Shown here piece by piece: positions 1-36,166 of a stretch of DNA of 36,166 nucleotides. Within the stretch, counting starts at the first letter, position 1, and the number at the start of each line of letters is the position of its first letter. Both the position numbers and the translations under genes were made by a program. Source of the DNA: a virus. Taxonomy: Duplodnaviria; Caudoviricetes. The notes beneath the pieces are model-generated. The model was not told where the DNA came from. It did not search any database and worked only from the letters and a program-made list of their open reading frames with translations. The stretch covers positions 1 through 36,166 of IMG/VR virus record IMGVR_UViG_3300007643_000052, one strand, 5' to 3'.

Positions 1-279
1 CAAACGTCTTTGTATTGGGATGATGCCAGCAGCATGAGCGATATACGGCTCGATTGCTGCGAAGTCATCAAACTGCTGCCGGATCTTCGCTTCATCCGCT
101 TCACCTGCTGGTACTCGCCAGTCATCTCCACGGGGCTTGTCAGCAATGAAGTTAAGGGCCCGTATAAGCATACGTCGGCCGTACAGCTCCTGCCATCGCG
201 TCATATCAGCAATGATCTTGTTCGCTGCCGCAGTGTACTCGCGTACCGGCACAAGACGTTCGGGGGATTCATTAGCCAC
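1..279 (-). CDS. Hypothetical early protein (partial, runs off the window start)
   Basis: Read manually: GTG at 279 preceded by GGGAGG; the frame (VANESPERLVPVREYTAAANK...) stays open to base 1 and overlaps the stop of the upstream gene. Confidence 0.7.
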   Translation of the reverse strand, partial: MANESPERLVPVREYTAAANKIIADMTRWQELYGRRMLIRALNFIADKPRGDDWRVPAGEADEAKIRQQFDDFAAIEPYIAHAAGIIPIQRRL

Positions 280-736
280 AATACAGCCTCCCTACGGCCG
301 CTATCATGTAGTCGGACCACTCCCCAGCCAGCCGCTCGGCCTGCTCCGAGTCTTCCCCATCCCAGAACCCGCCCGCCGCGAACGCACGGGCAAGGGCATT
401 CGCTTTGTCTAAGGGAAACTCCGGGGGTGCAATAAGTATACGACAGGGGTCTAGGTGGTCGTCGTTCGCAATTAAGAAATCGCATCCCGCGAACCCAGGT
501 TCGTGGCTAAACGCCTTCTCCGCCTCATACAGGGCCTGGCTCTCCGTAGCCCTCTTAGGGCAGTAATGCCGGACCTTCTTTCGGGGGCGGGGGGTCATCC
601 ACGTACATGTTTCATCCGTCTCGTTTAACGTACGTACCATATTTGCGTAGTAGTGAGACGCACCCCCCACCAGCCCAGCCCATGTCTCTACGGTAACCCG
701 CACTATATTTTGTTTTTTGTAATCGTAGTGTGCCAT
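272..736 (-). CDS. Hypothetical early protein, probably leaderless
   Basis: ORF 272..766; the likely start MAHYDYKK at 736 lies about 7 nt downstream of a -10 box. Confidence 0.7.
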   Translation of the reverse strand: MAHYDYKKQNIVRVTVETWAGLVGGASHYYANMVRTLNETDETCTWMTPRPRKKVRHYCPKRATESQALYEAEKAFSHEPGFAGCDFLIANDDHLDPCRILIAPPEFPLDKANALARAFAAGGFWDGEDSEQAERLAGEWSDYMIAAVGRLYCG

Positions 737-743
737 AATGCAA

Positions 744-771
744 AGTGTACTCGCTAAAGCACACATTGCAA
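744..771 (-). promoter_or_regulatory. sigma70-like promoter TTGCAA-16-TACACT
   Basis: Minus-strand hexamers at 766-771 and 744-749, in the intergenic gap. Confidence 0.55.
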
Positions 772-785
772 GTTAATTCTGCGTT

Positions 786-1034
786 TTAATCTTCCTCTTC
801 AGGTTCTAGTATCGTGTCCGCCTTAAGGTCGAACACAGTTTTCAGTGACCCCAGGTGTGCGTCCATGGCCAACGCCACCTCACTGACCGTGTTGAAGAAT
901 TGCGAGTCATTATAGATGGCCTGCACCACCTTGTCCATGGCTTTGCCGTACCTCTTGTCGGCATGCTTGTCAGCAGCCCGAATGTCCACATGTAACTGGC
1001 CATCCGATGTTCTATACCTATCTACGCGTTGCAT
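786..1034 (-). CDS. Hypothetical protein, 82 aa
   Basis: ATG with AGGAG RBS; co-oriented with its neighbours. Confidence 0.75.
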   Translation of the reverse strand: MQRVDRYRTSDGQLHVDIRAADKHADKRYGKAMDKVVQAIYNDSQFFNTVSEVALAMDAHLGSLKTVFDLKADTILEPEEED

Positions 1035-1069
1035 TCTAATCTCCTGATAAGGTGTCTAAGTGAACCGAA

Positions 1070-1097
1070 AGCCTACCACACCTTTACGGCATGGCAA
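1070..1097 (-). promoter_or_regulatory. sigma70-like promoter TTGCCA-16-(TGTGG)TAGGCT
   Basis: Intergenic; the extended -10 TG and GTGG context are shared with other promoters in the window. Confidence 0.6.
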
Positions 1098-1102
1098 GCG
1101 GA

Positions 1103-1366
1103 TTAAAATATATCTTTGAGAACGTTGGGTGGTGCTGCGGGTAGCCTGTGGGGTATTTCCACGCTTACCTTATGCCACTGGGGCCCCCCGGCATCGTCCA
1201 GGGGTATGTCCACGTCCGTGCCCACCAACCAGGGGGCATTCCAAGAGCCTATCGAGCGTCCTGCTTTCCACGCCTCCCCATCGGGTGCCATAAGTATGTG
1301 TTCATGCAAGCCAAACGAGTTTGTATTTTCGGATACCATAACAATACGGAATTTCTTAGTCTTCAT
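1103..1366 (-). CDS. Hypothetical protein (MKTKKFRIVMVSENTNSFGL...)
   Basis: Internal ATG at 1366 with AAGGA RBS; ATGA overlap with the upstream stop. Confidence 0.75.
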   Translation of the reverse strand: MKTKKFRIVMVSENTNSFGLHEHILMAPDGEAWKAGRSIGSWNAPWLVGTDVDIPLDDAGGPQWHKVSVEIPHRLPAAPPNVLKDIF

Positions 1367-1599
1367 CTTGTAATCCTTCGCTTGCCTAGCAAGCCAATAA
1401 GTAATGCTGCACCGCACAGTACTGCGGATGGCGTCGGTGCAGACTGGGGGCAATGGTAGTCTACTCTGGGGGCCGCATTGTGCTCCAGGGCCCATCCGAC
1501 GTCTTGCCCGTAGTCGTGGCCGACGTTCTCGCCGGTCGACTGTTCACGTCCAGGGTACGATTGTACCGCATTCCATCCGATTGAATTTACACTTGCCAC
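1363..1599 (-). CDS. Small protein with a PEP-CTERM-like (PTPSA-TM-KRR) C-terminus
   Basis: GTG with AAGGA RBS; ends APTPSAVLCGAALLIGLLGKRRITR. Confidence 0.6.
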   Translation of the reverse strand: MASVNSIGWNAVQSYPGREQSTGENVGHDYGQDVGWALEHNAAPRVDYHCPQSAPTPSAVLCGAALLIGLLGKRRITR

Positions 1600-1629
1600 G
1601 CTAATCCTTCCAAAAAAGTAATAAAAACT

Positions 1630-1818
1630 CTACGCTGATTTAAGTAGACCCCTGTCCACCACTTCCCTTGCTATCTCGGTGTAACTGCTGCCCTCATCAT
1701 AGAGACGTTTGGCGAGTTTAACGCCGGGCCCGCTAGGATACCCCCTACCATGAACAACCACATAATCACGCAAGGAATGGACACAGAAGGGGAATAGTTT
1801 ACATTCTAAGTCGGTCAT
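1630..1818 (-). CDS. Hypothetical protein, 62 aa
   Basis: ATG (MTDLECK) with GAGGG RBS, inside ORF 1630..1926. Confidence 0.6.
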   Translation of the reverse strand: MTDLECKLFPFCVHSLRDYVVVHGRGYPSGPGVKLAKRLYDEGSSYTEIAREVVDRGLLKSA

Positions 1819-2022
1819 AATCAAGCCCTCTCTAAGGTTAGTATTAAAATCAATCCTGGGAATCGGGAACCCAGACCCACGCCGCGACCCACACGCCATC
1901 GCACGCGTCACTAGTTTCTGGGGCATCGTCTATTTCTAAATTGTCATTTGATGGGATCGCGTAGACTTTCCGGGCCTTGTCAATCGCGGCATTTTCACGG
2001 GTAGTTTTATTTTCAGGCATAA

Positions 2023-2622
2023 TCAAGCACTTTCTAAGGTAGGTCCGAACACGGTATTTTCAACTATTTTAAAGGGGGTTGGCACTCGCCCGGCTTTGCG
2101 TACGGCGGACGTCCATACTGCAGCTTGTACTTCTGCAGGGGCCCAACCGAGCGAACGGGCCGCCAATCGTATACGCCCACATGCCCGGTCGTGTGTGGCG
2201 AGTCGGGCTAGGTTTTCTTGCTCGATGCCCAACGCCCGGGCCATCCACACGTCCAACACAATTGCGTCACCGACCCCAAGCAATGCTTGTGAGAATGGGG
2301 CTGTTTTAATGCCGCGTATCTCGCCCGACTCATTGTAGTGGTCTACTGCAACACGGGTAGGCCGCATGGTGGTGGGGTGGAATGTCTTATCCTTAACCAG
2401 ATAGTAGTTAGTCAATCGAATGTTTCGCTTGACGCTAACCCGTGGCGAGAATAACGCAAGGTAATCAGCGTATTCCCAAGGGGCGACACTGAGTATCTCT
2501 GCAGCGTGTTCAACCTCTTTTTTAGCGGCATGATACCAGTGTCTACCGCTGATACCTTCCTCTGCTAGGCCGATCAGCGTCTTGACGCTCGACATCCTAT
2601 GGGCGGGTTTATTTCCGATCAT
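2023..2622 (-). CDS. Conserved phage protein, HhH-GPD/DNA-glycosylase-like (DUF7178-like)
   Basis: Motifs G.HWY, LALFSPRVSV..N, GIKT.PF, IVLDVWM and EVQAAVW match a phage family recalled from memory; GGAG RBS before MIGNK. Confidence 0.6.
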   Translation of the reverse strand: MIGNKPAHRMSSVKTLIGLAEEGISGRHWYHAAKKEVEHAAEILSVAPWEYADYLALFSPRVSVKRNIRLTNYYLVKDKTFHPTTMRPTRVAVDHYNESGEIRGIKTAPFSQALLGVGDAIVLDVWMARALGIEQENLARLATHDRACGRIRLAARSLGWAPAEVQAAVWTSAVRKAGRVPTPFKIVENTVFGPTLESA

Positions 2623-2686
2623 TATTAACATCTCCAGATACGGTTACAATCATGATCACAATCAAAACGATTAATACGATTAACAT
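2609..2686 (-). CDS. Putative 25-aa membrane peptide MLIVLIVLIVIMIVTVSGDVNNDRK
   Basis: GGAG RBS then ATG at 2686; one hydrophobic stretch; overlaps the start of the next gene. Confidence 0.4.
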   Translation of the reverse strand: MLIVLIVLIVIMIVTVSGDVNNDRK

Positions 2687-2743
2687 ATTCTCCGTCCCTG
2701 CTAACCATAAGCATAAAGTAGCGAGCGTAGCATTAGTTATCAT

Positions 2744-2775
2744 AAAGCCTACCCGATGAATTAACATGGGGTAAG
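2744..2775 (-). promoter_or_regulatory. Repeated promoter/operator element, copy 1 (TTACCC-17-TAGGCT)
   Basis: 28/32 nt identical to 3154-3185; intergenic. Confidence 0.6.
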
Positions 2776-2784
2776 CGGGAGTAA

Positions 2785-3117
2785 TCAATAGCATTCAAGA
2801 AATTCAGCATTCCCGCCAGGGAGGATCAGGGTAACAGATGCTTGGTAGAATGTCCGGCCCGTGCGTCGAGCGAAGGAGTAAACTACCTCGTGTGGGGCAT
2901 TGGTGACGATGGACAGGGTGAACCCGGCTTCTATCACAGGTTTGGTGGTGGGCGATTCCTGCCAGGCCCCCTTGTGGGCGTACGTAGTATATCCTCCGAA
3001 TACTTCGGTCGCGTCAGTCTGAATCCTATGCATACGCGTAGGCTTCTCCATGGAGTTTAACGCGTTACCATGCTTATCAAATGTTGTAGCTACCATAATT
3101 CTATATTCTTGTAACAT
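2785..3117 (-). CDS. Hypothetical protein, DUF3574-like
   Basis: AAGGA RBS; pattern FGGYT...GAW...E...SIVT...FYQASV. Confidence 0.65.
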   Translation of the reverse strand: MLQEYRIMVATTFDKHGNALNSMEKPTRMHRIQTDATEVFGGYTTYAHKGAWQESPTTKPVIEAGFTLSIVTNAPHEVVYSFARRTGRTFYQASVTLILPGGNAEFLECY

Positions 3118-3153
3118 TTTTAAATCCTTATCAGAGTAGTAAATGAGCCAGTA

Positions 3154-3185
3154 AAAGCCTACCCCGTGAATTAACACGGGGCAAG
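3154..3185 (-). promoter_or_regulatory. Repeated promoter/operator element, copy 2 (TTGCCC-17-TAGGCT), palindromic spacer
   Basis: Inverted repeat CCCCGTG-AATTAA-CACGGGG at 3162-3181 spans the spacer and overlaps the -35. Confidence 0.65.
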
Positions 3186-3198
3186 TATATTGTGCTGA

Positions 3199-3564
3199 TT
3201 AGTGTGATCGGGGGTGGTGCAGGGCTTCGGCTACGCTTAGGGAACATCGCCTCGTTCGGCGAAACGCTACTTGGTGCCCGCCGAATACGATATCGTTACT
3301 GGGGACATCGTACACACGTATCGCGAAGCCACCCGCCAACAGGGTGTCATAGTACCCTTCCCACCACGTGGCGAGCATTTCCAGAGATTCGCACGCATAG
3401 AACACGTCGTCGTCAGGGCAATCTAAATACTCTGCCAGTTCCCTGTGATGGTACCCAAAGTCTTTGCTGGGGGGATGGTGCACGGGCCAACCACCACTGA
3501 ATGAAGCGTAGGGGCCGAAGCCATCATATTTCGGCTCTTCATGCTCTACTCGCCAGATTAACAT
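3199..3564 (-). CDS. Conserved phage hypothetical protein
   Basis: AAGGA RBS; pattern WRVE..G.GPY..HPP..SLEML..WW..GF.I.VY.V..GGHQVAF, which I recognise from phage early proteins. Confidence 0.75.
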   Translation of the reverse strand: MLIWRVEHEEPKYDGFGPYASFSGGWPVHHPPSKDFGYHHRELAEYLDCPDDDVFYACESLEMLATWWEGYYDTLLAGGFAIRVYDVPSNDIVFGGHQVAFRRTRRCSLSVAEALHHPRSH

Positions 3565-3610
3565 ACTCTTTTTGTCCTTGTTTGGAGTGAACGAGTGAGT
3601 GAGTTTCTGA

Positions 3611-3889
3611 TTAAATGGGGCAATCAGGGGTTTTATCAATGTGTGGGCTGTTCTCATTCGTGATGGACGCCCCCACGTTATCAGTTTTGATGGGATACCC
3701 AAGTCGCTTCATGAGGGCGAGCATGGGCTTCACACGCTCCCCCAGCCGGTAGCGGTTGGCAGTTTGGAGGTACGGGGCGGGAGATACTTGCTGGAGCCAC
3801 ACACCCAGTTCTACGTAGGTCTGGGGCCCCGCATCGTAGAGTCGTGTGGTTATGAGCCGGTATCGTTGCAATCGGTCGCTTTTTGTCAC
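3611..3889 (-). CDS. Hypothetical protein, possible winged-helix-like
   Basis: GTG with GAGG RBS; first gene of the leftward cassette; basic and helical. Confidence 0.6.
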   Translation of the reverse strand: MTKSDRLQRYRLITTRLYDAGPQTYVELGVWLQQVSPAPYLQTANRYRLGERVKPMLALMKRLGYPIKTDNVGASITNENSPHIDKTPDCPI

Positions 3890-4605
3890 CTTTTTTACCC
3901 TCGTTTGGAGTGAGTGAATGAGCCTACCCTTTTTGGGTACTTACAACATAACTTATGGTTGGAGTGTTGCAATTGTAAAGGGGTGTTTGGATTAAAAGAA
4001 TTGAAACGGGGTTGAGTGTATAAGTGTATAAGGAGGGGGGAGACGCTCTAAGTGTTTATGGGGCAGGGTTTAAGGTGTATATCCATTTTAATACTCCATA
4101 ATAGGAATTGATATAGGGAAAAGTTGAAACCTCTCTAATTGTGTATTGTTAGTATGTCTATTTGTATAGAAAGACGTGCAAATGGGATACAATTAGGGGG
4201 GTTTTTACTTTTTCTATAGTGAATGTGGCTTAGTGAGTATTGTTTTGGGGATGAACGTAAGTGTGCGTTGGATTATCGCCGGTTAACCGTTTAACCAACC
4301 CCCAAAACACCCCCTTTGTATAAATGCAACTAGGGATATCCCTAATGGACAAACGCTAAATCGTCTTAGGTGGTACTACATATAGCACCTAAGCGTGTGC
4401 GCCTACCATATGAAGCCTCATATCATGATGATATCACACATGGTACGTACACATAACCCCTTACACACACACAACATACACACCGAACATGAGGCGAACA
4501 GGTGGGCGTGTGCGGTGCGTGTGCAGTGGTCGGGGGGGCGGGTGTGACCTTTGCTTTCGTAAGTCGCGTGTGGGTATATGGTTATCTAGCAACCCCCTAC
4601 TCTCG

Positions 4606-4641
4606 CACTTATACAACTTGTACACTTATACAACTTATACA
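4606..4641. repeat. Four tandem ACTTRTAC(A) units
   Basis: cacttataca-acttgtac-acttataca-acttataca; two related copies in the opposite orientation at about 4014-4032 and one at 5048-5057. Confidence 0.75.
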
Positions 4642-4651
4642 AAGTTAAGCC

Positions 4652-4680
4652 TTTACAAACCCTCTCCTGTGTGGTATACT
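4652..4680 (+). promoter_or_regulatory. sigma70-like promoter TTTACA-17-(GTGG)TATACT, leaderless
   Basis: The -10 ends at 4680 and the ATG is at 4687 with no RBS. Confidence 0.7.
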
Positions 4681-4686
4681 GTCACC

Positions 4687-5043
4687 ATGAAAACAAGAAA
4701 CCCCCACCCACGTCTTCGGCTCAATGGCACCCATCACCAGAACCGTAAGCGGTATTTCGTCAACTCCCTCTGGACGAGGTACCGCATGACTGCGTCCGAG
4801 TTCATCAGCATGTACCACAGCCAACGTGGCCAGTGTGCGATCTGCCAGGGACGTATCCGCCTCGTGAGGCAGACCAGCGATCGGGCCAGCCTCATGAGCC
4901 TACGCGTCGACCACTGCCACCGCACAGGTAAGGTCAGGGGCTTCCTGTGCCACGGCTGCAACATACGTGTGGGGGCTGAGGAGAAGTGCAGGTACGGGGT
5001 GGCCCACCAAGATTGTCGTAAGTACCTGAACGCAAATGAGTAA
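4687..5043 (+). CDS. Recombination endonuclease VII family protein
   Basis: RYRMT..EF..M...Q.G.CAIC...L.VDHCH.TGKVRGFLC..CN signature. Confidence 0.92.
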   Translation: MKTRNPHPRLRLNGTHHQNRKRYFVNSLWTRYRMTASEFISMYHSQRGQCAICQGRIRLVRQTSDRASLMSLRVDHCHRTGKVRGFLCHGCNIRVGAEEKCRYGVAHQDCRKYLNANE

Positions 5044-5158
5044 AGTGCACTTATACAGTTCGTAAGAACCTACAAACTATTTGAAGGTCCGTCCCCGTCC
5101 ACCCGCAGATACCTCCATTCCCATCCAACGCCCTTACAACATTTTCATGTACTCTCAC

Positions 5159-5186
5159 TTGACTTTCACCAAAGCCGTGGTATACT
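5159..5186 (+). promoter_or_regulatory. sigma70-like promoter TTGACT-16-(GTGG)TATACT
   Basis: Near-consensus hexamers with an extended -10; intergenic. Confidence 0.75.
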
Positions 5187-5190
5187 ACAC

Positions 5191-5375
5191 GCGTGAAGAG
5201 TGCCACGCTCAATGAGACGGCTCTGCTTGACCTCCCGACGTGGGGCTCGATCCCACGAGCGGGACAAAGGTTTAGGACAGTAGTCGTTCAGTAGGTGCCC
5301 AACTATGAGTGGGGAGCCACGGGGAGATAACCCCCAGGAACTTGGCTTAGCAGCCGACACCTACTTTCGTCCTGA
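5191..5375 (+). ncRNA. Candidate structured RNA or 5' leader
   Basis: Nested pairings AGGAC/GTCCT, GTAGGTG/CACCTAC, CCCA/TGGG, AGCCA/TGGCT, GGGG/CCCC, plus a CGTGGG/CCCACG hairpin; directly downstream of a promoter. Confidence 0.45.
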
Positions 5376-5401
5376 TGACCGTTCACCCTTGGAGACCCAC
5401 C

Positions 5402-6184
5402 ATGTTCAACTTCCTAAAGAAACGTCCCACACGCAAAGAAGTCATCGCCGAGTGCAACCGCCTTGATAATCAGATCGCCGAGGACCGTGCAGGTAGCACA
5501 GCACTCCAGCACAAACTCACCCGCGAGATCACTGGCCTGCGGCATGCGAGATGCATCGACAACGACGCGTACTGCGGGCTGCAGACACTCTACAAACACG
5601 GACAAGCCACGTTACGTAAAGTGTGCGGTGAACTAGACGAGGCTTATAAGGAGTTGAAGGAAAGCAAAGGCGCGTTCGAGCTGCTCAATGACACCCATAC
5701 AATTACCGCCACCCTGCTTGACGACCAGCGAGTGCTCCGCCGTAAAGCAGAAGAGCGTGCGGGTGTGGCCGAACGTGAGCTGGCCAGCCTCCAATTCGTG
5801 AACGAGGTCGGTGGTGAGGCTCTTGACGAACAAGCCCAAAGTATTGAAGACCTGGGTGAACTCTACGAGCACGCCCAGCAAGTGTTTGTCACCGACAACT
5901 TCAAGGGGTACGCCCCGTACGGCGAAGACTGGACGGCACTTGTGTTGAAGGGGGACGACTCGTACGTTGAAGGCGGGCCCGCGTGGACCATGAGCATCAG
6001 CGTATATAGCGACGGAGAGCTGACATACATGGCGGACCTGTCGTTCACCTCCAAATCAGCCCGCGACGACGCCTTCGACCTGATGGACTTTGATAACGTC
6101 AAACGATTCGCTGATGACCCAGAGGGGTGCTTCGTTGTCAATGACGGTGAAGTCGATCTCGAAGGTACGTACTCAGAGGATTAA
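5402..6184 (+). CDS. Hypothetical protein with a coiled-coil N-terminal half and acidic C-terminal domain
   Basis: GGAG RBS before MFNFLKK; long ORF. Confidence 0.8.
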   Translation: MFNFLKKRPTRKEVIAECNRLDNQIAEDRAGSTALQHKLTREITGLRHARCIDNDAYCGLQTLYKHGQATLRKVCGELDEAYKELKESKGAFELLNDTHTITATLLDDQRVLRRKAEERAGVAERELASLQFVNEVGGEALDEQAQSIEDLGELYEHAQQVFVTDNFKGYAPYGEDWTALVLKGDDSYVEGGPAWTMSISVYSDGELTYMADLSFTSKSARDDAFDLMDFDNVKRFADDPEGCFVVNDGEVDLEGTYSED

Positions 6185-6192
6185 CCCGATCC

Positions 6193-6243
6193 GGTCAGGT
6201 AGAGCTGTGTGGCGGAGGGTCTCCCGCTCGCAGTTCCCTGGCC
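6193..6243 (+). other. Long intergenic hairpin
   Basis: GGTCAGG/CCTGGCC, GAGCTGTG/CGCAGTTC, GGCG/CGCT and GAG/CTC with several G-U pairs; no U tract follows. Confidence 0.55.
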
Positions 6244-6246
6244 CTT

Positions 6247-6325
6247 GGGGGCGAATGGATACGCCTCACAGGACAACCGCATGCGGCCCTGCTGAGCCAC
6301 GAGAGTTCGATTCTCTCCGCCTCCA
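6247..6325 (+). ncRNA. tRNA-like RNA resembling the tRNA-like domain of tmRNA, without an mRNA-like domain
   Basis: Acceptor stem GGGGGCG/CGCCTCC plus A with G3-U70; perfect T arm GAGAG-TTCGATT-CTCTC; stemless D-loop AATGGATACGC; extended helix CTCA-CAGG/CCTG-C-TGAG capped by CCG-CATG-CGG. Confidence 0.7.
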
Positions 6326-6368
6326 CTTTTATTCCGCTTCTCCTTACCTTCCGACAAGGACGTTTCCC

Positions 6369-6746
6369 ATGGCCGACGCACTCCTAGATAGCCTCTTCGC
6401 CCACGATCTCGCCCACCATCCACAACTACGCCACCGTGTTGAAATCATAGTGCTGCGTGTCGCTGCCACCATACTGGCCGAGCCCAACACCACCCCTGCA
6501 CACAACCAACGTGCCGCCCTCGCAGTCGAGGCCATCGCGGACCCCGTCTCCGTTGCACGCAGGGCAGCCTTGCTAGGGCTCGCAGTCACAGCATTGCCCG
6601 ACCTGATTACCGGGGCAACCAGTGTCAAGGAAGTGGTGGATAACAAGCAAGTCCTGCAGCAAGCTGACAGCCTGATTTCTGCGGCCGTCGTCGCAGGTTG
6701 GAACTCGTTGGCCGGTGTTTATACCCGTGAAGAGATCGGAGCGTAA
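6369..6746 (+). CDS. Conserved phage protein, probably virion-associated
   Basis: AAGGA RBS; RV...A.TI..E...TP.H.QR..LA...WNSLAG pattern. Confidence 0.75.
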   Translation: MADALLDSLFAHDLAHHPQLRHRVEIIVLRVAATILAEPNTTPAHNQRAALAVEAIADPVSVARRAALLGLAVTALPDLITGATSVKEVVDNKQVLQQADSLISAAVVAGWNSLAGVYTREEIGA

Positions 6747-6749
6747 GCG

Positions 6750-7502
6750 ATGCTGCATGGTATACTTGGTAGTGGGCTAATTCGGCCGGGTATGGGGATC
6801 TCCCCGGACACCCTCGACAACCTGTTGTTTTGGGGCGACCCGCAGGTAGGTGTCACCACTGAAGGTGGGGCGGTGTCCCTGTGGGAAGATCAGGGCCCTG
6901 AAGGTGACAATGCCACGCAGGGTACCGGGGTGGACCAGCCTGCACACACAAACTCCACGCCTGAGCAAATTGATTTTACGCCAAGTGACCGCCTGCGGTT
7001 TGCAGATTCTACGGTTCTGGCGTTCACCCGCACCACAGCGTTCTCCGTCGCAATGTGGTTGAACCTCGATGCGGCACCCACGGGGTTCATGTTCCTTTTT
7101 GGGAACCAAAATTCTGCGGGGGCCAACCTGAAGTGGTCGCTCCGCGGCGGCGTTTCCGGGCAGCGGGAACGTCTGTTACTGAATGCGGCTGATGCCGTAG
7201 GCACAGATACCACCGTATCCGATTCAAACGTATTTACGGGCACCGGATGGCAGTTCATCGCGGCGACGTATGATGGTGCTGGCACGGGTGTCCTGTACGT
7301 TGACGGTGCCGTAATCGCGTCCACGGGGGGGTCCGCCACCGCGGAAACACCCGCCGCCACAGTCACGTCAATGGGTGCTCGGCACGCAGATGGTGGCGGG
7401 GCCATGAACGGCAAACTGGGCGATGTGTACGCGTACGGCGATGTGTTGACTGCCGACGAGGTCCAGGGCCTCTACGAGTTCCGATCCAGCTACTTTGTTT
7501 AA
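6750..7502 (+). CDS. LamG/concanavalin-A-like jelly-roll protein
   Basis: VS.W.DQ...G.NATQ.T...QP, FSVAMW, WQFIAATYDG...LYVDG and G.LGDVYAY...LT.DEV..LY motifs. Confidence 0.88.
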   Translation: MLHGILGSGLIRPGMGISPDTLDNLLFWGDPQVGVTTEGGAVSLWEDQGPEGDNATQGTGVDQPAHTNSTPEQIDFTPSDRLRFADSTVLAFTRTTAFSVAMWLNLDAAPTGFMFLFGNQNSAGANLKWSLRGGVSGQRERLLLNAADAVGTDTTVSDSNVFTGTGWQFIAATYDGAGTGVLYVDGAVIASTGGSATAETPAATVTSMGARHADGGGAMNGKLGDVYAYGDVLTADEVQGLYEFRSSYFV

Positions 7503-7526
7503 AATTTCTTCTGAATAGGACACATT

Positions 7527-7940
7527 ATGGATTCTCACACTGGATCACCTTTTAGAGCACACGTCCACTCTACTGATGCGTCAAGTGGTGTCGCCGTCCC
7601 GCTATATAAAAACGGTAGTGCTTCCGTCTATACTCTGTCGGATACAGAGTACCTGGAAGTACACTCGGTGGATGTGGTCACGTTGGCGGGTGGCGATTGC
7701 TATGTTAACGTAGGGCCCACTTCCGGCACTGATGCGGATGAAATCGTAGTGCGGGGGACATTCGCGGCCAATGGCGGCATTTCAAAAACGGGGATTACTC
7801 CCGCGTTTGCGGGTAAGGCTGCTGGCACCCCGTTTATCGTAGCTCCCGCGGGGGTGGTGGACGTGGTCATACACGGCACCATACGGGAAGCGACGTTGAG
7901 CGGCGTCCAACCGTCCTACCAAGCCCGACGCGGATCATAA
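7527..7940 (+). CDS. Hypothetical beta-rich virion protein
   Basis: AGGA RBS; rich in G/A/V/T; TAATG-coupled to the next gene. Confidence 0.7.
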   Translation: MDSHTGSPFRAHVHSTDASSGVAVPLYKNGSASVYTLSDTEYLEVHSVDVVTLAGGDCYVNVGPTSGTDADEIVVRGTFAANGGISKTGITPAFAGKAAGTPFIVAPAGVVDVVIHGTIREATLSGVQPSYQARRGS

Positions 7941-8326
7941 TGGGTAAACCTGCCCCCTATAACTCGAAGCAGCTCACTCAGCATCTACGCGACCTGCTGG
8001 CCCAGGCCCACACCATGACGCTGGAGGGGGAGTACCAGACCAAGGGCGAGGCCTTGGTTGACCTTGTCATGAAGGAAGCGTTGGGTTGGGAGGAGAGCAT
8101 CGTCAATGATGAGGGTACGGAGATCAAGTCGGTTCACAAGCCGCAGCGGTGGGCGATCGAGTTGGTGTGGGACCGCATGGAGGGTAAGACGCCACAGTCT
8201 CTCGACCCCGGCGAGACCAAGATGACCGCCAAGGATACGGTCAAGGCCTTGGCCGTTGCACGGCTCAGTGCGTTGACCGCCGAGACTGTTGGCGAAGCGA
8301 AGAAAGGACCGCCGCCCCTTGCCTAA
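7940..8326 (+). CDS. terS: Putative terminase small subunit
   Basis: Directly upstream of and overlapping TerL; helical; AIELVWDRMEGKTPQ motif typical of TerS-like proteins. Confidence 0.6.
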   Translation: MGKPAPYNSKQLTQHLRDLLAQAHTMTLEGEYQTKGEALVDLVMKEALGWEESIVNDEGTEIKSVHKPQRWAIELVWDRMEGKTPQSLDPGETKMTAKDTVKALAVARLSALTAETVGEAKKGPPPLA

Positions 8327-10244
8327 CGCCTTCGCAAACCAGCCGGTGCTCCTCGACAGCTTCCCCCGCAAGCTGACGGTGTGGCACGACCCGATCTCTG
8401 GCATAGACGTGCCGAAAGACCCCACGCAAAACTTGACGTGGCGTGCAGGCATGCTGGAGATGGCGGAGGACGACCCGGACTTGCAGCTTGACCTGTACAC
8501 GGCGTGCTCCCAGTCGCTGCTTTTTTTCCTTAATGCGTTCGCGTTCACTCTGCGTATCTTCCAACCTGATGAAGTGACCGGCAAGAATGTGCAGGCGAAG
8601 AATGCTCACCTGCCGTTCGTGACTTGGGAGGTGCAGGATAAGCACTTGCTCCGCATCGAGAGTGCCATTGATAATGGCGAGGATCTGCTCACAGACAAGT
8701 CGCGTGACATGGGTGCTACCTGGGACCACATCGCCGTGTACGCCCACCGCCTACTGTTCCGAAGCAGTGAGACCCACCTGATGATTTCGCGTAAAGAAGA
8801 CGCGGTTGACCAGTTGGATGGACGCCCGAGCAACTACCCCAACGGCCCCCTGGCTGACCCCGGTACGCTGTTCGGCAAGCTCGACTACATCCTGTCTCGC
8901 CTACCCTCGTGGATGCTTCCGAACTTCAGCCGCAAGAAGCTCCACCTTGTGAACACGGACACCAGTTGCCGGGTCGACGGGGAGTCGGCCAATGCCAACG
9001 CGGGTTCGTCTGACCGGCGTACCTCCATTTTTCTCGATGAGATGGCTAAGATGGACGAAGGCGAATCCATCAAGCGATCGACTCGTGACGTTACTGCGTG
9101 CCGCCTTCCGTGTTCGACGCCCAACGGTGCAGGCACTGCATACTCCAAGTGGCGTATGAGTGGGACTATACCTGTGTTTATCCTGGCGTGGTGGGAGCAC
9201 CCTGAAAAGGGGTTGGGACGCACCACTGTGTACGACGAAGAGGTCGAACGGTGGTTCATCACGTCACCCTGGTACGCTAACGAAAAAGAACTGCGGTCAC
9301 CGAAGGAACTGGCGATTGAAGTGGACATGGACCACGTCGGTTCCGGCGACACGTTCTTTGAGGGCGTCGTGATCGAGCAGCACAAGCTCATGTTCGCTAA
9401 GCCTCCGCTGTCGAAGTTCAATATCAATTTCAAGAAAGCTGTGACAGACGCCGAGGTGCCCGCGGTGTTACAGCGTCGGCAGCTTAATAAGGTATCGGCC
9501 CGGCCGTCCGTCAAGGGTAAGTGGTCATGTTGGGCAGCCCTACCCACCGGGAGGCTCGACCAGACAAAGACGTATACGGTGGCGTGTGACATAGGGAAAG
9601 GCCAGGGGGCCTCGAACAGCACGGTTACTGTGATGTGTAACGAAACCCGGCAGAAGGTCATGGCGTACGCTGACGCGAACACGCCACCCTATGAGTTCGC
9701 AAAGACTGTGGTAGCCGCATGTCTGTGGGTCGGGGGACGCGACCGCCCCCTGCTGATCTGGGAGAACAACGGTGACCCCGGGTTCGACTTCGGCAATCAG
9801 GTCGTACGCACATATCAGTACCCAAACATTTACTTTGATCGTCAGGTGGGCACGCTCAGCCAGAAGACCGGCAAGCGGTTTGGCTGGCGGTCCAGCCGTG
9901 AGCAGAAGGCAGAGGCCCTCGGCATCCTGCGGCGTGCGTACGCCCACGGCCAGTTCACCAACCCTGATGAGGCGGCACTCAACGAGGCGTTGCAATACAT
10001 CACGTACGATAGCGGGGGCATCGGCCCCGCAGTGTTGGTGGAGGAAACCGCGGAAGCTCGCAAGACCCACGGTGACCGGGTGATCGCAGACATGCTTGCG
10101 GTCCTAGCCCGGGAGGGTAAGGGGCTCCGTAAGCCAGGGGCCCAGCCCGACGCGGGGGGTCGGTCGTTTAAACATAGGTTCGATGCCCACAAGAAACGAA
10201 GGCACGCCGGAAAAAGTGACCGCTTCGACTTCACCGCCGCATAA
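8319..10244 (+). CDS. terL: Terminase large subunit
   Basis: Walker A DKSRDMGATW, Walker B SIFLDE, STPNG coupling motif, RNase H-like ACDIGKG and HGDRVIA; TTG start after AAAGGA. Confidence 0.93.
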   Translation: MPNAFANQPVLLDSFPRKLTVWHDPISGIDVPKDPTQNLTWRAGMLEMAEDDPDLQLDLYTACSQSLLFFLNAFAFTLRIFQPDEVTGKNVQAKNAHLPFVTWEVQDKHLLRIESAIDNGEDLLTDKSRDMGATWDHIAVYAHRLLFRSSETHLMISRKEDAVDQLDGRPSNYPNGPLADPGTLFGKLDYILSRLPSWMLPNFSRKKLHLVNTDTSCRVDGESANANAGSSDRRTSIFLDEMAKMDEGESIKRSTRDVTACRLPCSTPNGAGTAYSKWRMSGTIPVFILAWWEHPEKGLGRTTVYDEEVERWFITSPWYANEKELRSPKELAIEVDMDHVGSGDTFFEGVVIEQHKLMFAKPPLSKFNINFKKAVTDAEVPAVLQRRQLNKVSARPSVKGKWSCWAALPTGRLDQTKTYTVACDIGKGQGASNSTVTVMCNETRQKVMAYADANTPPYEFAKTVVAACLWVGGRDRPLLIWENNGDPGFDFGNQVVRTYQYPNIYFDRQVGTLSQKTGKRFGWRSSREQKAEALGILRRAYAHGQFTNPDEAALNEALQYITYDSGGIGPAVLVEETAEARKTHGDRVIADMLAVLAREGKGLRKPGAQPDAGGRSFKHRFDAHKKRRHAGKSDRFDFTAA

Positions 10245-10253
10245 GGAATCACT

Positions 10254-12128
10254 ATGCCACTTGACATAACACCAAAAAAGTTGCAGGAGCAGGTTCATCG
10301 GGGCATTAAGCGTCACGAGAATTTCCGCAACGCCCGCACCATGTTCCTGCGTAACTACGTTGGGCAGTACTACGACCAGACCAATGGGGACATCGGGGCG
10401 GAACCCCTCAACCTGATATTCAACGCCATCCGCGTGCTCATCCCCAACATCGTTATGAACTTCCCGACCCACAAGGTGTCGTCGAACTTCCTGTACGCCA
10501 AGGACTACGCTGAGCTTCTTGGCATGGCTTTGGAGCAGCAGGACAAACAGATCGGGATTAAAGACGTGTACCGTCGTGTGATTGTGGATGCCATCTTCAC
10601 ACTTGGCATCCTCAAGACCGGAATCGCTTCGAGCGACTCGGTCTATGCCATTGATGAGAGCGATCAAGTAGACACTGGTGAGGTGTACACTGAGTGTGTG
10701 GACTTCGACAACTTCATCGCCGACCCCATGAGCCGTGAACACCTGTTCAGGGATGCCTCGTGGTTGGGTGACCGCATGACGGTGCCACGCTCGACGCTGT
10801 TGGAGAGCGGGTTGTACGACAACGCATTAATAGAGCAGCTCCCTGCAGCAGGCGGCGACTTGAAGCAGAAGAAGGCCGCTTCGGCTATGTCCATGCGGAG
10901 CATCAACCCGCAGGATGACCTGGACCTGTTCGATGAAGTGGAGATCGCGGAACTGTGGGTACCCTCCGCCGGTGCCTTGGTCACGGTCCCCGCGTCCGAG
11001 CATGTCGTCTTTGATGAGTACCTCCGAGTGGACGAGTACTATGGCCCGGTAAGCGGCCCCTACACCTTCCTCGCCCTGACTCCGCCGGTGCCGGGCAACC
11101 CCATGCCGATCCCGATGGTGGGGATTTGGAATGACCTGCACGTATTGGCCAACCGTATGGCCAAGAAGATTGTGGACCAAGCCCAGCGTCAGAAAGACGT
11201 AATCGGATATAAGAGCCAAGCCGCGGACGACGCCCAGTCCCTCAAGGACGCGAGCGACGGCGAGGCCGTGGCCGTGGATGACCCGGATGCCGTCAAGGTT
11301 CACTCGTTTGGCGGGCAGCAGAACAGCAATGAAGTCCACATGTCACAGCTCCAGGGTTGGTTCAACCAGATGGCTGCGAACCCAGAGGGTATGGCGGGCA
11401 ACCGCTTCGACGCGGACTCAGCCACCGAGGCCTCCATCCTAGCTGAGCGTGCCAGCGTCGGGCTTGAGGACATGAAGGATCTGGTGTACCAGATGGCCGC
11501 GGACGAGGGCTCCAAGCGTGCGTGGTACCTCCACACTGACCCGTTCATGCGGCTCCCCCTGATCCGCCGCGTAGAGCTGCCTGCACAGTACGCACAGAGC
11601 CCGCAGGGCCCTCAGATGACACAGCCTGCCCAGTTGGCGGACCAGCAGATCATCCTGACGCCAGAAGCCCGGCGTGGGGATTATCTGGATTACACGTTCA
11701 TGATCGAGCCTGGGTCGATGGGTCGCCGGGACAGTGGGTCGCGTCTCGCGGAGGCGATGGACTTCGCGGTCAAGATCATGCCCGCCATCATGGCCACGGC
11801 ACAGAACGCCATGATGCTCGGCATACCCCTCGACGCCAAGGCCATGCTGATCCGCATGGCGAAGGACCGGGGGATTACCTGGATGCACGAGGTCTTGTTC
11901 GACCCTGAGTTCCAGATGAAGATGAACCAGCTCGCGTTGATGGGCCCCGCCCTTGCGGAGTCGAAGGGCATGCCCAATGCGGGCCTGGGCAGTGGCGGAG
12001 GTCAACTGGGGGCGATCCTCCAGAACGGCCAGCCCGGGCAAGTGCAGAAGGGTGCCCCAAGTCAGCAAAAACAACAGCGTCAAACCGCCCAGCAAGGGGC
12101 GAACGAGTCACAGTCACAAATGAGATAA
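10254..12128 (+). CDS. Portal protein
   Basis: 624 aa directly after TerL; G.LKTG, SATEA..L motifs and a Q-rich tail as in P22/T7-like portals. Confidence 0.85.
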   Translation: MPLDITPKKLQEQVHRGIKRHENFRNARTMFLRNYVGQYYDQTNGDIGAEPLNLIFNAIRVLIPNIVMNFPTHKVSSNFLYAKDYAELLGMALEQQDKQIGIKDVYRRVIVDAIFTLGILKTGIASSDSVYAIDESDQVDTGEVYTECVDFDNFIADPMSREHLFRDASWLGDRMTVPRSTLLESGLYDNALIEQLPAAGGDLKQKKAASAMSMRSINPQDDLDLFDEVEIAELWVPSAGALVTVPASEHVVFDEYLRVDEYYGPVSGPYTFLALTPPVPGNPMPIPMVGIWNDLHVLANRMAKKIVDQAQRQKDVIGYKSQAADDAQSLKDASDGEAVAVDDPDAVKVHSFGGQQNSNEVHMSQLQGWFNQMAANPEGMAGNRFDADSATEASILAERASVGLEDMKDLVYQMAADEGSKRAWYLHTDPFMRLPLIRRVELPAQYAQSPQGPQMTQPAQLADQQIILTPEARRGDYLDYTFMIEPGSMGRRDSGSRLAEAMDFAVKIMPAIMATAQNAMMLGIPLDAKAMLIRMAKDRGITWMHEVLFDPEFQMKMNQLALMGPALAESKGMPNAGLGSGGGQLGAILQNGQPGQVQKGAPSQQKQQRQTAQQGANESQSQMR

Positions 12129-12139
12129 GGAGACCCCCG

Positions 12140-12481
12140 ATGCCAGTTTACGAATACGAATGTGCGGCGTGTGGACATACGTCTGAGGAGTTTCAGTTCA
12201 TGCAGGACGACCGGCTGACCCAGTGTCCAGGGTGCTTGGATGAAACCTACGTCAAGCAGGTCAGCATGCCCCACACTGATATGAAGGCGTTCCGTAAGCC
12301 GATCGAGATGTACTCGGTCGCCTTGGACACCCCCCAGGAGATCGCGGATTTCAAGCGATCCTGCCCTGATATCGAGTGCGATGCCAACCTGAACAACGAG
12401 CTGGGGGGCATCCCCGTGGCCCACAACCGCAAGGAGAAGAAGCAGATCATGGAGGCGATGGGAGTCGTCGAACGAAAATAA
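12140..12481 (+). CDS. FmdB-family zinc-ribbon protein
   Basis: MPVYEYECAACGH...CPGC signature; AAGGAG RBS. Confidence 0.9.
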   Translation: MPVYEYECAACGHTSEEFQFMQDDRLTQCPGCLDETYVKQVSMPHTDMKAFRKPIEMYSVALDTPQEIADFKRSCPDIECDANLNNELGGIPVAHNRKEKKQIMEAMGVVERK

Positions 12482-12494
12482 CCCTAACAAACAC

Positions 12495-12522
12495 TTGACA
12501 AACACTTTTACCGTGGTATAAT
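12495..12522 (+). promoter_or_regulatory. Consensus sigma70 promoter TTGACA-16-(GTGG)TATAAT
   Basis: Perfect hexamers upstream of the scaffold and capsid genes. Confidence 0.85.
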
Positions 12523-12571
12523 ACCATAGTCCCTACCCTCATTTTTTTTGAGCAGCGACAGGAGAGAACCG

Positions 12572-13672
<1,101 letters not shown>

Positions 13673-13714
13673 TAACCCCGCCACCGACATAGGTGGCACT
13701 ACCGGAGTTTTACC

Positions 13715-14836
13715 ATGGGTGTATCCAACGCCGCTCTCGCCGACCTCATCAAAACCACGCTTGACGACTTGCCCAAGGGCCAGTTTGAAGTCATGTGGGA
13801 CAGCCAGAATTACGAATTTTGCCAGATTTACCAGAAGCACCGTCGTGGTGTTGACGGCGGCACTTCGATCACCCGTAATGTGGTCCTAGACCGCAACGGC
13901 CGTGCTCGCTACCGTCGCCTCTATGATACGGACAACCCGCAGGTTGACAACAACCAGCACACCATCAATGTGCCTTGGACCCAGCTTTCCACCGACTACT
14001 CGTGGGACGTGCTGGAGATCATGCGGAACAAAAACAGCTCCAAGGGCTTCATCAACCTGATGAAATCCCGCCGAGTTGAACGCATGTGGGACTTGGCTGA
14101 GCTGATCGAGGAGCGTGGTTGGCTAACCCCCACCTCCGCCACCGACACGCTCTTCCCGTACGGCATCCCGTACTACCTCAACTACCTGAACGACGGCGTG
14201 ACGGCAGCAGGGTTCTCGGGCCAGACTATTCGCTACCAGGGCGGCACCACGGGCACCATCTGTGCTGGTATCGACGCGGCTACTGAAGCCAAGTGGCGGA
14301 ACTACGCCGACGTTTACACCAAGGTGGACAACGACTTCTTGCGTAAGCTGCGGCTTGCCATCAAGCGTACTCGGTTCCGCCCAGCCCCGATCGTCGAAGA
14401 TCCGGGCCAAACGAAGGTCGGTTCGCCGATCAAGATGTACGGCTCTGACCAGTTGACTCTGGAATTGGAAGACCTCGCAGATAAGCGGGACGACAATACC
14501 ACACCTGTGGATCTTGCCAACAAGAACCTGCAGCACAGCTTCGATGGTACCGTGCAGTTCAACCGTATCCCCATTGTGTACATCCCCCAGCTCGACACCA
14601 TCACGGTGATCGATGGTGGCAGTAACTCGTTCTCCCCGGACCCCCTCTACTGCGTGGACTGGACCAAAATCCAGCCCATCGTGCAGGAAGGGTACTGGAT
14701 GGTTGAGTCGGAGCCCCTGACTGACCGTGGCCAACACACCACGTTCACCACGTTCCTCGACGGTTCTCACCAGAACCTCTGCATCAACCGCCGCACCGCG
14801 GGCTTCGTGATGCACAAGACCATCCCTGCTTCGTAA
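13715..14836 (+). CDS. Major capsid protein
   Basis: 373 aa after the scaffold; GGTSI..NV, W.NY and FNRIPIVY patterns; strong codon bias; followed by a terminator. Confidence 0.85.
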   Translation: MGVSNAALADLIKTTLDDLPKGQFEVMWDSQNYEFCQIYQKHRRGVDGGTSITRNVVLDRNGRARYRRLYDTDNPQVDNNQHTINVPWTQLSTDYSWDVLEIMRNKNSSKGFINLMKSRRVERMWDLAELIEERGWLTPTSATDTLFPYGIPYYLNYLNDGVTAAGFSGQTIRYQGGTTGTICAGIDAATEAKWRNYADVYTKVDNDFLRKLRLAIKRTRFRPAPIVEDPGQTKVGSPIKMYGSDQLTLELEDLADKRDDNTTPVDLANKNLQHSFDGTVQFNRIPIVYIPQLDTITVIDGGSNSFSPDPLYCVDWTKIQPIVQEGYWMVESEPLTDRGQHTTFTTFLDGSHQNLCINRRTAGFVMHKTIPAS

Positions 14837-14847
14837 GCCTTTCCCGG

Positions 14848-14879
14848 CCCCTCCCGTTAGTAACGCGGGAGGGGTTTTT
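14848..14879 (+). terminator. Rho-independent terminator
   Basis: CCCCTCCCG-loop-CGGGAGGGG-TTTTT after the MCP stop. Confidence 0.88.
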
Positions 14880-14926
14880 CTCGTGCGGTAGTAACCCCGC
14901 AGAGACACCCCTTTAGGAGTTTCATT

Positions 14927-15775
14927 ATGCCTGCCCCAGGAATCATCGGCTTTGACCAAATTGGAGATGCTGACAAGCCGTCACCATCCATCTGGGGTAA
15001 CTGCCCCAACACCCTCCTGAACGACAAGGGCCTCGGCACCTTCGTTCGGGAAAATTTCAATGTTCCTTTCCTGTCAGCTACCCCCGCTGATACCTCCCCC
15101 GTAGGTGCCCTGACGTTCAAGGGTGACACGGATACTTCGCTGACCACCACGACCGGCACTCCGACCGGCATCATCGACATCGAAACCGACACCACGGCTG
15201 GTGACGCGGGTGTCTTGGTGACCAACGCGTTTGGCCGCATCGTCAAGCACTCGGGCGAGAAGCTCTGGTTTGAAGCTCGCGTTGCCCCCGGCGACGTGGA
15301 CGACGACATGGGTACCTTCATCGGCCTGTGCCAGGAATCCATCGCGGACGAGGATATCATCGCTGATGACCCCGCCACCAATGCCAGCACCGCCAACGGC
15401 ACCCTGATCGGTTTCTTCCAGAACAACGCAGACCCCAATGCGTACAATGCTCTGAACAAGAAGACGACCGGCACGGCTGTCGAAGTCCTGGCTGACGTCA
15501 CCAATGCCACGGCCATCCCCCTGGCCTCGCGTGCGTCGTTGATCGACGGTGTGGCTGCTACCGGAGCGGGGTTCCACAAGCTGGGCCTGTACTTCGACGG
15601 CAACGCCACGCTGAAGTTCTACGTGGACGGCTACCATGTCGCCACGCAGGCGGTGGACACCACCGTGGACCAGTCCAACTACTTGTCGGCCATCGTCGCC
15701 GTCAAGACTGGTGACGCCGCGGCTGAGAAGATTTTCTGCGACTGGTTCCAGTACGGTTACCAGACCACCAGCTAA
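14927..15775 (+). CDS. Virion protein, probable capsid decoration with a lectin-like beta sandwich
   Basis: AGGAG RBS; WFEARV, KLGLYFDG...FYVDG motifs; MCP-like codon bias. Confidence 0.65.
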   Translation: MPAPGIIGFDQIGDADKPSPSIWGNCPNTLLNDKGLGTFVRENFNVPFLSATPADTSPVGALTFKGDTDTSLTTTTGTPTGIIDIETDTTAGDAGVLVTNAFGRIVKHSGEKLWFEARVAPGDVDDDMGTFIGLCQESIADEDIIADDPATNASTANGTLIGFFQNNADPNAYNALNKKTTGTAVEVLADVTNATAIPLASRASLIDGVAATGAGFHKLGLYFDGNATLKFYVDGYHVATQAVDTTVDQSNYLSAIVAVKTGDAAAEKIFCDWFQYGYQTTS

Positions 15776-15783
15776 GCCATACC

Positions 15784-15816
15784 GCCCTATCCTGATAACT
15801 CAGGGTAGGGTGTTTT
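15784..15816 (+). terminator. Probable rho-independent terminator
   Basis: GCCCTATCCTGA-TAAC-TCAGGGTAGGGT-GTTTT. Confidence 0.7.
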
Positions 15817-15829
15817 ACCGGAGTCACCC

Positions 15830-16855
15830 ATGGCCGAACCAACCTCAGTCTTGACGTTCAGCGATCTATTGATCGAAGTGTCGCGTAAGATGGGTGTTGC
15901 GTATTACGGGGCAGACGGCCTGGGGGTAGCACAAGTTCCGACGGATGCACACGACCTGGATGAGTGCAAGCGGCATGTGAACAACGCCATCCGCATGTTC
16001 ATTGCCGATGGCCCGAAGCCCAACGGCTGGCACTGGACCCGCCCTGTGGCGGACGTCACCATCTGGGGCACCGTCGACACCGACGCGACCAACACCGTAT
16101 CAGGTGGGACGTTCGCAACTCCCATCACGCCGCTGACCGCTCAGTCTGCCAGTTTCTATCCTACGATGGAAGGCAAGACCATAACGGTCGGCGGGGTCGC
16201 GTACGAGATCGACAGCTATGTGAGCCCCACCGTGGTAAACGTTACAGGCGATGCCAGCTCTGTGTCTGCTGAGACGTGGACCATTACATCTGACGGGTAC
16301 TTCACGCTGCCCCTGAACTTTAGCGGGCAGTACTCCGGCGACATCACGTACGCGGCCAGCACGAACCAGGGCGTGGGGATTCAGTGGAATAACGAGTCCA
16401 CGATACGGGCATGGCGTCAGGACATCCAGAGCAGCTCAGGTGACCCGTACTGGGCGGCGATCCGCCCCCGGGCCGACCTCATCGGAGACGACCTCCGTCG
16501 CCGCTGGGAACTCTCAGTTTACCCAACACCTGATGACGTGCTGGTGTTGAACTTCCCCTACCACATCTACTTTACGTCGCTGGTGGCGTTAACCGAAGTT
16601 CAGCCTGCCCCCTTCGTGCATGATGAGACGATCAAAGCTGCATGCTTCGCTGTGGTGGAGAAAGACGTGGGTGGCCAGCAAGCCGCAGACTGGACGTATT
16701 ACACTAGAACCTGCCTACCAAATAGCTATCGCATGGACGGCTTGTCTGCACCTAAGCGGTTGGGCTACTTCGGCAACGGCAGCTCCGGTCTCGGGGACAT
16801 TTCACAGTTTAGAAGCGAATTGTACGATCGGCCAACGGTGCCGTTCAACACTTAA
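15830..16855 (+). CDS. Head-tail adaptor (tail tubular protein A-like)
   Basis: LTFSDL...V, VNNAIR, W.W, LP.NF and L.VYPTPD motifs typical of adaptor proteins. Confidence 0.7.
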   Translation: MAEPTSVLTFSDLLIEVSRKMGVAYYGADGLGVAQVPTDAHDLDECKRHVNNAIRMFIADGPKPNGWHWTRPVADVTIWGTVDTDATNTVSGGTFATPITPLTAQSASFYPTMEGKTITVGGVAYEIDSYVSPTVVNVTGDASSVSAETWTITSDGYFTLPLNFSGQYSGDITYAASTNQGVGIQWNNESTIRAWRQDIQSSSGDPYWAAIRPRADLIGDDLRRRWELSVYPTPDDVLVLNFPYHIYFTSLVALTEVQPAPFVHDETIKAACFAVVEKDVGGQQAADWTYYTRTCLPNSYRMDGLSAPKRLGYFGNGSSGLGDISQFRSELYDRPTVPFNT

Positions 16856-16894
16856 CCCCGGTGTCCTCCAAGTCACCAAGTACGGAGAAAAGAT

Positions 16895-17545
16895 ATGAAG
16901 CTCACGACCAACAACTTCCTCACGCACATCAAAGACATCATCATGGGCGGGGGCCTCAACCCTTCGGGGCAGCCACACAACGACGCCGGTTTCTGGGTTG
17001 ATGTTCCGGTCCCCCTGGGCCAACTTGACCTCCGCACGGTCATCGACTACGACGGCTCGGAAGCCGGTGCTGCAGTGGCGACACTGTCCGGTGCGTGGTT
17101 GACGGCGGACGAAAGCAACGCCCGTGTTGTTTTGGTCGAGGAAGGCACCGACACCATCGGTACCTTGACCATTCCGGTGCCACGTGACTACGATGAGCAG
17201 ACTGACAAATTCATCGTCAGCGTGCTCGCGTCACAGCTCTCGGTCTCGACTGACAATGATGTTGAGCTGGACTCAACCACGTACATCAAGAAGGCTGGCA
17301 CAGCTCTCGGGGCCAATGTCAGCCCTGCTGCACCCGGCACGGTCCTTTCGACCACGGAGCAGTGGATTGAATTTGACCTGTCGGCCAATAGCTTGGTTCG
17401 CCAGGACGTCATCAACTTCAACCTGATTACGAACGGGCTGAATGACACCACCGCCGAAGAAGTGCTGATCCATGCGGTCAAATACTCTTACGCTTCAACG
17501 CTGGTCAGCTACAACCGTGCTGATGGCACCACCCTCCTCCGCTAA
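16895..17545 (+). CDS. Virion structural protein
   Basis: GGAG RBS; beta-rich; inside the structural operon. Confidence 0.7.
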   Translation: MKLTTNNFLTHIKDIIMGGGLNPSGQPHNDAGFWVDVPVPLGQLDLRTVIDYDGSEAGAAVATLSGAWLTADESNARVVLVEEGTDTIGTLTIPVPRDYDEQTDKFIVSVLASQLSVSTDNDVELDSTTYIKKAGTALGANVSPAAPGTVLSTTEQWIEFDLSANSLVRQDVINFNLITNGLNDTTAEEVLIHAVKYSYASTLVSYNRADGTTLLR

Positions 17546-17612
17546 TCATCTCTCCCTTTTTAGCATTCAGCCTGCCGCTTAACTGCGTCGGGCTGGATTT
17601 ACAGGAGAGACG

Positions 17613-19898
17613 ATGAGGAACCCCCTAACACTACGCTTTCCCGCTAAGGGCATTACCGAAGGCACACCCTATGGGGCAGTGCCTAACGGTTATACCACGG
17701 ACGCCTTGAACGTACGGCCCTTTGATGCCGAGGAGTCCCGCATGCGGGGGGGCCAGCGTCCGGGTACAGCCTTGTACCTCGCTGCTGCTGTGCAGGCCAG
17801 CACACCCATACAGCGGCTGGTACAGGGTGATATACCCACCATACCTGTATCTGGGGGCGGGGACACCCTCGTATTGTCAGATCCGTTCACGTACAGTGAC
17901 AACACGTCCATTGCCACGGCGACATCGTCTGCGTGGACGGCCTCTACCAGCACTGCGTTTGGAATCTCCAGCAATGCAGCCATCCATGATCGTGGCGGGA
18001 GCAACATTCAGCGAATCGCTTTGCTGGCTGCGGACCCGTTGTCAGGGGAGGCGAATTACTATGTACAGTGCAGTGTGGTACTAAGCACTGCTGACACACC
18101 CACAGACGGCGTGCGGGGGGGTGTGCGGTTCCGCGGGACAAGCAGCCTCGGGGACGGCCAGCTTTTGATGGAAGTGTTCTTGAAGGACTCTGGCAGTGGC
18201 GGGACAGCGGCGTCCCTCGTATTGAGCAACAGTGCCACGGGTTCCTCTACGGTTCAATTGGCGGCGGTTGATATTCCTGATGCCATAGCTATCCCTACGT
18301 CAGCGACGACCACAGCTTCGTTGGTTGTACGAGCAGAAGTAATTGGCAACACTATAAACGGGTACGTGAACGGCACCCAATACATCGCTACCTCAAGCAG
18401 CCTGTACGCCTCGCAAAGTGGGGTGGGGTTGGCCGCGGTTCGTACGGAGACCAGTGCGGCGGACGGGGATAACCCAGTTATCTGTGATGCGTTCACCTGC
18501 GGAACTGTGGTACCATCCACAGCGGGGGTCCGCACCCGGGAGACGTATCTTGTCGCAGTGGCGGGGGGTGACATCTACCAGTCTGATTCTCCGCCCACCG
18601 CCATGGTGGCCAGCACGGGGGGCACAGATGCCCTGAACTCCTCTACATTCCTGATGGGTGCGACGGGGGCCTCTCCTTCAGCGTTGGACGGCTCACCCGC
18701 GAACGTGCAGCGTCACGTATACTTCTGCGATGGTACGAACTACAAGCGGCTAAATTTAGAGACCAATACAGTATCGACCTGGACAGCCGTTAATGGTACA
18801 CTGCCCGTGGACAGTGCAGGGAATGTCTGCCGCATCATGGCCCTGTATCGCGGGCGTATCGTCATGGCAGGGCTGATAACCGAGCCGGGTAACTGGTTTA
18901 TGACGAAGCAGCATGATCCTCTTGACATAGATTACAGCCCCGCTACACAACTTGTCACGTCGGCTGTTGCGGGGAACAACACGGATGCGGGCCTCGTGGC
19001 GGATCGCATCACCGCCCTGATACCCTATGGTGATAATACGTTGATCTTCGGGGGTGATAAGAGCATCTGGCGTCTCACAGGCGACCCTGCGGACGGCGGC
19101 ATTATTGACAACATCAGCTATGATACAGGTGTGGCGGGGCCCGACGCTTGGACCCGCGACCCCAACGGGGTACTGTACTTCATGGGGAGTAACGGCATGT
19201 ACCGCATGGCCCCTGGTGGTGGGGTGCCTGAACTCATAAGCAGCGGAAAGCTGGACACTTCATTCACGGATATCGATCTCGTTACTACCCGACCCATTTT
19301 GTCGTGGGACCGAGACCGGCAAGGGTGCCACGTATTTTTGACGGGATACAACGAGCCCCTCACCGCCCCTACTCAGTATTGGTATGATGCACGTACGGAC
19401 GGCTTCTGGCCTGAGCAACTCCCGATAAGCAACGGACCCACTGCCGCGTTGGTGTTCGACGGCGATGCCCCGGGCGATCGAGCACTCCTGATGGGTGGCC
19501 GCGACGGGTATATCCGCACAGAATCAGACACCACTAAGAGTGATAGTGATGGAGCCACCACGACGGCGATAGACAGCTTCGTGGACATAGGACCGCTGGT
19601 AGGTAAGTTCGGCCGTCGCATACATCTCCAGGGTATCCAAGCCACGCTAGGTGCTGGGGCTGATGGTGCAACGCTCCAAGTTATGTCTGGGGACACCCCA
19701 GAGCAGGCGGCGGACTCTGTGACCGTACGGGCGGCTCGGGCTCTCAGCGGCGGGCTGAACAAGTGGGTGTACAACCCCGTGGCGGCAGGGTCTTTGAAGG
19801 TGCGGTTGCGGAACAACACGATCGCAGAGGCGTGGTCAATGGAACAGGTGGTAATACAGGTGGCCGATGGCGGGCTCCAACGTGAAGGGGCTAGATAG
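17613..19898 (+). CDS. Tail nozzle/stabilization protein (P22 gp10 or T7 gp12-like beta-propeller)
   Basis: NVRP...RGGQRPG N-terminus; YRGRIVMAG, ITALIPY..LIFG...IWRLTG and LYFMG..G.Y blades. Confidence 0.75.
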   Translation: MRNPLTLRFPAKGITEGTPYGAVPNGYTTDALNVRPFDAEESRMRGGQRPGTALYLAAAVQASTPIQRLVQGDIPTIPVSGGGDTLVLSDPFTYSDNTSIATATSSAWTASTSTAFGISSNAAIHDRGGSNIQRIALLAADPLSGEANYYVQCSVVLSTADTPTDGVRGGVRFRGTSSLGDGQLLMEVFLKDSGSGGTAASLVLSNSATGSSTVQLAAVDIPDAIAIPTSATTTASLVVRAEVIGNTINGYVNGTQYIATSSSLYASQSGVGLAAVRTETSAADGDNPVICDAFTCGTVVPSTAGVRTRETYLVAVAGGDIYQSDSPPTAMVASTGGTDALNSSTFLMGATGASPSALDGSPANVQRHVYFCDGTNYKRLNLETNTVSTWTAVNGTLPVDSAGNVCRIMALYRGRIVMAGLITEPGNWFMTKQHDPLDIDYSPATQLVTSAVAGNNTDAGLVADRITALIPYGDNTLIFGGDKSIWRLTGDPADGGIIDNISYDTGVAGPDAWTRDPNGVLYFMGSNGMYRMAPGGGVPELISSGKLDTSFTDIDLVTTRPILSWDRDRQGCHVFLTGYNEPLTAPTQYWYDARTDGFWPEQLPISNGPTAALVFDGDAPGDRALLMGGRDGYIRTESDTTKSDSDGATTTAIDSFVDIGPLVGKFGRRIHLQGIQATLGAGADGATLQVMSGDTPEQAADSVTVRAARALSGGLNKWVYNPVAAGSLKVRLRNNTIAEAWSMEQVVIQVADGGLQREGAR

Positions 19899-20686
19899 TG
19901 GGCCAGGAGATCGGACTAAAGGGCGTGTCCCGCCTGCCGAGTGACGGCCTTCCTGCGGAGCTTCGTAGGCAGTGGGAGCGGCTCACCCGGACGCACCAGT
20001 GGGTCGGTGGAGCAGATAACGCTATCCAGATCGTTAACGGCATCATTAAGTTGGTCAGTGCAACCGGGGAACCCGTCGATCAGACGAACGGTGAGTTCGT
20101 TATCCTGCTGGACGGTGCCACGTTGACAAAGAGTGCTTCGGGGCTTAAGATATCCGATGATGGCGTGGGTGCGGATCAGCTTGGTATCCTGACCACGGAG
20201 GGTGATCTCCTCACTTTTTCAACTGAGCCAGTTCGGCTGGGTGTCGGGGCGGATGGCACAACACTGATCGCTGACAGCGGGGAGACCACAGGGCTGCGGT
20301 GGGCGGAAGTCAGCGGACTGCTTGACCGAGAGACCACGGAACAGGACAGTGGGTTTCTGGAGATAAATAACACGGCGGTGCGTGAGATTACGGTAGCCTT
20401 TGGGGCCTTACCGAACAACACCACGACCAATGTGGCCCACGGCATAACTGGGTTGGTGCTGACTGAGATGGTGGAGGTGCGGGGATGGTGTTCTAATGGC
20501 ACCACCGTGCGGCCACTACCTTGGACTGACGGAACAAACGCGATCGCAATTGAGGTGAACGCCACAAACGTGTCGATCACAACGAACTTCGACGCGTCAG
20601 GCTACACGTCCTGCGATGTGTTCCTGCGGTACACTAGAGGCAACAGCGGCTTCTCTTCGGGCTTCTCTTCTGGATTTGGAGCATAG
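19898..20686 (+). CDS. Tail fibre/appendage-like protein
   Basis: TTEGDLL...RLGVGADG..L.ADS..TTGL.W fibre motif, VAHGI domain and FSSGFSSGFG end. Confidence 0.7.
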   Translation: MGQEIGLKGVSRLPSDGLPAELRRQWERLTRTHQWVGGADNAIQIVNGIIKLVSATGEPVDQTNGEFVILLDGATLTKSASGLKISDDGVGADQLGILTTEGDLLTFSTEPVRLGVGADGTTLIADSGETTGLRWAEVSGLLDRETTEQDSGFLEINNTAVREITVAFGALPNNTTTNVAHGITGLVLTEMVEVRGWCSNGTTVRPLPWTDGTNAIAIEVNATNVSITTNFDASGYTSCDVFLRYTRGNSGFSSGFSSGFGA

Positions 20687-20687
20687 C

Positions 20688-21215
20688 ATGGCTGATACGT
20701 CAAGAACTAAATCGGCACTGGCAACAATACTCGCCGACAATACAGCGGGGGACATTTCCCCCCAGGATCTACGCGACCTCATGGAGTCGTTGGATGTGCC
20801 ATACGGGGAGCTGTACCAGACAGGCAACTCCACCAACACTACTGATGGTGCAGCCCTGCTGGGCACGTTCACCCTCGGAACAGCAAACCAGATGGACAAG
20901 CCCTCGGCATCACGTCTTCGGTACACTGGCGCCCCGACCCGTAAGTTTATGATAACTGCGGCCGTCGTTGACAACACCGAGGGATCTGGGGATATCAGCC
21001 ACAAGCTGACGATTGCGAAGAATGGCACGAAGGACACCAAGACATCAGTGGTGTACGACCACATCGATGCCGTGTCGAAGAGTACGACGGTCCAGGGTAT
21101 AATTGAACTGGCGACTAACGACTACGTTGAAATATGGTATGATGACAATTCTGGATTTGCGGTGAGTGGAGAGTTCCTCTCCTGCCACATACTTGCTCAC
21201 GGGTTGTTCGGATAA
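20688..21215 (+). CDS. Virion protein with a C1q/TNF-like C-terminal domain
   Basis: LADNTAGDISPQDLRD N-terminus; L.YTG and LATNDYVEIW motifs; GGAG RBS. Confidence 0.7.
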   Translation: MADTSRTKSALATILADNTAGDISPQDLRDLMESLDVPYGELYQTGNSTNTTDGAALLGTFTLGTANQMDKPSASRLRYTGAPTRKFMITAAVVDNTEGSGDISHKLTIAKNGTKDTKTSVVYDHIDAVSKSTTVQGIIELATNDYVEIWYDDNSGFAVSGEFLSCHILAHGLFG

Positions 21216-21226
21216 GGATTAGCAAA

Positions 21227-21790
21227 ATGATAGGCAACGCATACAAACAATACGGCACACAATCTTCACGCAGCACCCGCGTATCCAGCACGAGGTCTAC
21301 TGGTGGCCTCAGTGCAAATTATTTGGCCAAGCAGGCCGCTAAGGCCTCCCAGTCCGCCCGGGCTGATTCGCTGTCGCAGTACAAGTCTCTGATGGATTCG
21401 GCCAAGCAGACGACGGACAATACCCGCGGGCTGAATCAGCAGGCCCAGGCGGCAGCAGCCTCTGTTGGTGAGCAGGCGAAGGTGCGGGCTGGCCAGCACA
21501 ACGAGCAACAGCTTGCTAAGTCTCAGCAGTCCCTGGTATCTCGAGGTCTGGGAAACACCACTATAGCAGGTGCAGCCAGCCGGGGCATCAACGCTGACTA
21601 CGCCCAGAACCTGGGCAACATTGACGAACAGCAGGCCAAGCTGCGTTCTGGTTTGCTAACACAGGCCGCGGGTGCAGAAATGGCCCTCGGGAACTTCAAT
21701 GCTGATGCAATCCTGAGCCGCCAGAACGTCGGCCCGGACCTTGGCATGTACAGTAGCCTTCTCCAGTCCTTGTCCGCAGGAGCGTTTTAA
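21227..21790 (+). CDS. Putative internal virion (ejection) protein 1
   Basis: A/Q/S/G-rich helical protein with an SRGLGNTT motif; located after the tail genes. Confidence 0.65.
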   Translation: MIGNAYKQYGTQSSRSTRVSSTRSTGGLSANYLAKQAAKASQSARADSLSQYKSLMDSAKQTTDNTRGLNQQAQAAAASVGEQAKVRAGQHNEQQLAKSQQSLVSRGLGNTTIAGAASRGINADYAQNLGNIDEQQAKLRSGLLTQAAGAEMALGNFNADAILSRQNVGPDLGMYSSLLQSLSAGAF

Positions 21791-22813
21791 ATGCCCGCAC
21801 CTCGCCCCATCACGATCGACTACACACCGGCAAGCTCGCTTCTTCAAGCATCTATCGCCGCGGGGCAGATGCAGGGAGACCGTCAGCGTAACGCCATCCA
21901 ACGGGAGCAACAGCAGCGGCAGCCGCAGCGTCCCTCTTTCGCAGCAGCCGCCAACAGGCGACAAGGAATTTCCGCCGCTGATTCTGCTATGCGTCTGCAG
22001 CGTGCTGGTGCCCAGACGTTCCGCAATCCTGCACTCAACGCCCCGATGTCCGGTGCGGATAAAGAAATCCGAAACCCCCTGGGCGGCAGCATCCGCGGTC
22101 GTATGTCCCAGGGCACCGGTAGCATGACCGGGGATGGCCATACGTACGACATCAACGACGCGTCGAGCATGCCTGCTGGTGCAGACCGAGGCGGCGGCTT
22201 CTCTCAGTTCGAGGACACCCAGGTGGGTGAAAACGGGTACCTTGACACCATAATGCAGCGTCCCGGTTTACCAGACCAGACCATGCGTGAGCTTGAGACT
22301 CTGCGTACGTCAGGCCTCACACCGAACCAAATGCGTACGGCCGCGGACTCGATCATCCGCAATACCGCTGGTGCGAAAGACGCGTTCTCTCCGAAGGATA
22401 AAGTTAAGTTTGAGATGAGCAATCTTGACAGCCAAATCAGTGACCTGCGGCGTCAGGAGCAGGCGTTGCTCAAAGAGATGGGTGAGTCGGACCAAGACCC
22501 GGACGCATCGTCAGCAGGCCTCACCCCTGATGCCCGCCCCACCGGCGGCTCCATCAACGAGTTCTGGCGTGGTGCTGCGGACACGGTCCTGCCGGGCCAG
22601 CCGTTCTCCAGCGTATCCCGTGGCGGTGACTCCGATAAATTGAAGCGTGCGGTCAAGCTGGCTCAGCTACGGCGTCAGCAACAGTTGCTCGTAGAGCAGC
22701 AACGTGGTATGATGCAGGGTGGGTCCGGGCCGCAGGACGTACAGCCCTTGGACAACGTGGACGTATCGACGCTTAGTAACGACGACCTATTCAAAGCCTT
22801 GATGGGGAACTGA
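21791..22813 (+). CDS. Putative internal virion (ejection) protein 2
   Basis: Low-complexity Q/G/A coiled-coil protein; lies between ejection-like genes. Confidence 0.6.
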   Translation: MPAPRPITIDYTPASSLLQASIAAGQMQGDRQRNAIQREQQQRQPQRPSFAAAANRRQGISAADSAMRLQRAGAQTFRNPALNAPMSGADKEIRNPLGGSIRGRMSQGTGSMTGDGHTYDINDASSMPAGADRGGGFSQFEDTQVGENGYLDTIMQRPGLPDQTMRELETLRTSGLTPNQMRTAADSIIRNTAGAKDAFSPKDKVKFEMSNLDSQISDLRRQEQALLKEMGESDQDPDASSAGLTPDARPTGGSINEFWRGAADTVLPGQPFSSVSRGGDSDKLKRAVKLAQLRRQQQLLVEQQRGMMQGGSGPQDVQPLDNVDVSTLSNDDLFKALMGN

Positions 22814-22817
22814 GACC

Positions 22818-25800
22818 ATGCCAACTCGTGAAGACGCCCTAGCCGAACTGTCCCGCCGAGCCTCCAGCGGAGAGCTGTCATCTAAACAGCAGGCGGCATT
22901 TGGCGAGCTGCAAAAGCGGGGGGTCATACCCACTGCACAGAAGACATCGGCAGTCTCCCCGTCGATTCAGAAGATGCTCACCGACTCAGGCTACGAAGGT
23001 GCGGAGCGTTTGGCGAACACAGGCATCACCCCCGGGACGGCTTCTGAATTTGCCGTTGCCCACATGCAGGCAACTGAGAAGCGTACCGGCCGACGTCCTG
23101 ATCCGAAGCAGATGGAAGCCGCCAACAACATGTTCAAGGGCATGGCTGGTCGTGAAGATCGTACTGATGTGGACCAGTTCCAGGAGCAGCTCAAGAGTCA
23201 GCGTGACTCCCGTAACGAGACGGCCGTGGGCCGGGCATCGAACGTGGGCCTTAACTTCGTGCAAGGTGTCGCTCGACCCAGCACAGCCGTTATCGGTACT
23301 GTCGCTCCTGGGTACGCCGCGGATCTGCGGGAGCAGCAGCAACAGGCGTACAACCCGAGTGGTGGGTTCAGTGGTGTCGTAGGTGGTGGTCTCGCTGAGG
23401 GTGCGAACCTCGCGGCTTCCTTGGCCATGGGTCCAGCCGGAGTCGTTGGGTACTACGGTGCTCAGGGTACCGGCAGTGCCCGTACGGACATAGCAGAGCG
23501 GCGGGCGGCTGGCCAAGAAATCAGTGGTGGCATGGAGTTTGCCTCCGCGTTGGCCCAGGGAACGGTCGAGGGGCTTAGTGGGCTAGTTGGTGGTCGGATC
23601 GTACAGTCACTCGGACGGTATGCACGACCCCTCGCCGCTGAAGCGTCGGAGGCCGGTAGCCGCAGGCTCATACAAGCCGCCACCCGCGAAGCTGGGCTAG
23701 TGCTCGGTGAGGGTGCGGAGGAGGCCGTTACCGAAATAGTTCAGAACGCCATCAAGCAGAAAAGCTACGACCCGGAAGCCGGGCTCATGGACGGGGTCGC
23801 CGAGGCATTCGCCATGGGCCTAGTGCTCGCCCCCGTGGGCGGGGCCCTGGTTGGCGGGGCAACGGGCGGTAAGAAGGCCCCGGCCCCCTCCCCCGCCGTC
23901 GTAGTGGCAGAGCAACATGCGGAGGTTAAGCACGCTCACCGCCTGTCTGCTGATGAACTGGGCCGCAGGACGGGCACACTCGATGCTGATACCGAAGGTG
24001 AAGTAGAAGGCAACCAGTACTTCCAGCGTGGGCAGATGGGTTCTGCCGAAGGTGGAGACGGTGACTGGGTCAAGGTGACCATACCCCTAGACCAGTTGAC
24101 GGCGTCCCCCCGATCCGGTACGCGGGTTGACGGGTACGCCGGGCAGACTGCGGACACAGCACCGCCACTGGTAGCCGGTATCATGAAGGAGGGCGACGGG
24201 AGCATCGAGATTATCGACGGCAACAACCGCCATGCTGCGGCGATTGCCCGTGGAGACACGACGGCGGAGGTCTACGTGCCCGACGCTCTCGCTCGCCGGT
24301 TCCAGCCCCTGGGCCTCCCTTCGCCCCTGGACATCGCTCAGCGAGAGCTGGGGGACGCGGAGACAGCCGTGGACAGGGCCCAGCAGGATCTGCAGACCGC
24401 GGCCGGTCCAAGTGCGGGGGCAATCCAGGTGGACCCCTCCGGCCGTGCAGGCACAGACCTGGAGCATGACGCCCTGAACAAACAGGCCTCAGCCGCCATC
24501 AAACCACAGTACGACCCAGCCCGCCTCCTTCCTGATAACGCTCCCCGCTTTTCCGCGGATGAGGACGGGTCCGTGTCTGACAACCGTGTCGAGGAGAAGC
24601 GTAGCATCGGCCTGCGTGAAGGACGCCAGCGTGTCGATGACTTGACTGAAGCGGGTAAGATGCGGGAGGCTAAGAAAGAAATCGAACGCCTTAAGAAGGA
24701 AGCCCGTACGGACCCGCTTACCCGCATAGGTAACAAGCGTGCTTTTGACGAGAAGATAACCAAGCTCAAGGCCACGGTGGAAAAGACCGGTCGGTCACGC
24801 AAGGTCGCGTTCTTCGACCTGGGCAACCTCAAGGTGGCCAATACGATACTTGGACACGAGGGTGCGAACAGCCTGTTGGTATCCATAACGAAGAAGGCCG
24901 AGAATGCACTAAAGGGCCGTGCGGATATCTTCCGTACCGGTGGAGATGAGTTCATCGTCGTGCCCAAGCGGTCCATGAACGAGAAGCAAACACGTCAACT
25001 CGTCGCTGAAGTCGAAGCTGCGGTCGGCCACCAGGACTTGGTCCCGGGGAAGGTGTCCGCGTTCATCGCTGGGGATGTGGCGACACTGGAGCCCGGCGGC
25101 ACCGTTGCAGAAGAGCTTGACGCTGCAGACAAACGAAGCGAAGGCCGTAAGTCAGAGATAAAACAAAAACGTGGTGAGACCACCACCCGGGCAGAGGCTG
25201 AGGTTGCTGTTGCAGAGTTCCAGCAGGGCGTTGTAACACACTCTGATTCGGTGACGGTGACTAGTGCTGTGGACTCAGCTCGACGCAACCCCGAGGCTGT
25301 TCTACGCGTGCGTGAAGCGAACGCTAACCTGCGGGCCAAGCGTCGTGCGGTACAGCAGCTCCGTGGCCAAGGCGAGCTGTCGAGGCTGGTCGCTGAGTAC
25401 AAAAAATCCACAGCGTTGGACCAGGGTACCAAGCCTCACTACAAGCCGATCTCCCCCGCTGAAGGCCGGAGCATATCGCGTGCATACGAAACGATGCAAC
25501 ACGATCCTACCAACCCTGATGTCATCCTCGCTTACGAATCGTTTAAGAAAGAAACACTCGATCAGTTCTTGGCCCTGCAAGACGCTGGGTTCACTTTTGA
25601 TCTCCGTCCTGTGCTGTCGGTAGCGGAGCTGTACCCTTCCGTTACGGAGCTGGCCACGGACGTGCTGGCCAACAAGAGCCTCAGTGTGAACGCGGACCCC
25701 GGCGACATGCCGTCAGACCACCCGATGGCCCAAGAGGTCGGCCCGCTCGCCCCAGGGTGGACGCACAACCAAGTGTTCCGAGCTGTTCATGATGTCATAG

Positions 25801-28163
25801 GGCACGTCAACCAGGGCCACGCGTTCACGATTGAGGGCGAAGAGAACGCATGGCGGGACCACTCGACGACGTACTCGGACGCAGCGAAGGGGGCTCTTGC
25901 CACCGAGACACGCGGTCAGTCTTCTTGGGTTGGCTACGGCCCGCATGGAGCTGTGAACAGGAAGGCGGTCGCTGAGGATAGGATCGAAGACGTCACATTC
26001 CCTGGGCAGAAAGCCGGGCTCCTGCCGGAGCAATACTGGACGGCCCCCGGGACGGAAGCTGCCGCGGCACCTGTCACCGATCCTGATGTGTTCATCCAGG
26101 CTGTGGCCCCCGGCATCGAACGCATTCCTGGCAAGAGCCGTGTCAAAGAGGGTATCAGCCGCGTGGGTGTACCCGTGTCAGCAGTGCTGCGTAACTGGTC
26201 CCCGCGTCTCTACGGTAAGCTCAAGACCCTGCAGGCACGGTACAAGGCCGAGCGGCATGATGCGGACACCCAGGTGCAGAACATGACACGTCAGCTTAAC
26301 GCTGTGCTTGATCGTAGGCAACGCCTTGAGTTTGACTACGCCGTGTCCACGCAGGACTTCGACACCGCCCACAACATGCTACGGGAAGCTGACCCTACCA
26401 AAGCCGAAGACGTGTGGCAGCAGTTCGAGCTTGTTCAACGCATGAAGGACAACGTCTACGCTGAGGCCAAGGGCATCGGCATGAAGATCGGCTACCGCCA
26501 GCAGCACATGCCGCGGGCCATGAAGCCGGGTGCGTATGACTCGTGGTACGAAGCACGTCACGGCGTGGAGCCCGACGAGCTGCAACGTGCCCTGGCTGAG
26601 GAATCCAGACGCTTAGGACGTGACCTCACTGATACTGAGAAGGTCCATCTTGCGAACCAATGGTTGGCCGGTTGGAATCCCCGCAAGCCTGGGCAGACCA
26701 CACCACGCATCGCTGGCCTGCGATCAGTGGACGACCTCACGATCGAAGAGTTTCAAAAGTTCTACCAGCCGCTAGACCAAGCATTGTTCTCATACTTTGA
26801 CCGTATGATCTACAATGTACATAAGGCTAAGTTGTTCGGTAAGGATGTGGGTGAAGAGTCACTTGACCAGACCATCGGCCGTATCATGATCGACCAGAGC
26901 CACGGCATTGACCGGCTCAACTCGCACCAGAAACGTCGCATGCGGTCCATTATAAATAGCATCTTCACAACTGGCGAGCAGTCCCCGGCTAAGGCCCTGC
27001 GGGCTATCCGCGACCTCGGTTACATGGGTACGTTGCTTGACCCCTCGTCCGCAGCCATCCAGTTCGGCGATCTGGCCATGGTGGCCGCTCGTGACGGCGT
27101 CGGTCAAGCCCTGAAGTCCATACCAGCGTCTATGCGTGAGACGGTACTCACTGCCAAGAACCTGGGACTTCAACACATTAGTGCCGAGTACGGTGCCCCG
27201 GGTGCCCTGACGAAGGCCCTCAACCGCGGGTTCAAGGTCGTAGGGTTCACCAAGGTGGACACCGCCATGAAGACAGTGAACATGGTGTCGTCGTTCCAGA
27301 AGGCCCAACGCCTACTGAAGAATCCTGATAGCAAAGCGTACCGTGCGTGGGAGCAGCAGTGGGCCCCCGTGTTCGGTGAAGCAGAGTTCGCTGACCTTAA
27401 ACGCGACCTGTCCACTGGCCTGAAGTCAGACCTCGTGACCACATATGCCTACATGGACCTCAGCGAGACGCAGCCGATCGACATGCTGGAGATGCCACAG
27501 TATTACTTGGATCACCCCAACGGCCGGGTCATGTACCAGCTCAAGACCTTCGCCCTTCGCCAGTTCGGATTCATCCGTGGACGGGCCTACGACAAGATCG
27601 CAAAGGGCGTTCGCAACAGCGACTACAAGATGGCGGGGGCAGGCCTGCGGGAACTCGTGCAGATCCTGATGATGCTGAGCCTGTCAGGGATGACGTTCGA
27701 TATGATCCGCGATTGGATCACCGGCAAGAACGTTAACCCGCGTGACTCGTTCGTTGATGGTCTGCTGGCCACTCACCTTGGCTCAACGTACCTGCTCGAC
27801 AATGCTTCAAGTGACGGCCCCGGCTCAGCCGCAGTGGACTTCCTCACACCGCCCGCAGTCGGCATGGTGAACCGCATGACGAAGGACGCGATGCGGGGTG
27901 AGTACAAGTCTCTCAAGTATCTGCCGTTCGGTAAGATGGTCTATGGGTGGACACCTTCCGGCCAAGCAGAGGTAGCCAAGTACGGCCGCAAAGACGTGCT
28001 GTCGGCTGCCAGCTCCGCTTATGCGGACGGGGACAGGGCCGCGGCGTCAACGTACGTTAAGGCGTTCAACGACGCAATGAAATCAGAGGGCCGCGAGGAG
28101 CGGCTCACAATGTCATCGGTGCGGCAGTCTGCTGCTCGCCGCAACAAGGAGGATAAGAAATGA
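22818..28163 (+). CDS. Large polyvalent internal virion protein with ParB-like, GGDEF and HDxxGH domains
   Basis: 1781 aa; G/A-rich membrane-like N-terminal region (EGAEEAVTEIVQN); IIDGNNR; TDPLT..N.RAF...GGDEF; FRAVHDVIGH; helical C-terminus (YLDHPNGRVMYQLKTF). Confidence 0.85.
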   Translation: MPTREDALAELSRRASSGELSSKQQAAFGELQKRGVIPTAQKTSAVSPSIQKMLTDSGYEGAERLANTGITPGTASEFAVAHMQATEKRTGRRPDPKQMEAANNMFKGMAGREDRTDVDQFQEQLKSQRDSRNETAVGRASNVGLNFVQGVARPSTAVIGTVAPGYAADLREQQQQAYNPSGGFSGVVGGGLAEGANLAASLAMGPAGVVGYYGAQGTGSARTDIAERRAAGQEISGGMEFASALAQGTVEGLSGLVGGRIVQSLGRYARPLAAEASEAGSRRLIQAATREAGLVLGEGAEEAVTEIVQNAIKQKSYDPEAGLMDGVAEAFAMGLVLAPVGGALVGGATGGKKAPAPSPAVVVAEQHAEVKHAHRLSADELGRRTGTLDADTEGEVEGNQYFQRGQMGSAEGGDGDWVKVTIPLDQLTASPRSGTRVDGYAGQTADTAPPLVAGIMKEGDGSIEIIDGNNRHAAAIARGDTTAEVYVPDALARRFQPLGLPSPLDIAQRELGDAETAVDRAQQDLQTAAGPSAGAIQVDPSGRAGTDLEHDALNKQASAAIKPQYDPARLLPDNAPRFSADEDGSVSDNRVEEKRSIGLREGRQRVDDLTEAGKMREAKKEIERLKKEARTDPLTRIGNKRAFDEKITKLKATVEKTGRSRKVAFFDLGNLKVANTILGHEGANSLLVSITKKAENALKGRADIFRTGGDEFIVVPKRSMNEKQTRQLVAEVEAAVGHQDLVPGKVSAFIAGDVATLEPGGTVAEELDAADKRSEGRKSEIKQKRGETTTRAEAEVAVAEFQQGVVTHSDSVTVTSAVDSARRNPEAVLRVREANANLRAKRRAVQQLRGQGELSRLVAEYKKSTALDQGTKPHYKPISPAEGRSISRAYETMQHDPTNPDVILAYESFKKETLDQFLALQDAGFTFDLRPVLSVAELYPSVTELATDVLANKSLSVNADPGDMPSDHPMAQEVGPLAPGWTHNQVFRAVHDVIGHVNQGHAFTIEGEENAWRDHSTTYSDAAKGALATETRGQSSWVGYGPHGAVNRKAVAEDRIEDVTFPGQKAGLLPEQYWTAPGTEAAAAPVTDPDVFIQAVAPGIERIPGKSRVKEGISRVGVPVSAVLRNWSPRLYGKLKTLQARYKAERHDADTQVQNMTRQLNAVLDRRQRLEFDYAVSTQDFDTAHNMLREADPTKAEDVWQQFELVQRMKDNVYAEAKGIGMKIGYRQQHMPRAMKPGAYDSWYEARHGVEPDELQRALAEESRRLGRDLTDTEKVHLANQWLAGWNPRKPGQTTPRIAGLRSVDDLTIEEFQKFYQPLDQALFSYFDRMIYNVHKAKLFGKDVGEESLDQTIGRIMIDQSHGIDRLNSHQKRRMRSIINSIFTTGEQSPAKALRAIRDLGYMGTLLDPSSAAIQFGDLAMVAARDGVGQALKSIPASMRETVLTAKNLGLQHISAEYGAPGALTKALNRGFKVVGFTKVDTAMKTVNMVSSFQKAQRLLKNPDSKAYRAWEQQWAPVFGEAEFADLKRDLSTGLKSDLVTTYAYMDLSETQPIDMLEMPQYYLDHPNGRVMYQLKTFALRQFGFIRGRAYDKIAKGVRNSDYKMAGAGLRELVQILMMLSLSGMTFDMIRDWITGKNVNPRDSFVDGLLATHLGSTYLLDNASSDGPGSAAVDFLTPPAVGMVNRMTKDAMRGEYKSLKYLPFGKMVYGWTPSGQAEVAKYGRKDVLSAASSAYADGDRAAASTYVKAFNDAMKSEGREERLTMSSVRQSAARRNKEDKK

Positions 28164-28456
28164 CAGACGCTGCTCTAAACGAATCTCAGGTACGTGAGGT
28201 AGATCAGGTTGCTGAACTACACGTCCGCCGGTACTTCGACCACTACCTGCAGACGGTGGTTCCGAAGCAAGAGGCCGCTGCCCGCGAGCACGTTGACGCC
28301 CTGATTAAGCAGCACGACGCTGATGACAAAGCCCACGGGGGCGTGGAGGTTAAGGTCAGCCGTGTTATATGGGGTGTGACAGGTGTTGCTCTTGCGGCAG
28401 GGGCTGGAGGGGCAACCATTGCCGAGCTAGTAGGCCGAGTTGTGGGTGCTGGGTAA
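28160..28456 (+). CDS. Small protein with a C-terminal transmembrane segment
   Basis: ATGA overlap with the large gene; VIWGVTGVALAAGAGG hydrophobic end. Confidence 0.7.
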   Translation: MTDAALNESQVREVDQVAELHVRRYFDHYLQTVVPKQEAAAREHVDALIKQHDADDKAHGGVEVKVSRVIWGVTGVALAAGAGGATIAELVGRVVGAG

Positions 28457-28706
28457 CCTGGGCCCAAGAGATTTCGATTGGGCGTCGAGACACATCAGCA
28501 TGGGGCATGCGTGCCCGCCACTCGCCTTTTACAGTGAGTGAGGCCAGAGCATCTGCCAGGATCTCTTTATCCACCCGGCCCACACGCCCTTGCCAGTCCC
28601 AGAAAAGCTCCGCTTTGTTATCCTTGAGGATACTGCGGAGCTTTTCTGTGTCGTAGGCTTCGATGTCGAAGTGGTCAACCTCAGTTGTAATGACGAAGAA
28701 ATTCAA
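28365..28706 (-). CDS. Hypothetical protein
   Basis: TTG after AAGGAG; last gene of the minus block, overlapping the convergent gene by 92 nt. Confidence 0.5.
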   Translation of the reverse strand: MNFFVITTEVDHFDIEAYDTEKLRSILKDNKAELFWDWQGRVGRVDKEILADALASLTVKGEWRARMPHADVSRRPIEISWAQVTQHPQLGLLARQWLPLQPLPQEQHLSHPI

Positions 28707-28920
28707 TGATCCACTCCTTAGTTGTGTACTTGCCGGTCAACCGGGTCTCCTCCTGGCCGACCCGCAGCATCACGTTCTTACGACCGATGATCGTCCAGTT
28801 GTTCACGGTCTGCCGGGTTGGCGTTATGCCGTGGTGCTTGTGAATGTATTCAGTCGCCTCTGCTATCGAGAGGGGTTTCATCGGCTTCTTGGGTGCTGGC
28901 AGTGGTGGTGGTCCGGGCAT
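28681..28920 (-). CDS. DUF1580/excisionase-like HTH DNA-binding protein
   Basis: LSIAEA...PTRQTVNNW..IG...L...YTTKEWIIEF; AGGAG RBS. Confidence 0.7.
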   Translation of the reverse strand: MPGPPPLPAPKKPMKPLSIAEATEYIHKHHGITPTRQTVNNWTIIGRKNVMLRVGQEETRLTGKYTTKEWIIEFLRHYN

Positions 28921-29290
28921 CTTCGATCTCCTGTAGGCGGATTAGCTTATAATCATTCACGAGGCGGGGGCAACTGCCTTCTATCATCGGGCGTGGCTGC
29001 GTGCGGCTGGGGTCTCCATCCCAGTGCTCCCACGGAACATCACTTAGGGTATCATACCACACGCGTCGGAACCTGCAAGCATTTTGGTCAATAATAATAC
29101 CGACCAGCCATGCCCTATCGTACTCAGATACAATCTTAGATATGATCTGAGGAAAGCCCCCGGGGGGCGTGAACCCCCCGAGGACGGTGACTCTACCTTC
29201 ACTGATCGCCCGCTCGCACCCCCGGGACGGGGCGGACTCTGCAAGCAAAGGGAGTATGTCGGCCTTTGTATTTAGCGGCCGTACTCTCAC
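28850..29290 (-). CDS. Hypothetical protein
   Basis: GTGA overlap with the upstream stop; AGGAG RBS. Confidence 0.65.
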   Translation of the reverse strand: MRVRPLNTKADILPLLAESAPSRGCERAISEGRVTVLGGFTPPGGFPQIISKIVSEYDRAWLVGIIIDQNACRFRRVWYDTLSDVPWEHWDGDPSRTQPRPMIEGSCPRLVNDYKLIRLQEIEDARTTTTASTQEADETPLDSRGD

Positions 29291-29757
29291 TTCTTGATCT
29301 CCTGACTGCCAGCGGCATCGAACTGAGCGGCTGCTTTGGTGTGGTCATCGTCCCCCACGAAAGTGGGGGCGAGTTTAGGCTTGGGTGCCAGTGCAGTCTT
29401 AGCGGGGTCCAGAACTGCGACAGCAGAATTTGCGGGTTTCGACAGAGCCGCCCCCCCCGCCCCCGGGCTACCTTGCTTGCCAGGGACCGGCACCGGGTCC
29501 GCGGCACCTTCGCCAGAGCTGGCCTTTTCGGAGGACTCCTCCCCCACAACAAGGCCGTCAGCTACGGCACTATCGAGCACATCGTTAGCCAGCGTCTCTG
29601 ACACCGCGAGCAATTCCTTACGGAGGATCTTCTGCTGTTTGATGTACGGTTCAAGCTCGGCGGGGTCGTGCTTCCACGCGACCTTAGCCATGCGGTTGGC
29701 CAGTTCGAGGGTTGAGGAGACGGCTTGTAAGAGCAAAAAGTATTGAGCAGGGCCCAT
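29287..29757 (-). CDS. Hypothetical protein with a helical N-terminus and low-complexity C-terminus
   Basis: ATG after GAAAGG; follows the lipoprotein gene. Confidence 0.7.
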   Translation of the reverse strand: MGPAQYFLLLQAVSSTLELANRMAKVAWKHDPAELEPYIKQQKILRKELLAVSETLANDVLDSAVADGLVVGEESSEKASSGEGAADPVPVPGKQGSPGAGGAALSKPANSAVAVLDPAKTALAPKPKLAPTFVGDDDHTKAAAQFDAAGSQEIKK

Positions 29758-29777
29758 GTGAGGCCTTTCTGTAAGAG

Positions 29778-30173
29778 TTATTGAGACGAACGTTCAACGA
29801 GCAACGCAGTAACACGGAGGAGCACACCGTGCAGGTCATGTGAATCGAGGAGGAACAGGAGATCCGGGTCCGTCTGTGACAGATCCACCCCTGATTCCAC
29901 CAACGCGTCCAGTACCGTACCTCCATGCTCGAAGGCTTCGAGCCCCTGACTTGTGTTGTCGAAGGCGTCTATGATAAGGTCACCTGCCACGACGGCTGGG
30001 TGGACGTTAGCGGCGTATTCATCAGGTGGAATGACTCCGTCGATGCGAAGCTGAACGACGGTCTGCACCGCCGCGATGAACACATCCTGTGTGACAGCAA
30101 ACTGCTGACGTGGGGTCACAGTGCATGCTGTGAGCATGACTACTGCGAGTAAGGCAAGGGCTAATTTTCTCAC
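29778..30173 (-). CDS. Lipoprotein (possible spanin-like lysis accessory)
   Basis: Signal peptide MRKLALALLAVVMLTA-C with lipobox LTAC; GGAG RBS. Confidence 0.8.
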   Translation of the reverse strand: MRKLALALLAVVMLTACTVTPRQQFAVTQDVFIAAVQTVVQLRIDGVIPPDEYAANVHPAVVAGDLIIDAFDNTSQGLEAFEHGGTVLDALVESGVDLSQTDPDLLFLLDSHDLHGVLLRVTALLVERSSQ

Positions 30174-30204
30174 GGGAAATCTCCAATAGGATTAAAAAAC
30201 CGGG

Positions 30205-30423
30205 TCACGACACGTCGTCGTCGCCCTTATCTTTTGAGGCGTCCGACACAACACCGGCGACCCACTCCACGACTTTGTACACCTTCTTTACGATGTTGTC
30301 GTCGGCCGGTGTGGGCGTGAGGTTAACCACGAATAACGCGAGTGCGTGGGCAGCCACGAGACCCGCGAGGATGGTGAACCCGACCGGGTACTTACTGAAC
30401 AACTCTTGAACTATACCTTCCAT
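30205..30423 (-). CDS. Holin-like membrane protein
   Basis: TM helix followed by VNLTPTPADD..VKKVYKVVEWVAG, a motif of small phage holin-like proteins; AGGAG RBS. Confidence 0.7.
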   Translation of the reverse strand: MEGIVQELFSKYPVGFTILAGLVAAHALALFVVNLTPTPADDNIVKKVYKVVEWVAGVVSDASKDKGDDDVS

Positions 30424-30484
30424 TTCGAAACTCCTGTCTATCTACACCGGCTGCAATAAGGGGCAGCCTTTCCCTATCTTAGTC

Positions 30485-30619
30485 TTACAGTCCCTTCTTA
30501 CATCGGTGACACCAGCGGTCGTGTCCGCGTTGGCTGATGGGCCCCCCGAGCCGTTCCTGGTACACCCACATTCCCGTGAGCCATTGGTGACCAAATAAGT
30601 AACAGTACAACTTTTTCAT
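30485..30619 (-). CDS. DUF1660-like small Zn-binding phage protein
   Basis: MKKLYCYLFGHQW...CHRC; GGAGGT RBS; ATGA overlap. Confidence 0.7.
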   Translation of the reverse strand: MKKLYCYLFGHQWLTGMWVYQERLGGPISQRGHDRWCHRCKKGL

Positions 30620-32289
30620 CCTCGGTACCTCCCATTTTTGATGAACACGAACGCACGTTTGCCGTTGGGGTAGACGATGCCATGAGCATGCATCCACTTC
30701 GACGGCCCGATGTTGTAGCCCATGTTGAGGTCGCCAAGCACACCCACTGTATACGCCCCGTCGTAGATGGACGGGCTGTGTGTGTGTGCAGTGAAGCTGC
30801 GGAAGCCCAGCCGACGAAACTGCTTCGGCATACCTCGCGTACCACTTGGCCCCACATGACCATGCATGCCACACTCGATCCCCTTGATCTCATGGCTCTC
30901 ATCGAGCTTGAGGAACTTCACATCAGGCAAACGCATTCGACGCCCGCCCCGCGTCTTGCACTGATGCTGAACACCACGCCGGTTAAGGTGGTACTCCAGG
31001 GCGTTAAACCCAGTGCCCTTCTTGGCCGCACGCACCATCGCCCCCGCAGTGTCGAGCAGCAGTTCCGCGTTAGTGGGGTCGTTACGCCAATCGGATTCGA
31101 CGACCCATTTATCAAACGCCTGATCGTGGTTCGCCCTGGTGACCACGATGTCAGTACGTATCGGGCACACCCTCTGCAGCGTGTTAATAAAATACGCTGC
31201 CCGATCTAGCTCCTGGCTAATTGTGATCTGCTCCTTATGCATCTTCAGCTTAAAGATTGGGTTGTCACGGTTGTGGTGGTTACGACTCCTGAAGTCAATC
31301 AGGTCGTGGACGACGACGTGCTTGGGCTGCACCTCTGTCAGCATCTCTGTGGTGACGCCGAACGCCGTGTCGAGCCCACCCACGGCCATCTTCTCTACGT
31401 GGATATCACCGAGCACCACAGCACTGATGCCCTCTTTGTTACGCGTGACCTTTCCGCCTTCCACTCGCTTATCCAACCAGTAGAAAGATCCGTCTTCTTC
31501 GGCGTTCAAGTGGTGGACGTGCCAGAACCCGTCCTCTGTGACCTCAACGAGCAGGGCACCCAGGACGTGGTGGAACTGGGCCAGTTGTCCAGCCTTACGC
31601 TGAATGAACTTTCGTGGTGTCACGCTGCCAGTGGTAAACATCTCTTTGGGCATCTGTCCTGCACGGGACTCGACACACCGAAACGCAAACTTGTTGTGCG
31701 GCACGATGATAGAGGCCCGGCCGTGATATGCGTCCAGGCTGCTTAGCGGGTCTGCGGCGGTGGCCAGGATGTCCAGCTCACCGCAGAACGCCAGCCGGTC
31801 GTGGAGGTGAGTGCGATCATTCGCTTGATACGGTCGTACCCGCTCGTCCCACCACACATCTTGACGCTTGACACGGGTATCGCCCTTCTTCACCAGCCCA
31901 CGATAGCCCGTGCGGTCGTACACGCTGTAGCTGATGAGCAGGTGGGCATCCTGATCCTTAGCCAGGGCTTCGAGGTTATCCATGAACTGCGGGTGAGCCA
32001 TGACGTTGTTCTGTGCAGACGTCAGGATGTACCGTTGTGTGCCGGTGCCCCCGCCGTACGTGTATTCGCGGGTTGACTCACCAACGTGGGTGTCGGGAAG
32101 CTCGTCCGCATCGGGCACGAACGTGCCCTCGGGGAGGGGTTCGCTTTCCTGACTTGGCAACATCCCGTGCTTCTTGAGCCTGTTCCAGTACGTGGCCCTG
32201 CGAAGCCCGAGACTCGCGGCAGCTTGTGCAACGTTTCCGTCATGCTCCTCAAGAGCCCGTTTCATATCTAGTGGTTCGTACTTGGCCAT
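30616..32289 (-). CDS. T5 A1-like metallophosphoesterase/nuclease with an N-terminal Fis-type HTH
   Basis: GNVAQAAASLGL.R.T HTH; ILTSAQNN, CGELDIL.TA.DPLS, TTGSVT, KAGQ.A.FHH.LGALLVEV; GDIH, HD..D, NHD, HGH and HTHSP metal motifs. Confidence 0.85.
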   Translation of the reverse strand: MAKYEPLDMKRALEEHDGNVAQAAASLGLRRATYWNRLKKHGMLPSQESEPLPEGTFVPDADELPDTHVGESTREYTYGGGTGTQRYILTSAQNNVMAHPQFMDNLEALAKDQDAHLLISYSVYDRTGYRGLVKKGDTRVKRQDVWWDERVRPYQANDRTHLHDRLAFCGELDILATAADPLSSLDAYHGRASIIVPHNKFAFRCVESRAGQMPKEMFTTGSVTPRKFIQRKAGQLAQFHHVLGALLVEVTEDGFWHVHHLNAEEDGSFYWLDKRVEGGKVTRNKEGISAVVLGDIHVEKMAVGGLDTAFGVTTEMLTEVQPKHVVVHDLIDFRSRNHHNRDNPIFKLKMHKEQITISQELDRAAYFINTLQRVCPIRTDIVVTRANHDQAFDKWVVESDWRNDPTNAELLLDTAGAMVRAAKKGTGFNALEYHLNRRGVQHQCKTRGGRRMRLPDVKFLKLDESHEIKGIECGMHGHVGPSGTRGMPKQFRRLGFRSFTAHTHSPSIYDGAYTVGVLGDLNMGYNIGPSKWMHAHGIVYPNGKRAFVFIKNGRYRG

Positions 32290-33161
32290 AGTGCATTCTC
32301 TCCTATAGTGGTTAGGTTACCGTCAGCCCCCAAGAGGCACACGTCGAGCTTGAGCCACTTGGCTAATCGCACCTCGGCGGAGGCCCCCGCACTCCTTGAC
32401 CACCCGGGTAGCACAACGACGCAGTCAGTCCCGGGGTCCAGGCTCATGAGAGCCATGACGTCACGGTACACGAACTCGGCCTGACACGCAGGGGTGTCTG
32501 CTTCCTCGGGAGTTACCGTCCCGCTGGCTCGGTCGATGTCCGCCGGGCTGATGACGTTGAAGCCCTGCCTGCACAGCGTGTCTCTTGCCTTATCGAACGC
32601 AGGGAAGTTGAAGTGTTCCACGCCCCGCATCGGCCCTGATATGTACATCGTGGGGCATTCCGCATTACGTTTCCCGCGGTGAGGCACGCTCGTGCCTGCA
32701 AGTATTAGGTCGATGACCTCGCGTCGGCAACCCAGCTCCTCCAGCGTTACGCGGCGTAGCTTCTCCTGCTCCCCCCTCAGCCGCAGCCACGGGGGGGCGT
32801 GGCTGCCCGGGCGGGGGTCAACGAATGGTGCCACAGATCTGGTAGGTCCACCGACAGTTGTCTTATTACACCCGGCCTTCTCACACTCGGTCTGCAACAA
32901 CGCCAGGGCACGCCATGCGACCTTAGCGGAGTGCTTCATCCCATCGTCGTCAAGTGTGCCACGATCGGCGAGGTGGCGTATGATACAGTCCGCGTGGTCC
33001 GTGGATTTCTCCCGGGCCCAGTGCATCTCCTCACCAGGGTTGTGCTGCTCATTGCTTACGTGGCTTACATGAGCCACAGCCGCGAGGGCATCGGGGAAGT
33101 AGTCGAGCAGGCCCCGGGCCATCGGTGTGTTCTTACGTGTTTCTTTGTCTGTAGGTAACAT
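32268..33161 (-). CDS. dATP/dGTP diphosphohydrolase (DUF5664) fused to DUF4406
   Basis: YFPDALAAVAHVS...QHNPGE.MHW.R.KS.DHADCI.RHL...H.AKVAWRALA; then YISGPMRG..HFNFPAF...ISPA...LPGWSRS.GA.AE. Confidence 0.85.
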   Translation of the reverse strand: MLPTDKETRKNTPMARGLLDYFPDALAAVAHVSHVSNEQHNPGEEMHWAREKSTDHADCIIRHLADRGTLDDDGMKHSAKVAWRALALLQTECEKAGCNKTTVGGPTRSVAPFVDPRPGSHAPPWLRLRGEQEKLRRVTLEELGCRREVIDLILAGTSVPHRGKRNAECPTMYISGPMRGVEHFNFPAFDKARDTLCRQGFNVISPADIDRASGTVTPEEADTPACQAEFVYRDVMALMSLDPGTDCVVVLPGWSRSAGASAEVRLAKWLKLDVCLLGADGNLTTIGENALWPSTNH

Positions 33162-33163
33162 GC

Positions 33164-33544
33164 TCAGCCTTCCTGTTCTTTGCGGGCGATGTCTTCGAGC
33201 CATGCCAGGGCAACCGCTGCCACTTGCGTTAGTTCAAGTTTGAGGGCCTCCGCATTCCCCTGTGCTGCGGCTTCCACCACCTCGGAATGCTCCTCGTTGA
33301 GGATGTGGGACCAGCTCAGGTTCCCCGAGTCTGCGGCACCCTCACACAACTCCCTAGCAGCCTTCGCAGTCGGCACCCCCATAATCCCCGCGGTCTCCTC
33401 CGGGGTATACTGTCGTTTGGTACAACACGGGCAAATGTCGGGGTGGCTCTGCACCCCCCACTTCTGGTCTTGGCGGATGCGTTCGTTGATGACGTCACGT
33501 AGTGCTGTTTGCTGGTGCAGTGTTGTTGGGTGTACGGCGGTCAT
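33164..33544 (-). CDS. MazG-like NTP pyrophosphohydrolase
   Basis: ERIRQDQKWG.Q.H, W.HILNEE..EV.EA and ELTQVAAVALAW.E; AGGAG RBS. Confidence 0.8.
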   Translation of the reverse strand: MTAVHPTTLHQQTALRDVINERIRQDQKWGVQSHPDICPCCTKRQYTPEETAGIMGVPTAKAARELCEGAADSGNLSWSHILNEEHSEVVEAAAQGNAEALKLELTQVAAVALAWLEDIARKEQEG

Positions 33545-33552
33545 GGGGTCTC

Positions 33553-35898
33553 CTAAAGTTTACCTAGATACTGCTTCGCTGCCCAGGGCTGAACACTCAG
33601 ACCTTTGAAGACGCTCAGCTTGTGGCCACCTGTGACAGTCGTGTCACTGGTGATGTATGGTGCGTTGGAGTGGAGTCGCTCAAAGAACTTGGTCTTAGAC
33701 ATCGCAGTGATGCGTCGTTCCGAACTCCACCCGGCCCACACGTCATACAATTCTGATTTCTGCACTGATCCTGATTCGTCCACCCGGGTGCATTCTTCTA
33801 GCATGGAAGCGATCGGGCTGGTTGCGATGGCCCACTCAAGCAGTGCTTGCTTACTCGATTCGGGTTCCGTGAAGTCATCCTTCGCACGCAACCTCCGCAG
33901 CCCCTCAAGGGCGAACACTGCGAGCCCTGCGATGTTCTTAGTCAACCGTCTCTCAAGACTCTTATCAGGGTTGGATCGAAACGACCGCTTGAACTCAGTG
34001 ATTAGCATACGTCGCTGCATAGCACCAGCATGGTCGGGCACCTCAAGGAACTCATTCGAGCCGATGGTGACGTGGCAGCCCAGCTTTATAGACTCGACCA
34101 CGTCACGGTTCTTGCGGTTGACGTCCACGTAGTCATCCGCCGCGATGTTCAGGAGCACTTCAAGACCCCGCATGGCGTCCATGCCGCGGGACACCCTGGC
34201 ATCGGGGATGATACACAGAGACTTACCCAGCAGTGGGGCGAGACCAAACGACGTCGCAAGGTCCGCGAGTTTAGGTGAGGCCGTCTGTTTCTTACCACCC
34301 ACCATAGCGGCCAGGAGGTTGATACACACAGACTTACCCGCACCTGACGGTCCACGTAGGAACATCATCTTCTGATGACTGGTGTCGGTGGTGAGGCAGT
34401 ACCCGAGCCACTCCTGCCACTGGGCTATTTTGCTGGGCTCATCACCAAGCGAAGATTCGAGGAATGAGAGGTGGTCATCGTACGGGGCAGTGGGGTCAAA
34501 AGCGTAGGGTATGGCACTGGTCGTGAACAGATCGGGGGTCGGGTCCATCATGTAGGACTCGAAGGGCTGGCCGTCCAAGTACGTTGGGATGTGGAGTATG
34601 CCGTTGCTGAATGCAATCAATTCTTCAGGGTCCGGGCCCTTCATGCCGTTGATCCAACACGGTATAACTTCCTCGTTAATCAGGGTTGCTGCACGGGCTG
34701 CGTTGCAGGTGTTGCTTACGAAGCTGTTGTCACACCTCACACGCTCCACACGGGACTCTCCCTTGAAGGATACCTTCATCACTTTCTTATCTGCGGCCCA
34801 GTCATACATGGGTGCGGTGAACTCAAGGTCGGTGACCGGCCGGTAGCAGCCGTCCGTGTAGGTCCACCACCCGCCATTCCAGAACCGGGTGATGTGCCGC
34901 CCGGCCATGCGGTGGCGGGTGTGCAGGAATCCCTGGGCCAGCGTGCGGGGGTCATCGTCGGCGAACACGAGTTGCTCATTCGACTCACGCTTGTGCTCCC
35001 CAACGTACTCCATGAACTGATCTGATGTGATCTGTTGAGCTGTGTGCCACTTGCGTAAGTCCTTGAACTCATCCGGTGGCAGCACCATCTCGATGTCGCG
35101 GCACTTGGTCTTCAGGATCTGGTACGCAGCGACCATACCCTCTTCACCAGGACGCTTGCCGGTGGCCGGGTTGATGTCGTCGTTCTCGCCCACGATGATG
35201 ACGCTGCGTCCCCGCACCAAGTCAGCCAGCATGTCCATGCATGCGAGGTTAGACGGACGCCCAACTGCGACGAACCCCATGTCCATGGCCACCGCGGTGT
35301 CGGTCCAACCTTCGACGACCAGGACAGGTAGGTCACTGGGTGGTAGCAGCGTGGCGGTGGGGTCGAGCTGGCCTGCGTCTTTGAGGATGTGCAGGAAGCC
35401 GAGCGATTGGCGTCGATCTGAGGGGGTGCGGATGCAGACCACAGCCTTGGGATCTTGCGGATCTTCGCTCGACACCAAGCAGCCGTCCATCTTGCCACAC
35501 ACAGGGCAGTCCACACCAGCAGCCACAACGCGGGCCCAGTTGTGCTTGCCCTTCTGATAGGCCTCCTGGCCATGGCGGTGGTTGGGATTTATCTCGTAGC
35601 AGAGACCGTGCTTGGAGCCGGGGAACATGGCTTTGAAGTTAGAGCTTCTCGACCGCAGTGCCAGCCCGATGACGTTGCCATCAGCGTCACGCTCAGGTCC
35701 GACCCACCAGCCCTGGTAGTTGGCACCCGTAGGGTTGGTCGGCTTTGCCTTGAAGTAAACTATCGGGGCGAAGCCGATTCCCAGGCGTGCCATCGATTCC
35801 GCCGATATGTCCAAGTTTTCTCCCAGGCTTTCCAGCATTGCTGGCCACGCGTTTCCTTGGTACGCGTCTAGTAAATCAGGGAGTGGTTTCTTGGCCAT
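33553..35898 (-). CDS. DNA primase-helicase (Zn-finger, Toprim, D5-like SF3 helicase)
   Basis: CPVCGK.DGC; Toprim VVEGWTD, GEND and KDLR; FSNG, WLGYCL, Walker A GPSGAGKS, NRK and RRMLI..F. Confidence 0.92.
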   Translation of the reverse strand: MAKKPLPDLLDAYQGNAWPAMLESLGENLDISAESMARLGIGFAPIVYFKAKPTNPTGANYQGWWVGPERDADGNVIGLALRSRSSNFKAMFPGSKHGLCYEINPNHRHGQEAYQKGKHNWARVVAAGVDCPVCGKMDGCLVSSEDPQDPKAVVCIRTPSDRRQSLGFLHILKDAGQLDPTATLLPPSDLPVLVVEGWTDTAVAMDMGFVAVGRPSNLACMDMLADLVRGRSVIIVGENDDINPATGKRPGEEGMVAAYQILKTKCRDIEMVLPPDEFKDLRKWHTAQQITSDQFMEYVGEHKRESNEQLVFADDDPRTLAQGFLHTRHRMAGRHITRFWNGGWWTYTDGCYRPVTDLEFTAPMYDWAADKKVMKVSFKGESRVERVRCDNSFVSNTCNAARAATLINEEVIPCWINGMKGPDPEELIAFSNGILHIPTYLDGQPFESYMMDPTPDLFTTSAIPYAFDPTAPYDDHLSFLESSLGDEPSKIAQWQEWLGYCLTTDTSHQKMMFLRGPSGAGKSVCINLLAAMVGGKKQTASPKLADLATSFGLAPLLGKSLCIIPDARVSRGMDAMRGLEVLLNIAADDYVDVNRKNRDVVESIKLGCHVTIGSNEFLEVPDHAGAMQRRMLITEFKRSFRSNPDKSLERRLTKNIAGLAVFALEGLRRLRAKDDFTEPESSKQALLEWAIATSPIASMLEECTRVDESGSVQKSELYDVWAGWSSERRITAMSKTKFFERLHSNAPYITSDTTVTGGHKLSVFKGLSVQPWAAKQYLGKL

Positions 35899-35914
35899 GG
35901 GTATCTCTTGGGTG

Positions 35915-35942
35915 AAAAAAGCACACCCCGGTTAAGGGGTGC
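35915..35942 (-). terminator. Rho-independent terminator
   Basis: Minus strand GCACCCC-TTAACC-GGGGTGT-GC-TTTTTT. Confidence 0.75.
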
Positions 35943-35966
35943 GACTTCAGGTAGCAGCACAGGAAT

Positions 35967-36166
35967 CTACGCAGCAAGAACTGTGAGACACTGATCGCGG
36001 ACCCAGGCCCACTCTGTGGGGGTGACATCACCCTCAGCCTTGCCCAGCTTCGCACCCACGTCGATCCACGCCGTGGCGATGGCGTCGTCCGTGGTGCCCT
36101 CGGGCTTGTTGAGGCTGACCTGCTCCCAGGCCTCGTCCTTCGTGGCCTCCGCAGGCAGGGTGGGGG
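35967..36166 (-). CDS. C-terminal part of a hypothetical protein (partial)
   Basis: Read manually: ...PTLPAEATKDEAWEQV...TEWAWVRDQCLTVLAA-TAG; GC3-rich codons; a terminator follows. Confidence 0.7.
   Translation of the reverse strand, partial: PTLPAEATKDEAWEQVSLNKPEGTTDDAIATAWIDVGAKLGKAEGDVTPTEWAWVRDQCLTVLAA

What the first reader, a model, noticed from the sequence alone, without database searches (positions are those of the whole stretch)
6247..6325. 79-nt mini-tmRNA: an alanine-identity tRNA-like domain with no message
Seen: a 7-bp acceptor stem GGGGGCG/CGCCTCC with G3-U70 and discriminator A, and a perfect T arm (GAGAG TTCGATT CTCTC). The D-loop has no stem but contains GG (AATGGATACGC, compare tmRNA ATTCTGGATTCGAC). 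An irregular long helix replaces the anticodon arm, followed by a short CAC linker (GAC in tmRNA). CCA is not encoded. Known: these are the hallmarks of the tmRNA tRNA-like domain, which is charged by AlaRS and bound by SmpB; message-less tmRNAs are known from jakobid mitochondria. Inference: this could be a phage SmpB decoy that blocks trans-translation, a tag-free ribosome rescue or Ala-adding RNA, or a decoy for host tRNA-targeting defences.
Basis: partly seen in the sequence, partly recalled or inferred. Interest (0 to 1): 0.85.

Follow-up and report, generated by a model that had tools for sequence, protein, structure and literature searches.

The report
Phage tag-less mini-tmRNA, altered SmpB joint
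This uncultured phage carries a real 79-base sequence that copies only the tRNA-like end of the bacterial ribosome-rescue RNA (tmRNA), a form already published for one phage (DS6A) and here found to be common in phages; it likely competes with the host's rescue-and-tag system, although this copy has changed some of the bases that the partner protein SmpB normally grips.

Summary
The feature is real. Window 6247-6325 matches both ends of Rfam tmRNA (44.9 bits, E 2e-16, just under the cut-off of 47), with 35 nt in place of 326 model positions; ARAGORN calls nothing.

It is not a new kind. It has the architecture of the 'TLD only' tmRNA of mycobacteriophage DS6A (69% identical), reported to inhibit host tmRNA in E. 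coli (PMC11915505, PMC4131195). This scan found the same kind before in at least 7 other genomes.

The family is large: about 610 IMG/VR stretches, against 9 database entries of this form. Its helices covary, and alanine identity holds when not imposed (G3-U70 in 94 of 101).

This copy keeps G3-U70, A73, G19 and A334, but has A17, C20, C333 and an extra connector base; 0 of 86 full-length tmRNAs had A17 or C20. Only 1 of 80 loci from related phages has such an element, and it has lost G3-U70.

Best reading: a likely alanylated, tag-less competitor of host tmRNA. Decay or an SmpB-independent role remains open. Expression and host are untested.

The parts
6247..6325 (+). CDS-less (TLD-only) tmRNA gene, DS6A type; a mature RNA would need 3' trimming and CCA completion (inferred)
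   Evidence: Rfam tmRNA 44.9 bits, E 2e-16; family model R2 55.5 bits; 69% identity to the DS6A element
6247..6253 (+). Acceptor stem 5' strand; pairs with 6318-6324; G3 (6249) - U70 (6322) wobble
   Evidence: sequence, fold; family conservation
6254..6264 (+). Stemless D region. E. coli-numbered G13 G14 A15 U16 A17 C18 G19 C20 at 6257-6264: G19, C18 and A15 kept; U17 is A, A20 is C
   Evidence: family and full-length comparisons; SmpB contacts from PMC8363625 passages
6265..6296 (+). Shortened helix 2 arm replacing pseudoknots and tag frame: 8 bp with one bulge (6292), ACAA/C internal loop, apical CCG-CAUG-CGG cap (6277-6286)
   Evidence: fold of the arm alone; covariation in the family; cap motif counts
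6297..6300 (+). Connector CCAC: A334 and C335 kept, G333 is C, one extra base
   Evidence: insertion against model R2; shifted register in 3 of 93 and 4 of 207 family members
6301..6317 (+). T arm, 5 bp, loop TTCGATT
6318..6325 (+). Acceptor 3' strand and discriminator A73
6193..6243 (+). About 20-bp imperfect hairpin in the 5' leader, between the stop of ORF 5375-6184 and the RNA; possible processing or stabilising element (inferred); not evident before the relative's copy (by eye)
   Evidence: z -3.97, 1 of 200 shuffles as good, region chosen after seeing it; L558 upstream sequence
6326..6371 (+). U-rich 3' trailer, then AAGGA ribosome-binding-like site and ATG of the next ORF (6369-6746), which opens the run leading to the packaging and head genes
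   Evidence: such a U tract follows only 2 of 90 family members but also the relative's copy L558

Best explanation
This is a phage gene for a tmRNA cut down to its tRNA-like domain (DS6A type), whose RNA would likely be processed and charged with alanine by host enzymes and would likely bind host SmpB, probably more weakly than host tmRNA, and so compete with it at stalled ribosomes without being able to add the degradation tag. Steps. SHOWN here: sequence, family membership, selection on the helices and on alanine identity across the family. INFERRED from tmRNA biology: (1) co-transcription from upstream sigma-70-like sites (4652-4680, 5159-5186; no terminator-like site found in 3700-7000); (2) RNase P and 3' trimming plus CCA addition; (3) alanylation through G3-U70 and A73; (4) binding of SmpB and EF-Tu; (5) entry into empty A sites and acceptance of the nascent chain; (6) with no resume codon, no tag is made, so host tagging falls and SmpB is tied up; further alanines may be added. 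The benefit to the phage (sparing its truncated proteins, or hampering host recovery late in infection) is inferred only.
For: Same architecture as the DS6A element (model R2 scores DS6A 65.4 and the window 55.5 bits, other hits in tRNA arrays 24 or less, 3' ends of full tmRNAs 21-33). [quoted passage not shown] A TLD fragment plus SmpB makes polyalanine without mRNA in vitro (review passage citing Shimizu and Ueda 2006, PMC3929946). With the acceptor not imposed, 96 of 101 unique hits have U70-C71-C72-A73 and 94 have G3-U70. With the cap motif, about 190 stretches have U70 against 3 matches without it, of which 1 is a family member. With the SmpB site not imposed, U17 is kept in 86, G19 in 87, A20 in 81 and A334 in 89 of 93. 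This copy keeps G19, whose change to C abolishes SmpB binding, and two of the three bases (A15, A334) of the Trp122 pocket (PMC8363625).
Against: This copy has A17 (third pocket base), C20, C333 and an extra connector base; 0 of 86 full-length tmRNAs had A17 or C20. It scores under the Rfam cut-off, whereas 8 of 8 other minis tested pass (51.9-73.9 bits). No twin was found: the metagenome pattern gave 18 hits, none a mini (15 called full tmRNA by ARAGORN). The lineage mostly lacks the element: 1 of 80 loci and 0 of 20 whole records, 13 of them at least 90% complete. That one relative (L558) has lost G3-U70, A73 and the UCGAC motif but kept the stems. Conserved alanine identity could also reflect stability rather than ribosome entry. 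No expression data; host unknown.
Confidence: 0.45

Rival explanations
1. A decaying copy: the family works as described, but in this phage lineage the gene is under relaxed selection and this copy has partly lost SmpB binding.
For: Four departures at the SmpB joint and a bulge in helix 2. Absent from 79 of 80 related loci and 20 of 20 whole records. The only related copy has lost alanine identity. No twin found.
Against: Acceptor, T arm, G3-U70, A73, G13-G14, C18-G19, A334-C335 and the cap are all intact at 70% or less identity to any other member. Two unrelated viral copies (L384, L410) share A17, C20 and a longer connector, which looks like a recurring variant. Patchiness is usual for accessory phage genes (established knowledge).
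Confidence: 0.2
2. SmpB-independent use of the tRNA shape in this lineage: a processing mark (RNase P site plus U-rich trailer) at the head of the packaging operon, or a decoy for host nucleases that attack tRNA or tmRNA.
For: The window copy and L558 lie at the same place upstream of the accessory and terminase genes. Both keep the stems through different sequences, both are off-type at the joint, and both have a U tract that only 2 of 90 family members have. Many family members sit among head genes. Defence systems with SmpB-like domains are predicted to target tmRNA (PMC11090510 passages).
Against: Two copies only. A processing mark would not need G3-U70, which this copy keeps. No defence target was identified, and the CoCoNuT link is itself a prediction.
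Confidence: 0.15
3. A passive SmpB sponge that never needs to be charged or to enter the ribosome.
For: [quoted passage not shown] The family conserves the SmpB joint about as well as full-length tmRNAs do.
Against: G3-U70 and A73 are nearly invariant while acceptor pairs 4-6 covary freely. This copy is weakest exactly at the SmpB joint.
Confidence: 0.12
4. True tag-free rescue: the RNA adds one or more alanines and the ribosome is then freed by drop-off or back-up factors, so phage translation gains.
For: Template-free polyalanine synthesis by TLD plus SmpB. CDS-less tmRNAs persist in mitochondria together with SmpB (PMC11915505).
Against: The one in vivo report is of inhibition. No release factor, SmpB or other partner recurs among 150 neighbouring ORFs; no SmpB in this contig (77% complete).
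Confidence: 0.06
5. An ordinary or pseudo-tRNA, an attachment-site remnant, or chance.
For: Under the Rfam gathering score; folding z only -1.41.
Against: No D stem; a 4-nt apical loop that varies across the family; ARAGORN calls nothing here and misses 143 of 146 family members. Both tmRNA ends are present around a covarying arm, whereas attachment sites carry one end (established knowledge). No integrase family matched the 37 window ORFs scanned; one resolvase among 150 neighbours.
Confidence: 0.02

Closest known systems
'TLD only' tmRNA of Mycobacterium phage DS6A (NC_023744.1, 28478-28557; tmRNA Website tmID 11587; 'Standard, no CDS' form of Nawrocki, Petrov and Williams 2025, PMC11915505)
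   Same: Phage-encoded, standard gene order, about 80 nt, G3-U70, A73, stemless D region, helix 2 with A-rich internal loop and CCG-CAYG-CGG cap, C at 333, CCA not encoded, intergenic and unannotated; 69% identical.
   Different: DS6A keeps UCGAC and a 3-nt connector; the window copy has ACGCC and a 4-nt connector. The carrier here is an uncultured phage whose putative capsid protein has no match among 50,697 GenBank phage records.
Standard bacterial tmRNA (ssrA; Rfam RF00023)
   Same: Both ends of the tRNA-like domain, alanine identity, T loop, G19, A334.
   Different: No pseudoknots, resume codon or tag frame (35 nt for 326 model positions); A17 and C20 were not seen in 86 full-length examples.
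CDS-less organellar tmRNAs (jakobid and oomycete mitochondria, RF02544; about 65-bp Mallomonadaceae plastid genes)
   Same: No tag frame (PMC11915505 passages); the 62-68 nt class of phage elements is of similar size.
   Different: Organellar, mostly circularly permuted, and the compartment's own tmRNA with nucleus-encoded SmpB; here an extra gene brought by a phage into a cell that presumably has its own tmRNA.
RqcH/RqcP alanine tailing (Bacillus; PMC8373112, search listing only)
   Same: Possible outcome: template-free C-terminal alanines.
   Different: Protein-driven, on split 50S subunits, with ordinary tRNA-Ala; no homology. A functional analogy only, untested.

Membership tests
CDS-less standard-order tmRNA (DS6A type) | 5' and 3' tmRNA ends in standard order forming a 7-bp acceptor stem and T arm | tested here: met
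CDS-less standard-order tmRNA (DS6A type) | G3-U70 and A73 alanine identity | tested here: met
   6249/6322 and 6325; family 94 and 97 of 101
CDS-less standard-order tmRNA (DS6A type) | No tag frame or pseudoknots; helix 2 closed by a short cap | tested here: met
   32-nt arm; same cap as DS6A; R2 55.5 bits
CDS-less standard-order tmRNA (DS6A type) | SmpB-binding joint (U17, C18, G19, A20, G333, A334, 3-nt connector) | tested here: inconclusive
   C18, G19, A334 kept; U17, A20, G333 and connector length changed; binding cannot be computed here
CDS-less standard-order tmRNA (DS6A type) | Expressed, processed, alanylated; inhibits host tmRNA | not testable with these tools
   bench property; see Tried and rejected for the sequencing-run search
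Standard tmRNA (RF00023) | Tag-coding frame and pseudoknot ring | tested here: not met
   35 nt replace 326 model positions; ARAGORN finds no tmRNA
Standard tmRNA (RF00023) | Rfam gathering score 47 | tested here: not met
   44.9 bits
tRNA-Ala or other canonical tRNA | D stem and 5-bp anticodon stem with 7-nt loop | tested here: not met
   no D stem, 4-nt apical loop, variable in the family; ARAGORN 0; tRNAscan-SE was not available
Permuted (two-piece) or mitochondrial tmRNA | 3' half upstream of 5' half | tested here: not met
   standard order; no listed hit to these families in 5800-6800, though one same-clan overlap was left out unnamed

The most novel reading that the evidence does not exclude
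Phage mini-tmRNAs are a widespread viral alanine-tailing or rescue-hijacking system acting on 70S ribosomes, and copies like this one (A17, C20, lengthened connector; also L384 and L410) form a subclass whose joint has been rewired for a divergent SmpB, or to bait host defence proteins with SmpB-like domains.
Probability: 0.15. Interest if true: 0.8.

Novelty: new member of a known kind. Interest (0 to 1): 0.45.

Why it matters
The form is published from one phage and 9 database entries. Here it appears in several hundred viral contigs, with covarying helices and fixed alanine identity, and ARAGORN misses 143 of 146. If it works as inferred, phages routinely interfere with trans-translation, the main bacterial ribosome-rescue route and an antibiotic target, using an 80-nt RNA. 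The natural variants (consensus joint, altered joint, no alanine identity, 63-nt class) give a ready series for asking whether a message-less tmRNA blocks, tails or rescues, which also bears on the unexplained mitochondrial forms. This copy adds an off-type variant, not a new system.

Tried and rejected
Sequencing runs: none was listed for 5900-6800; no evidence on expression either way.
Host: not found.
First pattern had too long a gap and missed. Model R1 was built with the structure off by one column and was not used.
The script stopped with an error after printing the long-class and most short-class figures.
The filter drops the window copy itself (bulged helix 2), and its 207 elements include at least one 3' end of a full tmRNA (L389).
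Genome scan: most of the 120 hits were 3' ends of ordinary tmRNAs; 29 had perfect acceptor and T stems, a few by chance. I reused the full-length ones as a control (a few of the 86 are mis-parsed).
Conserved partner gene: none among 150 of 168 neighbouring ORFs; ORF picking was mechanical, and 35 of 93 loci had an unevaluated ORF overlapping the element.
Origin by a single deletion between the two GC-RY-G-Y copies of helix 2: both copies occur in 35 of 81 full-length tmRNAs, but about 21-22 and 23-24 nt from the joint, against 11-12 nt for the cap in the minis, so one deletion does not explain the size.
ORF 6090-6746 across the element: rejected as a TTG extension of the ATG-6369 ORF, which has its own ribosome-binding-like site.
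Literature: 7 searches showed no paper describing a widespread phage family; Mao 2009 was not held; the supplement of PMC11915505 gave 0 hits for four terms, so the list of the 9 no-CDS entries was not seen; subscription papers and bioRxiv supplements were not searchable.

Full report
Observation. Rfam tmRNA matches both ends (44.9 bits, E 2e-16, gathering 47) with 35 nt where the model has 326 positions; nothing in the window reaches a gathering score and ARAGORN finds no gene. The matching pattern never occurred in 100 shuffles. The free energy alone is unremarkable (z -1.41), so the case rests on homology and covariation.

Setting. The window is a whole linear viral contig, estimated 77% complete, with no SmpB match. 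The element lies between ORF 5375-6184 and ORF 6369-6746, on the strand of the downstream lectin-like, putative terminase, portal and capsid genes (the terminase label rests on position and recalled motifs). The host could not be assigned.

Precedent. The top-ranked blastn hit among 50,697 phage records is DS6A (E 0.01). Its element has the same plan, including the A-rich internal loop and CCG-CAYG-CGG cap, at 69% identity. PMC4131195 (passages) lists DS6A as 'TLD only' and suggests SmpB titration. PMC11915505 (parts 1-3 of 5 read) counts 9 'Standard, no CDS' sequences among 97,179 and says the DS6A form inhibits endogenous tmRNA in E. coli. The original paper (Mao 2009) was not held. Earlier notes of this scan reached the same reading in at least 7 other genomes; they are not independent evidence, and I borrow only the word 'joint' from them.

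The family. A strict pattern gave 120 loci from 13 of 64 parts of IMG/VR, about 610 stretches in all. Because it imposed the acceptor, I ran three further scans, each leaving one feature free.
(a) Acceptor free: of 101 unique hits, 96 have U70-C71-C72-A73, 94 have G3-U70 and 91 have a perfect acceptor stem; four of the five exceptions have a broken T stem.
(b) SmpB joint free: of 93 unique hits (120 matches, 1 dropped at an edge), U17 is kept in 86, C18 in 79, G19 in 87, A20 in 81 and A334 in 89, with the register set by best pairing and so approximate.
(c) U70 excluded: 3 matches in the whole collection against about 190 with U70; one is a family member.
Helix 2, counted without alignment in 119 elements of 73-83 nt, pairs at 0.94 to 0.60 over seven positions against 0.39-0.46 for permuted partners. 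On a MAFFT alignment of 31 members chosen for equal D-region length, all 7 pairs show changes on both sides; relatedness among sequences is not corrected. CCA is encoded in 54 of 207. ARAGORN misses 143 of 146; 21 of 98 longer loci have a tRNA within 1 kb; none has a full tmRNA nearby. Neighbours are ordinary head, lysis and replication genes with no recurring partner.

This copy. A model built without it scores it 55.5 bits, DS6A 65.4, 3' ends of full tmRNAs 21-33 and other hits in tRNA arrays 24 or less. It keeps alanine identity, G19 (whose change to C abolishes SmpB binding) and A15 and A334 of the Trp122 pocket (PMC8363625 passages). But U17 is A, A20 is C, G333 is C, and the connector has an extra base. 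None of 86 full-length tmRNAs had A17 or C20. Two unrelated viral copies share the combination (L384, L410); no twin was found in metagenomes (18 hits, none a mini). Among relatives found by the capsid protein, 1 of 80 loci has an element (32 reach at least 2.2 kb upstream of the terminase) and 0 of 20 whole records do; the search method finds the known positive. That relative, L558, sits at the same place, keeps its stems, and has lost G3-U70, A73 and UCGAC. This weighs against assuming that the family's function holds in full in this lineage.

Mechanism. For the family, selection on both the SmpB joint and alanine identity fits an RNA that is charged, binds SmpB and EF-Tu, and enters stalled ribosomes. 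A TLD fragment with SmpB makes polyalanine without mRNA in vitro (review passage, PMC3929946), AlaRS reads G3-U70 and A73 (PMC3968760 passages), and the DS6A form inhibits host tmRNA. Lacking a message, it would displace host tmRNA and prevent tagging. For this copy I give that 0.45, decay 0.20, an SmpB-independent use of the tRNA shape 0.15, passive sponge 0.12, true tag-free rescue 0.06, and tRNA or chance 0.02. Every step after the sequence analysis is inferred. [quoted passage not shown] The defence-decoy idea leans on a prediction (PMC11090510 passages).

Verdict. A real new member of a known kind, with an off-type SmpB joint. The form and the decoy idea are in print. The breadth of the family was not found in my seven paper searches, which cover only open-access text; supplements I could not see may list more members. 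Interest 0.45; 0.8 if the family proves to be a viral alanine-tailing system or this variant has a different partner (probability 0.15).

Noticed in passing
L558:106-187 (IMGVR_UViG_3300031216_000572): A related phage (capsid protein 76% identical) has a mini-tmRNA at the same genomic place with perfect stems but G3-C70, discriminator C and no UCGAC; it is the only such family member among 3 matches of a whole-collection scan.
   Followed up: partly
window 6193-6243: Stable hairpin of about 20 bp directly before the RNA (z -3.97, chosen after seeing it).
   Followed up: partly
window 22818-28163, residues about 630-735: The 1781-aa protein holds a GGDEF (diguanylate cyclase-type) domain above the Pfam cut-off, with a GGDEF motif at residue 708.
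   Followed up: partly
window 4652-4680 and 5159-5186 (+): Two sigma-70-like sites, 10 of 12 matches each with TG extension; the number is not above shuffles (2 against a mean of 2.4).
   Followed up: no
window 8289-14836: Putative terminase (no Pfam, PHROG or PDB match; named from position and recalled motifs), portal (weak SU10 portal match) and capsid (weak PHROG match) belong to an uncultured phage group with 681 capsid homologues and no GenBank phage match.
   Followed up: partly
L031, L032, L038, L061; L008, L026, L072, L076, L169: Family members lie just upstream of ClpP-type genes (4 loci) or between prohead protease and capsid genes (5 loci), i.e. inside head operons.
   Followed up: no
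L071 and L227: Two copies about 67 kb apart on one 136-kb contig (IMGVR_UViG_3300027749_000047).
   Followed up: no
L004, L007, L018, L022, L025, L048, L100, L102 and others: A short class of 59-68 nt (15 unique) in which helix 2 is a plain hairpin.
   Followed up: partly
L082:500-621: Y-RNA-like (YrlA, under the cut-off) and tRNA matches just upstream of a mini-tmRNA.
   Followed up: no
L369, L373, L376, L381-L383 and similar: Recurring 72-nt tRNA-array genes with G3-U70 and a TTGCA loop but weak D and T stems; probably divergent tRNA-Ala (ARAGORN calls L382 so), not this family.
   Followed up: no
L247, L252, L314, L315, L316, L323, L335, L344 and others: Intact minis in assemblies labelled Actinomycetota, Bacillota, Phycisphaerales, Gemmatimonadota, Bacteroidota, Prochlorococcus and more; mostly MAGs, prophage context not checked.
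   Followed up: partly

Follow-up and report, generated by a model that had tools for sequence, protein, structure and literature searches.

A sensor-less GGDEF domain in a giant phage protein, a probable ejection protein of the T7 gp16 type

Why should a phage carry a nucleotide cyclase domain inside a giant protein of its virion operon, and what could such an enzyme make? The question is raised by a 36-kb linear contig of an uncultured, probably short-tailed phage, 77% complete, whose whole stretch of 36,166 nucleotides is called here the window. The last large gene of its virion operon (22818..28163, + strand, like all features given below) encodes a 1781-aa polyvalent protein, a probable T7-gp16-type (tetrameric) ejection protein. 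It bears at about residues 632-790 (24711..25187) the only GGDEF match of the whole record. The motifs on which the initial annotation had based a cyclase are all in frame: TDPLT begins at residue 631, FFDLGNLKVANTILGHEGAN at residue 665, and the GGDEF motif occupies residues 708-712 (24939..24953). Pfam GGDEF (PF00990) covers residues 630-735 with an E-value of 1.4e-14 and 54.6 bits, well above the cut-off of 23.8. AlphaFold2 models residues 610-796 with a mean pLDDT of 94.3, and Foldseek places this model among diguanylate cyclases; every row shown is a GGDEF protein, with SiaD (E 3.5e-12), DgcB and WspR in the lead and PleD and GacA lower in the same list. The domain had been located correctly at 24660..25170, but its conserved part continues to about position 25190 and includes K778, K782 and G786. 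Alignments identify the canonical diguanylate cyclase set D667, K672, N675 and G708-F712, and the domain is a genuine, catalytically intact-looking GGDEF domain. Single-sequence searches for its relatives returned the domain itself and two distant matches (0 of 10 stretches confirmed), and pattern scans of bacterial and archaeal genomes, of limited reach, confirmed 0 of 11 stretches.

Profile methods gave the domain a family. A profile of the domain found 1300 short proteins, whose best 120 were examined; the best 46 stand alone, as do two more assigned by the tree, and these proteins of mostly 160-220 aa (typically about 190 aa) consist of a short leader and the domain, with no sensor. A hydrophobic N-terminal helix is found in 18 of the 47 stand-alone proteins checked. 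Contigs of 42-77 kb carry 16 of the 46, and no member comes from anything longer; all five loci checked place the gene among phage replication or recombination genes. The clade is thus apparently phage-borne, a phage origin being presumed for the unchecked stand-alone members. In a quick tree of 95 rows, which used 26 of 74 distant rows and omitted the near-copy L011, one group (SH-aLRT 94) unites 13 fused and 48 stand-alone domains among the matches listed. The query belongs there to a well-supported group of six members that includes P0004 and P0053. Other fused GGDEF domains fall in two or more further groups of the tree, indicating that fusion happened repeatedly.

The active site is conserved in this family. 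Across 61 clade rows with a mean pairwise identity of 43%, the invariant columns (9 of 161) include D667, N675, G679, G708, G709, D710, E711 and K778. The metal-binding D667, K672 and the sugar-edge base contact N675 (24816..24842) lie within a clade signature D-x-A/G-N-L-K that replaces D-x-D-x-F-K; the metal Asp, the Lys and the equivalent of PleD N335 are therefore present, as had been proposed. K672 is replaced by His in 8 stand-alone rows. K778 (61 of 61 rows) and K782 (60 of 61) form the basic pair of the C-terminal helix (25149..25163), which presumably binds phosphate as in PleD. Homologues do not display the random decay of catalytic residues that would have spoken against an enzyme: D667, N675, G679, GGDE and K778 do not vary in any of the 61 rows. 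This speaks for a family of active enzymes, whose active site, as the conservation indicates, is under purifying selection across the clade. The cross-dimer base-stacking position, which is Arg in canonical enzymes and Tyr304 in GacA, is Lys640 in the query (24735..24737); in 60 clade rows Arg occupies it 25 times, Lys 20 times and other residues 15 times.

Two further traits bear on regulation and assembly. The I-site position (24912..24923) reads K699-G-R-A702 with no RxxD, so that the inhibitory site is absent from the query as annotated. Its loss is nevertheless a trait of the whole clade, stand-alone phage genes included, and is not peculiar to an injected form: RxxD occurs in 4 of the 61 clade rows, none of them among the 13 fused ones, versus 57 of 72 more distant GGDEF domains. 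Residues 610-631 (24645..24710), helical in the model, form a coiled-coil leader that is the predicted dimerisation element. M615, A618, I622, L625 and A629 are in heptad register ahead of the DxLT turn, the same register as in DgcB. Leader positions -3, -7, -10, -14 and -17 are hydrophobic in 48/60, 43/59, 53/59, 45/58 and 46/58 clade members, respectively, a clear heptad pattern that is conserved across the clade and through which these domains may form dimers.

The protein had been put forward as probably virion-ejected, which fold and gene order now sustain, the fold weakly. The C-terminal all-helical scaffold (residues 1098-1781; 26109..28160) has a gp16-hub-like appearance, although its 684 residues are modelled at a pLDDT of 61. 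The best Foldseek match of this model is the PhiM1 ejectosome chain 8vb2_A (E 1e-3, TM 0.22). VIA re-alignment of 450 chains ranks T7 9jyy_I first (Z 6.2), E1004 9vvp_W second (Z 5.3) and 8vb2_A fourth (Z 5.2); these gp16-type matches have an rmsd of 4.4-5.8 over 199-242 residues and are weak for a helical protein modelled at such a pLDDT. One of six aligned scaffold members matches phrog_342 'internal virion protein' (E 0.0015), and a scaffold profile search of solved sequences gave nothing. The signals to T7, E1004 and PhiM1, each weak, agree with one another, and the modelled scaffold resembles, weakly but consistently, T7-gp16-type ejection proteins.

The gene order is that of a T7 gp16-type gene, which follows the tail nozzle and two core genes of smaller size. 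Further up in the operon (8289..14836), weak PHROG/Pfam matches (E 5e-3, 2e-6 and 3e-4) point to genes for a terminase, an SU10-type portal and a major capsid protein, and a 761-aa beta-propeller-like gene, small genes and then genes of 187 and 340 aa follow at 17613..22813. The 761-aa gene, for which a profile search indicates a beta-propeller (E 6e-4), is probably the tail nozzle, as expected of a podovirus, and we infer that the 187-aa and 340-aa genes occupy the gp14 and gp15 slots. A nozzle-like gene and a 187-aa gene precede a large GGDEF-bearing gene in seven distinct related loci (L003, L004, L005, L007, L008, L010, L063), so that the T7 gp16-type order, with putative roles for the small genes, recurs in the window and in seven distinct loci. 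The window also contains a dGTP_diPhyd_N gene. The capsid protein has no match among 50,697 phage records, and pattern scans of limited reach confirmed 0 of 104 stretches in bacterial and archaeal genomes.

This placement suggests where the cyclase would end up. In the virion T7 gp16 and PhiM1 gp48 form tetramers, and the published placement of gp16-C (residues 411-1118) is cytoplasmic (PMC11440229, PMC8954989). Scaffold residues 1119-1497 align to T7 gp16 516-884. The only strongly hydrophobic helix of the protein (residues 327-345; 23796..23852), a candidate inner-membrane segment, is N-terminal to all cassettes. Since the cassettes come after this helix and just before the part resembling gp16 516-884, a position on the cytoplasmic side is plausible. 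No lytic domain was recognised in the 1781-aa protein.

The GGDEF domain is one of several exchangeable cassettes. A ParB/Srx-like cassette at about residues 405-496 (24030..24305) is a weak assignment: it has no Pfam match, and the corresponding stretch of P0026 matches a ParB-like PHROG with an E-value of 0.0075. A widespread phage cassette at about residues 855-1085 (25380..26072; phrog_3170, E 2.6e-9) has the zincin-like motif H-D-x-x-G-H...E, whose columns are invariant. Compared with the HExxH/HExxxH of the polyvalent zincin hub it carries Asp for Glu, and it has no PDB or Pfam match. The idea that this cassette is an autoprotease releasing the cyclase is unsupported, P0026, P0053, P0066 and P0136 having GGDEF without HDxxGH. 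A search with residues 405-1111 against 1.84 billion representatives gave 65,674 matches; among the best 150, a GGDEF domain is found in 16 of the 149 other proteins, and the ParB-like, GGDEF and HDxxGH cassettes come and go independently among 17 scaffold orthologues. Eight of the 17 carry the GGDEF cassette, a share biased upward by the query, and the nine that lack it indicate that the cassette is optional and not essential. Several unrelated, exchangeable domains in a large late-gene protein are what defines the polyvalent proteins of Iyer et al. 2017.

The feature that makes the product debatable is Asn684 (24867..24869, codon AAC). It sits exactly at the Watson-Crick base-reading position of GacA S348 and PleD D344, as the initial annotation had claimed, and stands opposite Asp in all five printed alignments to solved GGDEF domains. 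The spacings equal those of GacA, numbered after PMC6456294: 44 for Y304-S348 and K640-N684, 9 for N339-S348 and N675-N684, and 26 for S348-D374 and N684-D710. In PleD, D344 is the guanine-reading residue (PMC9140294). The query departs from this canonical state, which is kept in 58 of 61 clade members and in 72 of 72 distant GGDEF domains. Asn is found in the query protein, P0005 and P0190, the last in two records of its cluster, whereas P0004 and P0053 of the query's own group retain Asp, indicating that the ancestral state reads guanine. Asn is thus a minority variant of a family whose default is a guanine-reading enzyme, and its reading as a specificity signature of the family is ruled out.

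The variant is nevertheless recurrent. A single origin in the clade is rejected (p-AU 0.001 for the three carriers, site masked), while a common origin in the query protein and P0005 is not (p-AU 0.455); Asn arose at least twice in the clade. Outside the clade, unrelated phage GGDEF domains have Asn (P0166 and L058), Thr (L019/L021) or Ser (L049), and the 56 distinct domains of the fetched loci, four of whose rows were read by eye, count 53 Asp and one each of Asn, Thr and Ser. The change requires a single transition, GAC to AAC. A669G is found only in two Asn carriers. A reading of 2-aminoadenine by Asn, prompted by the dGTP_diPhyd_N gene, was discarded: the Asp-bearing loci L003, L004, L007 and L010 share that gene, and no PurZ was recognised.

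How Asn would act can be estimated from related enzymes. The GGDEF form of the motif is the combination that tolerates a non-Asp base-reading residue, enzymes whose cross-dimer residue is basic (Arg) yield more c-di-GMP, and D-to-S changes killed four of five canonical enzymes, so that the base-reading site is a sensitive one (PMC6456294). Our literature search, which took in neither the data of Hallberg 2016 (PNAS) nor supplements, found no paper testing Asn at this GGDEF position. Since Asn has the same length as Asp and N675 reads the sugar edge, GTP use probably persists; since Asn is able to bond adenine N1, some cGAMP is plausible. Asn684 is a rare variant by which the choice of base may be relaxed; together with Lys640 it is expected to make guanine recognition less faithful without switching it, and the product, judged from these residues, is probably mostly c-di-GMP.

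We tentatively favour, at somewhat less than even confidence, the hypothesis that this is a sensor-less and feedback-less GGDEF cassette in a likely gp16-type ejection protein, which pairs after delivery and makes mainly c-di-GMP from GTP. The protein would be packaged in few copies as a core protein and then ejected, as suggested by its fold, its gene order and the precedent of T7 and PhiM1, and the cassette would end up on the cytoplasmic side. The coiled-coil leaders of adjacent copies would bring the domains together in pairs, two half-sites joining two GTP into c-di-GMP, with neither an input domain nor a product brake on the reaction. The purpose would be to drive c-di-GMP signalling in the host as early as the first minutes of infection, leading to less motility and pili, altered surface receptors and perhaps damped toxin or immune switches, the same job that the stand-alone relatives would do from replication-module genes. 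Such effects have parallels: PB1-like YIP peptides raise c-di-GMP through YfiN, and it has been argued for them that a higher level reduces motility and possibly changes receptors (PMC8085984); a review describes c-di-GMP acting as an antitoxin (PMC13375341). Several points count against the favoured reading. The number of injected copies would be no more than about 4-6, the fold match of the scaffold is a weak one (pLDDT 61, TM 0.22, Z 5-6), the base-reading site is sensitive, the query's group has deviations at key sites, nine orthologues do without the cassette, and the 340-aa upstream gene is shorter than gp15-like proteins, which have 431-982 aa (PMC8954989, PMC11440229).

The recurrence of non-Asp residues leaves some room, on balance unlikely, for a promiscuous enzyme in which Asn684 and Lys640 make 3',3'-cGAMP or another mixed dinucleotide the main product, an injected decoy or jammer of nucleotide-based immunity. 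By chemical reasoning Asn can donate a hydrogen bond to adenine N1 and Asp cannot. The residue arose at least twice with the catalytic set intact, the non-Asp residues of other phage GGDEF domains have no counterpart in 72 distant ones, and S/N swaps change the products of the related mCpol fold (PMC12657218). However, in that same fold Asn favours guanine, Hypr enzymes are defined by Ser/Thr (PMC9140294), and Asn carriers are 3 of 61, two of which (the query protein and P0005) may share one origin. The link to A669G is post hoc, 3 of 624 fused-by-solo pairs sharing two rare changes. Production of cGAMP would moreover risk triggering CBASS instead of blocking it, and an anti-CBASS role of the cyclase finds no direct support. 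The window shows no recognisable sponge, nuclease or c-di-GMP/cGAMP riboswitch, and no anti-defence Pfam among 22 small ORFs. No Rfam family reaches the gathering score in the window and seven loci, hence no c-di-GMP riboswitch.

A comparably low probability is given to a weakened or drifting enzyme in an optional cassette, one that is slow, stops at linear pppGpG or only binds NTP, with D684N a tolerated loss of affinity. In GTPases the analogous Asp-to-Asn change lowers affinity for GTP. The ease of the D684N transition and the nine orthologues without the cassette fit this view, as does the query's six-member group, where four members deviate at key sites: two have D684N, and P0066 and P0006 have K672G, an altered N639 and GGDEQ/I. 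The query itself is off the clade consensus at 10 of 50 conserved columns, and together these deviations make relaxed selection possible. Fused copies deviate at 4-19 columns versus 0-9 for P0170-P0215 among the stand-alone proteins, an excess that may only reflect a consensus dominated by stand-alone sequences. Yet no invariant catalytic or phosphate-binding residue is missing from the query, which also has the heptad leader, and Asn turns up again in lineages whose active sites are otherwise clean (P0190, with 3 deviations).

It is quite improbable that the enzyme is active and matters late, an unpackaged, late-expressed pool raising c-di-GMP with the injected copies incidental. Diguanylate cyclases turn over 0.05-1 times per second; by our own estimate, about 2-3 injected dimers would make roughly 30-900 molecules in five minutes, near or below ordinary cellular levels. 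Stand-alone relatives, found among replication or recombination genes in 5 of 5 loci, act only after expression, although their early or middle modules also point to an early need. Repeated fusion into a large virion protein, in three tree groups and in the giants L021, L024, L030 and L051, is easiest to explain if delivery matters. Of equally small probability is the extension in which phages inject a ready-made cyclase whose base-reading residue has been changed in different lineages from Asp to Asn, Thr or Ser, yielding cGAMP-type or non-standard dinucleotides at time zero that jam or refill CBASS/Panoptes-type nucleotide pools.

Known phage strategies towards host signalling nucleotides are their destruction or their capture by sponges, and with YIP a host cyclase is switched on; a virion-delivered phage synthase would be the opposite strategy to destruction or sponging. 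The clade, with at least 13 fused and at least 48 stand-alone members, short and sensor-free, offers easy expression targets. Its Asp and Asn relatives (P0004 and P0053 versus the query protein and P0005) are a natural experiment on Asn at the GGDEF specificity site, and if a retuned, injected cyclase proved true, Asn would add a third code to the natural specificities of GGDEF enzymes. Our literature search, part of whose results were mostly irrelevant, found no experimental test of a phage-encoded GGDEF enzyme, and the parts of PMC10118264, PMC11461919 and PMC7824862 consulted contain nothing on phage-encoded GGDEFs.

Among known systems, canonical cyclases (PleD, WspR, DgcB, SiaD) share with the query the fold, the DxLT turn, the coiled-coil register, the metal Asp, Lys and Asn, GGDEF and the basic pair. 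The query differs by having no sensor and no RxxD, D-x-G-N-L-K for D-x-D-x-F-K, Asn684, Lys for the cross-dimer Arg and a C-terminal ExRKxxxKxxxG helix. Hypr GGDEFs (GacA, Bd0367; PMC6456294, PMC9140294) likewise combine a non-Asp base-reader with GGDEF, not GGEEF, and a non-Arg cross-dimer residue. Against them the query has Asn and not Ser/Thr, Lys and not Tyr/Ser/Ala/Gln, no receiver domain and no I-site, which Hypr enzymes keep. In a fold related to GGDEF, S/N changes tune products, according to parts of the Panoptes paper (PMC12657218). Cultured phages also have annotated stand-alone GGDEF genes, the Yuavirus 'diguanylate-cyclase GGDEF domain protein' and Bacillus phage G gp350; these are phage-encoded and sensor-less, the Yuavirus one also without RxxD, but they are about 32% identical, lie outside a virion protein and, in Yuavirus, keep the Asp. 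T7 gp16 and PhiM1 gp48 (PMC8954989, PMC11440229) are similarly the last large gene of a podoviral virion operon, with a helical hub and inserted enzyme domains, which are wall-degrading there and nucleotide-handling here. A close precedent is the computational survey of Iyer et al. 2017 (PMC5512222), which listed GGDEF in phage and prophage polyvalent proteins and proposed interference with host signalling or action against rival elements. Its proteins likewise fuse GGDEF with unrelated ParB-like and peptidase-like cassettes in a giant late-gene protein, and as the idea dates from 2017 the surprise is limited. To the main-text passages of that survey, which hold no residue-level analysis or experiment, the present locus adds a scaffold that is gp16-type by fold, a defined clade uniting fused and stand-alone forms, and an Asn base-reader as a recurrent minority variant.

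The window protein carries a very widespread phage cassette (25380-26072) with invariant H-D-x-x-G-H and E-T-R-G-Q motifs, present in most of the best 150 of 65,674 matches to residues 405-1111 of this protein. Its sole family match is phrog_3170, with none in Pfam or the PDB. DUF7178 is encoded by a solo gene in the window (2023-2631, minus strand) but is fused within the related giant proteins P0013 and P0075, another solo/fused exchange beside GGDEF. The nucleotide-metabolism gene with dGTP_diPhyd_N and DUF4406 domains (32268-33203, minus strand) is kept in related phages L003, L004, L007 and L010. The gene at 2785-3177 (minus strand), faintly matching S-adenosylmethionine lyase (Pfam E 0.036, below cut-off), may serve in anti-restriction.

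The clade's stand-alone GGDEF proteins (about 48, of ~190 aa; P0170-P0215; L006:2771-3361, L011, L067, L068, L071) have the domain preceded by a coiled-coil or membrane anchor and, in many, an I-site loop three residues shorter. At the five loci checked, their genes sit within phage replication modules, among replication or recombination genes. K672 is replaced by His in eight stand-alone members, while the sister fused domains P0066 and P0006 combine K672G with a changed N639 and a GGDEQ/GGDEI signature motif. These substitutions possibly reflect diverged chemistry or decay.

GGDEFs of other lineages occur in further giant phage proteins (1600-4300 aa; L024, L030, L051, P0042, P0050, P0071, P0075, P0109, P0166, P0169), in some adjoining Zeta-toxin-like, ART or LPD22 domains. 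The base-reading position is Ser in a 159-aa stand-alone GGDEF (L049:1163-1639) and Asn in a 378-aa protein (L058/L060:9332-10465), both on viral contigs. It is Thr, with a GGDEF motif, in a 4219-aa LPD38 polyvalent phage protein (L021:7706-20362; also L019). This domain bears the Hypr sequence signature and is a better cGAMP candidate than the window's Asn684 domain.
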